The notes under the pieces were generated by a model. It was not told the DNA's origin and did not search any database. It saw only the letters and a program-made list of their open reading frames with translations. A DNA stretch of 40,810 nucleotides, taken from a virus. The stretch lies in the UHGV virus genome UHGV-0204427; one strand, given 5' to 3'. Positions within the stretch are counted from its first letter, which is position 1. The number at the start of each line of letters is the position of its first letter. Of the stretch, positions 1-40,810 are shown piece by piece. The position numbers and the translations under genes are program-made.

Positions 1-132
1 ATGGGTGCCTTTTATATACCCAATTCCCGGCACCTGAAACTCAGGGTGTCCGGGGCCTCCTTTTCTTATGTGATACTTTTCTTTTGCTATATTTTGAGTT
101 ATTATAGGAGAAAGGCGAAGGGAGGGAATGTA

Positions 133-366
133 ATGAATATAAAAGACTTATTATGTGTTGTGGGAATATTTCTCTGTACAGTAGGGACTATTTTTAGTTT
201 ATGGAATATTCTTATCACTAAAATTGAGAGAGTTGGAACCTGTGAGCAGCTTGATAATACGCAGGAATCATTCAAAAAAGAAAAGACCTATGTAATTTGT
301 GGTTGTTTGCTGATAATAGTGGGGGGTATTTTACAAATTATTAGCACACTAATTAGTCAAGGATAG
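133..366 (+). CDS. small membrane protein (2 predicted TM helices), function unknown; track ORF 1..366 but RBS GGAGGG at 121-126 supports ATG 133
   Basis: Hydrophobic stretches 'LLCVVGIFLCTVGTIFSLWNILI' and 'YVICGCLLIIVGGILQIISTLI'. GGAGGG sits 6 nt upstream of ATG 133. A terminator follows. Confidence 0.5.
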   Translation: MNIKDLLCVVGIFLCTVGTIFSLWNILITKIERVGTCEQLDNTQESFKKEKTYVICGCLLIIVGGILQIISTLISQG

Positions 367-371
367 TTAAG

Positions 372-399
372 GGGACAGCTCAGGCTGTCTCTTTTTCTA
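372..399 (+). terminator. rho-independent terminator (stem GACAGC/GCTGTC, loop TCAG, then TCTTTTTCT)
   Basis: Perfect 6-bp GC-containing stem followed by a T-run, read directly from the sequence. Confidence 0.5.
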
Positions 400-428
400 T
401 ACTTAAAACAGCCAGATAGGAAGGTGAG

Positions 429-905
429 GTGATGGCAAACAATGAAAACCTAATACGTTTAAGCCCGAGCGAAGCCCGAGAGAATGGCAGAAAAGGCGGT
501 AAGGCATCCGGTGAGGCCCGGAGGCGAAAGGCCGCCATGAGAGATACAATGAATCGGCTTTTGACTATGAAAGTTGAGGTTGAAGGCCTGTCTGATATAT
601 TGCGTGCTGATGGGGGCGAAAGCACCTACGAGGAGATAATTACTATGGCTATGATAGAAAAGGCCATGCGCGGGGATGTGAAGGCTTTCATGGCCATCAA
701 GGACGTGTTGGGACAGACTTCCAAATCTGAGACAGACCTGGAGGAACAGAAGATACGGATGGAGCAGCTAAAGGCAGATACGGAGAGGATGCGCAGGGAG
801 ACAACCCCGGAGTGGGATGATGGTGTGGAGGTGGTGAACGATGCGCCAAAAGAAGCAGGTCAGGATATCGGAGATAGTGATACCGAAATATCTACCGATT
901 TTTAA
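429..905 (+). CDS. terS: terminase small subunit (HTH-containing, Firmicutes phage type); true start probably ATG 432
   Basis: The N-terminus 'MANNENLIRLSPSEARENGRKGGKASGEARRRKA' is a typical TerS DNA-binding N-terminus. The gene lies directly upstream of and overlaps the large terminase. Confidence 0.75.
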   Translation: MMANNENLIRLSPSEARENGRKGGKASGEARRRKAAMRDTMNRLLTMKVEVEGLSDILRADGGESTYEEIITMAMIEKAMRGDVKAFMAIKDVLGQTSKSETDLEEQKIRMEQLKADTERMRRETTPEWDDGVEVVNDAPKEAGQDIGDSDTEISTDF

Positions 906-2202
906 CGATACAAAGCACAAGCACATCATACTAACATCAGGGCGCGCCGGCACGAAGTCCAGCTATGCAGCTGTCCGGGCTGACTATCAGTTAATCAGTG
1001 ATAAGAACGGCTCCGTGGTTGTCCTGCGTAAGCATCACAACAAACTGCGTAAGACGGTGTATAAGGAGATGCTGAGAGGAATCAATCGCCTGCAGGTACC
1101 AAAGGATAGGTTTTATATAACCAAGTCCCCTATGGAGATAACTTACAAGAAATATGGAACTACGATGTACTTCGCCGGTTCCGATGGTATTGACGATACA
1201 AAGGGTATCATTGATGAGGATAAACCCATAAAGCTTGTCGTGCTGGATGAGCTGACCGAGTTCTTTGATGACGGGGATGGCGAGGATGAGCTGGCTAACA
1301 TCGAGGCCACCTTTGTACGTGGGAATAAGAGCGGTTTCCAGATGGTATATCTGTACAACCCGCCGAAGAATCCCAATGCGCCCATCAACCTGTGGTGCAA
1401 AAAGATGGAGCAGCGCCCTGACTGCATCCACATCCATACGGATTACCGAGATGTGCCTGTAGACTGGCTGGGCCAGGATCTGATTGATTCAGCCAGGATG
1501 ATGGAGCAGTCAGACGAGAAGATGTATCGCTGGACCTGGCTGGGTGAGTCAATCGGAGTTGATGAACTGATTTATTACATGTACAGCGCCAAGAACCGGT
1601 TCAGGCCTCCAAAAGAAACAAGATACCGTCTTATCGGAATCGGCGTCGATTATGGCCAGCAGAATGCCACCACGTACCAGCCCTACGGTCTCAATCTGGA
1701 CCGTAAGAAGCTGGAAGGCCTAAAGGAGTATTATCATTCTGGCCGAGATTCCGGAAGACAGAAAAGTCCGTCGGAGTATGCCAGAGATTTCATCGGATTA
1801 ACGGATGCGCTGCATGAGACCTATAAGTGCAGTTGCTTTTATGTATTTATTGACCCTTCCGCAGCCGGACTTGCGGAGGAAATTAAACGGCAGGCAGTGC
1901 GATGTGATTATCAGATATCCATTAAGCTGGCCGAAAATGACGTGAAAGTAGGTATCCAACGTGTACAGAAATGCCTTTCTTATGGTGTCCTGCAGATATC
2001 CCCGGAACAGCCAAAACTGGACTGGGAGATGGGCTTGTATGAATGGGATAAGAAATCCATTGAGAAAGGCAAGGAGGTTCCTGTAAAAGAGAATGACCAT
2101 GGCTGTGACGCAACCAGATATTGTGTTATGGGGATGTGGAAAAAGATTAAATATTTCCTTCCAAAGGCTGATAGGGAGGATGAGGAAGGTGAGGACGGAT
2201 GA
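841..2202 (+). CDS. terL: terminase large subunit (PBSX/Terminase_3-like ATPase + nuclease)
   Basis: Walker A-like 'TSGRAGTKSS'. Acidic Walker B 'LVVLDELTEF'. Length 453 aa. Strong RBS GGAGGTGG 6 nt before ATG 841. Overlaps the terS end by 65 nt. Precedes the portal. Confidence 0.85.
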   Translation: MRQKKQVRISEIVIPKYLPIFNDTKHKHIILTSGRAGTKSSYAAVRADYQLISDKNGSVVVLRKHHNKLRKTVYKEMLRGINRLQVPKDRFYITKSPMEITYKKYGTTMYFAGSDGIDDTKGIIDEDKPIKLVVLDELTEFFDDGDGEDELANIEATFVRGNKSGFQMVYLYNPPKNPNAPINLWCKKMEQRPDCIHIHTDYRDVPVDWLGQDLIDSARMMEQSDEKMYRWTWLGESIGVDELIYYMYSAKNRFRPPKETRYRLIGIGVDYGQQNATTYQPYGLNLDRKKLEGLKEYYHSGRDSGRQKSPSEYARDFIGLTDALHETYKCSCFYVFIDPSAAGLAEEIKRQAVRCDYQISIKLAENDVKVGIQRVQKCLSYGVLQISPEQPKLDWEMGLYEWDKKSIEKGKEVPVKENDHGCDATRYCVMGMWKKIKYFLPKADREDEEGEDG

Positions 2203-3611
2203 ACGTAATTGCGTATCTGAATAAAAAGGGGTACGATACAGTGCCGAGTGACCATTACCACATGGTTCAGGTCTGGAAAAGTTGGTACCAGAACAAGGTA
2301 CGGGGATTCCATCGGTACCGGATTAACAATGGTTCCAATACAGTGAAGTGCGACCGGTTATCGGCAGGTATGGCGAAGATGGTCAGCGAAGATATTGCAG
2401 ATGACTTGCTAAATGAAAAGGTAAAAATCACGCTCAGCGAACCTACAGTGCAGGAATATGTTGATAAGATTTTGAGAGAGAACAACTGGGCCGTGCAGTC
2501 AAATACGTATCAGGAGCGTAAAGCCTATACTGGAACGGTGGCCTATGTTCCATATCTGGACGGTGTGGAAGTTGATGAGGAAGGAAACGTGATTGCGGGC
2601 ACGGGAACTATTCGGCTCAATTATTTCGAAGCATCCAACATTTATCCGCTGTCATGGCTAAATGGGATTGTGGAGGAGTGCGCATTTGTGTCCATCCACA
2701 CTGTAAAGGGAAAGAAATATGCCCACATCCAGATGCACACCAAGGAGGGTACTGGCGAGTATGTGATATATAACTGTGTAGTAGAGTGTACGAACGGGGC
2801 AGGGCGGGAAATGGAATCGAAAGAGTGGAGGAAACTTATTCCTTTTCAATCTATGTCAGAGAGAACTTTTACGGGCTCGAAGAAGCGTCAATTTGTCATT
2901 GACCGATTGAACATCGTTAATAACATGGACCCGGACAGTCCCATGGGTGTAGCGGTGTTTGCTAATGCTATTGACCAGCTTCGTGGGATTGATATAGCTT
3001 ATGACAGCTATGTGAACGAGTTTGTCCTGGGGAAGAAACGAATATTTGTTGCGCCTGAGATGTTGTCTATGAATGACAGCGGGGCGCCCGTATTTGACCC
3101 CAATGACGTAACCTTTTACCAGCTGCCAGAGGACAGCATGAAAGAAGGGGAAGCCATACATGAGGTAAATATGGAGATACGCGCGGAGGCCCACAGCCGT
3201 GCAATCAACGATTTTCTCAATATTCTTTCGGTTAAGTGTGGGTTTGGTACTCAGCATTATCGGTTTGAGAACGGGAACATCCAGACGGCCACGCAGGTTA
3301 TCAGCGAGAATTCGGACTTGTATAAGACGGTTGTCAAGCATGAGATTATCCTTGACAGCGCCTTAAAGGAATTGGTGGCTATTATCTTACGTTTGGGCAA
3401 TGTTCTGGGAGCTGGCCTGAACGAATCCGTTGAAATCACGATAGACTTTGATGATTCAATCATCGAGGATAAGGGAACCGAGCGGAAAGAGGACCGGCAG
3501 GACGTGTCCATGGGGGTTATGGCTTTGTGGGAATATCGTGCAAAATATTACAATGAGGACGACAAGACGGCAAAGGCGAACGTACCAGAACAGGCGGAGG
3601 TAATTGAATGA
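2199..3611 (+). CDS. portal protein (SPP1 gp6-like)
   Basis: 470 aa. ATGA overlap with terL. Position between terminase and minor head protein. Overall resemblance to SPP1-type portals. Confidence 0.8.
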   Translation: MNVIAYLNKKGYDTVPSDHYHMVQVWKSWYQNKVRGFHRYRINNGSNTVKCDRLSAGMAKMVSEDIADDLLNEKVKITLSEPTVQEYVDKILRENNWAVQSNTYQERKAYTGTVAYVPYLDGVEVDEEGNVIAGTGTIRLNYFEASNIYPLSWLNGIVEECAFVSIHTVKGKKYAHIQMHTKEGTGEYVIYNCVVECTNGAGREMESKEWRKLIPFQSMSERTFTGSKKRQFVIDRLNIVNNMDPDSPMGVAVFANAIDQLRGIDIAYDSYVNEFVLGKKRIFVAPEMLSMNDSGAPVFDPNDVTFYQLPEDSMKEGEAIHEVNMEIRAEAHSRAINDFLNILSVKCGFGTQHYRFENGNIQTATQVISENSDLYKTVVKHEIILDSALKELVAIILRLGNVLGAGLNESVEITIDFDDSIIEDKGTERKEDRQDVSMGVMALWEYRAKYYNEDDKTAKANVPEQAEVIE

Positions 3612-4867
3612 CGCAGGGAGATATGGAGAAACTGGCAATACTCATACAGCAGAACATGTCATCTCTGGAAACCCGTGTCATGTCGGATATTGTCCGCAGA
3701 ATTCATATTAATGGAGAAATTACATCGACAGCTGACTGGCAGATGAACCGGCTATATCAGATGGGACTAGGTAAGGACGAAATAAAAAAGGCCATCGTGG
3801 AATCCTTGAAGCTTACGGATAAACAGGCGGAGAAGCTTTTTAAGGATGCCATTGGGAAGGAGTATACACGCAATCAGCAGCTTTATGAGAGACAAGGTAA
3901 GAAATGGATACCGTTTGATGAAAATGAAGAGCTCCAGGACCTTGTGACATCTATTAGCAAGCAGACAGGGGAGGAATTGAGGAACATCACGCAGTCACTT
4001 GGGTTTGCGATTCGGGGGCCGAATGGGAGAATCATACAGTCACCTCTTCTGGAATTCTATCAAGGTACTCTCGATGATGCTATGATGAACATAGCCAGCG
4101 GTACGTTTGACTATGGGACGGTAATTAGGCGGGCTATCCAGACCATGACAAACAGCGGGCTCAGGAGCATTGACTATGATAGCGGGGGGTCAAACCGGGT
4201 GGACGTAGCGGCCAGAAGAGCCGTAATGACTGGATTCAATCAGCTGCAGGCCAAGGTCAATGAGCAGGTGGCTCAGGATTTAAAAACCGATTATTTTGAG
4301 GTATCCTGGCACGGAGGGGCAAGGCCGGAGCATCAGGCATGGCAGGGTGGTATATACAGCCACAAACAGCTTGTGTCGGTCTGCGGCCTTGGAAGCGCGG
4401 CAGGATTGTGCGGAGCAAACTGTTACCATTCATATAATGCCTTTATCCCTGGAGTGTCAGTCCGTACCTATACGGATGAGCAGCTGTATCAGATGAATGC
4501 CCAGGAGAACCAGCCAAAGGAGTATAACGGGAAAGAGTACACAACCTATGAAGCTTTACAGAAACAGAGAAAACTGGAAACGCTCATGCGGAAACAGCGA
4601 CAGGATATCAAACTGTTGCAAACAGGTGGCGCTTCCAAGGACGATCTTCTTGCAGCTAAAAGCCGGTACCGCTCCACGATGACTCAGTATGCAGAGTTTT
4701 CAGGGAAAATGAATCTGCCGCAGCAGAAAGAGCGGGTGTATATGGATGGTCTTGGCCAGATGGTATCAGAGAAAGAGAAGGTTATGTCTCATAAGTTACC
4801 AGCTAAAGAAAAAATGACTTTTATGCAGAAAAAAGAAGCCATTGACAATAATGAGAAAGGTTGGTGA
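3608..4867 (+). CDS. minor head / head morphogenesis protein (SPP1 gp7 / Phage_Mu_F family)
   Basis: Hallmark segment 'SWHGGARPEHQAWQGGIY' characteristic of the gp7/Mu F family. ATGA overlap with the portal. Confidence 0.75.
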   Translation: MTQGDMEKLAILIQQNMSSLETRVMSDIVRRIHINGEITSTADWQMNRLYQMGLGKDEIKKAIVESLKLTDKQAEKLFKDAIGKEYTRNQQLYERQGKKWIPFDENEELQDLVTSISKQTGEELRNITQSLGFAIRGPNGRIIQSPLLEFYQGTLDDAMMNIASGTFDYGTVIRRAIQTMTNSGLRSIDYDSGGSNRVDVAARRAVMTGFNQLQAKVNEQVAQDLKTDYFEVSWHGGARPEHQAWQGGIYSHKQLVSVCGLGSAAGLCGANCYHSYNAFIPGVSVRTYTDEQLYQMNAQENQPKEYNGKEYTTYEALQKQRKLETLMRKQRQDIKLLQTGGASKDDLLAAKSRYRSTMTQYAEFSGKMNLPQQKERVYMDGLGQMVSEKEKVMSHKLPAKEKMTFMQKKEAIDNNEKGW

Positions 4868-5103
4868 CTGATGTGTCAAAGTATAATTGGGATGAAATGG
4901 AGCTTTGCAAAGAGTGCCATTACAAAAACGAGAATCCGGATTTATGTAATTTCAACATTCCGCCAGAGGAAAAGCCATCTGCATTTAATTCCCTTACCAG
5001 TTGTGGTAGATTTCTGAGGGAATCAAAATGGCAACGTTTAGGCGAAGAGCAGCGAAAGTATTATGAGCAGCGTCATGAAAGAAGCAGTGGTCATAAGGAA
5101 TAA
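4861..5103 (+). CDS. small Cys-rich hypothetical protein (start uncertain: TTG 4861 / GTG 4873 / ATG 4897)
   Basis: 'CKECHYKNENPDLCNF...SCGRF' is a possible zinc-binding motif. Sits between gp7-like and prp. Confidence 0.35.
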   Translation: MVTDVSKYNWDEMELCKECHYKNENPDLCNFNIPPEEKPSAFNSLTSCGRFLRESKWQRLGEEQRKYYEQRHERSSGHKE

Positions 5104-5138
5104 GCGCCGTCATCCCACATCGGGCTGGCGGTATTTTA

Positions 5139-5152
5139 TTGCGATATCGCAA
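5139..5152. promoter_or_regulatory. 14-bp perfect palindrome TTGCGATATCGCAA immediately upstream of prp RBS (copy 1 of 2)
   Basis: Read directly. The same 14-mer recurs at 19889-19902 upstream of the endolysin. Confidence 0.5.
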
Positions 5153-5165
5153 CAGGGAGGAATCA

Positions 5166-5474
5166 GTGGTTACAATAGTATTTACGAATCATGATGGAGT
5201 GTGCACCGGCCTTGAAGCATTAGGTCATGCAGGATATGGTGAAATTGGAAAAGACATTGTCTGTGCTGCCGTATCCGCCTTAATTCAAGGAGCAGTCTTA
5301 TCCATTGAGCAGCTGGCCGAAAAGCCGGTGGTCCAGGAGAAAGAAGAAGGGAGAATTTCCTATCATATCCGGGACCCGGACGAAGTAACACAGGTATTGT
5401 TTGCCAGCCTGGAGCTGTCACTTGCAGAATTACAAGCAGAATATAGGAACTATTTAACAGTGTGTCATGGATAA
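5166..5474 (+). CDS. prp: Prp-like cysteine protease (ribosomal-processing cysteine protease / DUF464 family, phage capsid-scaffold N-terminal processing)
   Basis: 'GHAGYGEIGKDIVCAAVSALIQ' matches the Prp catalytic His/Cys region. GTG start 5166 with GGGAGG RBS (the track's 5139 start is a TTG inside the palindrome). Downstream scaffold and capsid carry LQLFA cleavage motifs. Confidence 0.7.
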   Translation: MVTIVFTNHDGVCTGLEALGHAGYGEIGKDIVCAAVSALIQGAVLSIEQLAEKPVVQEKEEGRISYHIRDPDEVTQVLFASLELSLAELQAEYRNYLTVCHG

Positions 5475-5494
5475 CATGACACTTTTCTTTTGTC
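5462..5494 (+). terminator. hairpin GTGTCATG-gataa-CATGACAC followed by TTTTCTTTTGTC, overlapping the prp stop; candidate partial terminator/attenuator
   Basis: 8-bp perfect stem plus T-rich tract, read from the sequence. Confidence 0.4.
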
Positions 5495-5557
5495 TAAAAC
5501 GTGATGACAGGAAAAGCATCGGAAACAGTTCACGCACTTAAAACGGAGGAATAAAAA

Positions 5558-6133
5558 TTGAGAAAGAAATTTGATTTACAGCTTTTTGCGGACGGTAGCG
5601 GAAGCGGCTCTGAGGGAAACCAGGGTAATAATGCCGGTGATGACGGAAACAAGGGAACCTATAGTTTTGAGCAGGCGGAGGAAATAGCCAACGCAAGGGC
5701 GCATCGTGCGGAGCAGGCGGCCCTGAAATCCTATTTCCAGCAGCAGGGTATGACCGAGGATGAGGTCAAGGCTGCCCTTGCTGATTATAAGACGAATAAG
5801 GAGAAGCAGAAACCCGATGTGTCTGCAATCGAGAAGGAACGGGATGAGGCCAATAAAAAAATCCAGCAGTATGAGAATGAAAAGGTCCTGTCTGGCATGA
5901 AGGTCAGGACGGAAGATTTGGATTATGTGATGTTCAAGGTCAGCGCCCTGGTGACAGACAAAAAGGACTTTAAGACAGCGGCGACCGAATGGCTGAAGGA
6001 TAATCCGAGATATAAAGAAGGCGGCACCTACCGTATGTCGTCCGGGACGCCTGCTTCTGAGGGAAACAAAGGGACAGATACTGGAAATGAGGCTATTAAC
6101 AACATGATTCGAGGAGCATTCGGAAGAAAGTGA
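5558..6133 (+). CDS. scaffolding protein with N-terminal Prp-cleavable leader (MRKKFDLQLFA^DGSG)
   Basis: TTG start with GGAGG RBS. 'FDLQLFA' mimics the ribosomal L27 N-terminal cleavage motif. Charged helical body typical of scaffolds. Position before the capsid gene. Confidence 0.65.
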   Translation: MRKKFDLQLFADGSGSGSEGNQGNNAGDDGNKGTYSFEQAEEIANARAHRAEQAALKSYFQQQGMTEDEVKAALADYKTNKEKQKPDVSAIEKERDEANKKIQQYENEKVLSGMKVRTEDLDYVMFKVSALVTDKKDFKTAATEWLKDNPRYKEGGTYRMSSGTPASEGNKGTDTGNEAINNMIRGAFGRK

Positions 6134-7158
6134 GGAAGTATATGTATAAAGTTATAAATGGGAGAGATATCCCTGTAAATGTAATGAATCTTCAGCTGTT
6201 TGCCGGTTCGGCGAATATCATTGACCGCACCGGGGCTGAAGCGCTGATTCCGGAGCAGACCAGCAGGGAGATTATCCAGGGCGTAACAGAGCAGTCCACA
6301 GTTCTGGCAATGGGCCGTAAGCTGCCCAACATGTCCTCCAACCGGACGGTTATGCCTGTATTAGATATGCTGCCGGTGGCCTATTTTGTCAACGGAGATA
6401 CCGGGACAAAGAAAACCACCAAGATGGCGTGGGACAAGAAAAAGATTTACGCGGAGGAGATTGCGGTTATTGTACCGATTCCAGAAGCGGTTTTGGATGA
6501 TGCAGATTATGACATTTGGGGGGAGGTTAAGCCGCGCCTGGTGGAAGCCTTTGGCAAAGTGATTGACAGTGCGATCTTTTTCGATGTTGGCAAGCCTGAT
6601 AACTGGCGTAACGGTATTTTTGCTACAGCCACAGCCGCCGGCGCTGTTGTTACAGCCACCAGCGATATGTATAAGGACATCATGGGTACCGCCGGTGTAA
6701 TTGCAAAGATTGAAAAGTCCGGTTATATGCCCACTGGACATGTGGCAGATATTAGCTTGAGGTCAGAGCTCCGCGAATTGGTGGATAATAATAACCGGCC
6801 GTTGTTTAAAACTGACATGCAGACATCGACCCAGTATAGCCTGGATGGCAATGCCATGAAGTTTCCACGGAATGGATTTTGGGATGCCACCAAGGCTAAG
6901 ATGATATCCGGTGACTTTGACCAGCTGGTATACTCCATGAGGCAGGACATCACCTTTAAGTTGTTTGACCAGGGCGTGGTGCAGGATCCATCAACAGGGG
7001 ATATCGTATATAACCTCATGCAGAATGATATGGTGGCCATGCGCGCCGTCATGCGTCTTGGGTGGGAAATCCCGAACCCCATCAACAGTCTGGAAACAGA
7101 CAAGACCAAGCGCTGCCCGTTTGCGGTGTACGCTCCCAAGGCGGATGCTGGAGCATAA
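6130..7158 (+). CDS. major capsid protein with N-terminal Prp-cleavable leader (…VMNLQLFA^GSANI…); start GTG 6130 or ATG 6142
   Basis: 342 aa. Position after the scaffold. 'NLQLFAGS' motif about 20 aa from the N-terminus. Confidence 0.75.
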   Translation: MRKYMYKVINGRDIPVNVMNLQLFAGSANIIDRTGAEALIPEQTSREIIQGVTEQSTVLAMGRKLPNMSSNRTVMPVLDMLPVAYFVNGDTGTKKTTKMAWDKKKIYAEEIAVIVPIPEAVLDDADYDIWGEVKPRLVEAFGKVIDSAIFFDVGKPDNWRNGIFATATAAGAVVTATSDMYKDIMGTAGVIAKIEKSGYMPTGHVADISLRSELRELVDNNNRPLFKTDMQTSTQYSLDGNAMKFPRNGFWDATKAKMISGDFDQLVYSMRQDITFKLFDQGVVQDPSTGDIVYNLMQNDMVAMRAVMRLGWEIPNPINSLETDKTKRCPFAVYAPKADAGA

Positions 7159-7173
7159 AGGAGTTGATTCAGT

Positions 7174-7554
7174 ATGTATGCTGATTATAGTTATTACCTG
7201 GCCGGATATCTCCATAAGGATTCCGGCCTGATTCCAGAGGCGGATTTCCCGGCCTGCTCCCAGAGGGCCAGTGCCAAAATGGACTATCTTACTTGGGGCA
7301 GAATAACGGACGTACAGGCGGCAGGGGCGGAAATACGATCATGCTGCTGTGAGATGGCAGAGACCATTTATAGATATGAACAGTCAAAGAATAATGAGTC
7401 TGGCGCACCAGTGGCATCCTGGAGTAATGACGGCGAGTCAGGAAGCTATGACATGTCCAATTCAGATTATACGGAGGAGGGGCACAACCGGAGGGTCGGT
7501 CAGATTGCCCAAAAATACCTGCTCCGCCTTGGATTGTTGAACAGGAGGTGCTAA
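7174..7554 (+). CDS. head-tail connector (gp6/gp15-like) protein, putative
   Basis: 126 aa. First of four small genes between capsid and major tail. RBS AAGGAG. Confidence 0.4.
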   Translation: MYADYSYYLAGYLHKDSGLIPEADFPACSQRASAKMDYLTWGRITDVQAAGAEIRSCCCEMAETIYRYEQSKNNESGAPVASWSNDGESGSYDMSNSDYTEEGHNRRVGQIAQKYLLRLGLLNRRC

Positions 7555-7555
7555 G

Positions 7556-7987
7556 ATGCCGAATGCTAATTATACGCACACCATCACTCTATATAACTGT
7601 CTGAAAGCGATGGATAGCCCGGATAAGAAAGACCATTGGTATCAGTATGTGCTGGATAACTGCTATTATAAAGCTGCTATTACCCGAGTGGATACAGGAA
7701 CTAATGCAGGTATGCAGAATGTGTATACCGTGCGGATACCTGCATCCGTGGATTACCTGCCTTACCGCGAATGGGCCCGCCTTACAGACGAAGAGCGGAA
7801 ACAAAAGTTCACCCTCTCTCTGGATGACATTGTAATTCATGGGATATGCCTGGAGGAGATTTCAAACATGTCGGGTCAAACTTCTGTACAGGTGCTGAAA
7901 CGGTATAAGCCGGATTCGTTCAAGGTGACCGCGGTGTCAGATAATACCAGGGCATTGCATTCCAAGCACTACAGACTAGGAGGATAG
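7556..7987 (+). CDS. head closure / head-tail adaptor protein, putative
   Basis: 143 aa. Conserved position. RBS AGGAGG. Confidence 0.4.
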   Translation: MPNANYTHTITLYNCLKAMDSPDKKDHWYQYVLDNCYYKAAITRVDTGTNAGMQNVYTVRIPASVDYLPYREWARLTDEERKQKFTLSLDDIVIHGICLEEISNMSGQTSVQVLKRYKPDSFKVTAVSDNTRALHSKHYRLGG

Positions 7988-7992
7988 GGCCT

Positions 7993-8403
7993 ATGAAAAT
8001 GGATTTCAAATGGAACAGGCCGTTAGCATCAATATCTGCGGAATACACAGGTAAAGATGCGCAGCTTTTTCTGGCCAATGAGGCAAAAAAACTGATGGAT
8101 CCATATGTTCCAGCCTTTAACCTTGTGTTGTCAAAAAATGTACGGGTATATGTTGAGAATGGGGTGGGGGTGATACACTATCTTTCACCCCATGCAAGAT
8201 ATCAATTTAAGGGGAAAGTCATGATATCTAAGCGGCCTGGGGTAAAAGAATCCGCGAAGGTAGTAAAACAGCCGGAAAAGGCTTTGAAATACACAAAGTT
8301 CCGGCACCCATTGGCAACTTCCGAATGGGATAAAGCCATGATGACGGCAAGGGGAGACGACCTGATAAGAGCAATGCAGAATTACATGGAGGGTAGGAAA
8401 TGA
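7993..8403 (+). CDS. tail component (HK97 gp10-like), putative
   Basis: 136 aa. Conserved position. RBS TAGGAGGA. Confidence 0.4.
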   Translation: MKMDFKWNRPLASISAEYTGKDAQLFLANEAKKLMDPYVPAFNLVLSKNVRVYVENGVGVIHYLSPHARYQFKGKVMISKRPGVKESAKVVKQPEKALKYTKFRHPLATSEWDKAMMTARGDDLIRAMQNYMEGRK

Positions 8404-8837
8404 CGAAGCATGATGCCATGAAAGCCTATTTCGAACCGGTAGTAACGAAGTTGGCTAATACAGTACTGAATTATAACTTCTCTCCTGATTCCCCGGACGG
8501 AATCGGTTTTCTTACAAATTACTCCGATAAGGTCCTGAAACGGTACATCAGGGTGGGCGCAGATAAGGCGTATGGATTTTCCATCCTGGTCACCAAGGAG
8601 TACTCAATCAATAACGATGACCTGAATCTGGAGGCCATGAACTTTGTCCAAGGCCTCATGGACTGGGTGGACAGGCAGAATCGCGAAAAGTTATTCCCTG
8701 ATTTTGGGGAGAAATGTACTGTTAAGCGAATAGAAAACCTACAGAACATGCCAAGCCTTGCGGAGGTCAATTCGGAGGAGGGTGTGGCCCGGTATATGTT
8801 TCAATGCAGGGTAGTGTATTTTGAGAAAGAGAGGTAG
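8400..8837 (+). CDS. tail completion / tail terminator protein, putative
   Basis: 145 aa. ATGA overlap with the upstream gene. Precedes the major tail protein. Confidence 0.4.
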   Translation: MTKHDAMKAYFEPVVTKLANTVLNYNFSPDSPDGIGFLTNYSDKVLKRYIRVGADKAYGFSILVTKEYSINNDDLNLEAMNFVQGLMDWVDRQNREKLFPDFGEKCTVKRIENLQNMPSLAEVNSEEGVARYMFQCRVVYFEKER

Positions 8838-8842
8838 AAAGA

Positions 8843-9358
8843 ATGAGATTAAAGGAATTAATGGATGGTATCACCCCGAAGCCAGATTACGAAGGTTGGG
8901 TAACCAATGACGACATGGTATTTGCCATTGACACGGCCAATACTTCGAACACTGAGACGGAGCCGGGAGATTACGCTGTCGTGCAGATGGGGATTGAAGG
9001 TTTGGATTCTCAGCTGAATCCCGTAACCCAGGATAAACAGTACATCCGTGCTGGGCAATCCACTATGCGGACAGGAACCCAGAGAAGCTTTGCCGTAACC
9101 GGAGACCGATACATTGGCGATGAAGCCCAGGATTATATTTTAAGCCACAAAATGAAATATGGAACCGGGAATGCTGTAATTACCAATTATGTGTATTTTG
9201 ACATCCTGACAGGAAAGGGAGAGAAGGGTCAGGTGTCCGTGATTGTCAACAGCGATGGCTCCGGTAATTCTGGGGAAAGCGCGGCCATTGATGTTGAGTT
9301 CAAGAAGGTTGGTAATACGCCGGCTGAGTATACGTACGTAGCACCCGCGGGAGTATAG
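8843..9358 (+). CDS. major tail protein (TP901-1/Phage_tail_2-like)
   Basis: 171 aa. Position before the chaperone pair and the tape measure. Ig-like C-terminal flavour. Confidence 0.6.
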   Translation: MRLKELMDGITPKPDYEGWVTNDDMVFAIDTANTSNTETEPGDYAVVQMGIEGLDSQLNPVTQDKQYIRAGQSTMRTGTQRSFAVTGDRYIGDEAQDYILSHKMKYGTGNAVITNYVYFDILTGKGEKGQVSVIVNSDGSGNSGESAAIDVEFKKVGNTPAEYTYVAPAGV

Positions 9359-9370
9359 GAGGGATAAGAG

Positions 9371-9685
9371 ATGTTGATTAACGGTAAGGAAGTCAATTTT
9401 AAGATAAGTAATTTGAAGCACGCCACAGCAATGAAACAGGCTTTAGAGGAGATGGGAAAAACCGAGGAAGAAATTAAAGCCATAAATAGCAAAGACCTAG
9501 TAAGTGTTTTGACAGCTATGATTTCCATGTTCAGACAGTTCTTCATCACTGCTACAGGAGAAGATATCCTGCAGGACTGCGACGACATGCAGGATGCGAG
9601 GGACGCCTATGAGCTGTTCCTGAGAGAAATAAGTAAGCAGAAAAAGTCTGTACTTGCCCCATACTCTGTTGAGCGCATCGAATAA
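9371..9685 (+). CDS. tail assembly chaperone (gpG-like)
   Basis: 104 aa acidic protein immediately upstream of the Gp15-like gene and the TMP. Confidence 0.5.
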   Translation: MLINGKEVNFKISNLKHATAMKQALEEMGKTEEEIKAINSKDLVSVLTAMISMFRQFFITATGEDILQDCDDMQDARDAYELFLREISKQKKSVLAPYSVERIE

Positions 9686-10339
9686 ATGGTGAACATATTG
9701 CTTGATAGGCTGCCGAAAAGTGTTAACGTTGGCGGGATAGAGTATCCGGTAAACTGGGGCTACCGGGCAATGGTGTTGATAGAGATATGCATGTTTGACA
9801 GTCAGCGCAACGAGGAACAGAGGACGCTGGATGCCCTTAATATTTTTTATCAGCAAAACATCCCTTTGGATTTTTCGGCAGCGCTGGAGCAGCTCTTGTG
9901 GTTTTACCGTTGTGGGAAAACGGAAGAGAAAGCAGAAAACAATAAAAATGGCGCACCTGTGAGGCAGAATAAAAGAAGTTACTGCTTTAACCAGGATGCG
10001 CCCTATATTTACGCTGCGTTTTGGACTCAGTATAGGATTGACTTAAACAATACCAAAAATTATGACCTGCACTGGTGGAAGTTCCACGCTATGTTTGAAT
10101 CATTCGGTGAGGAATTGAAAATTAGTAAAATTATGTACTACCGGATTGCTTCGCTGACTGGTTTATCCAAAGAAAAGAGGAAATTTCTCAATGAAATGAA
10201 GAAACATTACGCACTGAATGAACCAGGGGAGACCGTGGACGGCCGGCTAAAACTGTTAAGACGTAACACGGCTATGAAAGCTTATGTGAGAAAGAGGGCA
10301 TCTGAAGCCTATGTCAATGATGAAAGTAAAGTGCCCTAA
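9686..10339 (+). CDS. tail assembly protein, Bacteriophage Gp15 family (gpT-like position)
   Basis: N-terminus 'LPKSVNVGGIEYPVNWGYRAMVLIEICMFD…ALNIFYQQNIPLDF' resembles the Gp15 family. A TAA stop separates it from the upstream chaperone, so no fusion frameshift was seen. Confidence 0.5.
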   Translation: MVNILLDRLPKSVNVGGIEYPVNWGYRAMVLIEICMFDSQRNEEQRTLDALNIFYQQNIPLDFSAALEQLLWFYRCGKTEEKAENNKNGAPVRQNKRSYCFNQDAPYIYAAFWTQYRIDLNNTKNYDLHWWKFHAMFESFGEELKISKIMYYRIASLTGLSKEKRKFLNEMKKHYALNEPGETVDGRLKLLRRNTAMKAYVRKRASEAYVNDESKVP

Positions 10340-10466
10340 TTGTGGGTATGAGATGCCGGTGTGGTACGGGCCGGATGCGGTGTGCCACGGCCTGCAGCTC
10401 AAATGCAAGAAGTGTAAGAAGGAATTCAAGCCCGAAATAAAGTGGGGCAAACAGATAGAGCAATAG
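10317..10466 (+). CDS. 49-aa zinc-ribbon peptide (CPNC…C…CKKC), Mu Com-like architecture; weak RBS
   Basis: Hand translation gives MMKVKCPNCGYEMPVWYGPDAVCHGLQLKCKKCKKEFKPEIKWGKQIEQ. It fills the otherwise empty 150-nt gap before the TMP. Confidence 0.3.
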   Translation: MMKVKCPNCGYEMPVWYGPDAVCHGLQLKCKKCKKEFKPEIKWGKQIEQ

Positions 10467-10492
10467 TGCCATAGTGCCTGCTTCGAAGTGAG

Positions 10493-13400
10493 GTGGGAAC
10501 TATGGCGGATGGTACCGTCAAAATTGGGACCGAACTTGATGAATCCGGTCTAAAAAAGGGGTTAAGTGGATTAGGAAACTTTGCAAAGCAGGGATTTTCT
10601 GCCATAGGCGGGGCGGCTTCTGCGATGGCAAAAACCTCTCTTGCAGCTATTGGGGCTGTATCAGCGGGAATGGCAGCAGCTGGAACCGCAGCATTGGCTG
10701 TAGGTCAAGAATTCGAGACCAGTTTTGCAAAGGCCAGTACGCTATTTGGGGATGTTAATGTTGATACAGACGGACTAAAGAGAAAGCTGTTAGAGGTTTC
10801 AGACGCTACCGGAATTGCCGCGAATGAGCTTAATGAGAGTTTATATAGCGCTTTATCTGCAGGCATACCGGCCACAGAAGATATGTCTGAGGCCACGGCC
10901 TTTCTGGAATCATCCGCAAAACTGGCAAAAGCCGGCTTTACGGATATGGACACAGCGTTATCCGCCACTGCAAAAACTTTGAACGCGTACGGCCTAGATG
11001 TATCTGAAGCGGACCGGATTAATAAAATTCTTATTCAGACCCAAAACAAAGGTATTACTACCGTGGATGAGCTGGGGGCATCCCTTGCCCAGGTGACTCC
11101 AACGGCGGCGGCATTTGGTGTGAGTTTTGAACAAGTGGGCGCTTCCTTGGCAAATATGACGGCTGCAGGAACCCCGACAGCACAAGCCACCACCCAGTTG
11201 AACAGTCTAATTGCGGAATTAGGCAAGCAAGGGACCATGGGCTCCAAGGCGCTGCAGGAGGCAGCTAAAGGAACCGAATATGCGGGCATGAGCTTTAATC
11301 AGATGATGGCTGCGGGTGTCCCATTGAATAAGGTCCTTGACATGATGCAGAAATCTGCTGATGATTCAGGAAAATCCATGGTTGATCTGTTCAGCTCTAT
11401 TGAGGCTGGCAAGGCCGCGCTTGCATTATCAGGGGAGAATTCGGAGAAGTTCGCCGAGAACCTGGAAGCGATGGGGACCAGCGCCGATGTAGTGACAGAG
11501 GCCTATGACAAGGTATCCAATACGCTGCAGAACAAAGTCGGTAAAATCCAAAATTCTGCAAAGAACCTTGGTATAGACATTTACAACAGTGTTCAGGAGC
11601 CTCTTAGTGGGCTGGCAGACCGTGGTCTGGAGTATATGGACCAGCTGTCACAGGCCCTGTCAGAAGGCGGCCTTGACGCAATGGTTGACGTTGGAGCCAG
11701 TATCATCGCGGATATTGCCCTTGGGATTGCAGGCCAGCTTCCTTCCTTGATTGAGACAGCAACAGGCTTCCTGGTTGGTTTCATCGAAGCAATCAGCGAA
11801 AACCTTCCGATGCTGATGGAGGCAGGCGGACAGATTATTGGAGCATTGGCTTCCGGCATTGCCCAGCTGGCTGGGCAACTTATCCCTATTGGTTGGACCA
11901 TCATAAGCACAATCATCCAGGGTATCGTTTCAAGGGCTCCGCAACTGTATGCACAGGCTGGAAAACTGCTCCAGCAGTTTACGGCAGCAATCAGCACGCA
12001 GCTCCCACAGCTGGTACAGCAGGGGACCGCTGCCCTTGGTCAATTTGTCCAAGGCCTGCTACAAAATATCCCGTCACTGATTTCCAGCGCCGGCGATATC
12101 ATCAGCCAGCTGTATGACGCATTTTTGAGCGCGCTGCCCCAAATCATGGAGGCGGGTATCCAATTACTGGGACAGTTGGCACAAGGTATTTTATCCAATC
12201 TGCCGGAGGCCATCGGGGCTGCAGCTGAAGCACTGATTCAGATTGTAGCAACAATAGCCAGCCACATGCCGGAAATCCTACAAAAAGGAATTGAGCTGCT
12301 AGGAGAACTTGCGGCGGGAATTATACAGGCCATCCCGGGACTAGTCGGTAAGATTCCTGAGGTTATCACATCTGTAAAAGACAAGTTCATGGAATTTGAC
12401 TGGCTGCAGATTGGCAGGGACATCGTAGCGGGAATTGCCAATGGCCTTAAGAATTCCCTTGGAACGATCATAGAAGCGGCAAAGAGCGTGGGTGAGGCTG
12501 CGCTGAATGGACTGAAAGGCCTGCTTGGAATTCATTCGCCGTCCCGTGTGTTCCGGGATGAGGTTGGTAAAAACATCGCCCTTGGTATTGCGGAGGGAAT
12601 CGTAGGCAATAAGAAGTATGCCAAAAAGAGTGCTGAAGATATCGCGGATGCCATGCTGCAGGCAGCCAAAAAACGGTTGGATAATACCAAGGTATATCAG
12701 GATATGAGCCTTGCGGATGAGGCTGCATACTGGGATGCCGTACGTGTCCAGATTAAAGAGGGGACGCAGGCAAGGATTGATGCAGATAAGGAATATCTGC
12801 AGGCCAAGAAAAACCTGGACAATAAAATGGCTGACCTGGAACGAGATTATGCAGATAAGATCGGCCATGTCTATGAGAACCTGCAGAAGAATATCCGTGA
12901 CCTACAGGATACATACCGTGATGAGGTACAGTCCAGGACTAAGGATATCATGCGTTCCATGAATCTCTTTGATGAGTTCACGGCAACAACCGAAAAATCG
13001 ACAGCTGACCTGATTAAGAATCTAAAGAGCCAGGTGAACGGCCTGAATGAGTGGTCTAATAACCTGCAGAAGCTGGAGCGCCGGGGAGTAACCGGTGATA
13101 TGCTGGATGAACTGCGTGACCTTGGCGTAGATGCAGCTGGCGAGATTGCTCTTATGACCAGGATGTCAGATTCAGAATTGAATGAATACATCTCCTTATG
13201 GAAACAGAAGCAAAGAATTGCCAGCAGTGAAGCCCAGACGGAACTGGAGCCACTGCTTAAAAGTACCCAGCAACAGATTATCCGGATGCAGCAGGAGGCT
13301 GCTGCGGAGCTGGAGAAGTACAAGCAGCAGTATGTGGATGCAATGTCTGAAATCGGTGTGGAAATTCAGCAGCCGCTCCAAGAAATCAGGGATACATTGC

Positions 13401-14062
13401 TGTCAACTGTATCGGAAGCTGTAAAGCTTATCGCCGGGACTGTGTCTGGTGAAGCGGATGACCAGGGGAATGTCAGCCAGTTCGCGGAACTTGCGAAGAG
13501 CATACTGGATGCATCATCCTCTCTTCCGGAGGATTTTACCGGACTGGGCGAAGATACGATTGCCGGAATGATACAGGGGCTGGACGGAAAGTCCGGGGAA
13601 CTGTATGCGGCGATGGCGCGAATTATACAAGAGACGATTCAAGCTGCCAAGGAAACCGCAGAAATCCACTCCCCATCCCGTATCATGAGGGACCTGATTG
13701 GCCGTAACATGATTGCAGGTATTGGCGTGGGATTTGATATGGAGGCTGATGACCTAAATGATAAGGCTAGTGGAATCATTGCTGGCGCAGTATCCTCCAT
13801 GCAGAAAGCGAGTGCAAAAAAGTTTGTATCGGAGATGCAGGTCCAGTCCTTTAAAACCACAGTGGGAATGGACAGCACCGCAAACTTACGGTATGCGCCT
13901 GATAAGGGGGAGAGCGACGGGGAAGAACACCGTCCCATTATCCTTGAAAAGGGCAGTATCGAAGTACCGGTGAGCATTGATGGACGCACCGTGGCAAAGG
14001 TCACAGCTCCCTACATGGACACAGAACTGGGAAAAATCAAGGACAAGAAGGATAGAGGCTGA
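10493..14062 (+). CDS. tail tape measure protein (1189 aa; likely start ATG 10502)
   Basis: Size. Gly/Ala-rich helical N-terminus. Coiled-coil centre. Position before Dit/Tal. Internal duplicated 'IHSPSR…RD…G.N…GI' module. Confidence 0.9.
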   Translation: MGTMADGTVKIGTELDESGLKKGLSGLGNFAKQGFSAIGGAASAMAKTSLAAIGAVSAGMAAAGTAALAVGQEFETSFAKASTLFGDVNVDTDGLKRKLLEVSDATGIAANELNESLYSALSAGIPATEDMSEATAFLESSAKLAKAGFTDMDTALSATAKTLNAYGLDVSEADRINKILIQTQNKGITTVDELGASLAQVTPTAAAFGVSFEQVGASLANMTAAGTPTAQATTQLNSLIAELGKQGTMGSKALQEAAKGTEYAGMSFNQMMAAGVPLNKVLDMMQKSADDSGKSMVDLFSSIEAGKAALALSGENSEKFAENLEAMGTSADVVTEAYDKVSNTLQNKVGKIQNSAKNLGIDIYNSVQEPLSGLADRGLEYMDQLSQALSEGGLDAMVDVGASIIADIALGIAGQLPSLIETATGFLVGFIEAISENLPMLMEAGGQIIGALASGIAQLAGQLIPIGWTIISTIIQGIVSRAPQLYAQAGKLLQQFTAAISTQLPQLVQQGTAALGQFVQGLLQNIPSLISSAGDIISQLYDAFLSALPQIMEAGIQLLGQLAQGILSNLPEAIGAAAEALIQIVATIASHMPEILQKGIELLGELAAGIIQAIPGLVGKIPEVITSVKDKFMEFDWLQIGRDIVAGIANGLKNSLGTIIEAAKSVGEAALNGLKGLLGIHSPSRVFRDEVGKNIALGIAEGIVGNKKYAKKSAEDIADAMLQAAKKRLDNTKVYQDMSLADEAAYWDAVRVQIKEGTQARIDADKEYLQAKKNLDNKMADLERDYADKIGHVYENLQKNIRDLQDTYRDEVQSRTKDIMRSMNLFDEFTATTEKSTADLIKNLKSQVNGLNEWSNNLQKLERRGVTGDMLDELRDLGVDAAGEIALMTRMSDSELNEYISLWKQKQRIASSEAQTELEPLLKSTQQQIIRMQQEAAAELEKYKQQYVDAMSEIGVEIQQPLQEIRDTLLSTVSEAVKLIAGTVSGEADDQGNVSQFAELAKSILDASSSLPEDFTGLGEDTIAGMIQGLDGKSGELYAAMARIIQETIQAAKETAEIHSPSRIMRDLIGRNMIAGIGVGFDMEADDLNDKASGIIAGAVSSMQKASAKKFVSEMQVQSFKTTVGMDSTANLRYAPDKGESDGEEHRPIILEKGSIEVPVSIDGRTVAKVTAPYMDTELGKIKDKKDRG

Positions 14063-14066
14063 CAAC

Positions 14067-14768
14067 ATGGAAAATATGGTCAACGTTATATTTGGGAACA
14101 GGAAGTCATATGAGGACTGGGGACTGTTGCTGGAAGGTATGAAAATATCGTTCCCGGAGGCTAAGACAAAAATGGTAGGACTTCCGGGGGCGGACGGTTC
14201 ACTGGACCTGACAGAGATTAATGGACCAGTGAAATATGAAAACAGGAAGGTTGAATTCAAATTCAGCCGGGAATCGGGTTATGAAAACTGGCATAACCTG
14301 TCCAGCGATATTGCATCATACCTGCATGGAAAGCGTCTTAAAGTAGTGGTGGATACGGATCCGCAGTTTTACTATGAGGGCCGGATGACATTAGAGTCCA
14401 CAAAGAATGATGATGTACTCACTTCCATTACCATTGCGGGCACGGTGGACCCATATAAATATGATTTTGACGACGGTACCGAGGACTGGCTGTGGGATAC
14501 GTTTGATTTTGAAAATGGGATTATCCGGGAATACGCAGATATCCCCGTGGATGGGCAGCGTTCCATACTCCTGGTTGGCCGGGATAAATATACGGAGCCG
14601 GTCGTTACATGCAGCGTCCCCATGGTCCTGACCTTTGGCGAGATTACAGTGGACCTGCCCGCGGGTACGACAAAGGTTTATGAACTGCTTTTAGGTCCGG
14701 GAGACCATGAGCTTATTTTCACTGGCATGGGAACAGTCACGGTATCTTACAGGGGAGGAATCCTATGA
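14067..14768 (+). CDS. distal tail protein Dit (Sipho_tail family)
   Basis: 'VIFGNRKSYEDWGLLLEGMKISFPEAKTKMVGLPGADGSLD' is a typical Dit N-terminus. ATG 14067 lies just after the TMP stop (the track ORF starts inside the TMP). Confidence 0.7.
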   Translation: MENMVNVIFGNRKSYEDWGLLLEGMKISFPEAKTKMVGLPGADGSLDLTEINGPVKYENRKVEFKFSRESGYENWHNLSSDIASYLHGKRLKVVVDTDPQFYYEGRMTLESTKNDDVLTSITIAGTVDPYKYDFDDGTEDWLWDTFDFENGIIREYADIPVDGQRSILLVGRDKYTEPVVTCSVPMVLTFGEITVDLPAGTTKVYELLLGPGDHELIFTGMGTVTVSYRGGIL

Positions 14769-16882
14769 CATATAAAATCACAGTCATCACGGATGGAACG
14801 TCCTACCCGTTATATCAGCCAGGAGCGGATGACCTGCAGTTGATAGACCCGGTTATCACATTGGAACTCAATTCGTCTGGGAGTTTGTCATTTGAGGTAC
14901 CGCCAGAACACCCATTTCGCGATAAGATTCAGACCTTATCATCCGAATTCTTTGTATACCAGAACGGGGATGAGATATTCCGCGGTCGCAATACCGGAAG
15001 CGAGGAAGATTATTATAAGACAGGCTCCATTACTTGTGAGGGTGACCTTGCATATCTGCTTGACAGTATCCAGCGGCCTTATGACCATACGGGAAACATG
15101 GATGAATTTTTCCAGCATGTACTAATTATCCACAACGGGCAGGTCGAGGAAAGAAAACAGTTTCAGTGCGGTACCGTCAATGTAACTGATAATACGTCAG
15201 ATGCACAGCGGATAAACGACACCTGCAGTACTACACTGGAATGCCTGAAAGGGCAGCTGGTTGAACCTCATGGGGGCTACCTGAGGACGCGCCTGGGGGA
15301 TAACGGGAAACGGTATCTTGACTATATGACGGATTTCGGGGGATACAATTCCCAACCCATCCGGTTCAGAGAGAACCTGCTGGATATTGGAAAGAAAAAG
15401 GATGCCACGACAATCAGAACCGCGCTTATTCCGTATGGCGCCCAACAGGAAATGACAAATGAGGACGGTACAAGCAGCACAAAGAGGGTGGATATCACAT
15501 CTGTTAACGAGGGTAAGGATTACATTTATGATCAGGAAGCCGTCAGCAGATATGGTTGGATATATGCCAGCGTCACATGGGATGACATCACGGAGCCCTC
15601 TGTGTTGTTGGAAACTGCTAAGGCCTATCTGGAAGATACGGTAAAGCTTCCCGAGACGTTGGAACTTACTGCGGTTGATCTAAGTCTTGTCCAGACGGAT
15701 GTGGCTGCCTTGAAACTTGGATACTGGACCCGCGTCGTCTCAGAGCCACACGGCCTGGAAGGGGAATACCTACTTACTAAAAAAGTCCTGCACCTCACGG
15801 AGCCTGAGAGGGACACAATTGTACTGGGGGGAACGGTTACCAGCATTACTGGGTCCACAAGCAAGGACATGGCCGCAATCAGCCTAAAGGTGCAGGAAAT
15901 ATCCAGAAAGACTACCACGGAACTGGTGGAACGCATAAACAATGCAACAAGGCTTATCACAGGCGGCCTGGGTGGGTATGTGATGATTGGGATGGCTGAT
16001 GACGGTCATCCGGACGAGATTGTGATCATGGATACCCCATCAGTTGATACGGCCAGGAATGTCATCCGGCTGAACAAGAACGGTTTTGGTTTTTCCAGTA
16101 CCGGGTACAACGGCATATTTGAGAATGCATGGACGATAGACGGGCATTTGAATGCTGGATTCATTACAGCTGGCACCATGCTTGCAGACCGGATACGTGG
16201 CGGGATACTGGAGCTTGGTGGGACAGGGCTTGGTAAGGATGGCGTGCTCATAATAAAGAATGCAAACGGTAAAGAAGTTGCCAGGTTTGATAAAAACGGA
16301 GTATCCATTATTGAAGGGACGATAAACATTACATCTGGAAGTATCAATCTTGGAGCGTTTCATGTAACTTCTGGCGGAGTACTGACATTGGATGGTACCA
16401 GTAATAATACGACCGTAGGAGCTAACCTTGTCAATTGTAATACGCTCCGGGTTGCGGACCAAATAATGGCCAGCGGGGCATCGTTTAACATAGGTGGTAT
16501 GTATAGTACGGGCAGTTATGTCCACGGCAGTTTCATGGGTGACTTCCATGGCTCATTCTATGAGACATCGGACCGTAGGAAAAAGAAGCATATAAAGCCG
16601 CTCAAAGAAGGGCAGGCCCTGGCACTGGTGCTGGGACTTAAACCCATATCATTTGTAATGAAGGAAACAGGTGAGCCTATGCTGGGATTTGTAGCGCAGG
16701 ACGTGGAGAAGCTGCAGAAGCAGTTAGGAATCCACCTGCCGCTGGCATCCATGGATGAGGATGGGTATTATTGCATCCCATACATGCATTACATTGCCGT
16801 TTTGACCGGTGCAATCCAGGCCCAGCAGATGCAGATAGACCGTTTAACAAGGGAAAAGAAAGAGGTGATAAACGATGGCTGA
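14765..16882 (+). CDS. tail-associated lysin/Tal (prophage-tail N-domain) with fibre-like extension and C-terminal Peptidase_S74 intramolecular chaperone
   Basis: ATGA overlap with Dit. 705 aa. C-terminal 'SDRRKKKHIKPL…GFVAQDVEKL' matches the autocleaving chaperone motif. Confidence 0.7.
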   Translation: MTYKITVITDGTSYPLYQPGADDLQLIDPVITLELNSSGSLSFEVPPEHPFRDKIQTLSSEFFVYQNGDEIFRGRNTGSEEDYYKTGSITCEGDLAYLLDSIQRPYDHTGNMDEFFQHVLIIHNGQVEERKQFQCGTVNVTDNTSDAQRINDTCSTTLECLKGQLVEPHGGYLRTRLGDNGKRYLDYMTDFGGYNSQPIRFRENLLDIGKKKDATTIRTALIPYGAQQEMTNEDGTSSTKRVDITSVNEGKDYIYDQEAVSRYGWIYASVTWDDITEPSVLLETAKAYLEDTVKLPETLELTAVDLSLVQTDVAALKLGYWTRVVSEPHGLEGEYLLTKKVLHLTEPERDTIVLGGTVTSITGSTSKDMAAISLKVQEISRKTTTELVERINNATRLITGGLGGYVMIGMADDGHPDEIVIMDTPSVDTARNVIRLNKNGFGFSSTGYNGIFENAWTIDGHLNAGFITAGTMLADRIRGGILELGGTGLGKDGVLIIKNANGKEVARFDKNGVSIIEGTINITSGSINLGAFHVTSGGVLTLDGTSNNTTVGANLVNCNTLRVADQIMASGASFNIGGMYSTGSYVHGSFMGDFHGSFYETSDRRKKKHIKPLKEGQALALVLGLKPISFVMKETGEPMLGFVAQDVEKLQKQLGIHLPLASMDEDGYYCIPYMHYIAVLTGAIQAQQMQIDRLTREKKEVINDG

Positions 16883-17795
16883 TATCAGTAAAGAGATTAA
16901 TGACTTCCGGAAGGCCGTGAAAGGCAAGGATGTCCGTGGCAGTATGATTTCGCTGGCAGAGAAGGTCAATGAAGAGGTTGAAACCAATACAGCCCATGTA
17001 GATGAGGCGGTGGACACAGCCAACGGAGCAAGTCAGACAGCTAACCAGACATCAAAGGATGCGCAGAAAGCCATCACAGAAGCCAATATAACCCTACAGG
17101 CCGCCAATGCAGCCAAGGAGTCGGCACAAGAGTCCTCTATGGCTGCGAGTGTATCAGCCGCCGCAGCTGCGGATTCGGAAGGAGCAGCAGGAGAAAGTGC
17201 GGCATCTGCCGCGGCAAGTGCAAAAGCAGCGGAAGATATAGCGGCGGGGTTAGGCGGATTTGACGGGACGGCCACATCCGTCAAGGCAACTGATACGCAG
17301 GGGCTTGTCGTGGCTGCCGGAGCGGACAGTAATGCCCAGGCCCTGCTGGATGCGCTGGCCCATAAGGTTGCACTGGAGCTGGTAAGCAATACTGCCCTTA
17401 CCACGAAATTGGCGGATTATGTAGCAAAGACAGACATCGTGCAGGTGGAGTCCACAGCTACAAATAAGGTCCCATCCAGCGCGTACCTTAAGCAGGTAAA
17501 AGATAGCATAGATAGCAATTTATCTAATGCAAATGCAGATATTAACCCGCTTAAATCCAATTATGTTGATAATATGGATAACAATATCGTTAATAAGGTC
17601 AATATTGTGTTATGGAACTCTGATACTGCAAGCACTCCATTTAAAACAGGGAATACCATCTATGGCAATGGTTTTTGTATTACTTACAGTTCTGGTGACC
17701 AGTGGCTATGCCAGTTAGCTATGGCCGTAGGCGATCCAAACCTGTTTACACGCTATAGACGCGAGGGAGTATGGAGTGGATGGACTACCAAATGA
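16875..17795 (+). CDS. tail fibre / receptor-binding protein with Ala/Ser-rich coiled stalk and distinct C-terminal head
   Basis: Low-complexity 'AAAADSEGAAGESAASAAASAKAAEDIAAG' stalk. Position after Tal. The C-terminal ~90 aa is lower in GC. Confidence 0.5.
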   Translation: MADISKEINDFRKAVKGKDVRGSMISLAEKVNEEVETNTAHVDEAVDTANGASQTANQTSKDAQKAITEANITLQAANAAKESAQESSMAASVSAAAAADSEGAAGESAASAAASAKAAEDIAAGLGGFDGTATSVKATDTQGLVVAAGADSNAQALLDALAHKVALELVSNTALTTKLADYVAKTDIVQVESTATNKVPSSAYLKQVKDSIDSNLSNANADINPLKSNYVDNMDNNIVNKVNIVLWNSDTASTPFKTGNTIYGNGFCITYSSGDQWLCQLAMAVGDPNLFTRYRREGVWSGWTTK

Positions 17796-17842
17796 TTATA
17801 TGATTATATTTGAGTTGAAGAGAAAATAAGGGGGTGTCATGA

Positions 17843-18067
17843 ATGAATACTTTTTTTATAAAGCATCATAAAAAGATTGATGCATATTGCATGACAGCCA
17901 TTTTATATTTTACAATGATCTTAGTTATGATTTCTGTAACCTCTTTTATTAAAAATGAAGGCGTTAGAGTAGCTATAGTGCTTATAGCCCCTATTATTTT
18001 TTCTCGTAAAAGATACAGGGTAAAAATCAATTTATATATACATCGTGTGTTCCGATTGGAAGAATAG
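17843..18067 (+). CDS. small membrane protein (2 TM) in AT-rich island
   Basis: RBS AAGGGGGTG. Hydrophobic 'AILYFTMILVMISV' and 'VAIVLIAPIIF'. Followed by a strong terminator. Confidence 0.45.
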   Translation: MNTFFIKHHKKIDAYCMTAILYFTMILVMISVTSFIKNEGVRVAIVLIAPIIFSRKRYRVKINLYIHRVFRLEE

Positions 18068-18089
18068 AAAAACTATTCTTCTTTTTTTT
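18059..18089 (+). terminator. rho-independent terminator GAAGAATAG-aaaaa-CTATTCTTC + T8
   Basis: Perfect 9-bp stem plus TTTTTTTT. Confidence 0.6.
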
Positions 18090-18217
18090 CTGTATTTTCT
18101 AATTCGTCAATTTGATTAGATTGTCCATTATAGTGAAAAAGTACATCGGAAATCAATTCGGGATTTTTTACATCTAATTCTTTGATGAGAGTTGCTATTT
18201 GTGATAAGAAGAAAATG

Positions 18218-18244
18218 AATCGTAACCTGCAAATCAGGTCTCTA
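18218..18244. repeat. 27-bp direct repeat copy 1 (aatCGTAACCTGCAAATCAGGTCTCTA)
   Basis: Matches 18728-18754 at 24/27 positions. Flanks a ~480-bp AT-rich segment. Confidence 0.6.
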
Positions 18245-18293
18245 TTTTGAATAATATAGGAGCTGTCCTTGAAACAGCAGAAAGAGAGGAATT

Positions 18294-18419
18294 ATGAAAC
18301 CTATAATGATTACAATTAAGGTAGGAAGTTCAGATAAAATAAAAGAAACATTAGAAGTGATTGAGGTAATAAAAAAGAGTCACCCCAATGCTGAGTTTTG
18401 CATTGAGGTGATTGTGTAG
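18294..18419 (+). CDS. 41-aa hypothetical peptide (MKPIMITIKVGSSDKIKETLEVIEVIKKSHPNAEFCIEVIV)
   Basis: RBS AGAGAGGA. Overlaps the terminator hairpin of the convergent minus-strand gene, so may be spurious. Confidence 0.2.
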   Translation: MKPIMITIKVGSSDKIKETLEVIEVIKKSHPNAEFCIEVIV

Positions 18420-18421
18420 AG

Positions 18422-18643
18422 TTACTCTTTCCTTATTTCGATGACACGCAATCCGTCGCCGCGAACGGTATAAGAACCATTTTGCGTTTTCACCCACAAT
18501 GTTTTGCCTGATGGAATATTTTGTGTTAAGAGATTCTCTTCGGATACAGTTATAAGACTACTTGTTCCGTTAAAAGAGATTGATGTAACGTTATTACATT
18601 CCACAAATTTTCCATCGTCATATGTAGCGCAAATATAGTACAT
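18422..18643 (-). CDS. 73-aa hypothetical protein (beta-rich, no signal peptide) inside the direct-repeat-flanked insert
   Basis: Excellent RBS GGAAGGGGGTG 6 nt before ATG (the track start 18652 is GTG with no spacing). Minus-strand terminator hairpin plus T-run downstream at ~18370-18412. Confidence 0.5.
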   Translation of the reverse strand: MYYICATYDDGKFVECNNVTSISFNGTSSLITVSEENLLTQNIPSGKTLWVKTQNGSYTVRGDGLRVIEIRKE

Positions 18644-18727
18644 GATTTTCACCCCCTTCCTACTTGGATTTTACCATAAAGGGGGATAAAAAAACAGAGA
18701 GTAAAAGAATGAGCTTACTATTCCCAA

Positions 18728-18754
18728 AATTGTAACCTACAAATCAGGTCCCTA
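18728..18754. repeat. 27-bp direct repeat copy 2 (aatTGTAACCTACAAATCAGGTCCCTA)
   Basis: See copy 1. Confidence 0.6.
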
Positions 18755-18817
18755 AACCAGGGGCCTATTTTATTGCCTGGCGTCCGGCATGTCCGGCCCG
18801 GCGGAAAGGAAAAATGT

Positions 18818-19228
18818 ATGAATGAAAAGATTGTATTGAAAAACGGGAAGGAGTACCCGCTGGTCATCGGCGGCACATCCTCCACGTCCAGCACTCTACG
18901 GCTTATCTTTCAGACAGCGGAGCCGCTGGAGGATATCGTGGCCGTGTTTGAGGACACCGCTGCCACAGAGCAGATTAAGACTGTCAACGAGGATGGCAGC
19001 ACATTGCTGATATATGATGGCTATACGGTGCTGGATAACCCAAAGAGTATTGATGACGACTATCTCATTACCCCGGAGCAGTACGGGGAGGACGGTGCGG
19101 TCACCGCGGAGGCTGTATATGGCCGTGTGGCGCTCCTAACGCTATCTCAGCCGGGTGTGGCCGCACAGGTGGAAAAGAATACGGCTGACATTGATTACGT
19201 GGCTATTATGGCCGGTATTGATTTATAG
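18818..19228 (+). CDS. hypothetical phage protein in XkdW-like position (high GC)
   Basis: 136 aa. Immediately upstream of the XkdX-like gene and the holin. Confidence 0.4.
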   Translation: MNEKIVLKNGKEYPLVIGGTSSTSSTLRLIFQTAEPLEDIVAVFEDTAATEQIKTVNEDGSTLLIYDGYTVLDNPKSIDDDYLITPEQYGEDGAVTAEAVYGRVALLTLSQPGVAAQVEKNTADIDYVAIMAGIDL

Positions 19229-19242
19229 GAGGAGGTGAGACC

Positions 19243-19377
19243 ATGGATGTAAAAGGACTGGCACAGAAGTATTACCCAAGATTATGGGACATTGACCGGC
19301 TTAAGGCCCTGGTGGCCGCGGGTAAACTGTCCGAGGCGGACTACAAGGAGATTACCGGAGAGGACTACGCAAAATAA
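19243..19377 (+). CDS. xkdX: XkdX-family small phage protein (44 aa)
   Basis: Hand-translated MDVKGLAQKYYPRLWDIDRLKALVAAGKLSEADYKEITGEDYAK. It matches the XkdX pattern '…G.it.eeYkeITGe.Y'. RBS GGAGGAGG. Confidence 0.55.
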   Translation: MDVKGLAQKYYPRLWDIDRLKALVAAGKLSEADYKEITGEDYAK

Positions 19378-19383
19378 AGAAGG

Positions 19384-19842
19384 ATGAGGTATATGAAAAT
19401 GGATAAGGTGAAAGCAGCGTTTGTTGCAGCATTTAGCATGATTTTTGGATGGCTGGGAATTTTGGCAGTTCCCGTGCTCATACTGGCCGGATTGAATTTC
19501 ACAGACTACATAACCGGCATCCTGGCATCAAAACGGCGCAATGAGCTGGTGACTAGTGACAAGGGACTGTGGGGTATCGTCAAGAAGATAGGAATGTGGA
19601 TATTGGTGGGATTGGGATGGGCTATGGACGTGTTGATTAATTACGCCGGCCAGTATGTAGGACTGTCTATTAAACTGCCCTTCGTGGTTGCTACCATCGT
19701 GGCAGTATGGCTTATATGTAATGAGATAATCAGCATCCTGGAAAATCTGCTGGATATTGGCGTGGCCATGCCGCCATTTTTAATGCCGCTGGCCAAGATG
19801 ATTAAGGGGCAGGTTGAAGATAAGACAAAGATGGATGCCTGA
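19384..19842 (+). CDS. holin (phage_holin_4_1 / TcdE-like, 3 TM); start probably ATG 19393
   Basis: Three hydrophobic helices with a charged C-terminus. Immediately upstream of the endolysin. Confidence 0.8.
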   Translation: MRYMKMDKVKAAFVAAFSMIFGWLGILAVPVLILAGLNFTDYITGILASKRRNELVTSDKGLWGIVKKIGMWILVGLGWAMDVLINYAGQYVGLSIKLPFVVATIVAVWLICNEIISILENLLDIGVAMPPFLMPLAKMIKGQVEDKTKMDA

Positions 19843-19885
19843 GATGAGGTGGTCCGCATATCTCCCGCCGCGGGGTTAAGCGGGT

Positions 19886-19916
19886 AGTTGCGATATCGCA
19901 ACTTGTGACGTCACAA
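19886..19916. promoter_or_regulatory. two abutting perfect palindromes: AGTTGCGATATCGCAACT (19886-19903) and TTGTGACGTCACAA (19903-19916)
   Basis: Read directly. The first contains the same 14-mer found at 5139-5152. Confidence 0.5.
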
Positions 19917-19924
19917 CTTTTCAT

Positions 19925-19957
19925 GGCTCAGGGATGCCCCTGGGCCTTATTTTTTTG
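19925..19957 (+). terminator. terminator-like hairpin GGCTCAGGG-atgc-CCCTGGGCC + TTATTTTTTT abutting the endolysin RBS
   Basis: 9-bp stem (1 mismatch) plus T7. The RBS GGAGG follows within 4 nt. Confidence 0.5.
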
Positions 19958-19972
19958 ATGGAGGAAAACACT

Positions 19973-20746
19973 ATGAGTAAAACATCAGCAGGACTAATTC
20001 AGCACTGTAAGGACAAGCTGGGCACCCCTTACGTCTACGGCGCCAAGGGCGAGATACTGACGCAGGCCATCCTGGACCGCCTGACCCGGGAGAACCCAGG
20101 CACATACACATCTACCTACAAAGCCAAAGCTGCCAAGTACATAGGCCAGCGCTGCACGGACTGCAGCGGCCTCATCAGCTGGTACACCGGGCGCATCCGT
20201 GGTAGTTACAACTACCATGACACAGCCGTGGAGCGCGTGGGTATCGACCATCTGGACGAGTCCATGGTCGGTTGGGCGCTCTGGAAGCCGGGCCACATCG
20301 GGGTGTACATAGGTGATGGCTGGTGTATTGAGGCCAAGGGCATCAACTACGGCACCATCAAGTCCAGAGTGGCGGCCACACCCTGGCAGAAGGTCCTCAA
20401 GCTCTGCGACATCGACTATACCCCGGTACCAGTGACATACACCCAGGGCTTTCAGCCGGCCGCAGACGGCCAGCGCTGGTGGTATCAGTTTACAGACGGC
20501 AGCTATGCGGCCAATGGCTGGTACTGGCTCAGGGAGGCCACGGACGGCACCTGTGGTTGGTATCTGTTTGACAGCGAGGGCTACATGATGACCGGCTACC
20601 AGGTGGACCCCGCTGGCGAGGCATTTTTACTTTGCCCGGTTAAGGGCAGCGACGAGGGCAAGTGCATGATTACGGATGCCAGGGGTGTGCTGCGGATTGC
20701 GGAGGAGTACGACATGGTAAATCGGCGGTATGTGTTTGCGTGGTAG
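19973..20746 (+). CDS. endolysin: NlpC/P60 (CHAP-like) peptidase + C-terminal cell-wall-binding repeats
   Basis: Catalytic Cys in 'RCTDCSGLISWY'. His in 'GHIGVYIGDG'. C-terminal aromatic repeats 'WWYQFTDGSYAANGWYWL…GWYLFDSEGYMMTGYQ'. RBS GGAGG before ATG 19973. Confidence 0.8.
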   Translation: MSKTSAGLIQHCKDKLGTPYVYGAKGEILTQAILDRLTRENPGTYTSTYKAKAAKYIGQRCTDCSGLISWYTGRIRGSYNYHDTAVERVGIDHLDESMVGWALWKPGHIGVYIGDGWCIEAKGINYGTIKSRVAATPWQKVLKLCDIDYTPVPVTYTQGFQPAADGQRWWYQFTDGSYAANGWYWLREATDGTCGWYLFDSEGYMMTGYQVDPAGEAFLLCPVKGSDEGKCMITDARGVLRIAEEYDMVNRRYVFAW

Positions 20747-20899
20747 ACTGTGAAAATGATGTTATAGTAATTAAAACTGGTGGAATAGGATGCTTACTAA
20801 TAAAGCAAGGACAATGGGGGAGGGGAGGCAAATATAATATGCGGGCAAGTAATTCATATTATGTATATAGATAAGGTTAATAAAATTTCCAATAACGGA

Positions 20900-20928
20900 T
20901 TGACAAATTAACCTAAATGGGTTAAAAT
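20900..20928 (+). promoter_or_regulatory. σ70 promoter TTGACA-17-TAAAAT with inverted repeat TTAACC-N6-GGTTAA (20908-20925) in the spacer; second IR GTGAC-N9-GTCAC at 20935-20953
   Basis: Consensus hexamers and spacing read directly. Lies 44 nt upstream of the XRE gene. Confidence 0.55.
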
Positions 20929-20971
20929 AAATTTGTGACCCATGGAATGTCACTAGAAGGAGGATTGCACG

Positions 20972-21322
20972 ATGGTAAATAACTTCGGAAAGTTTTGCCG
21001 CAAGCTGAGAATTGATAATGGAGAATTATTAGCGGATATGGCTAAAAAGCTCGGGGTTTCATCTGCATTTTTGTCAAAGGTAGAAAATGGAAATAAGAAA
21101 CCACCGAAGGAATGGCAAGAGGAAATTGTTTCATTGTATCAGTTGGATAATCGTAAAGCGGAGGAATTAGCTGATTGTATGTTTGATGCATTGAATTTCC
21201 ATAGTATTGATATGTCTGGGTATTCAGATGGAAATCGGGATATGCTTCTGTCCTTCGCTAGAAAGCTTAACACCATGGATGACAGCAAAATAGACCAGTT
21301 TAGAAAAATGATTGAGAAGTAA
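20972..21322 (+). CDS. XRE-family helix-turn-helix regulator
   Basis: 'FGKFCRKLRIDNGELLADMAKKLGVSSAFLSKVENGNKKP' is a classic HTH_XRE. Low GC. Confidence 0.75.
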   Translation: MVNNFGKFCRKLRIDNGELLADMAKKLGVSSAFLSKVENGNKKPPKEWQEEIVSLYQLDNRKAEELADCMFDALNFHSIDMSGYSDGNRDMLLSFARKLNTMDDSKIDQFRKMIEK

Positions 21323-21340
21323 CTTGGAGGTGCTGCAATA

Positions 21341-21856
21341 TTGAATATTCGTGCTACAGCGTTATCAAGAGTATCGATAAGAGAGTTGACGACAGAGGTT
21401 AGAAAAATTTGTGGGCTGCAGGAGCAGTTGTATTTTCCAATAGTAGAATTCATTGAGTGGGTCTTAGGCGACCCCAATAATGATTTCGATTATGAAATAG
21501 TCCCGATATCTGAGATGAAAGATACATATGGAACAACAAATACCGCAAGTAATATTATGCGAATAAGGGAAGATGTATATGAAGGTGCCGTTAAAGGAAA
21601 CGCAAGAGATAGATTCACTCTGTGCCATGAGTTGGGGCATTTCTTATTGCATCAGCCTAAATTGATAAGTTATGCAAGAGGTAATGTCCCGGTATACTGT
21701 CAGCCAGAATGGCAAGCCAACACATTTGCAGCAGAACTGATGGCGCCTTATCATTTAGTGAAAAACATGTCGGCAAATGAAATTGCACAGAAATGCGGAA
21801 TGTCATTGACTGCAGCAAATATTCAATATAAAACGTATCATAAGTTTGATGTTTAG
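21341..21856 (+). CDS. ImmA/IrrE-family zinc metallopeptidase (COG2856)
   Basis: HEXXH in 'LCHELGHFLLH'. Typical size of 171 aa. Directly downstream of the XRE partner. Confidence 0.75.
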   Translation: MNIRATALSRVSIRELTTEVRKICGLQEQLYFPIVEFIEWVLGDPNNDFDYEIVPISEMKDTYGTTNTASNIMRIREDVYEGAVKGNARDRFTLCHELGHFLLHQPKLISYARGNVPVYCQPEWQANTFAAELMAPYHLVKNMSANEIAQKCGMSLTAANIQYKTYHKFDV

Positions 21857-22015
21857 GAGAAATCCTTTGCATAGAAAAAACCAAGTGCATTACACTTGGT
21901 CGCTTGTTGAACGTGTTACCACTATTCAACTGATTTTATAATCTTATTTGGCGATATGATTATAACATAGTGGGAGCTCTTTTGCAAGTGGAAACTTGAG
22001 AAAGGAGGGCAAACT

Positions 22016-22138
22016 ATGTGGATTTTTAGAGCATGGATTACCACGAAAGATGGTGAAAAGATTTACGCAAAAGACCATGGGAAAAGAGCCTTTAGATTCT
22101 GGGTTGGTCCAGGACCTGCGCCAGTTAAGAGTAACTAA
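22016..22138 (+). CDS. 40-aa basic peptide (MWIFRAWITTKDGEKIYAKDHGKRAFRFWVGPGPAPVKSN)
   Basis: Strong RBS AAGGAGGG 6 nt upstream. Shares a 'KDG-x-[KR]-[IV]' motif with the next peptide. Confidence 0.4.
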   Translation: MWIFRAWITTKDGEKIYAKDHGKRAFRFWVGPGPAPVKSN

Positions 22139-22203
22139 TTGACTAAAAGAGGTGCTTTTATCAGTTGGAGTGTCTCTGGTTTTATATGGAAGGAGCCAGA
22201 GCG

Positions 22204-22323
22204 ATGGCAAAGACTAGGACAAGCGTGAGAGGACAGCAACACAAGAAGATTGTAGTAGTGAAATCATATGTAAGGAAAGATGGAAGAAGGGTGGGAGAGC
22301 ATCGGCGCTCAACTCCAAATTGA
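22204..22323 (+). CDS. 39-aa basic peptide (MAKTRTSVRGQQHKKIVVVKSYVRKDGRRVGEHRRSTPN)
   Basis: Strong RBS GGAAGGAG. Followed by a strong terminator. Confidence 0.4.
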   Translation: MAKTRTSVRGQQHKKIVVVKSYVRKDGRRVGEHRRSTPN

Positions 22324-22331
22324 TTCATTTT

Positions 22332-22357
22332 GAGGCAGGAAATTCCTGCCTCTTTTT
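22332..22357 (+). terminator. rho-independent terminator GAGGCAGG-aaatt-CCTGCCTC + TTTTT
   Basis: Perfect 8-bp stem plus T-run. Confidence 0.65.
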
Positions 22358-22506
22358 ATAGTAGCGTGTGTAGAAGGCGGGTACCGGATAAACCGGGCCC
22401 GCCTAAGCATTATTTATATGGAGAATCGAATGATTTAAATAAGGAAGAAATAATTTGCAAGTTTGTAAACTCTATGCACATGGTATTAGAAAACTTGTAA
22501 ATTAGA

Positions 22507-23874
22507 TTATAGCTGCTTTAGCTTGATATTCACATTATCATCATCAATTATGATGCGGTCTATAATCATAGTCAGGCAGGCCCTTTTTTCATCCAAGCTT
22601 CCTGCATCAGAAAGCGACATCAAGGTATCTCTCGCGGTTATCATTTCAGCAAGAGTTGTTACCGGCACATTTTTGGGTTTTGATATATTCAGTAGTGCTT
22701 CCTTCTCTTTATTAAGCGCATCCATTTTTTCCTGTATGGTTTCGATTGGGATTCCGCTGACTTGATACAGGTCTATCAGTTTTCCAATCTGCTTATCTAT
22801 CTCATTTAGGCGGATTGAATAATCTGTGACCGGGACCGGAACAGGGTGTCCACTCTTTAATTTAGAAAAGTCTAAACGCATTATGTAATCTAACACCAGT
22901 CTGTCTAATTCCTCTATCTTCCATTTTTTATTCTTGCAGTTGGGGTCAACAATGTACTTTTTATCTCCCTTGGTACGACTATAACAAGAATAATTACCAT
23001 GCTCACCGTGGAACCGTGCCCCACACTTACCACAATAGACGAGGCTTGAAAGAAGGGTGCTCGCCTTAAACGGAGACCGCTTGAAGGTATCAGAGGCCCT
23101 CCTGGAGCTGTTAAACAGGTCCTGTACCTGCCGGAATGTTTCTTCGGATATGATTGGTTGATGATTGCCTTGATAGGCTACCCCCTTAAACTTTACTTTT
23201 CCTATATACAGTTCGTTTTTAAGGACATTCCGGACTAAGACCTCACTGCTCCATCCACCATATTTTTGTTGCATATACTGCCAACAGTTGTGTATGGAAT
23301 ACCCCTTTAAAAACCGATTATACAAATCCTTGACCTGTATGGCCTCATAGTCATTTATTATGAGCTCCCCGTCAATATAGTCATAGCCGGTTGGTGCGTT
23401 GCCACCCCCATGAAAATATCCATTCTTGGCTCTGCCGATGCGTCCCATGGTAAAACGCTCCGTAATCTGGTCTTTCTCCAGCTGGGCAAAGACCGACAGT
23501 ATTCCAATCATGGCCCGGCCAAATGGGGTGGATGTATCAAAATTCTCATTCACAGAAACAAAATCCACATTCTTGGCCAGAAAACAATCCTCAATCAACA
23601 TGAGAGTATCCTTCTGGCTTCTGGATAAGCGGTCAAGCTTGTAAACAATGACAGAATCTATCAATCCTTTGTCGATGTCTTGGAGCATCTGCTGCAGGGC
23701 AGGCCTATTAACGTTTCCGCCGGAATAGCCGCCGTCGGTATATATCTTGACTATCTGAATATCTTTTGCTTTGCAGTATGCCTTCAAACGGTCAGTCTGT
23801 TCCTCTATACTATAGTTTTCTAACTGATTGTCCGTAGATACACGGACATAACATGCGCCTTTAATCATATTCAT
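22507..23874 (-). CDS. large serine recombinase (phage integrase type: resolvase catalytic domain + recombinase domain + zinc ribbon + coiled coil); start possibly the 3rd codon ATG at 23868
   Basis: 'YVRVSTDNQ' catalytic Ser motif. 'SRSQKDTL'. Cys pairs 'CGKCGARF…C'. 455 aa. Confidence 0.9.
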   Translation of the reverse strand: MNMIKGACYVRVSTDNQLENYSIEEQTDRLKAYCKAKDIQIVKIYTDGGYSGGNVNRPALQQMLQDIDKGLIDSVIVYKLDRLSRSQKDTLMLIEDCFLAKNVDFVSVNENFDTSTPFGRAMIGILSVFAQLEKDQITERFTMGRIGRAKNGYFHGGGNAPTGYDYIDGELIINDYEAIQVKDLYNRFLKGYSIHNCWQYMQQKYGGWSSEVLVRNVLKNELYIGKVKFKGVAYQGNHQPIISEETFRQVQDLFNSSRRASDTFKRSPFKASTLLSSLVYCGKCGARFHGEHGNYSCYSRTKGDKKYIVDPNCKNKKWKIEELDRLVLDYIMRLDFSKLKSGHPVPVPVTDYSIRLNEIDKQIGKLIDLYQVSGIPIETIQEKMDALNKEKEALLNISKPKNVPVTTLAEMITARDTLMSLSDAGSLDEKRACLTMIIDRIIIDDDNVNIKLKQL

Positions 23875-24013
23875 CTCTCCTCATACTTAACTATACTCTT
23901 CGGTTGACGTAAAATTACACATATGGTTGCCCGGTGTCCGGAAAGATGATATACTATGTCTTGTACTCAACATTTCTTATCATGGGAACCGTGACACCCT
24001 TGGTAAGGCTGGG

Positions 24014-24050
24014 CCCCTGTGTTTTCTGCACAGGGGTTCTTGCGTTATTT
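24014..24050 (+). terminator. hairpin CCCCTGTG-ttttctg-CACAGGGG followed by TTCTTGCGTTATTT; orphan + strand terminator or att-associated structure
   Basis: 8-bp perfect stem. No + strand gene lies upstream. Confidence 0.35.
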
Positions 24051-24245
24051 AAATAAATCAAAAAGACTAAATGAAGTCTTTTTATACACTTTGTTATATG
24101 CGGCCTTTTTAGGATTCTTTATCCACCCCATACCCTTCTTCCCATATCCGGGTATTAATGCTTTTTTTACCGCTCTTTTTGCTCGTCCGGTGGTCCTGGC
24201 CTTTAGGGATTTCATGGGGCTAATTTTGCGCAATCCAAATTTCAT
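24045..24245 (-). CDS. 66-aa lysine-rich small protein (MKFGLRKISPMKSLKARTTGRAKRAVKKALIPGYGKKGMGWIKNPKKAAYNKVYKKTSF…), conserved prophage hypothetical
   Basis: RBS GGAGGGG 8 nt before ATG. Highly basic. I recognise this peptide type as recurrent next to integrases in Firmicutes prophages. Confidence 0.5.
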   Translation of the reverse strand: MKFGLRKISPMKSLKARTTGRAKRAVKKALIPGYGKKGMGWIKNPKKAAYNKVYKKTSFSLFDLFK

Positions 24246-24389
24246 GATGTCCCCTCCTTGTGAAATAGTATTTTCTATATATTGATACTTGAAACAGAAC
24301 ATACGTTCTGATATAATAAAAATCAAACCTAAGTTTGTGTATGACCTTCACTGCTACTGCGGATACTATTCGCATGGAGGTACACGCTC

Positions 24390-24608
24390 ATGGTTCCACG
24401 ATTCACAATTGAATATCATCTTTATGAGTTCCGAACAAAAGCAGGCCTTACAGACCGTGGTCTTTCGGAGCTATCAGGAATCAGTAAAACCCAAATCAAC
24501 CAGATTGAAGATGGCAAGGCCAATCCCACATTACGCACCATATGCATCCTTTCCCTTGCATTGGACGTTAAACCAGCTGACCTGTTTTCAATCCGCATAA
24601 CCCCCTAA
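24390..24608 (+). CDS. small XRE/Cro-type HTH protein
   Basis: 'FRTKAGLTDRGLSELSGISKTQINQIEDGKANP' is HTH_XRE. Confidence 0.55.
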   Translation: MVPRFTIEYHLYEFRTKAGLTDRGLSELSGISKTQINQIEDGKANPTLRTICILSLALDVKPADLFSIRITP

Positions 24609-24899
24609 ACGGGGGTACATAATAGACGCTTGTCGATATTTGTCCGTTATAGCGGACAAATGCGGAAACAGCAGGTAAATAATGGAAATATAACGTTCAT
24701 ACAGTATAACCTAGTCGATAAACTGACTATATGGTTTCGTAGAGACAAAAGGGAAAGGGTGGTACATATTATGAGTAATCAAGAATACTGGAATGCTATT
24801 TCTGAAAAGGTTAAGGAAATCAATAACAATGCTTTACTTAGAAGAATTTACCTTTTTATCCTTGCCCTACAGGGAGGCGCCCACTGAGGTGTCTCCCTG

Positions 24900-25280
24900 T
24901 CATTTAATTCCCAGCCATGCTTTCATGAAATCTTCTAAAATTTTCAATTTTTCTGGGTCTGTTTCTGCTAATAAGTTTATACCATTTCGTACAAATTCAT
25001 TTTCAGTTGTACTCAGTTTTCCCAAATTTAATGAAAATCGGTCATCAGCAGATATTTGAGTAAAGATGTTATCATCGCCGCCTTCACCAGTGAGAAGCCA
25101 GGTTTCATTTACATGAAATGAAACGCAGATATCAGATATTACTCTATTTGTAACAGCGACTTTTCCGGTTTCTATATTTCCGAGATTTGAACGGGATATC
25201 CTAATGGATTCAGCAAATTCTTCTTGAGTCTTATGCAAAATTTCTTTACGCAGAAATCGTATTCGTTCATATGTGTTCAT
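24900..25280 (-). CDS. cI-like prophage repressor (HTH_XRE, no peptidase domain), 126 aa
   Basis: 'IRFLRKEILHKTQEEFAESIRISRSNLGNIETGK'. RBS AAGGAG. Divergent from the early promoter. Confidence 0.7.
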   Translation of the reverse strand: MNTYERIRFLRKEILHKTQEEFAESIRISRSNLGNIETGKVAVTNRVISDICVSFHVNETWLLTGEGGDDNIFTQISADDRFSLNLGKLSTTENEFVRNGINLLAETDPEKLKILEDFMKAWLGIK

Positions 25281-25310
25281 GCGTGATTCTCCTTTCTTGT
25301 ATATAAGCAA

Positions 25311-25339
25311 ATTATAGCATAAAGAAAAATGCTTGTAAA
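25311..25339 (-). promoter_or_regulatory. leftward σ70 promoter (TTTACA-17-TATAAT on the minus strand) for the repressor gene
   Basis: Hexamers ATTATA at 25311-16 and TGTAAA at 25334-39 on the + strand. 17-nt spacer. Confidence 0.5.
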
Positions 25340-25363
25340 GGACAAAAAGAGTAAAAGATATGA

Positions 25364-25398
25364 TTGACAAGGACAAAATTGTGGTATATAATGTCCTT
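25364..25398 (+). promoter_or_regulatory. rightward early promoter TTGACA-17-TATAAT with operator half-sites AAGGACA (25338, 25369 direct) and TGTCCTT (25392 inverted)
   Basis: Perfect consensus hexamers. AAGGACAAAA is repeated twice and forms an inverted repeat across the -10. Confidence 0.6.
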
Positions 25399-25428
25399 AA
25401 CAAGCAAAAGAGAGAGGGGTGATGAAAG

Positions 25429-25599
25429 ATGCAAGATACCAATTTAATTCAATTAACAAATGACACATTAAAAAATATCCTTATTATGGCACCGATGTTG
25501 GATGAAGCGGGTCAAAATAAGGTGTTTGGTTTGATGTGTGGCCTAATTCCTAATGTACCTAAAAGTGGAACTGATATTAAGGATAGAAAGAGCAGCTAA
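25429..25599 (+). CDS. 56-aa first early-operon protein (Cro position, no obvious HTH)
   Basis: RBS AGAGAGGGG. Divergent from the repressor. Confidence 0.35.
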   Translation: MQDTNLIQLTNDTLKNILIMAPMLDEAGQNKVFGLMCGLIPNVPKSGTDIKDRKSS

Positions 25600-25644
25600 G
25601 GTACTGCACATCGGCAAGTGAATAGGAAGAGGTGAGAGAAAGTA

Positions 25645-25854
25645 ATGTTACTTATTTTATTGTCTGTCCTGGTTTCAACGATTACCGCAGCCATCGTCAC
25701 GATTAAGATAACGGCCGCGGTAAAAAGAGAACTAATGACCTACGTCGAAGAAATGTGTGACCTGAATATTGAACAATCACAAAAAATAAAAAACTATGCT
25801 CTGAAAACGGTTGAAATGCTTGTTCGCAATATCAATCAAGACAAGCCTGTATAA
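25645..25854 (+). CDS. 69-aa small membrane protein
   Basis: Hydrophobic N-terminus 'LLILLSVLVSTITAAIVTI'. RBS GAGGTGAG. Confidence 0.4.
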   Translation: MLLILLSVLVSTITAAIVTIKITAAVKRELMTYVEEMCDLNIEQSQKIKNYALKTVEMLVRNINQDKPV

Positions 25855-26590
25855 GGGCTGTACCGAAAGGCGTTAATCCACATATTTTTCCAACAATTTC
25901 AGAATGAAGATATTTCCCCATTTTGATACGTTCTTCTTCGCACTGTTTATAGAAATCTGAATTTTTAAATGGAGAGTCATCAGCGGGGTGAACGAGAGCG
26001 TCATCATCAAATGCAAGTATGCCTAACCGCATCAGTGATGAAAGTGAAAAAGATATATACCTTGCTTCGTGCTGGTTCGGATAAGTATCAAAAGTATAGG
26101 GAACTTTGTTATAAAAGTCATTCTCGCTATTATTGAAATATGTGTATGTAATCAATCGTTCTGGTTTGTTGCTGACATAGTATTTTAAAATTTTAGCATC
26201 ATAAGGGCTCATTTGTTTTAGTGTCTCTGAGAAAGATGGATGTATGAGTTCCTTATAGTCACTATGGCATGAACGTGCTATTAGGTTAGCAAACAGATTT
26301 CTAAGTTCTTCGGAATTGATGCAAGAATCTACATTATCTAATGCAAGCATTATTGTTTGATAATCAGGTTCTATAAGCTTTTCAGATGGAATTTGTTCTA
26401 TACAGAGTTTTAATCGCGCCTCCAATTCAATTAAGCCGTATTTTTCATAGAGACGCCTTTTCTCAGCTTTATAGGATATTGAGCCAAACTTAAGATAGAT
26501 GGCGTCTTTGATGAGAGTTCCAATAGACATTGCTGGTTCGTTAGTAAGGTTTTTAATTGCATTATCAACACAGTTAGGCATGAGTTCCAT
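25832..26590 (-). CDS. Abi-alpha-like (DUF4393) abortive-infection/exclusion candidate, ~252 aa
   Basis: 'IKNLTNEPAMSIGTLI…RNLFANLIARSCHSDYKELIHPSFSETLKQMSPYDAKILKY' recalls the DUF4393 core. Minus-strand gene in the lysogeny region. Confidence 0.5.
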   Translation of the reverse strand: MELMPNCVDNAIKNLTNEPAMSIGTLIKDAIYLKFGSISYKAEKRRLYEKYGLIELEARLKLCIEQIPSEKLIEPDYQTIMLALDNVDSCINSEELRNLFANLIARSCHSDYKELIHPSFSETLKQMSPYDAKILKYYVSNKPERLITYTYFNNSENDFYNKVPYTFDTYPNQHEARYISFSLSSLMRLGILAFDDDALVHPADDSPFKNSDFYKQCEEERIKMGKYLHSEIVGKICGLTPFGTALIQACLD

Positions 26591-26729
26591 AATAATATTC
26601 CCTTCACTAAATACTCGGCGCTGCAACGCCTGTAAGTACAGTATAGGTCAGGGGGAGGAAAAAGACAAGACGGACAACGTAAGAAGTACAACCAGTACCA
26701 CATACAATTTACCAGAGAGGGGTGGTGAT

Positions 26730-26882
26730 ATGGCAAACGTAATCATAACAACCTATGACGGGAAAGTCTATACAAATCCGGAGGACATTAAAGTAGAAAG
26801 AAACGAGAATACGGAAATGTTTTACCGGTTTTTGGAACAGTACCGTGATGAAAGAATTCAGAAGCGAGAGGACACCGCCTAA
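26730..26882 (+). CDS. 50-aa hypothetical
   Basis: RBS AGAGGGGTGGTG. ATG 26730. Confidence 0.3.
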   Translation: MANVIITTYDGKVYTNPEDIKVERNENTEMFYRFLEQYRDERIQKREDTA

Positions 26883-26903
26883 GGGCGGCCCTGTAGGACA
26901 AGC

Positions 26904-27101
26904 ATGGAAAGGAGTGACAAGCCAATGAGAGCTAAGACAATAGCAGAACATGCCATTCGTACATGGATGAGCAATCAATTTCCTGGCATAGATGCCAGAT
27001 TGGATTTTACTGGAGCGCGCGAGGCAATCATTACAGATGTCAATGGGGACCATTTACAAGTGGTATATGATGGCGGAGAGGTAAGAATGGTCGATGCGTA
27101 A
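26904..27101 (+). CDS. hypothetical early protein (65 aa; alternative start 26925)
   Basis: ORF with plausible RBS. Confidence 0.35.
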   Translation: MERSDKPMRAKTIAEHAIRTWMSNQFPGIDARLDFTGAREAIITDVNGDHLQVVYDGGEVRMVDA

Positions 27102-27189
27102 GTATGGTGGCCTCGGTAACACACTGAGGCTGGTATATGACAACGATACCAAGTCTGTCTATGACAAAGAGTAGGAGGGTGTTAGGACA

Positions 27190-27405
27190 ATGAAAAAGAA
27201 GGATGACTTAGAGGCCATTGTGGACCTGCTACATGAATGGTGTGCGGAATATGGAGAGGAATATGCTTCCGCCTGCATTATTAACGGTATAGGACGCGCA
27301 ATCAATGACCCCGCTTTACCTGCTGATGCATGGGTTAGTGTTTTGAAAGATTATAAAGAGATGGACCCCAGCGGCGGCAACCGCAAGAGGCCCATGGACA
27401 AATAG
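27190..27405 (+). CDS. hypothetical acidic early protein (71 aa)
   Basis: RBS GGAGGG. Confidence 0.4.
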   Translation: MKKKDDLEAIVDLLHEWCAEYGEEYASACIINGIGRAINDPALPADAWVSVLKDYKEMDPSGGNRKRPMDK

Positions 27406-27469
27406 TTTAGCACATTCTTATTGTAAGGGATTATGGAGGAAAAATCAACCATAAAAGGAGGCACGCCGC

Positions 27470-27607
27470 ATGAGCTATTATATCCGATGCCCTCATTGTG
27501 GGGCCTATCTTGACCCGGGGGAGAAATGCTCCTGCAGGGAAGAGAATACAACGGAAACCATGAATATGAAAACGGAGGAAAACGAAGATGACAAACATGA
27601 ACATTAA
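27470..27607 (+). CDS. 45-aa zinc-ribbon peptide (CPHC…CSC)
   Basis: Strong RBS AAAAGGAGG 8 nt upstream. Not in the track (<60 aa). Confidence 0.45.
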   Translation: MSYYIRCPHCGAYLDPGEKCSCREENTTETMNMKTEENEDDKHEH

Positions 27608-28058
27608 TATTACAGGACTTGATACAATCGCACAGGCAATCAATAACCTGGCGCAGGCGTTAGGAAAGGGAGGCGTGACTGCTTCCTTTAGTGAATCTAC
27701 TCCTGCCGGCCCGCAGTTAACGCAGATGGCTGGGAACTATCAGAACCCAGGACCGGCAGCTTCGGGGCCACAGCAGTCAGGTCTTCCTGGAGCTGCTACA
27801 GGACAGCCAGGCATGATGCAATATCAACAGCCCTTCACAGGACCGGCCGGACAGGGAGCACTGCCAACGACAGCCACCACACAATCCTATACCCAGGACC
27901 AGATAGCCATTGCACTGACTGGACTCATCGACCAGGGCAAGCGGGACTATGTGATGCAGATATTGGGACAGTTTGGCGCAATGTCCCTCATGCAAGTGCC
28001 TGTTGAACGGTATCCGGAACTTGTGACGCAGTTGAGAGGGGCAGGTGCAAACATCTAA
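27588..28058 (+). CDS. hypothetical protein with Q/P/G-rich low-complexity centre
   Basis: RBS GGAGG. 'GPQLTQMAGNYQNPGPAASGPQQSGLPGAATGQPGMMQYQQPFTGPAGQG'. Confidence 0.45.
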   Translation: MTNMNINITGLDTIAQAINNLAQALGKGGVTASFSESTPAGPQLTQMAGNYQNPGPAASGPQQSGLPGAATGQPGMMQYQQPFTGPAGQGALPTTATTQSYTQDQIAIALTGLIDQGKRDYVMQILGQFGAMSLMQVPVERYPELVTQLRGAGANI

Positions 28059-29281
28059 TGGCAGAAGAGAGGAAACACGCGTTGTTGTCGGCATCCAGTG
28101 CCAAACGGTGGATAAACTGCCCGCCATCTGCGAGACTGTCCGAAGCATTTCCAGAATCAACATCTGACTACGCGGAAGAAGGTACGCTGGCTCACGATAT
28201 CTGTGAGTTGAAGCTGCGGAAATTATTCATTGAGCCGGGGATGCCAGAAAAGACATTTAAAACTGCACACAATCAATTAAAGAAGCACGGGCAGTATGAC
28301 CCTGAGATGGAGCGCTATACAGACGAATATGTGGACTACATACAGAAGATAGCCTACAGCTATCCTGTGCCACCTAAGATTGTGATTGAAAAGGAAGTCC
28401 ATTACGGGCATGTCGCCCGGGATGGCTACGGCTTCTCTGACTGTATCATTCTGAGCGGTACAGACTGCCATGTGGTGGATTTCAAGTATGGTAAGGGCAT
28501 TACAGTCAGTGCGGAGGAAAATCCGCAGATGATGCTGTATGCGGTCGGGGCTATAGCTGAGTACGGAATCGTATTTCCTGTAGAACGGGTCATCCTGCAT
28601 ATTGTGCAGCCGCGGACAAAGAACTTTTCACGATGGGAACTTTCAGCCAGTCAGCTCCAAACCTGGTCAGAGCAGACCGTAAAGCCTGCAGCGGAACTGG
28701 CCTGGGAAGGCAAGGGAGATTTTAGGCAGGGCTCCTGGTGTGATGACTGCTTCTGCCCTGCCGCGGGAACCTGCCGGTTCCGGATGGAGGAAAACATGGC
28801 GGCCCTGCAGAAACATACGGACCCAATTACAGGGAAGATAATACCCGCAGAGCTCCTAACCAATGGTGAAATTGGCTCAATCCTTCCCTTTCTTGAATTC
28901 GCAGCACCCTGGATCAAGAAGGTCCGCGCGGCCGCCCTCGACAAACTGCTGGCGGATGAGGATGTCCCAGGGTGGAAATTGGTGGAGGGCAGGAGCAACC
29001 GGGAGCTCCCTGACCCAGATAAGGCATATGCCGCGCTGGTGGAGGCCGGATATAAGAAGGCCCTGTTTTATGAGCGGATTCCGGTAACTCTGACTGAGGC
29101 GGAGAAACTGATCAATAAGGATGACTTCAACACAATCCTTATGCCATTTATTGTGAAACCAAAAGGAAAACCCACGCTTGCACCTAAGGGGGACAAACGT
29201 CCGCCATACCAAAAAGACACTACCCCGCAGGAGGATTTCGGTGGGGAGAATCAATATAAGGAGGAAGAAAAAACATGTTAG
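28058..29281 (+). CDS. DUF2800-family PD-(D/E)XK (Cas4-like) nuclease with C-terminal Cys cluster
   Basis: N-terminus 'LSASSAKRWINCPPSARL' is the DUF2800 signature. 'CDDCFCPAAGTC' Cys cluster. Confidence 0.7.
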   Translation: MAEERKHALLSASSAKRWINCPPSARLSEAFPESTSDYAEEGTLAHDICELKLRKLFIEPGMPEKTFKTAHNQLKKHGQYDPEMERYTDEYVDYIQKIAYSYPVPPKIVIEKEVHYGHVARDGYGFSDCIILSGTDCHVVDFKYGKGITVSAEENPQMMLYAVGAIAEYGIVFPVERVILHIVQPRTKNFSRWELSASQLQTWSEQTVKPAAELAWEGKGDFRQGSWCDDCFCPAAGTCRFRMEENMAALQKHTDPITGKIIPAELLTNGEIGSILPFLEFAAPWIKKVRAAALDKLLADEDVPGWKLVEGRSNRELPDPDKAYAALVEAGYKKALFYERIPVTLTEAEKLINKDDFNTILMPFIVKPKGKPTLAPKGDKRPPYQKDTTPQEDFGGENQYKEEEKTC

Positions 29282-30045
29282 TTGGAAGATTCAGGGCAAG
29301 TTACGCCCATGTGTTTGAGCCGTCTACACCGCCAGGTGGTGGGGAGGCCAAGTATCAGATAACCATGCTCATCCCAAAATCCGATGTGAATACATACAAT
29401 GCCGTTGTAGCGGAAATGAACCGGGCCCTGCAGGAAGGACTACAGAAAACGTTTGGCGGACAGATGCCGGCAAGACCCTCCATGCCCCTGTATGACGGTG
29501 ACGGGACCAAACAGAACGGAGAGCCTTGGGGAGAGGAGTGCCGGGGCCATTGGGTACTGCGTGCATCAAGCAGGACCAGGCCTTCCGTGGTGGATATCAA
29601 CATCCAGCCTATCCTTGACCCAAATGCATTTTATTCCGGCTGCTATGCCCGGGCAACGGTCAATTTTTATCCATACAATACAAATGGTAACCGTGGAGTG
29701 GGATGCGGACTTAACAACATACAGAAGATTGCCGACGGGGACCCCCTGTCCGGCAGGACGACAGCAGAAGAAGACTTCGGCGGGTCCAATGCGTATGCAG
29801 GTTCCGCGGCAGCTACGAACGGGTATGGGCAGCCTGCGTATCAGCCGCCGTCCTACCAGGCTCAGGCTTATCAGCAGCCTGCCGGCGGTTTTGGGGGCGC
29901 GCCGGCCAGCCCTCCCGGGATGATGCCGGGATATACGGCGGCACCCATAGGGTACGCCCCTCCTGCAGGCGGGGCGCCACAGCAGCAGGCGATTGACCCG
30001 GTGACGGGAAGGCCGCTGCCAGCCGGGGGAGTGATGGGGATTTGA
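29275..30045 (+). CDS. DUF2815-family phage protein (putative ssDNA-binding), Q/P/Y-rich tail
   Basis: N-terminus 'RASYAHVFEPSTPPGGGEAKYQITMLIPKSD' is typical of DUF2815. Always paired with DUF2800 and PolA. Confidence 0.65.
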   Translation: MLVGRFRASYAHVFEPSTPPGGGEAKYQITMLIPKSDVNTYNAVVAEMNRALQEGLQKTFGGQMPARPSMPLYDGDGTKQNGEPWGEECRGHWVLRASSRTRPSVVDINIQPILDPNAFYSGCYARATVNFYPYNTNGNRGVGCGLNNIQKIADGDPLSGRTTAEEDFGGSNAYAGSAAATNGYGQPAYQPPSYQAQAYQQPAGGFGGAPASPPGMMPGYTAAPIGYAPPAGGAPQQQAIDPVTGRPLPAGGVMGI

Positions 30046-32006
30046 GGACCCTAAGTATTGACACAGAAACATATAGCAGTGTAGATATCCGGAAATCAGG
30101 GCTGTACAAATATGTACAGTCCCCTGATTTTGAAATCCTTCTGTTTGCCTATGCTTATGACGATAATCCGGTACAGGTCGTAGACCTGGCACGGGGGGAG
30201 AAAATCCCGTATTACACAGTCATGGATCTGCACAGGCCCGAAGTCGTGAAGACGGCATTCAATGCAGCATTTGAATATTACTGCCTCAGTAAGTTCTTTG
30301 AGACACATCTGGAGCAATGGCAATGCACCATGGTCCATGCATGGTACTGCGGATATGCAGGAGGGCTGGATGCCATCGGCAGGGCCATGGAATTTCCCGA
30401 AGACAAGCGTAAACTGTCCACAGGCAAGTCACTGATTAAATATTTCTGTACCCCATGCGCCCGTACGAAACGGAACGGTGGGCGTACCAGGAATCTTCCG
30501 GGACATGCTCCGGATAAGTGGAAGCTGTTTAAGGAATACTGCGGACAGGATGTGGTGACCGAACGGGAAATTAAGAACCGGCTGGCGGAGTATCCGGTGC
30601 CTGCATTCGAGCATCAATTATGGGTGATTGACCAGGCGATTAATATTGGCGGAGTGGCTCTTGATACGGCCCTGATAAATGGTGCGCTGGCAATCAGTGC
30701 CCAAATGACAGAAGAACTGACTGAGAAAGCCCGGAATATCACGGGGCTGGATAACCCAAACAGTGTAGCACAGCTTAAACAATGGGTCATAAACAATGCA
30801 GACGTGGAGATAGAGAGTCTGAACAAGCAGACGGTTGCTGACCTCCTGTCCCAGGAATCCGGAACCGATGAGGTACAGGCTATGCTTCGGATACGTCAGG
30901 AGATGGCAAAGACCTCGGTGAAGAAATACCAGGCCATGCAGGACGCGCTGTGTGATGACGGCCGGGTGCGCGGGCTCCTGCAGTTTTATGGGGCCTGCCG
31001 TACAGGGAGATGGGCCGGAAGGCTTGTGCAGGTGCAGAACCTGCCACGAAACTATATTGACAGCCTGGATACGGCCAGGGCGCTTGTACAGAAACAAAAA
31101 ATAGATGCCCTCCGGGTTATATATGGGAATGTGCCTGACACGCTCTCACAGCTCATCCGGACGGCATTTATACCTGGAGACGGATACACCTTCGCCGTGG
31201 CTGATTTCTCGGCCATAGAGGCGCGTGTGATTGCCTGGCTGGCGGGAGAGGAATGGCGATTGGATGTGTTCCGGACACACGGGAAGATTTATGAAGCCTC
31301 GGCCAGTACCATGTTCGGGGTGCCGATAGAGAAAATAAAGAAAGGGAACCCGGAATACGCCCTGCGTAGTAAGGGAAAGGTTGCTGAGCTGGCCTTGGGA
31401 TACCAAGGTGCGGCTGGGGCCCTTATCCAAATGGGCGCCCTGCGGATGGGCCTTCATGAAGAAGAACTGCCGGACATTGTACAGAGGTGGCGGGCATCAA
31501 ACAAACGGATTGTAGACCTGTGGTACAGCATAGAGCAACACGCGGCGGAATGCGTGGAATATGGTGTGATATCATCCCTGCCGAACGGTATTTCGTTTTC
31601 AAGGGACACGGACCGGATGATGGTTACCCTGCCAAGCGGCCGTAAGCTGTTCTACCTTAAACCGCAGATGATTCCAGATGAGAGGAATTACAAGCGGATC
31701 TATTTTATGGGGCAGAACCAAAAGAGCCATAAATGGGATTTGCTCCCGACCTACGGCGGCAAACTCACGGAGAATATCGTACAGGCCGTGGCAAGAGACT
31801 GCCTGGCCAATGCCATGGTGAACCTGCATACGGCAGGGTACCGGATTAACTTCCATATCCATGACGAGGTGATACTGGAAATTCCCAAGGGCGGCAGGCA
31901 GAGTCTGGAGGAGGCAATAAGCCTCATGTGCAGGCCTCCGGCATGGGCTGAGGGGCTTCCTCTGAATGCGGATGGATTCACAGGAGATTATTACAAAAAG
32001 GAGTAG
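30042..32006 (+). CDS. DNA polymerase I family A (3'-5' exo + pol), phage type
   Basis: Exo I 'LSIDTETYS'. Motif A 'VADFSAIEARV'. Motif B 'RSKGKVAELALGYQG'. Motif C 'HIHDEV'. Confidence 0.85.
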   Translation: MRTLSIDTETYSSVDIRKSGLYKYVQSPDFEILLFAYAYDDNPVQVVDLARGEKIPYYTVMDLHRPEVVKTAFNAAFEYYCLSKFFETHLEQWQCTMVHAWYCGYAGGLDAIGRAMEFPEDKRKLSTGKSLIKYFCTPCARTKRNGGRTRNLPGHAPDKWKLFKEYCGQDVVTEREIKNRLAEYPVPAFEHQLWVIDQAINIGGVALDTALINGALAISAQMTEELTEKARNITGLDNPNSVAQLKQWVINNADVEIESLNKQTVADLLSQESGTDEVQAMLRIRQEMAKTSVKKYQAMQDALCDDGRVRGLLQFYGACRTGRWAGRLVQVQNLPRNYIDSLDTARALVQKQKIDALRVIYGNVPDTLSQLIRTAFIPGDGYTFAVADFSAIEARVIAWLAGEEWRLDVFRTHGKIYEASASTMFGVPIEKIKKGNPEYALRSKGKVAELALGYQGAAGALIQMGALRMGLHEEELPDIVQRWRASNKRIVDLWYSIEQHAAECVEYGVISSLPNGISFSRDTDRMMVTLPSGRKLFYLKPQMIPDERNYKRIYFMGQNQKSHKWDLLPTYGGKLTENIVQAVARDCLANAMVNLHTAGYRINFHIHDEVILEIPKGGRQSLEEAISLMCRPPAWAEGLPLNADGFTGDYYKKE

Positions 32007-32010
32007 GCTT

Positions 32011-34473
32011 ATGTTCGTGAATGACAGGAAAATCAGAATATCAGTAGGTACGAGCAGGAAAGCCACGTCCTGGCACCGGCAGGAGCTCCTGTGGTCGGAT
32101 TTCGTCCAACGGATATCCCGGCCGGAACGCACGGGTGAAACCTTTGCGGAATATAAAGGGCTTACGAAAGCGCGTCAGGATGAATTAAAGGATGTCGGTG
32201 GCTTTGTCGGCGGGGAACTGAACGGGGAGGCCCGCAGGAATGAGAACGCCGGTGACAGGCACCTGGTGACACTGGATGCGGACAACATCATTCCGGGAGG
32301 GACACAGGCAGTTCTGAATGCTGTGGAGGCACTGGGGTGTTCCTATGCTGTATATTCCACAAGGAAACATGAGGGCGCGGCCCCCAGGCTGCGTATCATC
32401 CTTCCGTTGGACGTGGCATGCACGGCGGACGAATATGAGCCTATAGCCCGGAAAGTGGCGGCTTTCCTGGGGATACAGATATTTGACCCGACCACGTTCG
32501 AGCCGGTCCGGCTCATGTACTGGCCAAGCTGCAGCGCGGACAGCGAGTATGTATTTCTTTATGGGGATAAGCCATTCCTGTCAAAGGACGGGGTTCTGAG
32601 GCTCTACCAAAACTGGCGCAACGTGGCGGAATGGCCTGAGGTACCGGGGGCCGCAAAGCTCCGCGACCGGTCGGCAAAGAAGCAGGGTAACCCGCTTGAA
32701 AAGCAGGGGGTGGTAGGCGCATTCTGCCAGACGTACGATGTGACGGAAGCCATCGCACAGTTTATACCGGATGCGTACATCCCCTGCGGGGAGGGCCGGT
32801 ATACATACAGTGAGGGCTCAACCATGGGCGGCGCCGTATTATATGACGGCGGGAACTTCCTGTACAGCCACCATGCCACGGATCCGGCCAGCGGGAAACT
32901 CTGCAACGCGTTCGACCTGGTCCGCCTCCATAAATTCAACGAGGAGGATTATGACGCGAAACCGGAAACCCCAGTGACACAGCTGCCATCATTTAAGGCC
33001 ATGTGTGAATTTGCCCTGCAGCAGGAGCCTGTATCCAAGGCAATGGCCCTGGAGCGGTACAGGAAGGCTCAGGAGGACTTTTCACAGCCGGTCCAGGGGG
33101 AGACAGAGGGAGTCCCGGATTTTGAATGGATGGGAGAGCTTAAGTGCAGCTCACGGACAGGGCAGCCCCTCAATACCATCGACAATGTCCTCATTATACT
33201 GAACCATGACCCAAAACTGAACGGGCGGTTCTGGCATGATGAGTTCGCGAACAGGGCGGTTGTTGGACAGGCCATGCCCTGGGAGGCGCCAAAGGACAAT
33301 TACAAGCTGAGAGCCTGGGCGGACGAGGATGACTCAGGGCTCAGGCATTATATAGAGAAAGTATACGGGATAACCGGGAAAGAGAGGATATATGATGCAA
33401 TGGCTGTATATGCGACAAACCATAAGCAGCATAAGATAAGGGAATATCTGACCGGGCTGGTCTGGGATGGTATTCCGCGTATTGATACCCTGCTGACTGA
33501 TTATTTTGGGGCGGAGGACAGTACCTATACAAGGGAAGCCATGCGCAAGACATTGACGGCAGCCGTGGCCAGGGCAATGGTTCCGGGAATTAAGTTTGAC
33601 AGCATGCTGATACTGTCAGGAGCCCAGGGAGTGGGAAAGAGTACCTTTTTCCGCTTCCTGGGAAGGGACTGGTATTCTGACAGCCTGGCAACGTTTGAGG
33701 GCAAAGACGCCGCGGAGCTCATACAGGGATATTGGATTATAGAAGCCGGGGAACTGGCCGGTATGAATAAGTCAGAAATGAACACAGTCAAACAGTTCAT
33801 GAGTAAAACAGAAGATGTCTACAGGGAGCCGTACGGAAGGCGGACGAAGCCATTTCCGCGTTCCTGCATCATCGTAGGAACAACCAATGACAAAGAGTTT
33901 TTGAAAGACCAGACAGGCAACAGGCGGTTCTGGCCGATTGACCTTGGAAAAATCCCCAGCAGAAAAAATGTGTTTGGGCAGCTGCCAGGTGAGGTGGACC
34001 AGATTTGGGCGGAGGCCTTTATGAGATGGCAGTGCGGCGAGAAGCTGTTTCTGGAGGGAGACGTGGCGAAGGAAGCGGTACGACAGCAGGAGGAGCATAA
34101 GGAAAGCAATCCTAAGGAGGGTATCATCCGGGAGTTCTTGGGCAGGAAGATACCGGCAGACTGGAGCCGGAAGGACTTGGCAGCCAGGAGAGAGTTCTGG
34201 AACTTTGCGGGGCGGGATTATGATGAGAACCTGCTTTTGCCGCGTGACAGGGTATGCGCTGCAGAAATATGGTGCGAATGTTTTTATGGGGATTTGAAGA
34301 TGATGAAGAAGTCGGATGCCCATGAAATCAACAGCATACTATCCGGTCTGTCTGGATGGGAACGGAGCTCCGGAGCCATTCCATTCGGCCCATACTATGG
34401 AAAACAGAGGGGATATGTTCTAAGCCAGGAGACAAGATTAGATTGTTGCCCGGCAACATTCCAAAAATTGTAA
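32011..34473 (+). CDS. primase-helicase (VirE / P4-type primase C-terminal ATPase)
   Basis: 820 aa. Walker A 'SGAQGVGKST'. RBS AAGGAG 8 nt before ATG 32011. Confidence 0.75.
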   Translation: MFVNDRKIRISVGTSRKATSWHRQELLWSDFVQRISRPERTGETFAEYKGLTKARQDELKDVGGFVGGELNGEARRNENAGDRHLVTLDADNIIPGGTQAVLNAVEALGCSYAVYSTRKHEGAAPRLRIILPLDVACTADEYEPIARKVAAFLGIQIFDPTTFEPVRLMYWPSCSADSEYVFLYGDKPFLSKDGVLRLYQNWRNVAEWPEVPGAAKLRDRSAKKQGNPLEKQGVVGAFCQTYDVTEAIAQFIPDAYIPCGEGRYTYSEGSTMGGAVLYDGGNFLYSHHATDPASGKLCNAFDLVRLHKFNEEDYDAKPETPVTQLPSFKAMCEFALQQEPVSKAMALERYRKAQEDFSQPVQGETEGVPDFEWMGELKCSSRTGQPLNTIDNVLIILNHDPKLNGRFWHDEFANRAVVGQAMPWEAPKDNYKLRAWADEDDSGLRHYIEKVYGITGKERIYDAMAVYATNHKQHKIREYLTGLVWDGIPRIDTLLTDYFGAEDSTYTREAMRKTLTAAVARAMVPGIKFDSMLILSGAQGVGKSTFFRFLGRDWYSDSLATFEGKDAAELIQGYWIIEAGELAGMNKSEMNTVKQFMSKTEDVYREPYGRRTKPFPRSCIIVGTTNDKEFLKDQTGNRRFWPIDLGKIPSRKNVFGQLPGEVDQIWAEAFMRWQCGEKLFLEGDVAKEAVRQQEEHKESNPKEGIIREFLGRKIPADWSRKDLAARREFWNFAGRDYDENLLLPRDRVCAAEIWCECFYGDLKMMKKSDAHEINSILSGLSGWERSSGAIPFGPYYGKQRGYVLSQETRLDCCPATFQKL

Positions 34474-34680
34474 AAGGCAACAATGGGAACAGGAGGCAAC
34501 AATCCAATGTTGCTGTAAAAACCCTTGAAAATCAAGGGTTAAACCCTTAATCAACAGTGGCAACATTCTTATATATAAAAATATAAAATAAAGGGTAATG
34601 TATATATAATACCCCTGCGCCCGCATACGCGTATATATATATATAGAATGCTGTAGCCCGTTGTTGCCAAGGGGTAAAAA
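34443..34680. repeat. origin-like region: iterons GGCAACA(A/T)T direct at 34476, 34495, 34559 and inverted TGTTGCC at 34444, 34661; palindromes CCCTTGAaaaTCAAGGG and AAGGGTTaAACCCTT; AT-rich tract with (TA)7
   Basis: Read directly. Sits between the primase-helicase stop and the VRR-NUC start. Confidence 0.55.
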
Positions 34681-34692
34681 GGAGGCGTCAAA

Positions 34693-35049
34693 ATGCTTGA
34701 AAAAGAACTTGAAAAGAAATTCACGGAAGCGGTGAAGAAATGTGGCGGTATCGCATTCAAGTTTGTCTCCCCCGGTAATGCCGGCGTGCCGGACAGGCTG
34801 GTGATACTCCCCGGAGGCCGGATCGGGTTCGTGGAGCTTAAACAGGAGGGGAAGAAGGCAACAGTACTGCAGAGTAAAAGGATACATGCCCTAAGGGAAC
34901 TGGGGTGCGCAGCTTGTGTGCTTGACCGGGAGCCGGATATAGGCAGGGCAATCATGTACATAGCGTCAGATGCAGGAAAGGATCCGGCCTGGCAGGACTG
35001 GAAACTGAAAGAATTTCTTGAAGAATCAAGAAAGCGGGAGCAGCCATGA
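34693..35049 (+). CDS. VRR-NUC domain nuclease
   Basis: 'GVPDRLVILPGGRIGFVELKQEGKKATVLQ' is the VRR-NUC core. ATGA overlap with the SNF2 gene. Confidence 0.7.
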   Translation: MLEKELEKKFTEAVKKCGGIAFKFVSPGNAGVPDRLVILPGGRIGFVELKQEGKKATVLQSKRIHALRELGCAACVLDREPDIGRAIMYIASDAGKDPAWQDWKLKEFLEESRKREQP

Positions 35050-36419
35050 AGTTTGTACCGCATGATTACCAGAGGTACTGCATCAACCGTATGATATCAG
35101 ATCCTGCCCTGGGCCTGTTTCTTGACATGGGACTCGGTAAGACCGTGATTACCCTGACCGCGGTCAATGACCTTCGGTATAACCGTTTTGAGGTCGGTAA
35201 GTCATTAGTAATAGCACCCAAGAAAGTGGCGGAGGATACCTGGATCCGAGAGGCCGGGAAGTGGGACCATCTGAAACTGCTTCGGATTATCCCCGTGCTT
35301 GGCAGCAGAGAGAAGCGGATAAAGGCCCTTAATACCCCGGGAGATGTGTATGTGCTGAGCCGGGATAATGTGCAATGGCTTGTGGACCATTACCGCAACG
35401 CCTGGCCGTTTGACACGGTAATCATAGATGAGCTGTCCAGTTTCAAGAACCCGCAAGCCAAGCGTTTCAAGAGCCTGTGCCTGGTGAGGAACCACATACG
35501 CCGGATTTATGGGCTGACCGGTACACCGGCGCCAAACGGCCTTCTGGACCTGTGGTCCCAGATATACCTGCTTGACCAGGGACGGCGGCTGGGGACAAGG
35601 ATAGGGCAGTACCGGGAAGAATATTTCTCGCCAGCATCCAGAAACCGGGACACCATCTTTTCATACGCGCCGCTTCCAGGGGCAGACCGGATTATCCAGC
35701 AGCGGATATCCGACATCTGCATCAGCCTGCAGGCAAAGGATTACCTGCAGCTTCCAGAGCGAATTGACAATGTAATACATGTGCGTCTTAATCCCAGGGA
35801 GCAGGCAGCATATGAGAAGTTTGAGCGTGAGATGCTTCTGGAAGTGGACGAGGCCACACTGGATGCCGGGTCAGCAGCGGTGCTTTCCGGTAAGCTCCTG
35901 CAGTTCTGTAATGGGGCCGTATATGACAGTGACAAGCATGCAGTGGAGGTCCATGGCGAGAAGCTGGAGGTATTCAAGGAGATTGTGGAAGGCAGCCAGG
36001 GGAAACCGATACTGGTATTCTACAACTTCCAGCATGACAAGTCCCGTATTATCAAGTGCCTTCCGAAGGGACTTAGGATAGCGGAGCTTAAGGGGCCGGG
36101 CGTAATCAGCCAGTGGAATGAGAGGAAGATAGATGTACTCCTGGCGCATCCGGCCAGTGCCGCTTACGGACTCAACCTCCAGGCGGGTGGAAACATCATC
36201 GTATGGTTTGGCCTTAACTGGTCCCTGGAACTGTATCAACAGGCAAACGCCAGGCTGCACAGGCAGGGACAGACGGATAATGTTATTATCCACCACTTGA
36301 TTGTATCCGGGGGGATGGATGAGGATGTCATGGCAGCGCTGCAGAATAAGCAGGTTACGCAGGATTCCCTGCTTGCGGCCCTTAAGGCAAGGATAGCAAA
36401 AGTGAAAGGGGAAACGTGA
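35046..36419 (+). CDS. SNF2-family DEAD/DEAH helicase
   Basis: Motif I 'DMGLGKT'. Motif II 'IIDELS'. Motif VI 'QANARLHRQGQ'. Confidence 0.85.
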   Translation: MKFVPHDYQRYCINRMISDPALGLFLDMGLGKTVITLTAVNDLRYNRFEVGKSLVIAPKKVAEDTWIREAGKWDHLKLLRIIPVLGSREKRIKALNTPGDVYVLSRDNVQWLVDHYRNAWPFDTVIIDELSSFKNPQAKRFKSLCLVRNHIRRIYGLTGTPAPNGLLDLWSQIYLLDQGRRLGTRIGQYREEYFSPASRNRDTIFSYAPLPGADRIIQQRISDICISLQAKDYLQLPERIDNVIHVRLNPREQAAYEKFEREMLLEVDEATLDAGSAAVLSGKLLQFCNGAVYDSDKHAVEVHGEKLEVFKEIVEGSQGKPILVFYNFQHDKSRIIKCLPKGLRIAELKGPGVISQWNERKIDVLLAHPASAAYGLNLQAGGNIIVWFGLNWSLELYQQANARLHRQGQTDNVIIHHLIVSGGMDEDVMAALQNKQVTQDSLLAALKARIAKVKGET

Positions 36420-38074
36420 TGGAGGAAGTTAAGAAAACAGGATTGACCTTTATAGATACCAGGCGGCTGGCCAATATATCCTACAAGGATATCAAAAATG
36501 GTTTTGTAGGCTTCGGCTATTACCTGAAAATCATCCGGGATGAAAAGCTGTGGCAGGGACAAGGTTATGACAGCTTTAACGAGTTTTTGGGTGATGAATA
36601 CGGCAAGGACAAGTCTTGGGCGTCCAGGTGTATCAACCTGTATGATAAATTCGGAATCCCGGTAGAGCCAGGGGAACTGCCGAGGCTGGAAGATGCATAT
36701 GAGTCGTACAATGTCAGCCAGCTGATAGAGATGATACCTATGCAGGAGGAGTTGCAGGAGCAGGTCACCCCGGATATGTCGGTCAAAGCCATCCGGGCAC
36801 TGAAGCCAAGAAAAGAGAAGAAAGTTGCGACCGTCGCAACCCCGGAGCAAGAACCAGAGCCCCACCAGGAAGCCCAGACGGAGCCAGAGCCGGAACCGCC
36901 CCGTCCGGAAAAGTCTGGGAAGTGCATCCACCGGCCAGAATTTGACTGCACCCTGGAGGAGGCCCATAAGCTCATCCCGGGAACCGGGGAGGACTGCAGC
37001 CGGGTGTGCTGCTGGGAATGCGTCAGGCGCGGTGACTGTGAGTTGGAATGTTATAGTTCGCAGCGGCGCCCGGAGCATCTGGAACCCCCAAAGACAAAGC
37101 CGGATTGTCTGCCGCTGGATACCGCGGATACGCACCGGGAGGAAACGGCCATCCCTTCCCAGAAGGAATGTGTTCTGGACTTCTATCAGCATCACATGTC
37201 CAAGCCGTGTGCGCAGGCCGCCAATGACGGGAACGTGAAACTGCTGAGGCAGGAGCTGATAATCAATCACGGAGAACCCCATAACAGCGGGTCAACGGAG
37301 TACGGCTTTTATCAATGCGGCCCGGAACGGATTCATTTTCAGGATAATATGTGCGAGACATTTCTGAGCTTGACCTGGGGGAAGTACGTAAAGGAATTAC
37401 TCAGCCTCTTGGGGAGTGCTGAGGATGAGGCATCAGAACATGAAAACGATGTTCCAGGTATGCCAGAATCCCAGGATACCGTGATTGATGGTGAATTCAC
37501 GGAGATTTCAGAAACGGAGGAGGACATCCGGGCCCCGGAGGAACCCATGACCGAGCTGCAGATTGCCCAGGATGAACTGGAGCGTGCCAAAAAGCTGCTT
37601 AATGATGGGCTAAAATGTGATGTGGATGAAAATGACATACATATCCGCCGGCTGAAAATAAAGGTTTGCGCCCTGGCCAGCTATGTGTGCGATTTGGATG
37701 ACATCGTGAACCCTCCGCCGAAGCCAGAGCAGCCGGAACTGCCGGTGCTTAAGAATAATGACCAACGGGCTGCCTTCGTGGATGCATATGAGACGTGGCC
37801 GTTATGGATTGAGACGAAACAGACCGGGGAACGGTACTACCGGTATGACCTGGAGGACGGCACCAGCATGGTGGTGAAGGTATACCACGCAAGGATATTC
37901 GATGGATATGCGTCAGGAAGCTATGAGGCCAAATATCATGATGGTTACGGCCGGCATGAGTACTATCTGCTGCGGGATGGGAAGTTCTTCCGGGATTGCG
38001 ATACGAACCGGTCATTGCTGATTGAGAAACTGAAAGAGATTCAGAAGGTGAAAAAAGGCTGTAACCAGAATTAG
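36416..38074 (+). CDS. 552-aa hypothetical: N-terminal globular domain, acidic/Pro-Glu linker, Cys-rich segment (…CIHRPEFDC…CSRVCCWECVRRGDCELEC…), C-terminal domain
   Basis: GTG/ATG start 36416/36419 with RBS GAAAGGGG. No confident family assignment. Confidence 0.5.
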   Translation: MMEEVKKTGLTFIDTRRLANISYKDIKNGFVGFGYYLKIIRDEKLWQGQGYDSFNEFLGDEYGKDKSWASRCINLYDKFGIPVEPGELPRLEDAYESYNVSQLIEMIPMQEELQEQVTPDMSVKAIRALKPRKEKKVATVATPEQEPEPHQEAQTEPEPEPPRPEKSGKCIHRPEFDCTLEEAHKLIPGTGEDCSRVCCWECVRRGDCELECYSSQRRPEHLEPPKTKPDCLPLDTADTHREETAIPSQKECVLDFYQHHMSKPCAQAANDGNVKLLRQELIINHGEPHNSGSTEYGFYQCGPERIHFQDNMCETFLSLTWGKYVKELLSLLGSAEDEASEHENDVPGMPESQDTVIDGEFTEISETEEDIRAPEEPMTELQIAQDELERAKKLLNDGLKCDVDENDIHIRRLKIKVCALASYVCDLDDIVNPPPKPEQPELPVLKNNDQRAAFVDAYETWPLWIETKQTGERYYRYDLEDGTSMVVKVYHARIFDGYASGSYEAKYHDGYGRHEYYLLRDGKFFRDCDTNRSLLIEKLKEIQKVKKGCNQN

Positions 38075-38096
38075 GATTTTGTGAAAGAAGGTAACT

Positions 38097-38312
38097 ATGA
38101 AAGATATAAAGTGTTCTGAATGCGAACATGCTAAATGGTCAGAGTATTTTAAGGCGTATACCTGTGAACACCCAGGCTGCAAGGATGCGCCGATATTTAA
38201 AGGTAAGACGCACCCAAGATGCTGCCCTATAGTTAATCCAAGAGGCTATTATCATAGACCAACTAAGGGGCTTGGGACATTACCAAAAACACAAGTATAT
38301 TTTCATGTTTAG
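38097..38312 (+). CDS. 71-aa Cys-rich small protein (CSECEH…C…C…CC)
   Basis: RBS GAAGG. Eight Cys. Confidence 0.4.
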   Translation: MKDIKCSECEHAKWSEYFKAYTCEHPGCKDAPIFKGKTHPRCCPIVNPRGYYHRPTKGLGTLPKTQVYFHV

Positions 38313-38354
38313 TTCATCTAAACTGATATTTGTGCTACGAAGGGAGATTAAATC

Positions 38355-38597
38355 ATGTGGAAGATTATATTTACATACCCCGATGGTGTTAAGGTGAAAC
38401 TGACTAACAGTTCCATTCCGATGGATAAGCGTCTTGCTAACAAGTATTATGATATCTACGGCTATAACTCTGATGGCGGGATATTCCAACAGTATCCAAA
38501 GAAAAAGTACAGGCCTATGGCTATGGCCACTGTGGTGGACATCCTGAATGCTGATGGAGATTTAGAGAAAGAGATATTGATTGATGCGGATGATTAG
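38355..38597 (+). CDS. 80-aa hypothetical (low GC)
   Basis: RBS AGGGAG 8 nt upstream. Confidence 0.4.
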   Translation: MWKIIFTYPDGVKVKLTNSSIPMDKRLANKYYDIYGYNSDGGIFQQYPKKKYRPMAMATVVDILNADGDLEKEILIDADD

Positions 38598-38606
38598 GAG
38601 GCTGGC

Positions 38607-38807
38607 ATGAGAAAGAAAGGCAGTAAGCAGTCCAAGGTCAGCCGCATCGACCGCAGCAAGGCCCTGGCCGCCCAGGCCGACGAGGCAATCAAAGAGCGCA
38701 TCCGGACGGCGCCGGCCTACATGTACACTAGCCTGTGCCCGGTTCTGGAGCTACGCCGGCCGCCGAAGGGAGTGATTGTACGTGGCATCAAGACCTGTGT
38801 ACTATGA
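38607..38807 (+). CDS. 66-aa basic hypothetical (high GC)
   Basis: RBS AGGAGG 7 nt upstream. Confidence 0.35.
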   Translation: MRKKGSKQSKVSRIDRSKALAAQADEAIKERIRTAPAYMYTSLCPVLELRRPPKGVIVRGIKTCVL

Positions 38808-39060
38808 CTTGTATGATTGTGGCCAATACGACGGCCGGTACAGAGCAGCGGAGCTGATGGTAATGTTGGGTATCCGGCACCGGCAGCAGATAGAGCATTA
38901 CAGTGATGTGGGTATCCTGTACCAAAAGCGATATACCTTTGTGAGGGTGGAGGATGGGAACGCGTCAGAACTGGCCGATGAATGGGACAGGGTGACGCAA
39001 GCGTTGAAGGGATGTGGGTACGATTTGGGAAGAATACCGATTGTGGTAAAACGAGTATAG
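38776..39060 (+). CDS. 94-aa hypothetical overlapping the previous gene by 32 nt (TTG start)
   Basis: RBS GAAGGGAG. An in-frame stop lies immediately upstream, so not a simple fusion. Confidence 0.3.
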   Translation: MYVASRPVYYDLYDCGQYDGRYRAAELMVMLGIRHRQQIEHYSDVGILYQKRYTFVRVEDGNASELADEWDRVTQALKGCGYDLGRIPIVVKRV

Positions 39061-39069
39061 ATAAAACAA

Positions 39070-39201
39070 GCCGGGGGAGCACCCCGGCAAATAAAAACAG
39101 CAGGACAGAACGTATGTGCGAAAAAATAAGCGGTGGACACCCGCCAAGATGTTTACCACCGCCAAACTAATACGTCTGAGCATATTATATCTGACTCAGA
39201 C
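39070..39201. promoter_or_regulatory. cluster of three inverted repeats upstream of the tyrosine recombinase: GCCGGGG-gagca-CCCCGGC (39070-88), GCGGTGG-N19-CCACCGC (39130-62), GTCTGAG-N14-CTCAGAC (39174-201)
   Basis: Read directly. Candidate terminator, recombination site or operator. Confidence 0.35.
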
Positions 39202-39245
39202 AGCTAAATCAACAGGAAAATAATACCAGGACTGAGGAGGGTAAT

Positions 39246-40271
39246 ATGATGGCAGAACAGGTGAATATAGATCGAGTAATCATGCAGGTAATGGATAATG
39301 TGACGCAGGTGGTTGAGGAACAGGAACGGCTGAATGAGGTCAAACAGATATTGTATATGTGCCTGTCCAGGTTTCAAATATTTGAGGAGGAAACAGCGCT
39401 TTCTGTGGACGTGGACCGCACGGTGGAGTACTTGAAACAATATCTTCTGCAGATGAAGTTGGATGGATGTACTGACGGGAGCATTCAGGGGTATAAGAAT
39501 AACATTAAGAACATGCTGAATTATATCAATAAGAATGTGACTGAGATTACATACCAGGACCTCAAGGGATACATGGCCTATGGGAAGCTGGTCAGAAAAT
39601 GGAAAGACAGGACTTACAACAGTCAGCTGATATCCATTCGTAGTTTTTTCTCATTCCTTTATGCGGAGGATATGCTTCCGGATAATCCGGCCAAGAAACT
39701 TAAGGAAACTAAGGTGGAATACCGGATAGGTCCCACACTGCAACCCGAGCAGCGAGAAATGGTTAGATGCGCATGTGCGGATGAGCTGGAGCTGGCAATA
39801 TGTGACATGTTATATGTGACAGGGATACGTGTGTCTGAGTTGTGCGGCATGAATCAGTCAGACGTTGACTTTAATCGTAAGACGGCAATCGTATATGGGA
39901 AGGGGCGTAAGGAACGCCAGGTATGCCTCAATGGACAGGTAGCCCTGCACCTTTGGAGATATCTTCAAAGTCGGAATGACGACAATCCAGCCTTATTTGT
40001 TTCCCCACATGGACAATGCAGGCGCATCGGGGCCCAGACGGTTAGGAATATCCTGAAACGAATTAAAGAGAGGGACGAAGAGTTGGCGGATGTCAAGGTC
40101 ACCCCGCATGTGTTCCGCCGTACTGTGGGAACCGATATGATTAACAAAGGGGCGCCGGCAGAGATAGTGAAGGAGGTACTGGGCCATGTCAAGATTGATA
40201 CAACGCTTAAGTGCTATGCAGCTATTAGTAAGGACACCGTGCGGCAGGCACATGCACGCTTTGTAGGATAG
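39246..40271 (+). CDS. tyrosine site-specific recombinase (XerC/D-phage integrase family) with N-terminal SAM-like domain
   Basis: 'TGIRVSELCG' (Arg I). 'HVFRRTVGTDM' (H-x-x-R). 'LGHVKIDTTLKCYAAIS' (His…Tyr nucleophile). Confidence 0.8.
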   Translation: MMAEQVNIDRVIMQVMDNVTQVVEEQERLNEVKQILYMCLSRFQIFEEETALSVDVDRTVEYLKQYLLQMKLDGCTDGSIQGYKNNIKNMLNYINKNVTEITYQDLKGYMAYGKLVRKWKDRTYNSQLISIRSFFSFLYAEDMLPDNPAKKLKETKVEYRIGPTLQPEQREMVRCACADELELAICDMLYVTGIRVSELCGMNQSDVDFNRKTAIVYGKGRKERQVCLNGQVALHLWRYLQSRNDDNPALFVSPHGQCRRIGAQTVRNILKRIKERDEELADVKVTPHVFRRTVGTDMINKGAPAEIVKEVLGHVKIDTTLKCYAAISKDTVRQAHARFVG

Positions 40272-40283
40272 GAGGATTCAAAA

Positions 40284-40736
40284 ATGGCAGATAAGAGCAT
40301 ATTAAAACAATATGCAAGCATGATAAAAGAGGCAGAAGACGAAGAACGCAGAATACGGAATTTAGAAGCAGAAATTAGGTCTATGCGGCCGCTTGATAGA
40401 GAAGTTACAGATGTTGTGACAAGAGGAAAACGAGGAAAGAAACCACTCGGAACCTGTGTGATTCGTGGAGAGAACGACCATTCGGCCATCAATCGGAAAC
40501 GTGCCAGGCTTAGGGAGAGGAAAGCAAAAAAGGAGCTTCATGTATCCAGGATTGAAATGATGGTTGCCGATGCGGAAGAATATATTTACAGCATTGATGA
40601 TAGCGAATTAAGACGTATTACAGAATTTTACTGTATTGACAGAAAAAACTGGGATGAAGTAGCCGAAGCAATGGGAGAGGGGTATACTGCTGAGGCTTGT
40701 AAACAAAAATTTTCCAGATTTATGCGCGTCAAGTAA
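40284..40736 (+). CDS. putative late-gene transcriptional activator (ArpU/RinA-like, C-terminal sigma-70 region-4-like HTH)
   Basis: C-terminus 'LRRITEFYCIDRKNWDEVAEAMGEGYTAEACKQKF' is HTH-like. Position immediately before the late promoter and packaging genes. Confidence 0.45.
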   Translation: MADKSILKQYASMIKEAEDEERRIRNLEAEIRSMRPLDREVTDVVTRGKRGKKPLGTCVIRGENDHSAINRKRARLRERKAKKELHVSRIEMMVADAEEYIYSIDDSELRRITEFYCIDRKNWDEVAEAMGEGYTAEACKQKFSRFMRVK

Positions 40737-40738
40737 AA

Positions 40739-40772
40739 TTGTCACGTTTGTCACGCTGATATGTGATATAAT
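40739..40772 (+). promoter_or_regulatory. activator-type late promoter: direct repeats TTGTCACG (40739-46, 40748-55), no -35, extended -10 TGaTATAAT (40764-72)
   Basis: Read directly at the 3' edge of the window, pointing toward the packaging genes if the sequence is circular. Confidence 0.45.
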
Positions 40773-40810
40773 TTAAAATGAGAAAAGTGTAAGCATTTAG
40801 GCATCCAGCA

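What the first reader, a model, noticed from the sequence alone, without database searches (positions are those of the whole stretch)
5139..6230. Prp protease with L27-mimic 'LQLFA' leaders on both scaffold and major capsid
The gene at 5166-5474 carries the Prp His/Cys signature (GHAGYGEIGKDIVCAAVS). The next two genes begin MRKKFDLQLFA|DGSG (scaffold) and …VNVMNLQLFA|GSANI (capsid). Both copy the ribosomal L27 N-terminal motif that Prp cleaves after FA. This is the staphylococcal 80α-type head maturation scheme, proteolytic removal of short N-terminal leaders instead of a classical prohead protease, here in a Clostridia-type phage. The two leader lengths differ (11 vs ~20-24 aa). It is a clean example of a phage borrowing a host ribosomal processing enzyme.
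Basis: partly seen in the sequence, partly recalled or inferred. Interest (0 to 1): 0.55.

Follow-up and report, generated by a model that had tools for sequence, protein, structure and literature searches.

The report
Phage-encoded Prp protease with tagged head proteins
A temperate phage of gut Lachnospiraceae carries its own copy of Prp, the bacterial protease that trims ribosomal protein L27, and both its scaffolding and major capsid proteins start with a copy of the L27 cut site; this is a real but common, experimentally untested variant of the phage 80alpha head-processing scheme.

Summary
Window 5166-5474 encodes a 102-aa Prp-family cysteine protease: Pfam PF04327 at 84 bits, His21/Cys33 dyad conserved, model TM 0.87-0.90 to solved Prp structures. 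The next two genes are a scaffolding protein (5558-6133) and an HK97-fold major capsid protein (6142-7158), both homologous to 80alpha gp46/gp47. LQLFA occurs only twice in the six-frame translation, once at each of their N-termini (about 0.06 expected).

Two corrections. Prp cuts F|A, not after FA, so 10 residues (scaffold) and 20 residues (capsid) would be removed. In 80alpha the protease is host-encoded; here the phage carries it.

Among 69 evaluable capsid homologues in bacterial genomes, leader and Prp gene co-occur:
- Prp gene with leader: 34
- Prp gene without leader: 0
- no Prp gene, with leader: 2
- no Prp gene, leaderless: 33

The predicted cut recreates the N-terminus of the leaderless homologues.

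The arrangement is common. At least 466 IMG/VR contigs encode a Prp relative, often tagging two or three structural proteins, including major tail proteins. Some lineages have changed the residue after the cut (T, D/E, G) concordantly across their substrates.

Cleavage is inferred, not shown. I found no paper describing phage-encoded Prp with L27-like leaders. Verdict: a typical member of a widespread, under-described variant of a known scheme; moderate interest.

The parts
5166..5474 (+). prp: 102-aa phage-encoded Prp-family cysteine protease (MEROPS C108), catalytic His21 and Cys33
   Evidence: PF04327 at 84.2 bits against a cut-off of 27; phrog_4478. phmmer to SaPrp 4peo/7kld gives E=7e-10, with GHA..H and IVC..C aligned. 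H21 and C33 are invariant in alignment A1. The AF2 model has pLDDT 88 and TM 0.87-0.90 to SMU.848 and SaPrp. The identical protein is named 'YsxB-like protein [Caudoviricetes sp.]' in nr.
5462..5492 (+). Terminator-like hairpin (GTGTCATG-GATAA-CATGACAC) plus a T-run, overlapping the prp stop codon
   Evidence: Found by the consensus scan. Hairpin and T-run are kept in relatives whose Prp is 50-75% identical. Its function was not tested.
5558..6133 (+). Scaffolding protein precursor, 191 aa, TTG start
   Evidence: phrog_2303 head scaffolding at 1.4e-30. The N-terminus aligns with 80alpha gp46 (KFDLQLFADGS against KFNLQFFADQS, E=2e-6).
5558..5587 (+). Scaffold leader MRKKFDLQLF (10 aa); predicted Prp cut between F (5585-5587) and A (5588-5590)
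   Evidence: Motif coordinates; F|A rule from PMC5744158. The leader is conserved as M[RY]K[KR][FI][DN]LQLFA in relatives.
6142..7158 (+). Major capsid protein precursor, 338 aa, HK97 fold
   Evidence: PF05065 at 1.1e-28 and phrog_10 at 1.5e-52. It is 25% identical to 80alpha gp47 over 309 aa (E=1e-20), with the motifs aligned. Gene callers in related contigs also give a 338-aa product.
6142..6201 (+). Capsid leader MYKVINGRDIPVNVMNLQLF (20 aa); predicted Prp cut between F (6199-6201) and A (6202-6204), leaving a mature N-terminus AGSANIIDRTGAEALIPE
   Evidence: Motif coordinates. The leader is conserved at the amino-acid level in relatives, and L013 has a stop codon just upstream of the equivalent ATG. 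Leaderless homologues begin 2-6 residues before the same IIDR anchor.
2199..4867 (+). Context: SPP1-type portal (2199-3611) and minor capsid protein 2 (3608-4867), upstream in the same 80alpha/SPP1-like head module
   Evidence: PF05133 and PF06152. The order portal, minor head, [slot], scaffold, capsid is the same as in 80alpha, where the slot holds a 56-aa gp45.

Best explanation
The window is a complete-looking temperate siphovirus genome of a Lachnospiraceae host. Its head module is of the 80alpha/SPP1 type: large terminase, portal, minor capsid protein, scaffold, HK97-fold capsid. A prp gene sits in the slot just before the scaffold gene.

The scaffold and capsid are made as precursors. 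Their short N-terminal leaders end in (D/N)LQLF|A, the sequence the cell uses on pre-L27. The phage Prp is a His21/Cys33 cysteine protease. By analogy with S. aureus Prp it is probably a dimer. It binds the residues before the cut and cleaves between Phe and Ala. This removes 10 residues from the scaffold and 20 from the capsid, leaving ADGSGSG... and AGSANIIDR... as the new N-termini.

The host's own Prp probably recognises the same sites. The phage copy would supply extra capacity late in infection and make processing independent of the host enzyme.

By analogy with 80alpha, cutting probably happens before or during procapsid assembly rather than triggering expansion. The leader, especially on the scaffold, may matter more for productive folding or assembly than the cut does.

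Shown here: the gene identities, the catalytic residues, the fold, the motifs, their conservation, and the co-occurrence of leader and prp. Inferred: that cleavage happens, which enzyme does it, when it happens, and why.
For: - Prp identity.
- Motif specificity: LQLFA occurs only twice in six frames, both at the N-termini of adjacent head genes.
- Homology to the experimentally studied 80alpha pair, with motifs aligned. 80alpha CP and SP are cut at F|A by Prp (PMC5744158).
- The order minor capsid, Prp, scaffold, capsid is kept in relatives whose Prp is 50-100% identical, and both leaders are conserved.
- Co-occurrence among 69 evaluable capsid homologues from GTDB genomes: Prp with leader 34, Prp without leader 0, no Prp with leader 2, no Prp and leaderless 33; Fisher p=1e-17.
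- The predicted residue after the cut lies 3-8 residues before the conserved IIDR anchor. Leaderless homologues start 2-6 residues before the same anchor.
- Independent recurrence: in 74 IMG/VR Prp loci with downstream sequence, 66 have at least one and 51 have at least two N-terminally tagged proteins within 3.6 kb downstream. These belong to at least four major-head and four major-tail PHROG families.
- The nearest cellular Prps lie in rplU-prp-rpmA operons whose L27 starts M(M/L)K(M/L)NLQ(L/F)FA|HKKG.
Against: - There is no experimental evidence for cleavage in this phage or any close relative.
- In 80alpha, cleavage of CP and SP is dispensable for viability (PMC5744158), so 'maturation by proteolysis' may overstate the role of the cut.
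- The host almost certainly has its own Prp, which could do the job alone. Two capsid homologues (L101, L176) carry the leader with no prp within 4 kb upstream, and 80alpha also manages without one.
- The co-occurrence table is not phylogenetically independent. All Prp-positive capsids fall in the clade that is at least about 61% identical to the query.
Confidence: 0.8

Rival explanations
1. The leaders are processed only by the host Prp. The phage Prp has a different job, such as acting on host pre-L27 or ribosome biogenesis, or on another phage or host protein.
For: - 80alpha and two capsid homologues (L101, L176) have leaders but no prp gene.
- The window's motif is identical to cellular L27 leaders, so the host enzyme should recognise it.
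Against: - prp sits inside the head module, directly upstream of its two presumed substrates, and that order is conserved.
- In the capsid family, 34 of 34 prp-positive loci have the leader and 33 of 35 prp-negative loci lack it.
- In other phages the residue after the cut has drifted to T, D, E or G concordantly in two or three substrates. That is hard to explain if only the host enzyme, whose own substrate always has Ala there, did the cutting.
Confidence: 0.1
2. The L27-like leader is mainly an assembly, folding or recruitment tag. It would bind Prp or another L27-handling factor as a chaperone, or coordinate scaffold and capsid folding. Its removal would be incidental rather than a maturation step.
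For: In 80alpha, uncleavable CP and SP mutants are viable, but pre-cleaved SP makes no capsids, so the intact SP leader rather than its removal is essential (PMC5744158). The same tag appears on unrelated head and tail proteins, which suggests a general role in large self-assembling complexes.
Against: The catalytic dyad is strictly conserved in the phage Prps, so proteolytic activity is under selection. The cut site is positioned to regenerate the N-terminus found in leaderless homologues. This rival is compatible with cleavage happening and differs mainly in emphasis.
Confidence: 0.3
3. The motif matches are chance or compositional, and the small ORF is a mis-called or inactive Prp remnant.
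For: None beyond the shortness of a 5-residue motif.
Against: About 0.06 occurrences are expected and 2 are observed, both within the first 21 residues of adjacent head genes. The motif is conserved across relatives. The Prp HMM score is three times the curated cut-off, and the dyad and fold are intact.
Confidence: 0.01

Closest known systems
Staphylococcus phage 80alpha gp46 (scaffold) and gp47 (capsid), processed by host Prp (Wall et al. 2015; Kizziah et al. 2017, PMC5744158)
   Same: - Homologous head module: portal, minor head protein, scaffold, HK97-fold capsid.
- The capsids are 25% identical (E=1e-20), and the scaffold N-termini align.
- Both scaffold and capsid carry an L27-like leader ending LQxF|A.
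- Neither phage has a classical prohead protease.
   Different: - 80alpha encodes no Prp and depends on the essential host enzyme. A 56-aa gp45 occupies the slot where prp sits here.
- Leaders are 13-14 aa in 80alpha against 10 and 20 aa here.
- The host is a bacillus-class staphylococcus rather than a Lachnospiraceae clostridium.
Cellular Prp (YsxB, SaPrp, SMU.848; MEROPS C108, Pfam PF04327) in the rplU-prp-rpmA operon
   Same: Same family, same fold, same His/Cys dyad, and the same GHAGY...DIVCAAVSA signature. The substrate motif is the same as that of L27 in the nearest cellular operons.
   Different: - About 40% identity at best.
- Located in a phage head module rather than the ribosomal operon.
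- The presumed substrates are structural proteins.
- This phage clade has a conserved C-terminal VCHG tail that the cellular proteins lack.
Acutalibacter phage Fontainebleau (ON453893), an inducible prophage of Acutalibacter muris and the closest named phage
   Same: The capsid is 67.5% identical. The gene order is the same: minor head protein, 98-aa 'peptidase', scaffold, major head protein. Its structural proteins also carry leaders.
   Different: - Its Prp is only 22% identical over the aligned part.
- All three tagged proteins (scaffold, capsid and a likely tail protein) read LQLFD, with Asp after the cut instead of Ala.
- The record annotates the gene only as 'peptidase'.
Streptococcus phage Cp-1 orf13 protease (Martin et al. 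1998), placed in MEROPS C108 with Prp (PMC12445089)
   Same: A phage-encoded protease of the same MEROPS family that trims the N-terminus of the major head protein. It is experimentally essential for maturation.
   Different: - A podovirus with a phi29-type capsid protein.
- orf13 matches PF04327 only weakly (E=0.0024, below the cut-off).
- It removes 48 residues, and there is no LQxF|A motif at that point.
- The gene is not adjacent to the capsid gene.
Classical prohead proteases (HK97 gp4-type S78/U35, ClpP-like S14/S49, T4 gp21-type S77)
   Same: They occupy the same position in the late operon, between portal or minor head genes and the scaffold and capsid genes, and they also trim head proteins.
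   Different: They are unrelated serine proteases that are packaged inside the prohead and remove or degrade delta domains or scaffolds. No such family is detected in the window.

Membership tests
Prp / Peptidase C108 (Pfam PF04327) | Full-length match to the family HMM above the curated threshold | tested here: met
   84.2 bits against a cut-off of 27, covering profile positions 1-89 of 90.
Prp / Peptidase C108 (Pfam PF04327) | Catalytic His/Cys dyad (SaPrp His22/Cys34) | tested here: met
   His21 (GHAG) and Cys33 (DIVCA) align with the SaPrp residues and are invariant in A1 and in 95 phage Prps.
Prp / Peptidase C108 (Pfam PF04327) | Prp fold, with a flexible loop between the His and the Cys | tested here: met
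   AF2 model pLDDT 88; TM 0.87-0.90 and rmsd 1.6-2.4 Å to 2g0i, 7kld and 7jvs. The only low-confidence stretch is the 23-27 loop.
Prp / Peptidase C108 (Pfam PF04327) | Endopeptidase activity at LQ(F/L)F|A | not testable with these tools
   This needs a co-expression or peptide cleavage assay.
Cellular ribosomal Prp orthologue | Gene located between rplU (L21) and rpmA (L27) | tested here: not met
   The gene lies between the minor capsid and scaffold genes of a phage. The nearest cellular homologues, about 40% identical, do lie in rplU-prp-rpmA-obg.
80alpha-type Prp-dependent head processing | Both scaffold and capsid carry an N-terminal L27-like leader ending in F|A | tested here: met
   MRKKFDLQLF|A and ...VNVMNLQLF|A, aligned to the 80alpha leaders.
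80alpha-type Prp-dependent head processing | Scaffold and capsid homologous to 80alpha gp46 and gp47 | tested here: met
   BLASTP E=1e-20 for the capsid and 2e-6 for the scaffold N-terminus.
80alpha-type Prp-dependent head processing | The protease is supplied by the host and the phage encodes none | tested here: not met
   The phage encodes its own Prp. 80alpha has only a 56-aa gp45 in that slot.
80alpha-type Prp-dependent head processing | Leaders absent from proteins in procapsids and virions | not testable with these tools
   This needs N-terminal sequencing or MS. Indirect support: the predicted mature N-terminus coincides with that of leaderless homologues.
Cp-1-type phage C108 protease | Removes a 48-aa propeptide from a phi29-type capsid protein with no L27 motif | tested here: not met
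   The Cp-1 major head protein is PF25622 and has no LQxF|A around residue 48. The window's capsid is PF05065 with a 20-aa L27-like leader.
Classical prohead protease systems (S78/U35, ClpP-like, S77) | A serine prohead protease gene in the head module | tested here: not met
   No such Pfam or PHROG hit for any ORF between the terminase and the head-tail adaptor. The only other peptidases are an ImmA/IrrE M78 in the lysogeny region and a weak sub-threshold NlpC/P60 match (E=0.00035, 21 bits vs cut-off 23) on the putative lysin.

The most novel reading that the evidence does not exclude
Phage-encoded Prps and their leader tags form a portable protease-and-tag module that phages of Firmicutes attach to any abundant structural protein (scaffold, capsid, major tail protein). 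In many lineages the module has co-evolved away from the host L27 site. The residue after the cut becomes T, D/E or G concordantly in two or three unrelated substrates of one genome, and the Prp residues just after the catalytic His change in parallel (GHAGY to GHANT, GHAPR or GHAQR). That would make the phage protease-substrate pair independent of, and insulated from, the host's essential L27 processing. The window's phage would be the ancestral-like state of this module, still identical to L27 (Ala after the cut).
Probability: 0.45. Interest if true: 0.65.

Novelty: new variant of a known kind. Interest (0 to 1): 0.45.

Why it matters
Two open questions are stated in the current literature. 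One is why Firmicutes put a cleavable extension on L27. The other is what Prp cleavage does for 80alpha capsid assembly.

Phages that carry their own Prp next to tagged substrates give a self-contained system. It can be rebuilt in E. coli, which has neither Prp nor a long L27. The naturally diverged cut sites (Ala, Thr, Asp/Glu, Gly after the cut) offer ready-made specificity variants.

There is also a practical angle. Prp is being pursued as a narrow-spectrum antibiotic target. Prophage-borne prp genes are common in gut Clostridia and might complement or bypass inhibition of the chromosomal enzyme. That would parallel the mobile-element protease Rrp recently found in S. pneumoniae.

For genome annotation, these genes are currently labelled only 'peptidase', 'YsxB-like' or hypothetical. 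Capsid starts are sometimes called downstream of the leader, as in L015.

Tried and rejected
- Literature. Nine full-text searches found no paper describing a phage-encoded Prp together with L27-like leaders. Wall et al. 2015 and 2017 and Martin et al. 1998 are not held, so I cannot exclude that phage homologues are mentioned there. One search was swamped by prion 'PrP' papers.
- tblastn of the Prp against INPHARED phages gave only 3 weak hits. This understates how common the gene is. The pattern-plus-alignment scan of IMG/VR found at least 466.
- A strict motif regex ([LIVMF]Q.[FLYMW]A) missed about half of the Prp loci, because the residue after the cut is often not Ala.
- A looser regex produced a false positive, the conserved ITLYN/VTVFN near the N-terminus of the DUF6751 head-tail protein. 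I excluded it.
- I checked whether other window proteins carry the tag. None do, including the major tail protein 8843-9358, although homologous tail proteins in other phages are tagged.
- I rejected GTG 6130 and ATG 6184 as capsid starts. L013 has a stop codon where GTG 6130 would lie. ATG 6184 has no Shine-Dalgarno, and the residues upstream of it are conserved as protein.
- I considered Cp-1 as the direct precedent. It belongs to the same MEROPS family but has a different capsid type and no L27 motif.
- The window ends show no terminal overlap.
Full report
**What is in the sequence**

The finding lies in the head module of what looks like a complete temperate siphovirus genome. The gene order is:

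| Gene | Coordinates |
|---|---|
| large terminase | 841-2202 |
| SPP1-type portal | 2199-3611 |
| minor capsid protein 2 | 3608-4867 |
| 80-aa Cys-rich ORF | 4861-5103 |
| the three genes of the finding | 5166-7158 |
| head-tail adaptor, completion proteins, major tail protein | 7174 onward (major tail protein 8843-9358) |
| tape measure | 10493-14062 |
| distal tail, holin, lysin | downstream of the tape measure |
| lysogeny region (serine recombinase, HTH repressor, Abi_alpha, ImmA/IrrE) | includes 22507-23874 and 25832-26626 |
| replication module and tyrosine recombinase | to the end of the window (recombinase 39246-40271) |

There are no tRNA genes.

**The protease**

Window 5166-5474 encodes 102 aa. 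It matches Pfam Peptidase_Prp (PF04327) over the whole profile at 84.2 bits, three times the curated cut-off, and phrog_4478 'peptidase'.

Against solved structures it finds S. aureus Prp (4peo/7kld, E=7e-10), S. mutans SMU.848 and S. pneumoniae 2idl. The GHA(G/D)..G.DIVCA block is aligned, so His21 and Cys33 correspond to the catalytic dyad. Both residues are invariant in an alignment with six phage and six cellular relatives and in 95 distinct phage Prps.

An AlphaFold2 model (pLDDT 88) superposes on SMU.848 and SaPrp with TM 0.87-0.90. Its only disordered stretch is the loop between the His and the Cys.

The start is GTG 5166, which has GGGAGGA 4 nt upstream. The finding's coordinate 5139 is merely the first TTG of the longest ORF. 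The identical protein is deposited in nr as 'YsxB-like protein [Caudoviricetes sp.]' and occurs on more than 20 metagenomic contigs.

**The two substrates**

- Window 5558-6133 is a head scaffolding protein (phrog_2303, 1.4e-30). It starts from the only available start codon (TTG; ATG in relatives) as MRKKFDLQLFADGSG.
- Window 6142-7158 is an HK97-fold major capsid protein (PF05065, phrog_10). It starts MYKVINGRDIPVNVMNLQLFAGSANIIDR.

ATG 6142 is the best capsid start for three reasons: it has a GAGGAAG Shine-Dalgarno; relative L013 has a stop codon immediately upstream of the equivalent ATG; and the 14 residues before the motif are conserved as protein (MYKVFNGKEIPINV, MNRVFMGKGFPVHA, MYKIISGRELPLNV).

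LQLFA occurs exactly twice in the six-frame translation of the window, at these two N-termini. Composition predicts 0.06 occurrences.

S. aureus Prp cuts between Phe and Ala (PMC5744158). The predicted products therefore lose 10 residues (scaffold) and 20 residues (capsid) and start with Ala.

**Relation to 80alpha**

The capsid is a true homologue of 80alpha gp47 (25% identity over 309 aa, E=1e-20), with MNLQLFAGSA aligned to LNLQHFASNN. The scaffold N-terminus aligns with gp46 (KFDLQLFADGS against KFNLQFFADQS).

The gene order portal, minor head, slot, scaffold, capsid is shared. In 80alpha the slot holds a 56-aa hypothetical gp45, and the protease is the host's essential Prp. The window is therefore an 80alpha-type head module that has acquired its own prp.

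**Host and the cellular counterpart**

The best capsid relative in one-genome-per-species bacterial assemblies is a prophage in Lacrimispora sp. (89% identity). Nearly all hits of at least 60% identity are in Lachnospiraceae, Oscillospiraceae or other Clostridia.

The cellular proteins most similar to the phage Prp (about 40% identity) lie in rplU-prp-rpmA-obg operons. Their L27 begins MMKMNLQLFA|HKKG or MLKLNLQFFA|HKKG. The capsid leader reproduces the MNLQLFA string exactly.

**Comparative test of the link between prp and the leaders**

Close relatives (Prp 50-100% identical) keep the order minor capsid, Prp, scaffold, capsid, and keep both leaders. In one sub-lineage the capsid leader is 11 residues (MRRKPINIQMF|A) instead of 20.

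I then took 80 capsid homologues (41-89% identity) from bacterial genomes and asked two things: whether a Prp HMM hit lies upstream, and whether the capsid has a leader. Of 69 loci with enough upstream sequence:

| | Leader with motif | No leader |
|---|---|---|
| Prp gene upstream | 34 | 0 |
| No Prp gene upstream | 2 | 33 |

Fisher's exact test gives p=1.2e-17.

The leaderless proteins begin with Met 2-6 residues before a conserved IIDR..ALIPE anchor. In the Prp-positive proteins the predicted new N-terminus lies 3-8 (mostly 4-5) residues before the same anchor. The predicted cut thus regenerates the N-terminus that untagged homologues have natively.

Caveat: the Prp-positive loci form the closer clade, so within this capsid family the table reflects few evolutionary events.

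Leaderless homologues are also found in non-Firmicute MAGs (Chloroflexi, Acidobacteria, Ignavibacteria, Armatimonadota). Prp-positive ones are found essentially only in Clostridia.

**How widespread it is**

I analysed the best 80.

- Of the 74 with at least 1.5 kb downstream, 66 have at least one protein within 3.6 kb downstream whose first 50 residues contain the motif. 51 have at least two and 27 have three.
- Strict-motif frequency is 73/433 ORFs downstream of Prp against 10/387 elsewhere in the same loci (p=1e-12).
- The tagged proteins are scaffolds, major head proteins of at least four PHROG families (10, 544, 267, 840) and major tail proteins of four families (238, 820, 1407, 3099).
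- The window's own major tail protein (phrog_820) is not tagged.

The closest named phage, the inducible Acutalibacter phage Fontainebleau, has the same layout. Its gene is annotated merely 'peptidase'.

The window is therefore a typical two-substrate member of a large class.

**Variation in the cut site**

In many of these phages the residue after the cut is not Ala, but it is the same in all substrates of one genome. Examples:
- LQLFT / LQLFT / LQLFT
- LQLFD / LQLFD / LQLFD (Fontainebleau)
- DLRLFD / DLRLFD
- NLRMFD / NLRMFD
- LQLFE / LQIFE
- LQLFG / LQRFG / LQLFG

After collapsing Prps to 35 clusters at 60% identity, scaffold and capsid agree at this position in 28 clusters against 14.3 expected (permutation p<1e-4).

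The Prp residues following the catalytic His track these classes loosely: GHAGY in cellular and Ala-class enzymes, GHANT in many Thr-class, and GHAPR, GHAQR or GHAER in many Asp/Glu-class. This is confounded by phylogeny and is only a lead.

Prp also diverges much faster than its substrates. The Lacrimispora prophage has an 89%-identical capsid but a 43%-identical Prp. Fontainebleau has 67.5% against 22%.

**Mechanism proposed**

The late operon produces Prp together with pre-scaffold and pre-capsid. Prp recognises the residues before the cut, (D/N)-L-Q-L-F, and cleaves before Ala.

By analogy with 80alpha, this happens before or during procapsid assembly and is not the expansion trigger. In 80alpha the intact scaffold leader, rather than its removal, is what assembly needs.

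Why carry a second Prp when the host has one? My inferences, none tested:
- Capacity. A T=7 head of this type needs about 415 capsid subunits plus a few hundred scaffold subunits, so a burst would rival the cell's L27 processing load.
- Independence from host regulation.
- Freedom for the tag to evolve, in the lineages with a non-Ala residue after the cut.

**Known precedents and novelty**

Three things are already known.
- Prp-dependent trimming of 80alpha scaffold and capsid is established.
- Other staphylococcal phages carry the motif on a capsid or tail protein.
- MEROPS family C108 already contains a phage-encoded enzyme, the Cp-1 protease. That one is a distant member (PF04327 E=0.0024) acting on a phi29-type capsid at a site unrelated to L27.

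I could not find any paper describing phage-encoded Prp next to L27-tagged structural proteins. Preprints from the 80alpha laboratory in 2025 and 2026 still mention only 'some staphylococcal bacteriophages' as carrying the extension.

I classify the feature as a new variant of a known kind. It is well supported bioinformatically, common in databases, and experimentally untested.

**Verdict**

- Observation: confirmed.
- Interpretation: supported, with corrections to the cut position and leader lengths, and with the point that 80alpha does not encode its own Prp.
- Interest: moderate (0.45). The single locus is ordinary for its class. The class itself offers a tractable handle on the unexplained L27-extension/Prp system.

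Noticed in passing
window 5462-5492: A terminator-like hairpin (GTGTCATG-GATAA-CATGACAC) followed by TTTTCTTTTG overlaps the prp stop codon, just upstream of the highly expressed scaffold and capsid genes. Hairpin and T-run are conserved in relatives whose Prp is only 50-75% identical. The hairpin's 5' arm is encoded by the conserved C-terminal V-C-H-G codons of this phage Prp clade, so that 'VCHG' tail may reflect an RNA-level constraint rather than a protein function.
   Followed up: partly
window 5496-5508: The spacer sequence AAAACGTGATGAC between prp and the scaffold gene is conserved (as CCAAAACGTGATG) in relatives L015, L020 and L021. It might be a late promoter or regulator site. It occurs only once in the window.
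   Followed up: partly
L020-L099 and L100-L181 (for example L181:3866-7990, L067, L086, L051): In many Prp-encoding phages the residue after the predicted cut is T, D, E or G instead of Ala, and it is concordant across scaffold, capsid and major tail protein of the same genome (28 of 35 Prp clusters concordant against 14 expected). The Prp residues after the catalytic His vary in parallel (GHAGY, GHANT, GHAPR/QR/ER). This suggests protease-substrate co-evolution away from the host L27 site.
   Followed up: partly
L066:8539-9063, L032:8376-8867, L070:8242-8877, L085:8586-9110; window 8843-9358: Major tail proteins of four PHROG families carry the same N-terminal Prp tag in other phages (for example MKKLDLQLFA|EAISGKKIVYLY). 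The window's major tail protein (phrog_820) starts MRLKELMDG and is untagged.
   Followed up: yes
window 3608-5103; L001:7735-9753, L002:6100-8088, L013:1355-3103: The minor capsid protein 2 (SPP1 gp7/MuF-like) is 419 aa here and is followed by a Cys-rich 80-aa ORF. Near-identical phages have 582-672-aa versions with C-terminal ADP-ribosyltransferase or glutamine-amidase toxin domains plus small downstream ORFs. This looks like a polymorphic-toxin slot immediately upstream of prp.
   Followed up: no
L100:2930-3313 compared with window 5166-5471; L181:3475-3768: Prp evolves or is exchanged much faster than its substrates. The Lacrimispora prophage capsid is 89% identical but its Prp only 43%. 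The Fontainebleau capsid is 67.5% identical but its Prp 22%.
   Followed up: partly
L101 and L176 (capsid match at 4001 in each): Two capsid homologues carry L27-like leaders on capsid (LQRFA, LQLFA) and, in L176, also on the scaffold, but have no Prp gene within 4 kb upstream. They are presumably dependent on the host Prp, as 80alpha is.
   Followed up: no
L015:6559-7500: The gene caller started this capsid at an internal Met (MIDRSG...), skipping an in-frame upstream MRRKPINIQMFAGAT leader. Tagged leaders can be lost in automatic annotation.
   Followed up: yes
window 22507-23874 (-), 39246-40271 (+), 25832-26626 (-), 20972-21856 (+): The phage encodes both a large serine recombinase and a tyrosine recombinase. 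It also encodes an Abi_alpha abortive-infection-type gene next to the HTH repressor, and an HTH plus ImmA/IrrE (M78) pair after the lysis genes.
   Followed up: no

What the first reader, a model, noticed from the sequence alone, without database searches (positions are those of the whole stretch)
5139..5152. Recurrent perfect palindrome TTGCGATATCGCAA upstream of prp and upstream of the endolysin
The 14-bp perfect palindrome occurs exactly twice in 40.8 kb, at 5139-5152 and 19889-19902. Chance expectation for a given 14-mer on both strands is far below 0.001. Each copy sits just upstream of an RBS, GGGAGG of prp and GGAGG of the endolysin. The second copy is extended to an 18-bp palindrome and abuts another, TTGTGACGTCACAA, which is two CRP-like TGTGA/TCACA half-sites with a 2-bp spacer. 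A dimeric DNA-binding protein site marking two late transcription units, or an RNA-level hairpin, is a reasonable reading.
Basis: seen in the sequence. Interest (0 to 1): 0.6.

Follow-up and report, generated by a model that had tools for sequence, protein, structure and literature searches.

The report
Portable palindrome marking phage module joints
The repeated 14-base palindrome is real and is one member of a family of short mirror-symmetric DNA elements that gut Lachnospiraceae phages carry exactly where genes or protein domains have been swapped between phages, so it looks like a built-in joint for phage mosaicism rather than a switch for the two late genes.

Summary
TTGTGACGTCACAA (P2) abuts the second copy. 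A third relative, TTGCGACCGTCGCAA (36825-36839), sits in frame inside a replication-module gene.

P1 is not private to this phage. It recurs in more than 120 IMG/VR contigs and in Enterocloster, Hungatella and Lacrimispora prophages. It always sits in a joint: after a stop codon or intrinsic terminator, before a Shine-Dalgarno or a terminator, or in an inter-domain linker. It belongs to a family with the consensus TTGYRMY|RKYRCAA.

When two phages share one flank of P1, similarity ends within 3 nt of the palindrome in 52% of cases. Genes and one protein domain are bracketed by family members. Clean presence/absence alleles exist.

No sigma-70 promoter is present at either copy. The late promoter uses unrelated direct repeats. 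P2's spacing is not CRP-like. Neighbouring true RNA hairpins covary freely, whereas P1 is invariant.

Best reading (confidence about 0.4): a dyad-symmetric module-boundary "linker" at which cassettes are exchanged, probably recognised as DNA by a symmetric protein that has not been identified. Rivals are a dispersed operator or roadblock, and an RNA hairpin.

The parts
5106..5138 (+). Intrinsic-terminator-like hairpin (5106-5132) plus U-tract, placed after the stop of the 80-aa ORF (4861-5103) and directly abutting P1 copy 1
   Evidence: RNA fold. The same terminator, then P1, then SD architecture recurs in many loci.
5139..5152 (.). P1 copy 1, TTGCGATATCGCAA. It lies 2 nt before the SD GGGAGG (5155-5160) and the GTG at 5166 of prp (5166-5474).
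19846..19885 (+). S-element. It consists of the SD-like GAGGTGGTCC, then ATCTCCC, then a hairpin CCGC/GCGG with the conserved loop GGGGTTAA. It is a separate conserved module that often accompanies P1.
   Evidence: Stems covary freely and the loop GGGTWA is conserved.
19886..19903 (.). P1 copy 2 (core 19888-19901), extended here to an 18-bp palindrome. It starts 43 nt after the holin stop.
19903..19916 (.). P2, TTGTGACGTCACAA, the second family member, forming a tandem array with P1
   Evidence: A 15-bp P2 indel distinguishes L008 from L043.
19925..19956 (+). Strong intrinsic terminator (stem-loop 19925-19946 plus T-run) lying between the palindrome array and the endolysin SD (19960-19964) and ATG (19973)
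   Evidence: There are 28 distinct hairpin sequences at this position among 59 cassettes.
36824..36840 (.). P1', GTTGCGAC-C-GTCGCAAC (core 36825-36839). It lies in frame (KVATVAT) in the linker between the N-domain and the variable C-part of gene 36416-38074.
   Evidence: Homologues carry P1, P2 or chimeras in the same slot.

Best explanation
P1 is a copy of a portable, dyad-symmetric module-boundary element, a 'linker'. It belongs to a family with the consensus TTGYRMY|RKYRCAA, of which TTGCGATATCGCAA is the commonest member. The family is specific to temperate phages of Lachnospiraceae.

**Shown**
- The element occupies the joints between exchangeable units. These are a stop codon or terminator followed by the next SD; a stop codon followed by a terminator; or an inter-domain linker read in frame.
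- It is an island of exact identity between otherwise unrelated flanks.
- Mosaic breakpoints pile up at its edges.
- Genes and one protein domain are bracketed by family members.
- Alleles with and without the element exist.

**Inferred**
- Because the same 14-16 bp sit at equivalent joints in many genomes, co-resident phages or prophages recombine there. They thereby swap head, lysis, integrase, moron and domain cassettes without damaging coding sequence.
- Different family members at consecutive joints keep exchanges in register.
- The strict symmetry through the centre, the invariant TTG/CAA ends and the half-site chimeras suggest that the site is read as duplex DNA by a symmetric (dimeric) protein, such as a recombinase, a nuclease or a binding factor. 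That protein has not been identified.
- In this window the two P1 copies therefore mark the left edge of the prp-scaffold-capsid block and of the endolysin cassette. They do not mark promoters.
For: **Distribution**

**Breakpoints**
- There were 488 comparisons in which one flank was at least 90% identical over 40 nt. In these, similarity on the other side ends 0-3 nt from P1 in 52%. About 5% would be expected if breakpoints were uniform over 80 nt.
- 429 of 497 one-sided pairs break within 3 nt of P1.

**Lysis cassette**
- Homology starts at P1 behind at least 6 unrelated upstream genes and in front of two endolysin types.

**Cassettes bracketed by family members**
- L096: P1, gene, P1.
- L160 and L474-476: P1', a domain of about 100 aa, P2, all in frame.
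- L342, L358, L390 and L187: P2, gene, P1, gene, P4.

**Linker of the 552-aa gene family**
- The N-domain is conserved, the C-parts differ, and the junction lies at the palindrome.
- In L480-483 the break is inside the left arm (GTTGC|TCCGG).

**Presence/absence alleles**
- A 17-bp P1 allele lies upstream of an integrase (alignment A1).
- A 15-bp P2 indel exists.
- Close relatives L421 and L422 lack both the terminator and P1 at the prp joint.

**Family enrichment**
- Besides P1 and P2 there are 41 further contexts in 20 sequence types, against about 3 expected.
- P6 shows the same terminator, palindrome, SD architecture in another phage group.

**Internal control**
- There are 28 different terminator hairpins, and the S-hairpin stems covary freely. 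P1 is exact in 49 of 59 cassettes.
Against: - 14-16 bp is short for ordinary homologous recombination, and no dedicated recombinase or nuclease was found.
- The window's tyrosine recombinase has homologues in 45 loci (609 kb) that almost all lack P sites. Integrase types differ among P1-bearing phages.
- Any conserved functional site would also attract crossovers, so breakpoint clustering does not prove that recombination is the reason the site exists.
- Two identical P1 copies in direct or inverted relation in one genome would risk a 14.7-kb deletion or inversion.
- A pure homology model does not require palindromy.
- The loci were largely fetched by searching for P1 or P2, so counts are biased and many contexts are related by descent.
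Confidence: 0.4

Rival explanations
1. Dispersed operator or roadblock. P-family sites are binding sites for one dimeric DNA-binding protein, phage- or host-encoded, with half-site TTGYRMY. This protein insulates or silences units such as the endolysin, head genes, integrase and morons next to terminators. Recombination at the sites would be only a by-product of their conservation.
For: - P1 is conserved exactly, including at synonymous positions in a disordered coding linker.
- Dyad symmetry runs through the centre in at least 6 sequence-distinct members, and half-site chimeras exist.
- TTG/CAA is invariant at an 8-bp spacing, while flanks beyond +/-1 are random.
- Tandem arrays resemble multiple operators.
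- 64% of viral P1 contexts lie within 60 nt of an intrinsic terminator.
- The commonest imperfect member has an A.C mismatch on the sense strand, which argues against an RNA stem.
Against: - There is no promoter at the sites and no P-like site in the immunity region.
- P1-bearing phages have different repressors, integrases, replication modules and late activators, so no common phage-encoded binder is visible.
- All Lachnospiraceae genome hits look like prophage.
- Members with an extra central base change the half-site spacing.
- The central dinucleotide is the most variable part.
- There are only 1-4 sites per genome.
Confidence: 0.3
2. RNA-level element. The palindromes act as short hairpins on the polycistronic late and early mRNAs. 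They would serve as processing sites, 5' or 3' stabilisers, or insulators between cistrons, working together with the neighbouring terminators, the strong SD and the STAB-SD-like S-element.
For: - The element always lies in transcribed inter-cistronic or linker positions, 1-8 nt before strong SDs or 5-13 nt before terminators.
- P1 folds as a 5-7 bp hairpin with dG about -4.8 kcal/mol and z -3.5.
- Family members differ by paired changes, and odd-centre members keep the arms.
- It is accompanied by an SD-like sequence complementary to up to 16 nt of the 16S rRNA 3' end, as in STAB-SD 5' stabilisers (PMC4113751).
Against: - Paired changes also occur at positions 6/9 and 7/8, which cannot pair in a hairpin.
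- P1 is sequence-invariant, whereas adjacent genuine hairpins covary freely.
- The commonest imperfect variant has A.C on the sense strand.
- Wobble-compatible and incompatible variants are about equally frequent.
- The stem does not extend beyond +/-1.
- There is no Rfam match.
Confidence: 0.15
3. On this view P1 and P2 are an activator, CRP-like or XRE site that defines two late promoters, for prp and for the endolysin. The site would be bound by the late activator (40284-40736) or by the XRE proteins.
For: Both copies precede late genes. P2 contains TGTGA and TCACA, and its half TTGTGACG differs by one base from the late-promoter repeat TTGTCACG.
Against: - There are no -35/-10 elements at either site.
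- The endolysin copy is followed by a strong terminator.
- The late promoter has direct repeats, not inverted ones, and other P1 phages have unrelated repeats.
- The CRP spacing is wrong (2 bp rather than 6).
- The CI/Cro operators are unrelated direct repeats.
- P1 also precedes integrases and morons, and lies inside a gene.
- Close relatives with the same late activator lack P1 at prp.
Confidence: 0.05
4. There is no function. The two copies would be chance or a hitch-hiking remnant of shared ancestry.
For: Many loci are closely related, with endolysins 85-97% identical.
Against: - The expected count is 0.11 for up to 2 mismatches.
- P1 is an exact island between unrelated flanks in dozens of contexts, and in divergent coding linkers whose proteins are 34-40% identical.
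Confidence: 0.02

Closest known systems
PeSL (promoter-early stem-loop) mobile regulatory cassettes of T4-type phages (PMC2839356, PMC4122927)
   Same: - Both are short conserved composite intergenic motifs next to a stem-loop terminator.
- Both are repeated within and between genomes and flank non-essential, variable ORFs.
- In both, indel and replacement end-points between related phages fall in the motif, which serves as the point of exchange between otherwise unrelated sequences.
   Different: - A PeSL contains a strong sigma-70 promoter. P1 has none.
- P1 is only 14-16 bp, perfectly palindromic and a member of a multi-sequence family.
- P1 also occurs in frame inside a gene.
- The hosts are Firmicutes temperate siphoviruses, not T4-like myoviruses.
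- Mini-circles were not testable.
'Linker' or boundary sequences of the modular theory of phage evolution (Susskind and Botstein; lambdoid boundary sequences). This entry rests on my own knowledge and is not drawn from the paper library.
   Same: Both are short conserved sequences at module boundaries, proposed to direct homologous exchange in register. Different sequences sit at consecutive joints.
   Different: In lambdoid phages, evidence for such linkers has been weak and the sequences are not palindromic. Here the element is a defined family with exact copies in hundreds of contigs, and it also operates at the domain level.
Stoperators of Cluster A mycobacteriophages (PMC9283540, PMC6550527)
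   Same: Both are a short conserved site dispersed in short intergenic spaces across early and late regions of a temperate phage, and not associated with promoters.
   Different: - Stoperators are asymmetric 13-mers present in 20-30 or more copies.
- They are oriented with transcription.
- They are identical to the operator at the early lytic promoter and are bound by the monomeric immunity repressor.
- P-family sites are palindromic, number 1-4 per genome, are absent from the immunity region, and are shared by phages with different repressors.
REP/BIME (REPIN) extragenic palindromes, and RPE-type palindromic elements that insert in frame into genes. This entry rests on my own knowledge.
   Same: Both are short palindromic units. 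They occur in tandem mosaics of different unit types after stop codons and between cistrons, and some insert in frame into coding regions. Roles in mRNA 3' stability and recombination have been proposed.
   Different: - REPs are 20-40 nt and imperfect, number hundreds per host chromosome, and are spread by RAYT transposases.
- P elements are 14-16 bp and perfect, were seen only in phage or prophage DNA, and no HUH or RAYT gene is present.
Integron attC / gene-cassette organisation. This entry rests on my own knowledge.
   Same: Promoter-less cassettes are delimited by palindromic sites, and cassette content varies between relatives.
   Different: - attC sites are 57-141 bp imperfect palindromes recombined as folded single strands by IntI next to attI/Pc.
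- P sites are 14 bp, and no associated integrase was found. Homologues of the tyrosine recombinase are not linked to P sites.
FNR/FixK- and CRP-type boxes (TTGAT-N4-ATCAA, TTGA-N6-TCAA, TGTGA-N6-TCACA). This entry rests on my own knowledge.
   Same: Both are 14-bp dyads with TTG...CAA at the same outer spacing as an FNR or FixK box. P2 contains TGTGA and TCACA.
   Different: Position 4/11 is Y/R instead of A/T. The inner 8 bp are conserved and symmetric rather than free. P2's CRP-like halves are 2 bp apart, not 6. No promoter lies at activator distance.

Membership tests
PeSL-type mobile regulatory cassette | The motif contains a strong sigma-70-like promoter | tested here: not met
   No promoter-like site overlaps 5100-5170 or 19880-19970. 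By eye, the best -35-like TTGCGA has no -10 at 16-18 nt.
PeSL-type mobile regulatory cassette | The motif includes or abuts a stem-loop terminator | tested here: met
   Terminator hairpins at 5106-5132 and 19925-19946. 94 of 148 viral P1 contexts have a terminator within 60 nt.
PeSL-type mobile regulatory cassette | It flanks variable, non-essential ORFs, and indel or replacement end-points between relatives fall in the motif | tested here: met
   Morons (Tad2-like, DUF4406, DUF6275) follow P1. Breakpoints lie at the P1 edge. Presence/absence alleles exist.
PeSL-type mobile regulatory cassette | Recombination between nearby copies yields mini-circles | not testable with these tools
   This needs PCR or sequencing of phage DNA.
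Stoperator-type dispersed repressor site | Asymmetric site oriented with transcription, tens of copies per genome | tested here: not met
   The site is a perfect palindrome. The 40.8-kb window holds 2 P1, 1 P1' and 1 P2.
Stoperator-type dispersed repressor site | Same sequence as the operator at the early lytic promoter, bound by the immunity repressor | tested here: not met
   The divergent promoters at 25311-25392 carry direct repeats TTGTAAAGGACAAAA / TTGACAAGGACAAAA and no P-like site. P1 phages have different immunity regions. Binding itself was not testable.
CRP-type box | TGTGA and TCACA separated by 6 bp, at activator distance from a promoter | tested here: not met
   The spacing in P2 is 2 bp and there is no promoter downstream.
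REP/BIME (REPIN) | High copy number in extragenic regions of the host chromosome, with a RAYT transposase | tested here: not met
Pfam scans of the window found no HUH or RAYT gene.
Integron attC / cassette array | attC of 57-141 bp with R''-L''...L'-R' boxes (RYYYAAC...GTTRRRY) | tested here: not met
   The element is 14-16 bp. GTTGCGA does not fit GTTRRRY, and the order of the boxes is reversed (direct reading of the sequence).
Integron attC / cassette array | Adjacent IntI-type tyrosine recombinase that co-occurs with the sites | tested here: not met
   The tyrosine recombinase at 39246-40271 is present. However, 45 homologue loci (609 kb) contain no exact P1 and only scattered family members.
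Structured RNA hairpin (stabiliser or processing site) | Base pairs maintained by compensatory or wobble changes on the transcribed strand; loop free to vary | tested here: inconclusive
   Family members differ by paired changes. However, these changes also occur at unpairable central positions. P3 has A.C on the sense strand. Neighbouring real hairpins covary while P1 does not.
Structured RNA hairpin (stabiliser or processing site) | Transcript 5' or 3' ends or cleavage at the element | not testable with these tools
   No transcriptome data were available.
Module-boundary 'linker' (Botstein-type) | The same short sequence sits at equivalent joints of otherwise divergent genomes, and crossovers are located in it | tested here: met
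Module-boundary 'linker' (Botstein-type) | The sequence is required for, or stimulates, exchange | not testable with these tools
   This needs crosses with mutated sites.

The most novel reading that the evidence does not exclude
The P-family palindromes could be the recognition sites of a dedicated exchange system that has not yet been identified. The idea is a symmetric nuclease or recombinase, phage- or host-encoded, that cuts or synapses at TTGYRMY|RKYRCAA. Such a system would let Lachnospiraceae phages swap promoter-less gene cassettes, and even protein domains in frame. Different palindromes would act as heterospecific sites that keep exchanges in register, and chimeric palindromes would be the recombinant products. 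In effect this would be an integron-like shuffling system for phage mosaicism.
Probability: 0.15. Interest if true: 0.85.

Novelty: new variant of a known kind. Interest (0 to 1): 0.62.

Why it matters
How phage genomes become mosaics is a long-standing question. One view invokes random illegitimate joins filtered by selection. The other invokes exchange at conserved "linker" sequences.

Here a defined 14-bp palindrome family sits exactly at the joints of head, lysis, integrase, moron and even intra-protein domain modules. It does so in a large and poorly studied group of human-gut phages. Breakpoints are concentrated within 3 nt of the element.

That makes the linker idea directly testable, by crosses with mutated sites and by pull-downs for a binding protein. 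The family also provides a practical marker for cassette boundaries and anti-defence morons in Lachnospiraceae prophages. If a dedicated enzyme exists, it would be a new recombination tool.

Tried and rejected
1. **Restriction-site avoidance or an EcoRV link.** GATATC is over-represented, not avoided (34 copies against 10.8 expected). Rejected.
2. **Rfam family.** No match at gathering scores, and only noise at E<=10.
3. **Literature.** None of the six palindrome strings occurs in a relevant paper.
4. **GenBank phages.** There is no close relative and no cassette match.
5. **Prp-based locus search.** This found nothing. Head-module relatives at 47-57% identity lack the motif.
6. **Sigma-70 promoter in or around P1, on either strand.** None found (and by eye). 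Sigma-54 spacing was checked by eye and does not fit.
7. **Late activator as binder.** Late promoters carry phage-specific direct repeats unrelated to P1.
8. **CI or XRE operators.** These are unrelated.
9. **Tyrosine recombinase (39246-40271) as a partner.** Its homologue loci lack P sites, and it is itself a mosaic module.
10. **The 552-aa protein as a λ O-like initiator with its origin in its own linker.** Only 1-2 palindromes are present, with no iteron array or AT-rich tract. There is no Pfam, PDB or NCBIfam hint of function. This remains open and unsupported.
11. **A small ORF running through the S-element, P1, P2 and the terminator.** The reading frame is not conserved between loci (by eye).
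12. **Strand asymmetry of G.U-compatible substitutions as a test for an RNA stem.** Too few independent cases were available, and those that could be oriented were mostly A.C.
13. **RNAalifold on the S-element.** MAFFT mis-registered the second hairpin. The analysis was redone by anchoring on the loop.
14. **Comparison by eye with known operators and sites.** The comparison covered host operators (LexA, Rex, CcpA, parS, Spo0A, LacI- and GntR-type), attC core sites and CRISPR repeat hairpins. No convincing match was found.
Full report
**1. Observation**

The 14-mer TTGCGATATCGCAA (P1) occurs at 5139-5152 and at 19888-19901. There are no further matches even when 2 mismatches are allowed, where 0.11 would be expected.

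Apart from a TA run, the only perfect palindromes of 14 bp or more in the window are these two and TTGTGACGTCACAA (P2, 19903-19916). The second P1 is part of an 18-bp palindrome, of which 0.03 would be expected.

Copy 1 follows the stop of an 80-aa ORF and a terminator-like hairpin with a U-tract (5106-5138). It ends 2 nt before GGGAGG and the GTG of a Peptidase_Prp gene.

Copy 2 follows the holin stop and a conserved SD-like hairpin element. It is followed by P2, then by the best intrinsic terminator of the first 20 kb (19925-19946 plus a T-run), and only then by GGAGG and the ATG of the endolysin. So only the first copy sits just upstream of an RBS.

TTGCGACCGTCGCAA (36825-36839) has the same arms with a 3-nt centre, and lies in frame in gene 36416-38074. 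Arms TTGCGA...TCGCAA occur three times, against 0.015 expected.

**2. The genome**

The window is a complete, circularly permuted temperate siphovirus. Relatives L421 and L422 run across the junction 40810|1.

The gene order is as follows:
- a terminase region, portal, minor capsid protein 2 and an 80-aa ORF;
- [terminator, P1], then Prp, scaffold and major capsid;
- tail genes and holin;
- [S-element, P1, P2, terminator], then the endolysin;
- an XRE/ImmA pair, a serine integrase, a CI-like repressor and Abi_alpha;
- a replication module (DUF2800 nuclease, Enc34-type SSB, PolA, VapE, VRR-NUC, SNF2 and a 552-aa protein of unknown function);
- a tyrosine recombinase and a 150-aa late regulator.

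The host is Lachnospiraceae. The 16-mer GTTGCGATATCGCAAC is found in Enterocloster, Hungatella, Lacrimispora, [C.] clostridioforme and Lachnospiraceae MAGs, always in prophage-like contexts. Hits in other phyla are at the chance level.

**3. P1 is widespread and positionally conserved**

Endolysin relatives in IMG/VR (77 loci) mostly carry the block P1, P2, terminator, SD. The sequence upstream of P1 belongs to at least six unrelated genes. In L075-L077 the downstream endolysin has a different catalytic domain.

Among 59 distinct cassettes P1 is exact in 49. The terminator hairpin beside it has 28 different sequences, and the 20 nt upstream has 42.

Most of the non-lysis contexts have the architecture of window copy 1: an intrinsic terminator and T-run, then (G)TTGCGATATCGCAA(C), then the SD, then a start codon 13-22 nt downstream. 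The genes that follow include:
- DUF2213 or scaffold head genes;
- an XkdN-type tail chaperone;
- endolysins;
- four kinds of tyrosine integrase;
- morons (Tad2-like, DUF4406, DUF6275).

Of 148 distinct viral contexts, 94 have a terminator within 60 nt and 38 have an SD plus an ORF within 36 nt.

In phages whose minor capsid protein is only 41-50% identical to the window's, P1 lies in the same slot between that gene and the scaffold gene.

**4. A family, not a single word**

The same slots hold other 14-mers with TTG...CAA ends:
- P2;
- TTGTAATATCACAA;
- TTGCACCGGTGCAA;
- TTGTAACGTTACAA;
- TTGCGCCGGCGCAA (the terminator, palindrome, SD, ATG architecture in a different phage group);
- TTGTGCCGGCACAA;
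- 15-mers with one extra central base.

The pattern is TTGYRMY|RKYRCAA. Leaving out P1 and P2, it occurs in 41 distinct contexts (20 sequence types), where about 3 would be expected. Eight contexts are perfect palindromes and 33 combine two different half-sites.

Flanking positions are G and C in 59% of contexts at +/-1, and random beyond that. Within P1 variants the arms are constant and the central dinucleotide varies.

P2 occurs in 110 IMG/VR stretches, about half of them next to P1.

**5. The element sits at mosaic joints**

Take pairs of distinct P1 contexts that are at least 90% identical over the 40 nt on one side. In these pairs:
- similarity on the other side stops 0-3 nt from the palindrome in 52% of 488 comparisons;
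- it stops at 4-10 nt in 7%;
- it runs at least 80 nt in 11%.

With a stricter one-sided definition, 429 of 497 pairs break within 3 nt. These comparisons are not phylogenetically independent, and the loci were selected for P1. Even so, a uniform distribution would put about 5% in that window.

Cassettes are bracketed by family members:
- L096 has terminator, P1, gene, P1, a small peptide, terminator.
- L342, L358, L390, L187 and L164 have P2, a 121-aa gene, P1, a second gene, and a P4-type site.
- Insertions in L017 and L054 are flanked by duplicated P or terminator segments.

In the 552-aa gene family the palindrome lies at the end of the conserved N-domain:
- Homologues carry P1 (read as VAISQQ), P2 (VVTSQ), P1' (VATVAT) or chimeras in that slot.
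- The N-domain is 34% identical while the following segment is 73-85% identical, or the reverse.
- A domain of about 100 aa is inserted between P1' and P2 in L160 and L474-476.
- In L480-483 the join to a different, short C-terminus lies inside the left arm.

Clean alleles exist:
- P1 (17 bp) is present or absent upstream of one integrase in otherwise 85-90% identical DNA (alignment A1).
- P2 is a 15-bp indel.
- Lysis cassettes exist with 0, 1, 2 or 3 palindromes.
- L421 and L422 share the window's replication module, late regulator and scaffold. In them prp overlaps the end of the minor-head gene, with no terminator and no P1.

The element is therefore optional for the phage and travels with particular module variants.

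**6. What it is not**

It is not a promoter. No sigma-70-like site overlaps either copy, and the endolysin copy is followed by a strong terminator.

It is not the late-activator site. The late promoter (40739-40775) has two direct repeats TTGTCACG and an extended -10. Other P1-bearing phages have different direct repeats there. All of these promoters are followed by a terminator-like hairpin and a conserved leader hairpin. This suggests antitermination, which would explain how terminators inside the late operon are tolerated.

It is not the immunity operator.

It is not CRP-like, because the spacing is 2 bp.

It is not tied to the tyrosine recombinase. Forty-five homologue loci (609 kb) contain no exact P1.

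It is not a known RNA family, and it is not in the literature searched.

**7. DNA or RNA?**

P1 can fold into a hairpin with a 5-bp stem and a 4-nt loop, with dG -4.8 kcal/mol, and all sites are transcribed. Several observations nevertheless argue for recognition of duplex DNA:
- Real hairpins in the same cassettes change sequence freely with compensation, while P1 does not. These are the terminator and the S-element hairpin with its GGGTWA loop.
- Family members remain symmetric at the central positions, which cannot pair in a hairpin.
- Half-sites are reassorted into chimeras.
- The commonest imperfect member has an A.C mismatch on the sense strand.

Against a classical dimer operator:
- Some members have an extra central base.
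- The centre is variable.
- There are no promoters at the sites.
- No protein is shared by P1-bearing phages.

**8. Mechanism**

I commit, at about 0.4, to a module-boundary linker. This is a short dyad-symmetric sequence kept at equivalent joints of many phage genomes, at which cassettes are exchanged.

The coincidence of joints and element is shown. It is inference that the element causes the exchange, and that a symmetric protein reads it.

The operator or roadblock model (about 0.3) explains the conservation equally well. It would produce breakpoint clustering as a by-product. It lacks a binder and a regulatory logic for the in-frame linker copies.

The RNA model (about 0.15) fits the company the element keeps: terminators, strong SDs and a STAB-SD-like sequence (PMC4113751). 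It does not fit the pattern of variation.

**9. Comparison with known systems**

Functionally the closest system is the PeSL cassette of T4-type phages. PeSLs are conserved terminator/promoter motifs flanking variable ORFs, and they serve as points of exchange (PMC2839356, PMC4122927). The promoter criterion is not met here.

Mycobacteriophage stoperators (PMC9283540, PMC6550527) share the dispersed, promoter-independent placement. They fail on symmetry, copy number and identity with the immunity operator.

REP/BIME, attC and FNR/CRP boxes each share one trait and fail defining ones (see the membership table).

I therefore file the element as a new variant of a known kind, a recombinogenic boundary motif. 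It has unusual properties: a perfect 14-bp palindrome family, use inside a coding linker, and a lineage-wide distribution in gut Lachnospiraceae phages.

**10. Caveats**

Most loci were retrieved by searching for P1 or P2, or for the endolysin, and many are related. No complete relatives other than the window were available, so co-occurrence with trans-acting genes could not be tested. No expression or binding data exist.

Noticed in passing
window 19846-19885; also L184, L294, L156, L271, L013 and others: The S-element is an SD-like GGAGGTG(G/A)TCC followed by ATCTCCC and a hairpin. In relatives the SD-like part extends to AGAAAGGAGGTGATCC, which is the perfect complement of 16 nt of the 16S rRNA 3' end. 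The hairpin stem covaries freely while its loop GGGT(T/A)A is conserved. The element sits after stop codons, either before or after P1. It resembles a STAB-SD-type ribosome-binding mRNA stabiliser (PMC4113751), but it has no Rfam match.
   Followed up: partly
window 40739-40810 and 1-70; L158 1560-1700, L101 1420-1550, L105: The late promoter has two direct repeats TTGTCACG and an extended -10 (TGATATAAT). It is immediately followed by a terminator-like hairpin and by a conserved leader hairpin, CCCGGCACCTGAAACTCAGGGTGTCCGGGG (window 24-55). That leader is shared by phages whose activator repeats differ. This looks like a promoter-proximal terminator plus a conserved RNA, meaning late control of the antitermination type.
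   Followed up: partly
window 23927-24050; L137 1040-1170: The promoter TTGCCC-17-TATACT, with a TG extension, is followed about 85 nt later by an intrinsic terminator (24014-24036). It lies next to the integrase gene, and an analogous unit sits next to a different integrase in L137. This is a candidate small RNA at the prophage end.
   Followed up: no
window 36416-38074 and homologues (L160 12483-13398, L474-L476, L480-L483): This is a 552-aa protein of unknown function (phrog_15077). It has a conserved 134-aa N-domain, a low-complexity linker, a Cys-rich segment and highly variable C-parts. A domain of about 100 aa is present or absent between two palindromes, and some relatives are truncated to 153 aa.
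   Followed up: partly
window, whole: GATATC (the EcoRV site) occurs 34 times against 10.8 expected. This is over-representation of a 6-bp palindrome rather than avoidance.
   Followed up: no
window 40810|1: The window is a circular permutation of the genome. L421 and L422 are collinear across the window ends.
   Followed up: yes
window 22507-23874 (-) and 39246-40271 (+): The phage has two recombinases. One is a large serine recombinase at the lysogeny end. The other is an XerC/D-like tyrosine recombinase wedged between the replication module and the late regulator. The tyrosine recombinase is itself a mosaic module found in unrelated contexts.
   Followed up: partly
window 5166-5474 and 5558-5600: A phage-encoded Prp protease gene is followed by a scaffold protein whose N-terminus, LRKKFDLQLFADGS, carries the L27/Prp-type cleavage motif. 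Relatives have NLQLFAEP.
   Followed up: no
window 18080-18700: This is an AT-rich island with minus-strand ORFs and its own terminators, lying between tail genes and the holin region. It is probably a moron expressed from the prophage.
   Followed up: no
window 25832-26626 (-): An Abi_alpha (abortive infection) gene lies in the lysogeny region.
   Followed up: no
L096 4855-4932: A 25-aa hydrophobic peptide, MTPAVQITAIICLTLIILCWNGKKK, lies between a P1 copy and a terminator. It resembles a type I toxin.
   Followed up: no
L017 1880-2906: A moron is inserted between the P1-P2 array and the endolysin. It has a perfect TTGACT-17-TATATT promoter carrying two 12-bp palindromes (GTTGCATGCAAC and GTTACATGCAAC), a small basic protein and an antirepressor-like ORF. 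The insert is flanked by a duplicated terminator segment.
   Followed up: partly

What the first reader, a model, noticed from the sequence alone, without database searches (positions are those of the whole stretch)
20880..22360. Low-GC moron between endolysin and integrase: XRE regulator + ImmA/IrrE metallopeptidase + two tiny paralogous basic peptides, with its own promoter/operator and terminator
Downstream of the lysin sits a self-contained unit. A consensus σ70 promoter (TTGACA-17-TAAAAT) has an IR (TTAACC-N6-GGTTAA) in its spacer. It drives an HTH_XRE gene and an HEXXH ImmA/IrrE protease ('HELGHFLLH'). After a hairpin come two ~40-aa highly basic peptides with strong RBSs that share a KDG-x-(K/R)-(I/V)…H..R motif, then a strong terminator. 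ImmR/ImmA-type pairs are proteolytic switches and also occur as COG2856-Xre toxin-antitoxin-like or defence-regulating pairs. Here the pair is not the prophage's main repressor, since a separate cI-like gene exists at 24900-25280. So it likely controls the adjacent small peptides or a host function. I could not place the two peptides in any family. They are the most novel-looking part of this module.
Basis: partly seen in the sequence, partly recalled or inferred. Interest (0 to 1): 0.7.

Follow-up and report, generated by a model that had tools for sequence, protein, structure and literature searches.

The report
Protease-switched prophage cassette with antisense-gated peptide
A self-contained gene cassette, common in prophages of gut Lachnospiraceae, joins a repressor/protease switch to a conserved 40-residue basic protein whose messenger RNA carries several RNA locks, including a previously unlisted antisense small RNA. 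This suggests a tightly gated, probably harmful effector of unknown target.

Summary
These are the near-consensus promoter with an inverted repeat in its spacer, an XRE repressor (20972-21322), an M78/ImmA-type metallopeptidase with an intact HEXXH…E motif (21341-21856), two small basic ORFs and a terminator.

Both small ORFs are real genes: pN/pS is 0.23 in frame and 1.3-1.8 out of frame. They are not demonstrably paralogous (hhalign probability about 1%).

- **pep1** belongs to a large unnamed family of about 40-aa proteins, with more than 1,300 clusters.
- **pep2** is a stand-alone copy of a basic repeat (V.GYTRKDGT.V..H.RS.P) that also occurs in tandem in larger proteins. It is a variable second cargo.

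The main new result concerns the 159-nt "hairpin" spacer. On the minus strand it encodes a conserved antisense small RNA of about 80 nt with its own promoter and terminator. On the plus strand it is a structured leader that sequesters the pep1 ribosome-binding site and pairs with a hairpin just after pep1. All of this is supported by covariation, and there is no Rfam match.

The small-RNA/pep1 unit is a discrete module. It is found behind two unrelated XRE-M78 pairs.

The best reading is a proteolytic derepression switch that drives a type-I-toxin-like effector. Function, trigger and toxicity are inferred, not shown.

The parts
20900..20928 (+). Cassette promoter: -35 TTGACA (20900-20905), 17-nt spacer, -10 TAAAAT (20923-20928)
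   Evidence: Matches 11 of 12 consensus positions. The -35 box is kept in 50 of 51 distinct homologous upstream regions.
20908..20925 (.). Putative XRE operator: inverted repeat TTAACC-N6-GGTTAA overlapping the promoter spacer and the -10 box
   Evidence: It is the only perfect copy in the window. The same repeat lies in the spacer in 31 of 51 homologous cassettes and upstream of the -35 in 16 of 51. Binding by XRE is inferred.
20972..21322 (+). XRE-family repressor, 116 aa: N-terminal HTH plus a C-terminal region of about 50 aa
   Evidence: HTH_31 at 5.6e-7. Full-length match to the PADLOC capH model at 1.5e-5. Best solved relatives are a 129-aa transcriptional regulator (9sf2) and an XRE-family regulator (6jq1). 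pN/pS is 0.27.
21341..21856 (+). M78 (ImmA/IrrE/CapP-type) zinc metallopeptidase, 171 aa, TTG start, no GAF domain
   Evidence: Peptidase_M78 at 1.3e-11. capP at 3.2e-17 over profile positions 63-156 of 242. Best solved relative is CapP, 7t5t. RFTLCHE..H and the downstream E-W are invariant in 47 homologues.
21872..21952 (-). Predicted antisense small RNA of about 80 nt: single-stranded 5' region, hairpin H2 (21906-21930) and terminator hairpin H1 (21879-21901) followed by a U run
   Evidence: Terminator-like site found on the minus strand only. In H1, 48 pairs are G-U only if read on the minus strand, against 1 on the plus strand. Model R1 finds it in 41 of 45 sources searched. On that alignment 91% of cells are paired, 10 of 15 pairs show compensatory change, and 0 of 500 shuffles reach the observed values. 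No Rfam match. The ends are predicted, not mapped.
21959..21987 (-). Promoter of the antisense small RNA: -35 TTGCAA (21987-21982), 17-nt spacer, extended -10 TGTTATAAT (21967-21959)
   Evidence: Matches 10 of 12 positions with a TG extension. In 38 diverse cassettes the TTG of the -35 and positions T, A, A, T of the -10 are invariant, and the TG is nearly invariant. The -10 box stays TATAAT-like even where its hairpin partner arm deviates.
21919..21973 (+). Leader hairpin H3 on the plus-strand RNA: outer stem CCACTAT/ATAGTGG (21919-21925 with 21967-21973), inner stem TTTATAAT/ATTATAAC
   Evidence: All 8 outer pairs show compensatory change and 82.5% of cells are paired. G-U pairs favour the plus strand: 20 against 3 in the inner stem and 17 against 10 in the outer stem. 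Both arms are needed, so the RNA must start upstream of 21919.
21925..21934 (+). Leader site B (TTCAACTGAT), complementary to the loop of the hairpin after pep1 (site C)
   Evidence: The longest complementary run averages 7.83 nt for cognate pairs and 4.55 nt for non-cognate pairs of a different class. At least 10 covarying sequence classes exist.
21977..22008 (+). Hairpin H4: anti-Shine-Dalgarno CTCTTTT pairs with the pep1 Shine-Dalgarno sequence (AAAGGAGG, 22001-22008)
   Evidence: 93% of cells are paired, with many U-G wobble pairs that exist only on the plus strand. The Shine-Dalgarno sequence is paired in the minimum-energy fold, z-score -5.1. Its mean unpaired probability is 0.23 across 38 cassettes.
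22016..22138 (+). pep1: conserved 40-aa basic protein, core (M)YIFRAxITTKDGxKIYAKDYGKRAFRIWVGPGPEP
   Evidence: Forty distinct coding sequences give pN/pS 0.23 in frame and 1.3-1.4 out of frame. More than 1,300 clusters at 90% identity, all about 40 aa and unnamed. No Pfam, NCBIfam or PADLOC family. Partial match to phrog_4533, of unknown function, in 28 of 42 members. The AlphaFold model is a small beta hairpin, pLDDT 72.
22148..22177 (+). Hairpin after pep1 (site C). Its loop ATCAGTTG (22160-22167) is complementary to leader site B and identical in sequence to part of the antisense small RNA
   Evidence: In cassettes without pep2 (L035-L037) the same hairpin is followed by a T run, making it a terminator.
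22204..22323 (+). pep2: 39-aa very basic protein, a variable second cargo gene
   Evidence: Twenty-eight distinct coding sequences give pN/pS 0.23 in frame and 1.4-1.8 out of frame. phrog_21154, of unknown function, matches 26 of 26 members. Residues 13-39 match a repeat present 2-7 times in larger proteins. Absent from about a third of cassettes.
22332..22357 (+). Intrinsic terminator that closes the cassette
   Evidence: Stem of 9 bp with 6 G-C pairs, loop of 3, followed by TTTTT. Homology to other prophages ends about 50 nt later, at 22402-22406.

Best explanation
The region is a mobile, self-contained prophage cassette built from two joined modules.

**Module 1: a proteolytic derepression switch.** A near-consensus promoter is autorepressed by the XRE protein, which binds the TTAACC-N6-GGTTAA operator. 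The co-transcribed ImmA-type zinc peptidase cleaves XRE when a stress signal is present. By analogy the signal is DNA damage, single-stranded DNA or RecA filaments, or infection by another phage.

**Module 2: a payload organised like a type I toxin-antitoxin locus.**
- pep1 has no conserved promoter of its own and is reached by read-through from module 1.
- Its ribosome-binding site is buried in a hairpin.
- Its leader pairs with a hairpin just 3' of the ORF.
- An antisense RNA of about 80 nt is made from a strong promoter inside the leader and covers the 5' part of that leader.

**Proposed behaviour.** In the resting lysogen, repression together with the small RNA and the RNA locks keeps pep1 off. 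After XRE is cleaved, a surge of operon transcript outruns the small RNA and pep1 is made, along with whatever cargo follows it (here pep2). pep1 is far more conserved than its regulators, so it probably acts on a conserved host component. The result would be arrest or killing of the cell (abortive infection or exclusion) or support for lytic development.

**Shown:** the genes, the coding selection, the catalytic motif, conservation of the promoter and operator, the strand-specific RNA structures, and the modular architecture.

**Inferred:** cleavage of XRE, the nature of the trigger, read-through, how the small RNA acts, and any toxicity or target of pep1.
For: **Regulator class**
- Searches place the pair in the ImmR/ImmA-CapH/CapP class.
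- The catalytic motif is invariant.
- The promoter and operator are conserved.

**Coding status**
- Both small ORFs are under purifying selection in the annotated frame only.

**Antisense small RNA**
- A terminator-like site and a promoter-like site lie on the minus strand.
- The -35 and extended -10 positions are invariant.
- G-U pairing in H1 favours the minus strand 48 to 1.
- Covariation is supported with 0 of 500 shuffles reaching the observed values.

**Plus-strand leader**
- H3 and the anti-Shine-Dalgarno hairpin H4 covary, with G-U pairing favouring the plus strand.
- The fold z-score is -5.1.
- The Shine-Dalgarno sequence is mostly paired.
- The 5'-3' complementarity that brackets pep1 covaries in at least 10 classes.

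**Coupling of the two modules**
- 73 loci carry ImmA, a 159-180 nt spacer and pep1.
- In L101 and L104 an identical pep1 and the small RNA sit behind a different XRE and M78. That XRE has no BLASTP similarity to the window's, and that M78 is 31% identical over 88 aa. The homology joint falls exactly at the small-RNA terminator.
- In L081-L084 XRE is 39% and ImmA 42% identical to the window's, yet pep1 is 82% identical and the small RNA scores 76 bits.

**Precedents**
- CapH/CapP and ImmR/ImmA are stress-triggered switches that control adjacent cargo (bioRxiv 10.1101/2022.04.27.489752).
- tisB/istR-1, hok/sok and the Bacillus subtilis prophage type I systems combine a gated small ORF, an antisense RNA and a locked ribosome-binding site (established knowledge, not tested here).
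Against: - pep1 is basic and soluble-looking, not hydrophobic like most type I toxins.
- There is no expression data. The ends of the small RNA, read-through past ImmA and any toxicity are all unverified.
- Masking the small-RNA target in silico does not change Shine-Dalgarno accessibility (0.23 against 0.19), so how the small RNA acts is unknown.
- The M78 protein lacks the GAF domain through which CapP and IrrE are thought to sense single-stranded DNA, so the trigger is open.
- In the circular phage genome the cassette lies beside attP, the integrase gene and the cI-like gene. ImmA might therefore mainly serve prophage induction.
- The covariation statistics come from related sequences. The small-RNA alignment was fitted to the model, which favours the structure.
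- One pep1 relative (L093) follows a Fic gene with no XRE/M78 on its short contig.
Confidence: 0.55

Rival explanations
1. The cassette's ImmA is chiefly the prophage's induction protease. It would cleave the main cI-like repressor (24900-25280) in trans when the host is stressed, as Listeria MpaR does. XRE would only autoregulate it, and pep1 and pep2 would be accessory passengers. This can coexist with the best explanation.
For: - The cI-like repressor has an HTH but no peptidase domain, and no protease gene lies next to it. The same holds for cassette-bearing phages L095 (181 aa) and L100/L104 (152 aa).
- ImmA was the only M78 peptidase among the roughly 19 window ORFs scanned against Pfam in 19384-34473. 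The structural-gene half (1-19000) and 34500-40810 were not scanned.
- In the circular genome the cassette lies directly next to attP, the integrase gene and the cI-like gene.
- MpaR cleaves the CI-like repressors of other prophages that lack their own protease (PMC6872733).
Against: - XRE and the cI-like protein share no similarity outside the HTH, so no shared cleavage motif is visible.
- The identical cassette sits in prophages with different backbones and integration sites.
- In L081-L084 it lies upstream of the terminase genes, far from any lysogeny module.
- This reading does not explain the elaborate, strongly conserved RNA gating of pep1, or why pep1 is kept when the XRE/M78 pair is swapped.
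Confidence: 0.2
2. pep1 is a small regulator of the phage life cycle, such as an antirepressor or another lytic-switch factor, and is not a toxin. The antisense RNA would limit its synthesis, as the sar RNA limits Ant in the arc-ant operon of phage P22.
For: - The layout matches: repressor gene(s), an intercistronic antisense RNA with its own promoter and terminator, then a small effector gene. The P22 immI layout is established knowledge.
- In some phages the cassette lies at the early/late junction, upstream of terS.
Against: - pep1 is 63-89% identical across phages whose repressors, integrases and lysins differ. An antirepressor would be expected to co-diversify with its repressor.
- pep1 gives no hit in 50,697 deposited phage genomes.
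Confidence: 0.12
3. The XRE/COG2856 pair is a stand-alone toxin-antitoxin-like or defence-regulating pair. The small ORFs are unrelated morons that merely sit downstream, transcribed from promoters of their own.
For: - COG2856-Xre pairs have been proposed as toxin-antitoxin-like modules (PMC2701414).
- pep2 does occur alone in other settings.
- A pep1 relative follows a Fic gene in L093.
Against: - The spacer length (159-180 nt) and its architecture are conserved in 43 distinct cassettes.
- No conserved plus-strand promoter for pep1 was found.
- The plus-strand hairpin H3 requires RNA that starts upstream of the spacer.
- Two unrelated XRE-M78 pairs are joined to the same small-RNA/pep1 unit.
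Confidence: 0.08

Closest known systems
ImmR/ImmA (Bacillus subtilis ICEBs1, phage phi105) and Listeria MpaR
   Same: An XRE-type HTH repressor and an adjacent, co-transcribed COG2856/M78 metallopeptidase of about 170 aa without a GAF domain, on a mobile element, with an autoregulated promoter.
   Different: Here the pair does not sit beside the integrase and main repressor genes in the prophage. A separate cI-like repressor exists. The operon continues into an antisense-gated small-protein gene. Cleavage was not tested.
CapH/CapP (regulators of CBASS and other defence systems) and DdrO/IrrE
   Same: The best model and structure matches are capH at 1.5e-5, capP at 3.2e-17, and PDB entries 7t5t (CapP), 9sf2 and 6jq1. 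The shared logic is a stress-activated protease that removes a repressor so that adjacent cargo is expressed.
   Different: The peptidase lacks the C-terminal GAF domain; only profile positions 63-156 of 242 match. The cargo is co-directional and in the same operon, not divergent. The cargo is one or two proteins of about 40 aa, not a known defence system.
Type I toxin-antitoxin loci (tisB/istR-1, hok/sok, aapA1/IsoA1, Bacillus subtilis prophage bsrG/SR4)
   Same: A small ORF, a cis-encoded antisense RNA with its own promoter and terminator, a sequestered ribosome-binding site and a 5'-3' long-distance pairing around the ORF. As with tisB, the RNA acts far upstream of the ribosome-binding site and transcription is under a stress repressor. 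The prophage location matches the Bacillus subtilis examples.
   Different: pep1 is basic and not hydrophobic. No toxin promoter of its own was found. Transcription depends on an upstream XRE/M78 operon, not LexA. Toxicity is untested. The RNA and the protein match no known family.
Phage P22 immI region (arc - sar antisense RNA - ant)
   Same: A repressor gene, then an intercistronic antisense small RNA transcribed against the operon, then the gated effector gene.
   Different: The sar RNA covers the ant ribosome-binding site, whereas this RNA ends about 50 nt upstream of the pep1 ribosome-binding site. Ant is a large antirepressor. There is no sequence relationship.
Basic beta-hairpin repeat V.V.GYTRKDGT.V..H.RS.P in larger proteins; phrog_21154; PBCV basic adaptor domain (PF08789)
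   Same: Residues 13-39 of pep2 match this repeat, which occurs 2-7 times in proteins of 160-1,300 aa, including Ser/Thr kinases and proteins with signal peptides. All pep2 homologues match phrog_21154.
   Different: pep2 is a single free-standing copy. Pfam PF08789 does not detect pep2, and in P0184 it matches a different stretch. The function of the repeat is unknown. PBCV-1 proteins annotated with the adaptor domain were found associated with DNA (PMC3281028), which is only a hint.

Membership tests
XRE repressor + M78/COG2856 protease switch (ImmR/ImmA, DdrO/IrrE, CapH/CapP) | Adjacent, co-directional HTH-XRE and Peptidase_M78 genes | tested here: met
   HTH_31 at 5.6e-7 and Peptidase_M78 at 1.3e-11, 18 nt apart. 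The arrangement is the same in more than 70 loci.
XRE repressor + M78/COG2856 protease switch (ImmR/ImmA, DdrO/IrrE, CapH/CapP) | Intact zinc-binding HEXXH motif plus a downstream Glu | tested here: met
   HELGH and the downstream P-E-W are present. H, E, H and E are invariant in 47 distinct homologues.
XRE repressor + M78/COG2856 protease switch (ImmR/ImmA, DdrO/IrrE, CapH/CapP) | The repressor binds a palindromic operator at its own promoter (autoregulation) | tested here: inconclusive
   A conserved inverted repeat overlaps the promoter. Binding itself cannot be tested here.
XRE repressor + M78/COG2856 protease switch (ImmR/ImmA, DdrO/IrrE, CapH/CapP) | The protease cleaves the repressor's C-terminal oligomerisation domain on a stress signal | not testable with these tools
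   XRE has a C-terminal region of about 50 aa and matches the capH model over its full length.
CapP/IrrE subfamily | C-terminal GAF-like sensor domain | tested here: not met
   The protein is 171 aa. The capP model matches only positions 63-156 of 242. The alignment to PDB 7t5t covers residues 78-165.
Type I toxin-antitoxin system | Small ORF (under about 60 aa) that is under selection as coding sequence | tested here: met
   40 aa, with pN/pS 0.23 in frame and above 1.3 out of frame.
Type I toxin-antitoxin system | Cis-encoded antisense RNA with its own promoter and terminator that overlaps the toxin mRNA | tested here: met
   Met at the level of sequence and covariation only. No expression data.
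Type I toxin-antitoxin system | Translationally locked toxin mRNA (sequestered Shine-Dalgarno sequence, 5'-3' long-distance pairing) | tested here: met
   The H4 anti-Shine-Dalgarno hairpin is 93% paired. The Shine-Dalgarno unpaired probability is 0.23. The B/C complementarity covaries.
Type I toxin-antitoxin system | Hydrophobic, membrane-targeting toxin (typical but not universal) | tested here: not met
   pep1 has net charge about +5, no hydrophobic segment and a predicted beta hairpin.
Type I toxin-antitoxin system | The ORF product is toxic and the RNA neutralises it | not testable with these tools
   This needs expression experiments.
pep1 and pep2 as paralogues | Significant profile-profile similarity | tested here: not met
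   hhalign probability 1%, E-value 0.055, 7 aligned columns.
PBCV basic adaptor domain (PF08789), for pep2 | Match to the Pfam model | tested here: not met
   No hit for pep2 or for any of its 26 homologues at E-values up to 10.
Known RNA families (Rfam 15) | Match of the spacer or small RNA to a curated covariance model | tested here: not met
   No match at gathering thresholds. Only chance-level matches at E-values up to 10.

The most novel reading that the evidence does not exclude
The cassette is a new kind of stress- or infection-triggered effector system. A repressor/protease sensor releases a non-membrane, 40-residue basic protein that is otherwise held off by an antisense RNA and a locked mRNA. 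That protein disables a conserved host function, which makes this a soluble 'type I-like' toxin used by Lachnospiraceae prophages for abortive infection, exclusion or host takeover. The small RNA and pep1 would then be founding members of new RNA and protein families.
Probability: 0.3. Interest if true: 0.8.

Novelty: new variant of a known kind. Interest (0 to 1): 0.64.

Why it matters
The cassette is very common in prophages of human-gut Lachnospiraceae. The identical ImmA is indexed in 405 blocks of the assembly collection, and pep1 has more than 1,300 clusters at 90% identity. Despite this, pep1 is unnamed in the libraries and collections searched here, its RNA elements are not in Rfam, and it is absent from 50,697 deposited phage genomes.

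It joins two well-studied control principles that I did not find described together in the six full-text searches run here. One is proteolytic derepression of the ImmA/CapP type. The other is RNA gating of the type I toxin-antitoxin kind.

If the payload is an effector, it would give a tractable model for how gut prophages turn a stress signal into a host-directed action. It would also widen the known range of cargo controlled by XRE/M78 sensors. The covarying RNA structures allow direct tests by compensatory mutation.

Tried and rejected
**Family searches for the peptides**
- Pfam, NCBIfam and PADLOC gave no family for pep1 or pep2. The only leads were weak and below threshold: Imm17 (9 of 42 members, best E-value 0.0037) and DUF903.
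- PDB sequence searches with the peptide profiles found nothing meaningful.
- AlphaFold models are small beta hairpins (pLDDT 72-73). Foldseek against the PDB gave only chance-level hits, all with E-values above 3.

**Other searches with no result**
- pep1/pep2 paralogy: rejected.
- Nucleotide search of the cassette against deposited phages: no match. pep1 tblastn against the same collection: no match.
- Rfam: nothing.
- A LexA (Cheo) box in the cassette: none.
- Other copies of the XRE operator in the phage, such as at the lysogeny switch: none.
- A cleavage motif shared between XRE and the cI-like repressor: none detectable.

**Mechanistic ideas that failed**
- A simple switch in which small-RNA binding opens the pep1 Shine-Dalgarno sequence: not predicted.
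- A plus-strand promoter for pep1 inside the spacer. The left TATAAT arm has no usable -35 box and lies downstream of sequences that must be in the RNA, so I treat it as a hairpin arm.
- pep1 as a recombination directionality factor. I rejected this because near-identical pep1 occurs with both serine and tyrosine integrases.

**A technical note**
- RNAalifold missed hairpin H2 because of alignment register. I recovered it with a covariance-model alignment.


Full report
**1.

- **Promoter and operator.** TTGACA (20900-20905), 17 nt, TAAAAT (20923-20928) matches 11 of 12 consensus positions. The inverted repeat TTAACC-N6-GGTTAA (20908-20925) lies in the spacer and has no other perfect copy in the 40.8-kb window.
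- **XRE.** 20972-21322, 116 aa, HTH_31 at 5.6e-7.
- **ImmA.** 21341-21856, 171 aa, Peptidase_M78 at 1.3e-11, with HELGH.
- **Small ORFs.** pep1 at 22016-22138 (40 aa) and pep2 at 22204-22323 (39 aa). Both are basic and each has a strong Shine-Dalgarno sequence.
- **Terminator.** 22332-22352 followed by a T run.
- **Composition.** GC is 0.36-0.39 in the cassette and 0.55-0.60 in the lysin gene.
- **Flanks.** A holin and an NlpC/P60-like lysin lie upstream. A large serine recombinase lies downstream on the other strand.

The window is a whole temperate phage genome, circularly permuted. Beyond the integrase come a cI-like repressor, an Abi_alpha gene, a DUF2800 nuclease, an SSB, a family A DNA polymerase and a VapE-like protein.

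**2. The cassette is a widespread mobile module**

- The identical ImmA protein is indexed in 405 blocks of the assembly collection.
- In ten integrated prophages, homology to the window ends at 22402-22406. Different host genes follow: a GntR regulator, recA, feoB, Ku/ligase, VanY and others.
- In more distant phages, nucleotide homology starts only at about 20875-20886.
- Scans with ImmA found 61 further loci. These lie in Lachnospiraceae genomes (Bariatricus, Sellimonas catena, Blautia schinkii, Acetatifactor muris, Roseburia porci, Eubacterium plexicaudatum) and in IMG/VR contigs.
- Seventy-three loci have ImmA followed by pep1.
- The cassette follows lysins of several unrelated types. In L081-L084 it sits instead just upstream of terS, terL and the portal gene.

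**3. The regulator pair**

- The pair matches the PADLOC capH model (1.5e-5, full length) and the capP model (3.2e-17).
- The best solved relatives are a 129-aa transcriptional regulator (9sf2) and an XRE-family regulator (6jq1) for XRE, and CapP (7t5t) for ImmA.
- RFTLCHE..H and a downstream E-W are invariant in 47 distinct homologues.
- The peptidase has no GAF domain; only capP profile positions 63-156 of 242 match. In size it resembles ImmA.
- Of 51 distinct upstream regions, 50 keep the -35 box. The TTAACC/GGTTAA repeat lies in the spacer in 31 and upstream of the -35 in 16.
- No LexA box is present.
- That the protease cleaves XRE after a stress signal is inferred from the family (bioRxiv 10.1101/2022.04.27.489752; PMC6872733). 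It is not shown here.

**4. The two small ORFs are genes but not demonstrable paralogues**

| Gene | Distinct coding sequences | pN/pS in frame | pN/pS in the other two frames |
|---|---|---|---|
| pep1 | 40 | 0.23 | 1.3-1.4 |
| pep2 | 28 | 0.23 | 1.4-1.8 |
| XRE | 38 | 0.27 | not computed |
| ImmA | 18 | 0.22 | not computed |

Synonymous differences are saturated (pS about 0.75).

- **Paralogy.** Profile-profile comparison gives 1% probability over seven columns. The shared KDG turn is only a motif.
- **pep1.**
  - Its core is MYIFRAxITTKDGxKIYAKDYGKRAFRIWVGPGPEP.
  - It has more than 1,300 clusters at 90% identity, all about 40 aa and all unnamed.
  - It has no Pfam, NCBIfam or PADLOC family.
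  - It has a partial match to phrog_4533, of unknown function.
  - It has no hit in 50,697 deposited phage genomes.
- **pep2.**
  - It matches phrog_21154, of unknown function, in 26 of 26 members.
  - An exhaustive profile search shows that residues 13-39 are one copy of a basic repeat, V.V.GYTRKDGT.V..H.RS.P. The repeat occurs 2-7 times in larger proteins, among them Ser/Thr kinases and proteins with signal peptides.
  - It is missing from about a third of cassettes. There it is replaced by DUF1653, by a small membrane ORF, or by nothing.
  - It also occurs alone in a non-prophage setting. In four Lacticaseibacillus phages it occurs alone and is not annotated.
  - pep2 is therefore variable cargo.
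- **Structure.** Predictions (pLDDT 72-73) and fold searches were uninformative.

**5. The spacer between ImmA and pep1 is the most interesting part**

Its length is held at 159-180 nt in 43 distinct cassettes, and it is densely conserved.

*Minus strand*
- The promoter is -35 TTGCAA (21987-21982), 17 nt, then an extended -10 TGTTATAAT (21967-21959). The TTG and the T, A, A, T positions of the -10 are invariant in 38 sequences.
- Downstream come hairpin H2 (21906-21930) and hairpin H1 (21879-21901) with a U run.
- In H1, 48 cells are G-U only when read on the minus strand, against 1 on the plus strand.
- A covariance model of this RNA of about 80 nt finds it in 41 of 45 sources. On that alignment 91% of cells are paired, 10 of 15 pairs carry compensatory changes, and 0 of 500 shuffles reach the observed values. 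Controls with shifted pairing partners score far lower.

*Plus strand*
- In the long hairpin H3 (21919-21973), all eight outer pairs covary. Its G-U pairs favour the plus strand, 20 to 3 in the inner stem and 17 to 10 in the outer stem.
- Hairpin H4 pairs CTCTTTT with the pep1 Shine-Dalgarno sequence. It is 93% paired, with many plus-only U-G wobbles.
- The plus strand folds with a z-score of -5.1.

*Long-distance pairing*
- Leader site B (21925-21934) is complementary to the loop of a conserved hairpin 20-25 nt after the pep1 stop codon (22148-22177; loop 22160-22167).
- The two sites covary in at least ten sequence classes. The longest complementary run averages 7.83 nt for cognate pairs and 4.55 nt for non-cognate pairs of a different class.
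- That loop has the same sequence as part of the antisense RNA, so the two could compete for site B.

Rfam has no matching family.

**6. The modules are coupled**

- H3 needs both of its arms in one RNA, so the plus-strand RNA must begin upstream of the spacer. I found no conserved plus-strand promoter or terminator between ImmA and pep1. pep1 is therefore most simply read as the distal part of the XRE-ImmA operon. This is an inference.
- In L101 and L104 the same pep1 (identical protein) and the small RNA (71 bits) lie behind a different pair.
  - That XRE has no BLASTP similarity to the window's XRE.
  - That M78 is 31% identical over 88 aa.
  - That pair has its own consensus promoter and different operator repeats.
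  - Homology between L100 and L101 resumes exactly at ACATAGAAAAAA, the 3' end of the small-RNA gene.
- In L081-L084, XRE and ImmA are only 39% and 42% identical to the window's, yet pep1 is 82% identical.
- The small-RNA/pep1 unit is therefore a discrete module that has been joined more than once to XRE/M78 switches, and pep1 is under much tighter constraint than its regulators. This argues that its target is conserved and probably belongs to the host, and not to a phage-specific partner.

**7. Mechanism**

I propose a stress-triggered proteolytic switch that drives a payload organised like a type I toxin-antitoxin locus. Repression by XRE, the buried Shine-Dalgarno sequence, the 5'-3' lock and the antisense RNA keep pep1 off. 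Cleavage of XRE gives a surge of transcript that overcomes the small RNA.

- The nearest functional parallel, from established knowledge, is tisB/istR-1. There a stress repressor controls transcription, the antisense RNA acts far upstream of a sequestered ribosome-binding site, and the mRNA is locked.
- The nearest architectural parallel is P22 arc-sar-ant.
- How the small RNA acts is unresolved. Masking its target in silico does not open the Shine-Dalgarno sequence (0.23 against 0.19).
- pep1 is not hydrophobic, so it fails the usual type I toxin profile. Toxicity is untested.

**8. Rivals**

- **ImmA as induction protease.** The strongest rival is that ImmA is, or is also, the prophage's induction protease acting in trans on the cI-like repressor, as Listeria MpaR does (PMC6872733).
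  - In favour: the cI-like proteins of cassette-bearing phages lack a peptidase domain and have no adjacent protease gene. In the circular genome the cassette abuts attP, the integrase gene and the cI-like gene.
  - Against: no shared motif with XRE, the cassette's presence in unrelated phage backbones, and its placement upstream of terS in some phages.
  - It also leaves the gating of pep1 unexplained.
- **pep1 as antirepressor.** This is disfavoured by its conservation across phages with different repressors.
- **pep1 as recombination directionality factor.** This is disfavoured because pep1 occurs with both serine and tyrosine integrases.

**9. Limits**

All RNA evidence is comparative. The sequences are related to one another, and the small-RNA alignment was fitted to the model. 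No expression, cleavage or phenotype data exist. The ends of the small RNA are predictions.

**10. Verdict**

The regulator pair is ordinary. What is new is its fusion to an antisense-gated, mRNA-locked small-protein module, comprising a new RNA element and a new small-protein family, that is very common in gut Lachnospiraceae prophages. I rate it a new variant of a known kind.

Noticed in passing
window 22402-22506 (core candidate 22474-22484, ATGCACATGGT): The attR side of prophage L010 matches the window up to 22484. The integrase side of L085/L086 matches from 22474. L010 (attR side) and L085 (integrase side) are flanked by feoB fragments; L086 is not. The 11-bp overlap is a candidate attachment core for the serine integrase, with integration into feoB. 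Other prophages that carry the same cassette diverge earlier, at 22402-22406, and sit at other sites, so they have different integration modules.
   Followed up: partly
L101 compared with L100/L104: L101 lacks the integrase, the 302-aa gene and the cI-like (152-aa) block that L100 and L104 carry between the cassette and the early genes. It still has XRE-M78-small RNA-pep1. It may be a deletion derivative that cannot integrate or has become virulent.
   Followed up: no
L093 1476-1765: A pep1 relative (36 aa, P0017) lies 180 nt downstream of a Fic/Fic_N gene on a 3-kb contig with no XRE/M78. By eye, the spacer shows the same layout: a minus-strand terminator, TATAAT/ATTATA arms and an anti-Shine-Dalgarno stem. 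The covariance model did not detect it.
   Followed up: partly
L081 4565-4638: A phage-encoded tRNA-Met (anticodon CAT) lies between the cassette and terS in the phages where the cassette sits upstream of the packaging genes.
   Followed up: yes
L098 3501-3617, L099 3001-3117 (Lacticaseibacillus phages R24.2 and R3.3); L017 3138-3257: pep2 homologues (64-72% identical) are not annotated in four deposited Lacticaseibacillus phage genomes. In the two I inspected (R24.2, R3.3) they lie in gaps of about 300 nt, on the strand opposite to the surrounding genes. A 69%-identical copy stands alone in a region that is not a prophage.
   Followed up: partly
window 21626-21640 (LCHELGH): A cysteine directly before the HEXXH motif is invariant in all 47 ImmA homologues. 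Some CapP proteins use an internal 'cysteine switch', but whether this residue is related was not examined.
   Followed up: no
window 25832-26626 (-): An Abi_alpha (abortive infection) gene, 2.2e-33, lies in the lysogeny module next to the cI-like repressor. The phage therefore already carries one candidate defence gene.
   Followed up: no
window 24045-24326 (-): A 93-aa, extremely basic ORF lies between the integrase gene and a cro-like HTH gene. It has no Pfam match. A shorter 66-aa gene is called at the equivalent place in related prophages.
   Followed up: no
window 17600-18800: A second low-GC patch (0.30-0.40) lies just upstream of the holin and lysis genes. Related prophages have small ORFs of 41, 73 (opposite strand) and 136 aa there. 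It may be another moron.
   Followed up: no
L094-L097 4269-4499: A DUF1653 protein (76 aa) takes the place of pep2 as the second cargo gene after pep1 in one cassette lineage.
   Followed up: no

What the first reader, a model, noticed from the sequence alone, without database searches (positions are those of the whole stretch)
34440..34692. Putative replication origin: GGCAACA iterons in both orientations, nested palindromes and a (TA)n DNA-unwinding element right after the primase-helicase gene
In the 250-nt non-coding stretch the heptamer GGCAACA or its complement TGTTGCC occurs at least six times. One pair forms the perfect inverted repeat TGTTGCC-c-GGCAACA at 34444-34458, overlapping the primase stop. 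Between the copies lie two overlapping perfect palindromes (CCCTTGAaaaTCAAGGG and AAGGGTTaAACCCTT) and a ~60-bp AT-rich tract ending in TACGCGTA(TA)7. This matches the iteron plus DUE organisation of phage and plasmid origins. Its position downstream of the initiator/primase gene fits an ori recognised by that protein.
Basis: seen in the sequence. Interest (0 to 1): 0.6.

Follow-up and report, generated by a model that had tools for sequence, protein, structure and literature searches.

The report
Iteron replication origin after phage primase-helicase
The repeat-rich gap after this prophage's primase-helicase gene is very probably the phage's replication origin, built like the known origins of staphylococcal pathogenicity islands, so it is a well-supported but fairly ordinary find.

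Summary
GGCAACA occurs 9 times in the 40.8-kb window, and 6 copies lie within 225 bp (34444-34668). None of 200,000 random placements matched that clustering. With one mismatch allowed there are 9 copies. The palindromes, the AT tract and TACGCG(TA)7 are all present, with small coordinate corrections.

The upstream 835-aa protein is a homologue of SaPI1 Rep1 (PDB 7PDS, E 5e-76). The match runs through the C-terminal domain that reads SaPI iterons. SaPI origins lie directly 3' of rep, with iterons in opposite orientations flanking an AT-rich centre.

About 100 of 116 related loci have a short word repeated 5-13 times at this position. These loci include the isolated phages phiFL4A and phiCT453A. 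The word differs by lineage, but the geometry is conserved: a left array, a spacer element, a tandem pair, a ~100-bp AT-rich core, inverted copies, then a VRR-NUC gene.

In a natural chimera (L030/L035) the iteron word travels with the helicase/C-terminal half, not with the primase domain.

Verdict: a new member of a known kind (SaPI/PICI-type self-loading helicase origin). Confidence is about 0.8 and interest is modest.

The parts
31966..34473 (+). Fused primase-helicase gene (835 aa, PriRep-like). It has an N-terminal primase region, a VapE-like SF3/AAA+ helicase domain (aa 495-712) and a C-terminal domain conserved up to aa 817 (nt 34416). The last 18 codons are a non-conserved tail that runs into the iterons.
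   Evidence: Pfam VapE-like_dom E 2.5e-80 and PHROG 256/9765. PDB 7PDS (SaPI1 Rep1) E 5e-76 over aa 386-752. A profile of the last 230 aa aligns to Rep1 235-466 of 477, E 4e-47.
34444..34514 (.). Left iteron array of six copies of GGCAACA(A/T)T. Orientations are - + + + + -. Two copies are degenerate (GGGAACA 34485, AGCAACA 34508). The first two copies lie inside the last codons of the helicase gene.
   Evidence: The same left array appears in relatives with lineage-specific words.
34517..34549 (.). Spacer element AAAAACCCTTGAaaaTCAAGGGTTaAACCCTT. It has an A-tract, a 9-bp perfect hairpin/palindrome (34520-34528 / 34532-34540) and an overlapping second palindrome (34534-34548).
   Evidence: I12, I13; -8.3 kcal/mol, z -4.7. 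The linear form AAAC[CG]...GGnTTT is enriched in spacers of 60 lineages (18 vs 0.3 expected). It is 23/26 identical to an element in the annotated Sfi21 origin.
34550..34567 (+). Tandem iteron pair ATCAACAGT-GGCAACATT, 9 nt start to start, abutting the AT-rich core.
   Evidence: A tandem ++ pair at 8-9 nt spacing is present in 48 of 49 loci with the full geometry.
34566..34613 (.). AT-rich tract (48 nt, 85% A+T), the candidate DNA-unwinding element. It contains the AT-richest 40-mer of the window and the imperfect palindrome GGGTAAT...ATACCC.
   Evidence: I5. The conserved skeleton TTCTT..TATA..ATAAAATA(A/G)AG..TATATA appears across lineages.
34612..34645 (.). G+C island CCCCTGCG-CCCGCA followed by TACGCG(TA)7. 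The island is the degenerate counterpart of the 2x ACGCCTAAT-like direct repeat seen in relatives. The (TA)n length varies among near-identical relatives.
   Evidence: Enrichment in 35 distinct cores versus shuffles: ACGCG 23 vs 1.3, CCTAAY 18 vs 1.5, adjacent 8-10-nt direct repeat 46% vs 2%.
34652..34668 (-). Right inverted iteron pair: GGCTACA (34652-34658, 1 mismatch) and GGCAACA (34662-34668), 10 nt apart. It mirrors the left tandem pair across an 86-nt core.
   Evidence: The distance from the tandem pair to the inverted copy is 97-116 nt (median 102) in 49 loci.
34680..35049 (+). Ribosome-binding site AGGAGG (34680-34685) and the next gene (VRR-NUC-like nuclease, 34693-35049). This marks the right boundary of the origin region.
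   Evidence: phrog_93 endonuclease. A VRR-NUC-like gene follows in 104 of 110 loci, a median 290 nt after the conserved CTD end.

Best explanation
Region 34444-34668 is the phage's replication origin. It is of the type used by the self-loading Rep helicases of staphylococcal pathogenicity islands.

Inferred mechanism, by homology:
1. The C-terminal (winged-helix) domain of the primase-helicase encoded just upstream binds the GGCAACA(A/T)T iterons.
2. The left array and the spacer element concentrate and position the protein.
3. The tandem pair (34550-34567) and the inverted pair (34652-34668) place helicase assemblies in opposite orientation on either side of an 86-nt core.
4. The AT-rich tract and the (TA)7 run in that core melt.
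5. The hexameric SF3 helicase loads itself onto single strands.
6. The N-terminal primase domain makes primers.
7. The phage PolA extends them, helped by the gp2.5-like ssDNA-binding protein encoded upstream.

Shown here: the repeats and their clustering, the homology of the protein to SaPI1 Rep1 including the CTD, the family-wide conservation of position and geometry, and the switching of the iteron word with the helicase/CTD lineage.

Inferred only: binding, melting, loading and priming.
For: 1. Clustering. Six of 9 exact copies lie in 225 bp; 0 of 200,000 random placements match this. It is the most clustered 7-mer in the window. Nine copies exist at <=1 mismatch.
2. Homology. Window protein aa 386-752 match SaPI1 Rep1 (7PDS) at E 5e-76. 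The C-terminal 230-aa profile matches Rep1 235-466/477 at E 4e-47.
3. What is known of SaPI origins (PMC9371898). They have 6-12 iterons immediately downstream of rep and an AT-rich centre. Iterons on the two sides point in opposite directions. The CTD winged helix recognises them, and a PriRep5 CTD deletion was compared with wild type for binding to ori DNA.
4. Family conservation. In ~100 of 116 related loci, a 6-mer is repeated 5-13 times in the 330 nt after the conserved CTD end, against 0.05-0.4 expected. The words differ by lineage in a shared register NNNN-AC(A/T)-TT.
5. Conserved geometry. Tandem pair at 8-9 nt, then 97-116 nt to the inverted copy (49 loci). A VRR-NUC gene follows in 104/110 loci.
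6. Natural chimera L030/L035. DNA is 99.5% identical up to about codon 350 of the gene. It is mostly unalignable, with one 240-nt stretch at 68% identity, across helicase, CTD and the left iterons, then 94% identical again. The iterons are TGATACA vs GGTAACC. The only other divergent segment nearby holds unrelated accessory genes.
7. Melting potential. The AT-richest 40-mer of the window lies in the core.
8. Precedent. Sfi21's annotated origin (phage-inhibitory element) has the same layout directly after its SF3 helicase gene and shares the spacer element.
9. Isolated phages. phiFL4A and phiCT453A show the same layout.
Against: - There is no experimental or read-depth evidence for this phage.
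- The right flank has only one exact iteron plus one 1-mismatch copy. SaPI origins are described as having at least two per side.
- GC skew is uninformative, because it is positive wherever genes are on the + strand.
- Covariation between the sequence of the last ~58 aa and the iteron word is only weakly detectable. It appears only among close pairs (0.67 vs 0.57 and 0.89 vs 0.71 identity).
- The CTD fold could not be modelled here (pLDDT 34).
- The conserved non-iteron motifs in the core have no assigned partner. They could reflect an additional or different function, such as a promoter.
Confidence: 0.8

Rival explanations
1. The region is a transcriptional control region. The repeats would be operators for a lineage-specific regulator, and the AT-rich core would be a promoter for the downstream VRR-NUC/SNF2 genes, with no origin function.
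For: The gap lies between two co-oriented genes, and the core contains TATAAT-like strings. CCTAAT/TATAAT-like direct repeats are conserved in relatives. SaPI-like origins and promoters can overlap, so a promoter could coexist with the origin.
Against: The sigma-70 scan finds no promoter-like site in 34474-34692 and no terminator after the helicase gene. In the L030/L035 chimera the only nearby gene segment that changes with the iterons is the helicase/CTD half. The array starts inside the helicase ORF, and its words follow the helicase lineage across ~100 loci. The upstream protein is homologous to a proven iteron-binding initiator.
Confidence: 0.07
2. The region is a structured RNA or single-stranded-DNA element, such as a primer or regulatory RNA, or a single-strand origin. 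On this view the inverted repeats matter as base-paired stems rather than as protein-binding sites.
For: The 219-nt gap folds at -67.5 kcal/mol, z = -5.3, as RNA. It forms a 12-nt outer stem between 34476-34487 and 34657-34668 plus the 9-bp hairpin.
Against: There is no Rfam match at gathering thresholds. Most copies are direct repeats, which stems do not need. Hairpin potential of the spacer is not conserved across lineages (median z -0.6). The low folding energy follows automatically from iterons in both orientations.
Confidence: 0.05
3. The region is a partition (centromere-like) or packaging site made of repeats bound by another phage protein.
For: Arrays of short repeats in both orientations also characterise plasmid-prophage centromeres and some pac sites.
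Against: No ParA/ParB-type genes were found in the part of the window annotated. The phage encodes recombinases typical of integrating prophages. The terminase genes lie at the other end of the window, about 33 kb away (841-2202). The array is tied to the helicase gene in ~100 loci.
Confidence: 0.03

Closest known systems
SaPI/PICI replication origins with Rep or Pri-Rep self-loading helicases (SaPI1 Rep1, SaPI5 PriRep5, SaPIbov1; Ubeda 2007/2012 as summarised in Qiao et al. 2022, PMC9371898)
   Same: The helicase is a sequence homologue of SaPI1 Rep1 through the CTD. It is fused to a primase, as in PriRep5. The origin lies immediately 3' of the gene, with short iterons in both orientations and an AT-rich centre flanked by oppositely oriented copies. 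The iteron word is lineage-specific.
   Different: The host element is a full temperate phage with its own PolA, SSB, exonuclease, VRR-NUC and SNF2 genes, not a satellite. The iterons are 7-9 nt rather than 5-6 nt. The layout is asymmetric, with a large left array and only 1-2 copies on the right. A conserved spacer element and conserved core motifs (2x ACGCCTAAT-like, ACGCG, (TA)n) are not part of the SaPI description available to me.
Streptococcus thermophilus phage Sfi21 origin / phage-inhibitory (PER) element (Foley et al. 1998; annotated in NC_000872.1 at 34487-34784)
   Same: It is a ~300-bp non-coding element directly after an SF3 helicase gene. It has GTAAC-type iterons in both orientations, an AT-rich centre, and a spacer element 23/26 identical to window 34515-34540. 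Its function as an origin-like element is supported experimentally according to PMC6356513.
   Different: The adjacent helicase is of the DUF5906 + Pox_D5 type with a separate Prim-Pol gene. It shows no detectable similarity to the window protein's CTD. The Sfi21 element is more symmetric, with spacer-like elements on both sides.
Phage P4 alpha protein with ori and crr (from my own knowledge, not tested here)
   Same: It is a fused primase / SF3 helicase / C-terminal origin-binding protein that recognises short repeated octamers.
   Different: P4 needs a second cis site (crr) several kb away. No second iteron cluster exists in this window. No sequence relation was tested.

Membership tests
SaPI/PICI-type Rep origin | The initiator is an SF3/AAA+ hexameric helicase homologous to SaPI Rep. 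| tested here: met
   7PDS (SaPI1 Rep1) E 5e-76, query aa 386-752 vs chain 15-385; Pfam VapE-like_dom E 2.5e-80.
SaPI/PICI-type Rep origin | The C-terminal domain carries the winged helix that recognises iterons. | tested here: met
   A profile of the last 230 aa aligns with Rep1 235-466 of 477, E 4e-47, so the sequence homology covers the CTD. The fold itself was not confirmed, because single-sequence AF2 failed (pLDDT 34).
SaPI/PICI-type Rep origin | Six to twelve short iterons lie immediately downstream of the rep ORF. | tested here: met
   There are 6 exact and 3 one-mismatch copies in 34444-34668, starting in the last codons of the gene. The words are 7-9 nt rather than 5-6 nt.
SaPI/PICI-type Rep origin | An AT-rich region sits near the centre, with at least two iterons on each side pointing in opposite directions. 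| tested here: inconclusive
   The tandem + pair (34550-34567) and the - pair (34652-34668) flank an 86-nt core that holds the AT-richest 40-mer of the window. However, one copy of each pair is degenerate and the array is strongly left-weighted.
SaPI/PICI-type Rep origin | Rep binds its cognate iterons specifically and melts the origin without ATP, and the origin supports replication. | not testable with these tools
   Only indirect support exists. The iteron word changes with the helicase/CTD lineage and with the helicase/CTD half in the L030/L035 chimera.
Sfi21-type phage origin (PER element) | A non-coding, repeat-rich, AT-centred element lies directly after the replication helicase gene. 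| tested here: met
   Layout compared directly. The shared spacer element is 23/26 identical.
Sfi21-type phage origin (PER element) | The adjacent initiator is of the DUF5906/Pox_D5 (P4-alpha-like) family. | tested here: not met
   BLASTP gives no significant match. hhalign of the C-terminal profile (A1) against the Sfi21 helicase gives probability 0.3%. Pfam domains differ. A weak DUF5906 hit of the window protein (E 2e-8) shows only superfamily-level relatedness.

The most novel reading that the evidence does not exclude
The locus may exemplify a very large, so far unannotated class of phage origins attached to VapE-type primase-helicases.

The class would have a fixed architecture and a 'programmable' iteron word in the register NNNN-AC(A/T)-TT. 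It would also have invariant non-iteron parts: the AAACC..GGGTTT spacer element, a 2x ACGCCTAAT-like repeat and ACGCG-(TA)n.

The spacer element is also present in the Sfi21 origin, whose helicase is not detectably related in its CTD. That would mean the invariant parts are read by something other than the iteron-binding domain. Candidates are the primase start site, the helicase N-terminal tier, or a host factor common to Bacillota.

The many natural protein/word pairs could then be used to derive a winged-helix recognition code.
Probability: 0.3. Interest if true: 0.55.

Novelty: new member of a known kind. Interest (0 to 1): 0.38.

Why it matters
- It gives a precise, testable origin (about 230 bp) and a cognate initiator for a gut Bacillota prophage group that has no experimental replication data.
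- The same rule appears to locate the origin in hundreds of phages and prophages where none is annotated. The rule is to look in the ~290 nt between the VapE-type primase-helicase and the VRR-NUC gene.
- Such origins are useful for building shuttle or minimal replicons for poorly tractable anaerobes.
- They help in interpreting read-depth profiles.
- By analogy with Sfi21, they help explain origin-based interference between related phages.
- The natural diversity of iteron words paired with homologous C-terminal domains is a ready-made data set for studying protein-DNA specificity.

Tried and rejected
- Rfam at gathering thresholds on the whole window found no family.
- The sigma-70 promoter and intrinsic-terminator scan found nothing inside the gap.
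- GC skew is positive along all + strand genes and shows no informative switch.
- Nucleotide search of the phage collection found only coding-sequence matches of 65-70% identity and none over the gap, so no close cultured relative exists.
- NCBIfam had no hits for the three proteins tried.
- Single-sequence AlphaFold2 of the last 156 aa gave pLDDT 34. The model was unusable, so no fold search was run.
- Pairwise test of C-terminal identity against iteron identity gave only a weak signal, restricted to close pairs and confounded by phylogeny.
- The hypothesis that the nested palindromes are a conserved hairpin was rejected family-wide (median z -0.6). It was replaced by a conserved linear element.
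- Homology between the Sfi21 helicase and the window CTD was not found.
- Ubeda 2007 and 2012 (the primary SaPI origin papers) are not held in the library. I relied on their summary in PMC9371898.
- A literature search for VapE + iterons + phage returned no papers.
Full report
**Context.** The window looks like a complete temperate siphovirus-type genome.
- It carries terminase, SPP1-type portal and tape-measure genes, and a lysogeny block with a serine recombinase, an HTH repressor and Abi_alpha.
- A + strand replication module follows:
  - DUF2800/PD-(D/E)XK exonuclease (28058-29281)
  - gp2.5/Enc34-like ssDNA-binding protein (29275-30045)
  - family A DNA polymerase (30042-32006)
  - an 835-aa VapE-type primase-helicase (31966-34473)
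  - a 219-nt gap
  - a VRR-NUC-like nuclease (34693-35049)
  - an SNF2 helicase (35046-36419)

**Observation.** The repeats are real and far from chance.
- GGCAACA occurs 9 times in 40,810 bp, and 6 copies fall in 34444-34668.
- None of 200,000 random placements of 9 sites gives 6 within 225 bp. It is the most clustered 7-mer of the genome.
- Allowing one mismatch gives 9 copies; 2 of 20,000 placements reach that.

The resulting map is:

| Coordinates | Feature |
|---|---|
| 34444-34514 | Left array, orientations - + + + + - |
| 34550-34567 | Tandem + pair, 9 nt apart |
| 34566-34613 | 48-nt tract of 85% A+T, holding the AT-richest 40-mer of the window |
| 34612-34625 | G+C island |
| 34626-34645 | TACGCG(TA)7 |
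| 34652-34668 | Inverted pair (GGCTACA and GGCAACA, 10 nt apart) |
| 34680-34685 | Ribosome-binding site |

- The inverted pair at 34444-34458 lies within the last ten codons, 13 nt before the stop. It does not overlap the stop.
- The motif is TACGCG(TA)7.

**The upstream protein.**
- Against the PDB the only hit is 7PDS, at E 5e-76 (aa 386-752 vs residues 15-385).
- 7PDS is the Rep1 helicase of SaPI1 bound to DNA.
- A profile of the last 230 residues, built from 12 lineages, aligns to Rep1 235-466 of 477 at E 4e-47. This covers the C-terminal domain.
- Qiao et al. 2022 (PMC9371898) summarise the biology of these proteins:
  - They are self-loading SF3-like helicases that also act as initiators, through a winged helix in the CTD.
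  - Six to twelve penta- or hexanucleotide iterons lie immediately downstream of rep.
  - An AT-rich region sits at the centre, with at least two iterons on each side pointing in opposite directions.
  - Binding and melting need no ATP.
  - In SaPI5 the primase and Rep are fused (790 aa).
  - A CTD deletion was assayed against wild type for binding to ori DNA.
- The window protein has the same fused layout.

**Comparative evidence.** I collected 36 IMG/VR loci at 49-99% protein identity and 80 genome loci from diverse Bacillota at 46-62% CTD identity.
- In close relatives the GCAACA copies are kept, at 7-8 per locus.
- In more distant relatives the same position holds arrays of a different word. 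Examples are GTAAACA, GTCAAC(T/A), TGTTACA, TGAAACA, TGATACA, GGAACA, GTGAACA, GTCTACA, TCTAACA, GGTAACC and GGATAC.
- In about 100 of 116 loci the top non-AT 6-mer occurs 5-13 times in the 330 nt after the end of the conserved CTD, against 0.05-0.4 expected from the rest of the locus.
- The words share the register NNNN-AC(A/T)-TT.
- The geometry is conserved. Arrays end in a tandem pair 8-9 nt apart (48 of 49 loci with the full pattern), followed 97-116 nt later (median 102) by inverted copies.
- A VRR-NUC-like gene follows in 104 of 110 loci, a median 290 nt after the CTD end.
- The isolated phages Enterococcus phiFL4A (GGATAC) and Clostridium phiCT453A (GGGTACA/GGGAACA) show the same layout. 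No origin is annotated in either record.

**A natural swap.**
- L030 and L035 are 99.5% identical in DNA up to about codon 350 of the primase-helicase.
- They are mostly unalignable, with one 240-nt stretch at 68% identity, through the helicase, the CTD and the left iterons.
- They are 94% identical again from just after the tandem pair into VRR-NUC and SNF2.
- Their iterons are TGATACA and GGTAACC.
- The only other divergent block within the loci holds unrelated accessory genes.
- So the iteron word travels with the helicase/CTD half of the protein. It does not travel with the primase domain, PolA or the downstream genes.
- A statistical test of CTD identity against iteron identity gave only a weak signal, limited to close pairs.

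**Conserved non-iteron parts.**
- An alignment of the core from 27 lineages gives this skeleton:
  - a T-rich/ATAAAATA(A/G)AG stretch
  - TATATA
  - two adjacent ACGCCTAAT-like repeats (degenerate in the window as CCCCTGCG-CCCGCA)
  - ACGCG
  - (TA)n
  - GCGTGAGAA
  - the inverted iteron
- These motifs are strongly enriched over shuffles.
- The spacer's hairpin is strong only in the window's clade.
- Its linear form AAAC[CG]...GGnTTT is widespread, at 18 of 60 spacers against 0.3 expected.
- The annotated 302-bp origin/phage-inhibitory element of S. thermophilus phage Sfi21 lies directly after its helicase gene. It has GTAAC iterons and an AT-rich centre. Its element GTAAAACCCATTGAAAATAAAGGGTT is 23/26 identical to window 34515-34540.
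- The Sfi21 helicase is of the DUF5906/Pox_D5 type and shows no detectable similarity to the window CTD.
- What reads these invariant parts is unexplained.

**Rivals.**
- *Promoter/operator region.* It cannot be excluded as a coexisting function, but the scans give it no support. It does not explain the link to the helicase lineage.
- *Structured RNA.* The gap folds well as RNA (z -5.3), but this follows from inverted iterons. Most copies are direct repeats, the hairpin potential is not conserved, and Rfam finds nothing.
- *Partition or packaging site.* Nothing in the gene content fits either role.

**Verdict.**
- The element is best filed as a new member of the SaPI/PICI-type Rep origin class, carried by a full temperate phage. 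It also closely resembles the Sfi21 origin in layout.
- Confidence is about 0.8.
- All steps of the mechanism (binding, melting, loading, priming) are inferred from homology and comparative anatomy.

Noticed in passing
window 34417-34470; L024 4466-4595 and other loci: The primase-helicase ORF runs past the end of its conserved domain into the iteron array, so its C-terminal tail is translated iterons. The tail is 9-129 nt long depending on lineage. In L024 it reads ...VTFSENVTENVTKIDTFVTFDTFNVTT. The annotated stop codon therefore does not mark the left edge of the origin.
   Followed up: partly
window 34515-34540 and L119 (Sfi21) 10544-10569: A spacer element (GTAAAAACCCTTGAAAATCAAGGGTT) is 23/26 identical between this gut-Bacillota prophage and the experimentally studied Sfi21 origin. 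The adjacent helicases have no detectable CTD similarity. The binding partner is unknown.
   Followed up: partly
window 34612-34645; core alignment of L003-L115: The origin core holds a second, lineage-independent repeat class (two adjacent ACGCCTAAT-like units) followed by ACGCG and a (TA)n run. It may be a priming or loading site. (TA)n length varies among near-identical relatives.
   Followed up: partly
L030 vs L035, locus positions 5053-6563: This is a natural mosaic. The helicase, CTD and left iterons were exchanged as one cassette between otherwise 94-99.5% identical phages. A second replaced block (~8690-9340) holds an ORF with an HPD motif suggestive of a J-domain in L035 and an unidentified 247-aa ORF in L030; neither was searched.
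   Followed up: partly
whole window: Eight palindromic hexamers are completely absent: TCTAGA, AGATCT, GTCGAC, GCTAGC, CTCGAG, CGATCG, CCTAGG and CACGTG, each expected 8-10 times. This suggests restriction avoidance. CTGCAG is 4.6-fold over-represented (39 copies).
   Followed up: no
window 22507-23874 (-) and 39246-40271 (+): There are two recombinases in one phage genome. One is a large serine recombinase in the lysogeny block. The other is a tyrosine recombinase near the right end, next to a predicted transcriptional regulator (40284-40736).
   Followed up: no
window 25832-26626 (-) and 21341-21856 (+): An Abi_alpha (abortive infection) gene and an IrrE/M78 peptidase gene sit in the low-GC lysogeny region. 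They are candidate prophage-encoded defence and anti-repressor functions.
   Followed up: no
window 36416-38074 (+): A 552-aa protein downstream of SNF2 has no Pfam or NCBIfam match. Its only clear hit (E 4.9e-96) is phrog_15077, of unknown function.
   Followed up: no

What the first reader, a model, noticed from the sequence alone, without database searches (positions are those of the whole stretch)
39060..40271. A second recombinase: tyrosine recombinase sitting between the replication and late-regulator genes, preceded by three inverted repeats
The genome already has a serine integrase next to the repressor. This 341-aa XerC/D-like tyrosine recombinase (R…HxxR…Y motifs intact) lies just upstream of the late activator. 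It is preceded by a 190-nt non-coding region with three distinct inverted repeats, including GTCTGAG-N14-CTCAGAC resembling a recombinase core site. Possibilities are a dimer or multimer-resolution (Xer-like) system for a plasmid-like prophage state, a DNA invertase controlling late or tail genes, or a redundant integrase. Two recombinases of different families in one 40-kb phage is unusual.
Basis: partly seen in the sequence, partly recalled or inferred. Interest (0 to 1): 0.55.

Follow-up and report, generated by a model that had tools for sequence, protein, structure and literature searches.

The report
Tail-fibre switching recombinase, switch decayed
The second recombinase of this gut phage most likely flips the end of the tail-fibre gene to change host recognition, as in many related phages, but in this genome the flippable segment 20 kb away has lost one of its two sites.

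Summary
ORF 39246-40271 is an intact Xer-like tyrosine recombinase, and the three inverted repeats upstream are real.

Relatives of this recombinase (28-58% identical) sit inside or near invertible tail-fibre cassettes. These are bounded by a conserved 13-bp site, A[A/G]ATAGCAATTTA, which encodes I(N/D)SNL.

The window's tail-fibre gene (16875-17795) carries that site at 17510-17522. Homology to related fibres breaks exactly there. Thirteen related contigs carry both this recombinase leader and an intact two-cassette switch. One of them has a 99% identical recombinase.

In the window the second site is reduced to 9 of 13 bases (18192-18200) and the silent cassette is replaced, so the switch looks locked.

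The 185-nt upstream region is not a recombination site. It is a leader conserved in 59 distinct sequences. It holds a minus-strand promoter (TTGATT-17-TATAAT), whose -10 box lies inside the third repeat, and two minus-strand terminators, which are the first two repeats. These would make an antisense RNA of about 58 nt. It also holds a LexA-box-like palindrome.

The recombinase usually forms an operon with the late activator.

Verdict: a new variant of a known kind (Rin, Gin and Cin fibre inversion).

The parts
39246..40271 (+). Tyrosine recombinase (341 aa), Xer-like, with no arm-binding domain and a family-specific helical N-terminal stretch of about 60 aa. Inferred to be a trans-acting tail-fibre cassette invertase.
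   Evidence: Domain and structure matches. Conserved catalytic residues. Homologues inside or near tail-fibre inversion loci. Co-occurrence with intact switches on the same contigs.
39070..39088 (-). Hairpin 1 (GCCGGGG-N5-CCCCGGC). It is a minus-strand intrinsic terminator, followed on the minus strand by TTGTTTTATC. It would end the long form of the antisense transcript.
   Evidence: The terminator scan calls it on the minus strand in the window, L003, L210 and L025. Across 59 leaders it has 421 Watson-Crick pairs, no mismatch and several arm variants.
39107..39121 (.). LexA (Cheo)-box-like palindrome AGAACGTATGTGCGA. It is an invariant element of the leader. Its right half is always GTAC or GTGC, never the consensus GTTC.
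   Evidence: In shufflon-type relatives the same box abuts the outermost crossover site.
39130..39162 (-). Hairpin 2, the terminator hairpin of a minus-strand small RNA. It has an 8-bp outer stem and an inner stem with U.G pairs, followed on the minus strand by TTATTTTTT (39129-39120).
   Evidence: Terminator scan. It is more stable on the minus strand in 54 of 59 leaders (-19.3 against -14.5 kcal/mol). RNAalifold on the minus strand finds 14 pairs; 3 show compensatory changes and two invariant U.G pairs are impossible on the plus strand.
39120..39177 (-). Predicted antisense small RNA of about 58 nt. The start is inferred about 7 nt after the -10 box. A long form would run to about 39060. It is complementary to the recombinase mRNA leader.
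   Evidence: Inferred from the promoter plus terminators. It has not been observed as RNA.
39174..39201 (+). Inverted repeat 3 (GTCTGAG-N14-CTCAGAC). Its loop or spacer holds the minus-strand -10 box. It probably also folds as a hairpin in the plus-strand recombinase leader.
   Evidence: The arms co-vary between lineages. Internal mismatches are G.T 23 against A.C 2 on the plus strand.
39184..39212 (-). Sigma-70-type promoter TTGATT-17-TATAAT on the minus strand (-10 box 39189-39184, -35 box 39212-39207).
   Evidence: Promoter scan. The same call is made in L003 and L210. TTGnnn at 17-18 nt from TATAAT occurs in 59 of 59 leaders.
40284..40736 (+). Probable late-gene activator (150 aa), starting 12 nt after the recombinase stop, so probably co-transcribed.
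   Evidence: PHROG 36. In about 32 of 47 distinct recombinase units the next gene, 6-15 nt away, encodes a 135-160-aa protein; the representatives scanned are of Sigma70_r4 or DUF1492 type. terS and terL follow.
16875..17795 (+). Tail-fibre or receptor-binding protein gene (306 aa) downstream of the TMP, Dit and Tal genes. The constant part is aa 1-212 and the exchangeable C-terminal cassette is aa 217-306.
   Evidence: Gene order and weak tail-fibre PHROG matches. Homologues match either aa 1-216 or aa 210-306.
17510..17522 (+). Intact crossover site AGATAGCAATTTA, encoding I212-D-S-N-L216.
   Evidence: Nucleotide homology to relatives ends at 17522. The site is followed by a 94-aa in-frame cassette.
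18188..18200 (-). Decayed partner site AAATAGCAA|CTCT. Nine of 13 bases are kept (18192-18200), and the conserved outer flank gtgataagaa is retained. In the site's frame only 23 codons follow before a stop.
17796..18187 (.). Sequence that replaces the silent cassette. It has no homologue in related switches and contains a 74-aa membrane-protein-like ORF at 17843-18067.

Best explanation
The gene encodes a catalytically intact tyrosine recombinase of a family that inverts C-terminal cassettes of phage tail-fibre (receptor-binding) genes. Recombination takes place at a 13-bp site, A[A/G]ATAGCAATTTA, lying in the codons for I(N/D)SNL.

In this phage lineage the recombinase gene is not next to its target. 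It sits 19-22 kb away, at the end of the early region, in an operon with the late activator, and would act in trans on the fibre gene. Expression just before late genes would produce progeny with mixed fibre tips.

In this particular genome one of the two inverted sites has decayed and the silent cassette has been replaced. The fibre is therefore probably locked in one state, and the recombinase has no complete substrate in cis.

The 185-nt upstream region is a regulatory leader, not a core site. A strong divergent promoter would make an antisense RNA of about 58 nt, ended by hairpin 2 and backed up by hairpin 1, that is complementary to the recombinase leader. A LexA-box-like palindrome lies between the two terminators.

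Shown: protein family, conserved catalytic residues, sites, cassettes, co-occurrence, and the promoter and terminator signals. Inferred: that this protein performs the inversion, that the antisense RNA exists, and that the leader gates recombinase and late-activator expression.
For: 1. The catalytic residues are invariant across the family.

2. Homologues lie inside multi-site inversion loci. In L046/L022 (54% identical) there are four sites in alternating orientation around the recombinase, one of them inside a 272-aa minus-strand gene. In L023 (51%) a 28-nt inverted repeat flanks 527 nt that holds two convergent ORFs, both beginning SLNSNLGN. L053, L054, L057, L058, L133, L137 and L152 show the same pattern, as do L230-232. 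In L211/L212 (58%) a perfect 15-17-nt inverted repeat lies in the fibre gene 6 kb from the recombinase.

3. Of 117 exact sites, 98 are followed in the site's frame by an ORF of at least 60 aa; the median is 99 aa.

4. The window fibre carries the site. Protein and DNA homology to relatives break exactly at it.

5. Most related fibre loci, 23 of the 33 retrieved, have the plus-strand site paired with a minus-strand site about 420-850 nt downstream. The same cassette occurs in either slot in different genomes, at 100% and 99.6% identity. Contig L245 ends exactly at the site.

6. Thirteen contigs carry both the leader (with the recombinase gene itself detected in 12) and a fibre locus with the crossover site. 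A complete two-site switch is held for 10 of these; the other three contigs end at or just after the site. One contig with both sites has a 99% identical recombinase.

7. The only other recombinase in the window is a large serine integrase.
Against: - No inversion has been observed directly. The evidence comes from comparing genomes, and the contigs sharing both features are related phages, so the co-occurrences are not independent.
- The window itself lacks a complete second site, so the protein may have no role here, or a different one.
- The operon with the late activator and the elaborate leader are not explained by an invertase role alone.
- The function of inverted repeat 3 and of the LexA-like box is unproven.
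Confidence: 0.7

Rival explanations
1. Xer/Cre-like resolvase: the recombinase resolves dimers or multimers of a circular or plasmid-like phage genome at the upstream repeat GTCTGAG-N14-CTCAGAC.
For: The protein is Xer-like. There is one palindromic 28-bp element next to the gene. Only one site per genome is needed for resolution (established for Xer/dif and Cre/loxP).
Against: The palindrome's length (24-30 bp) and arm sequences vary between lineages, while the family's 13-bp site is constant. It contains an invariant promoter -10 box with a -35 box at fixed spacing. Its mismatches are G.T on one strand, which points to RNA pairing. The phage has a serine integrase and a LexA-controlled switch typical of an integrating prophage.
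Confidence: 0.05
2. Second integrase: the recombinase integrates the phage at an alternative bacterial site, using an attP in the upstream region.
For: PHROGs and public annotations call relatives 'integrase'. In L211 the same protein as in L212 lies 55 nt from a phage-bacterium junction.
Against: No arm-binding domain is found. In every locus carrying the leader, the leader is continuous with phage genes on both sides. The L211 junction falls at the centre of a 42-bp element with palindromic ends, just after the serine integrase gene of L212. That fits a serine-integrase attP.
Confidence: 0.05
3. Domesticated DNA-binding regulator, as MrpR is in SPbeta: the protein binds the upstream repeat and controls the antisense promoter and late-gene entry without recombining DNA.
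For: There is a precedent. SPbeta has a serine integrase plus a tyrosine-recombinase-fold repressor (PMC10516654). Here the palindrome overlaps a promoter and the gene is in an operon with the late activator.
Against: All catalytic residues are invariant down to 35% identity, whereas MrpR has lost recombinase function (PMC10516654). The palindrome varies while the protein family's known site does not.
Confidence: 0.07
4. Trans-acting invertase for other targets, such as host phase-variable loci or the fibre switches of co-resident prophages. This would be in the manner of RecV or Tsr-type global invertases, and the phage's own switch would be dispensable.
For: The gene and leader are intact and 99% identical to relatives although the phage's own switch has decayed. 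The 13-bp site is shared by many different phages.
Against: No such target could be examined. Within the window there is no other copy with 1 mismatch or fewer.
Confidence: 0.1

Closest known systems
Rin shufflon of Bifidobacterium and Eggerthella prophages (PMC6109161; PMC8778435)
   Same: A phage tyrosine recombinase without an arm-binding domain. Short crossover sites precede alternative C-terminal cassettes of the receptor-binding protein. A separate integrase is present elsewhere in the genome.
   Different: - Rin lies next to its cassettes and uses asymmetric 8-11-bp rix sites (TTCCCTAACCC, ttccgtat). It is found in Actinobacteria phages.
- Here the site is a 13-bp sequence with short palindromic ends inside the coding motif I(N/D)SNL.
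- The hosts are probably Lachnospiraceae; the few homologues that carry a source name are from Lacrimispora and Anaerosporobacter, and a relative lies in a Lacrimispora sphenoides genome.
- In the window lineage the gene is about 20 kb from the switch, behind a conserved leader and fused to the late activator.
Gin/G segment of Mu, Cin/C segment of P1, Min of p15B
   Same: Inversion of a segment holding two or more convergent cassettes swaps the tail-fibre C-terminus and so the host range.
   Different: Those enzymes are serine invertases that need an enhancer and Fis. Their genes sit next to the segment.
Rci and the R64 plasmid shufflon
   Same: A tyrosine recombinase produces multiple inversions among sites in alternating orientation that separate C-terminal cassettes. 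This matches the four-site loci L046 and L053.
   Different: Rci acts on the pilV adhesin of a conjugative plasmid. Its sfx sites are 19 bp with a 7-bp core plus a 12-bp arm. There is no sequence relationship beyond the recombinase fold.
RecV of Clostridioides difficile and Tsr recombinases of Bacteroides (own knowledge)
   Same: Tyrosine recombinases that act in trans on inverted repeats located far from their own gene.
   Different: They flip promoters or regulatory segments of host genes, not coding cassettes of a phage fibre.
XerC/XerD-dif
   Same: These are the closest solved structures and share the same two-domain layout.
   Different: Xer works as a heterodimer on a 28-bp dif site with FtsK control. 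No dif-like site or partner is present here.
Cis-antisense RNA control, such as lambda paQ and oop, P22 sar, IS10 RNA-OUT (own knowledge)
   Same: A short antisense transcript, made from a promoter inside or next to the leader of a developmental or recombination gene, ends in its own terminator hairpin.
   Different: There is no sequence relation, and the RNA here is only predicted.

Membership tests
Tyrosine recombinase superfamily (active enzyme) | Catalytic R-K-H-R-H/W-Y residues and a two-domain core-binding plus catalytic fold | tested here: met
   Pfam PF00589 5e-32 plus SAM-like domains. Aligns to XerA, XerC-like and XerD through all motifs. R195, K222, H288, R291, H314 and Y324 are conserved.
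Phage fibre-cassette invertase of the Rin/shufflon kind | Inverted short crossover sites, each followed in frame by an alternative C-terminal cassette of a tail-fibre gene | tested here: inconclusive
   Met in relatives. In the window one site and one cassette are intact (17510-17795). The partner is reduced to 9 of 13 bases and its cassette is lost.
Phage fibre-cassette invertase of the Rin/shufflon kind | Recombinase gene adjacent to the cassettes | tested here: not met
   The window gene lies 19-22 kb from the site. Adjacency holds only in some relatives (L046, L023, L053, L230-232). The distance is 6 kb in L211/L212.
Phage fibre-cassette invertase of the Rin/shufflon kind | Inversion actually occurs at the sites | tested here: inconclusive
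   Identical cassettes occupy the expressed or the silent slot in different genomes, and contigs break at sites. No reads were available to show both orientations in one population.
Phage fibre-cassette invertase of the Rin/shufflon kind | This recombinase, and no other enzyme, performs the inversion | not testable with these tools
   There is only co-occurrence on 13 contigs and the lack of another invertase in the window.
Lambda-type phage integrase | N-terminal arm-binding domain; attP next to the gene; gene at a prophage end | tested here: not met
   No arm-type domain. The gene is internal to phage DNA in all loci carrying the leader.
Xer/dif or Cre/lox-type resolution system | A single conserved core site with fixed arm-spacer-arm geometry near the gene | tested here: not met
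   The upstream palindrome varies in length and sequence. It overlaps a promoter and shows strand-specific wobble pairing.
MrpR-like recombinase-fold repressor | Loss of catalytic function, with DNA binding retained at repeated operators | tested here: not met
   The catalytic residues are invariant. There is only one copy of the palindrome in the genome.
LexA (Cheo box) operator | GAAC-N4-GTTC palindrome overlapping a promoter | tested here: inconclusive
   39108-39119 is GAACGTATGTGC, one mismatch from the consensus. The mismatched base is A or G in 56 of 56 leaders and never T. No plus-strand promoter overlaps the box. A perfect box in canonical promoter context exists at 24297-24308.
Known RNA families (Rfam 15) | Match to a curated covariance model | tested here: not met
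   The only hit is a chance-level snoRNA match, E = 3.6.

The most novel reading that the evidence does not exclude
The conserved leader is a developmental gate not yet described. It consists of a constitutive antisense RNA, a deliberately imperfect LexA-type box and a plus-strand hairpin around the antisense promoter. Together these would decide when the operon 'fibre invertase + late activator' is expressed. Fibre-tip diversification and commitment to late gene expression would then be coupled and tied to SOS or lytic development in a large group of gut Firmicutes phages.
Probability: 0.3. Interest if true: 0.65.

Novelty: new variant of a known kind. Interest (0 to 1): 0.5.

Why it matters
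Tail-fibre switching by inversion is classic for Mu and P1. With a tyrosine recombinase it has been reported only for a few Actinobacteria prophages.

The data here point to a large family in gut Firmicutes phages, with recombinases 20-100% identical and 59 distinct leaders. The family shares one 13-bp crossover site. This gives a simple sequence handle for finding host-range switches in metagenomes. It also explains why contigs of these phages break at the fibre gene.

The remote, late-activator-linked position of the gene and its conserved antisense leader suggest that switching is timed to the lytic cycle. That is testable.

For this genome, the practical message is that the 'second recombinase' is neither a plasmid-maintenance function nor a second integration function, and that the phage's fibre is probably fixed.

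Tried and rejected
- **Second copy of GTCTGAG-N14-CTCAGAC.** None found with up to 3 mismatches. An 18-nt partial inverted match at 20825-20842 lacks the arms and is no better than other chance pairs.
- **Whole-window repeat search for an invertible segment.** Nothing was found near the recombinase.
- **Rfam.** No family matched.
- **blastn of 38000-40810 against deposited phages.** No match. tblastn found only distant, unannotated or 'integrase'-labelled relatives of 35% identity or less.
- **Genome and metagenome scans with the protein alignment.** These were swamped by the wider family and gave few close relatives, but they later turned out to contain shufflon-type loci.
- **Recombinase as integrase in L211.** Rejected, because the junction lies at the centre of a probable serine-integrase attP.
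- **3' arm of repeat 3 as an anti-Shine-Dalgarno element.** Cognate duplexes are only 1 kcal/mol better than non-cognate ones, so the idea is not supported.
- **RNAalifold on an ungapped alignment of repeat 3.** It recovered only 4 pairs because the arm register differs between lineages. Arm statistics were taken from a per-sequence helix search instead.
- **Leader peptide or minus-strand ORF in the leader.** Not conserved in frame (reading).
Full report
**1. The observation**

ORF 39246-40271 (+) encodes 341 aa. It has a Phage_integrase catalytic domain (5e-32) and an N-terminal SAM-like core-binding domain. Its best solved relatives are archaeal XerC-like and XerA proteins and E. coli XerD (6e-27 to 2e-24), aligned through all catalytic motifs.

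In an alignment of 20 family members reaching down to 35% identity, R195, K222, H288, R291, H314 and Y324 are invariant. The protein is therefore an enzyme under selection, not a dead paralogue.

The large serine integrase (22507-23874, minus strand) and an HTH repressor-like gene are also there.

In two contigs with a 99% identical recombinase, the 150-aa gene that follows it is continued by window genes 1-366, 429-905 and the large terminase. The window is therefore a circularly permuted whole genome, and the recombinase sits at the early/late boundary.

**2. The upstream region is a conserved leader, not a core site**

The same architecture precedes recombinases that are 24-100% identical to this one, in otherwise unrelated gene neighbourhoods.

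A pattern scan for the box plus ATTATA returned 118 loci. About 75 of them have a recombinase homologue starting 36-69 nt downstream. Fifty-nine distinct leaders were analysed. Their shared elements are as follows.

- **Hairpin 1** has 421 Watson-Crick pairs, no mismatch and many arm variants. The terminator scan calls it on the minus strand in the window, L003, L210 and L025.
- **Hairpin 2** is followed by a U-run on the minus strand only. It is more stable on the minus strand in 54 of 59 leaders, -19.3 against -14.5 kcal/mol. RNAalifold on the minus strand gives an 8-bp outer stem plus an inner stem. The inner stem has two invariant U.G pairs that would be C.A on the plus strand, and three pairs show compensatory changes.
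- **The third repeat** encloses an invariant TATAAT on the minus strand. TTGnnn lies 17-18 nt upstream of it in 59 of 59 leaders. The promoter scan reports TTGATT-17-TATAAT at 39212-39184 and the equivalent in L003 and L210.

Taken together, the leader should produce a minus-strand RNA of about 58 nt. It would consist of a 5' tail, the hairpin-2 terminator and a U-run, with hairpin 1 as a back-up terminator. This RNA is antisense to whatever plus-strand transcript carries the recombinase.

The arms of the third repeat differ between lineages but stay complementary. Their internal mismatches are G.T 23 times and A.C twice when read on the plus strand. This suggests that the repeat also folds in the plus-strand leader RNA.

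Between the two terminators lies AGAAC-RTAY-GTRCG, a Firmicutes LexA-box look-alike. Its third-last consensus T is replaced by A or G in 56 of 56 leaders. A perfect box in a textbook position, within the spacer of TTGAAA-17-TATAAT, exists at 24297-24308. LexA control of this phage is therefore plausible, but the role of the leader box is unproven. Rfam has no match.

**3. What relatives of the recombinase do**

In *Lacrimispora sphenoides* (L046/L022, 54% identity) the gene is surrounded by four copies of AAATAGCAATTTA in alternating orientation. One copy lies inside a 272-aa minus-strand gene. Each copy is followed on its own strand by an open cassette.

In L023 (51%) a 28-nt inverted repeat flanks 527 nt that holds two convergent ORFs, both beginning SLNSNLGN.

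The same 13-mer, in two to four alternating copies, surrounds recombinases of 33-38% identity in seven further loci. It also surrounds a 29% identical recombinase in L230-232.

In L211/L212 (58%) the recombinase lies next to a serine integrase, and a perfect 15-17-nt inverted repeat containing CTAAATAG lies in the fibre gene 6 kb away.

Over all loci, 98 of 117 exact sites are followed, in the frame fixed by the site, by an ORF of at least 60 aa; the median is 99 aa.

This is the anatomy of a fibre-tip inversion system. It matches the Rin shufflon described for Bifidobacterium and Eggerthella prophages (PMC6109161, PMC8778435) and, with serine enzymes, Gin, Cin and Min.

**4. The window's own target**

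The 306-aa gene 16875-17795 follows the tape-measure, Dit and Tal genes. It carries AGATAGCAATTTA at 17510-17522, encoding I212-D-S-N-L216.

Its homologues match either residues 1-216 or residues 210-306. Nucleotide homology to 30 related loci stops at 17522.

In 23 of the 33 retrieved relatives a minus-strand copy of the site lies about 420-850 nt downstream, after the flank ttttcttatcac. The cassettes between the sites turn up in either slot in different genomes. L242's silent cassette equals L243's expressed one at 100% identity, and L227's expressed cassette equals L243's silent one at 99.6%. Contig L245 ends exactly at the site.

In the window the outer flank is present and homology resumes at 18192. 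However, the site reads AAATAGCAA|CTCT, and in its frame only 23 codons follow. The 392 nt in between have no counterpart in other switches. The switch therefore appears to have lost its second half.

**5. Link between this recombinase and the switch**

Thirteen viral contigs carry both the leader (the recombinase gene itself was detected in 12 of them) and a fibre locus with the crossover site:

- IMGVR_UViG_3300045988_058295 (recombinase 99% identical, both sites intact)
- IMGVR_UViG_3300045988_072966
- IMGVR_UViG_3300045988_162206
- ten more found through DNA patterns of the leader

A complete two-site switch is held for 10 of the 13. In the other three the contig ends at or just after the site.

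Apart from L230-232, none of the fibre loci retrieved with 4-kb flanks holds a recombinase of this family next to the switch. In those phages the enzyme must therefore act from a distance.

The window has no other candidate besides the large serine integrase. I therefore assign the protein as the trans-acting fibre invertase of this lineage, with confidence about 0.7. The caveats are that no inversion was seen directly and that the co-occurrences are phylogenetically linked.

**6. Why it sits there**

In about 32 of 47 distinct recombinase units the next gene, 6-15 nt downstream, encodes a 135-160-aa protein. The representatives scanned are of Sigma70_r4 or DUF1492 type, the usual late activators of Gram-positive phages. 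In the window it is the 150-aa PHROG-36 regulator.

Several of these phages already carry RusA or RecU, so the recombinase is not filling the junction-resolvase slot.

The likely logic, which is inference, is as follows. The invertase and the late activator are made together late in the early phase. They are gated by the antisense RNA and perhaps by LexA. Replicated genomes would then be flipped just before fibre genes are transcribed and DNA is packaged.

**7. Rivals**

- **Dimer resolution** lacks a fixed-geometry site and any sign of an episomal lifestyle.
- **A second integrase** is contradicted by the missing arm-binding domain and by the internal position of the gene. The one junction next to a family member (L211) falls at the centre of a probable serine-integrase attP.
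- **An MrpR-like repressor role** (PMC10516654) is contradicted by the conserved active site.
- **Action on targets outside the phage** cannot be excluded.

**8. Verdict**

The finding is real and the gene is interesting. It is a member of a known functional kind (fibre-tip inversion) in a new arrangement, and in this genome its substrate has decayed.

The conserved antisense leader and the shared 13-bp site are the parts most worth following up.

Noticed in passing
window 24278-24320: A plus-strand promoter TTGAAA-17-TATAAT has a perfect Cheo/LexA box (GAACATACGTTC, 24297-24308) in its spacer. It lies between the serine-integrase side and a small HTH-like gene. This looks like a host-LexA-controlled early promoter.
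   Followed up: partly
window 18218-18244 and 18728-18754: Two 27-nt direct repeats (89% identical, containing ACCTG-N5-CAGGT) flank a 510-bp segment with a 41-aa (+) and a 76-aa (-) ORF. Relatives L217, L237, L242, L221 and L244 have one repeat and no segment; L243, L214 and L223 have the segment. It is a small insertion or deletion cassette of unknown mechanism.
   Followed up: partly
window 25832-26626 (-): An Abi_alpha abortive-infection gene (Pfam 2e-33) lies in the lysogeny region. It is probably a prophage-encoded defence gene.
   Followed up: no
window 39130-39162; L003 5893-5925; L210 9899-9930: Hairpin 2 of the leader exists in two mirror-image forms. The window type has CCGCCAAG on the plus strand. 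The L003, L017, L209, L210 and L132 type has CTTGGCGG on the plus strand, with different stems. In both forms the U-run is on the minus strand.
   Followed up: partly
window 39107-39121 and 56 related leaders: The LexA-like box never has the consensus T in its right half. It reads GTAC 28 times, GTGC 28 times and GTTC 0 times. This argues for a constraint other than, or in addition to, simple LexA binding.
   Followed up: partly
L212 9943-10000; L211 about 9945: A recombinase of the family lies 58 nt downstream of a serine integrase. The phage/bacterium junction in L211 falls at the centre of a 42-bp element with palindromic ends, ATAGGTT...AACCTAT. This is probably the serine-integrase attP.
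   Followed up: partly
L133, L137, L152, L055, L066 and other 1.5-2.7-kb contigs: Many short genome and metagenome contigs consist of just a family recombinase bounded by AAATAGCAATTTA sites. This is the pattern expected when assemblies break at actively inverting sites.
   Followed up: no
L213 (Clostridium phage phiCs5676-1, record 36127-37173): A cultured [Clostridium] scindens phage has a distantly related (25%) 'integrase' embedded in its early region, a few kb before a 'transcriptional regulator'. This may be the same theme in an isolate that could be tested.
   Followed up: no
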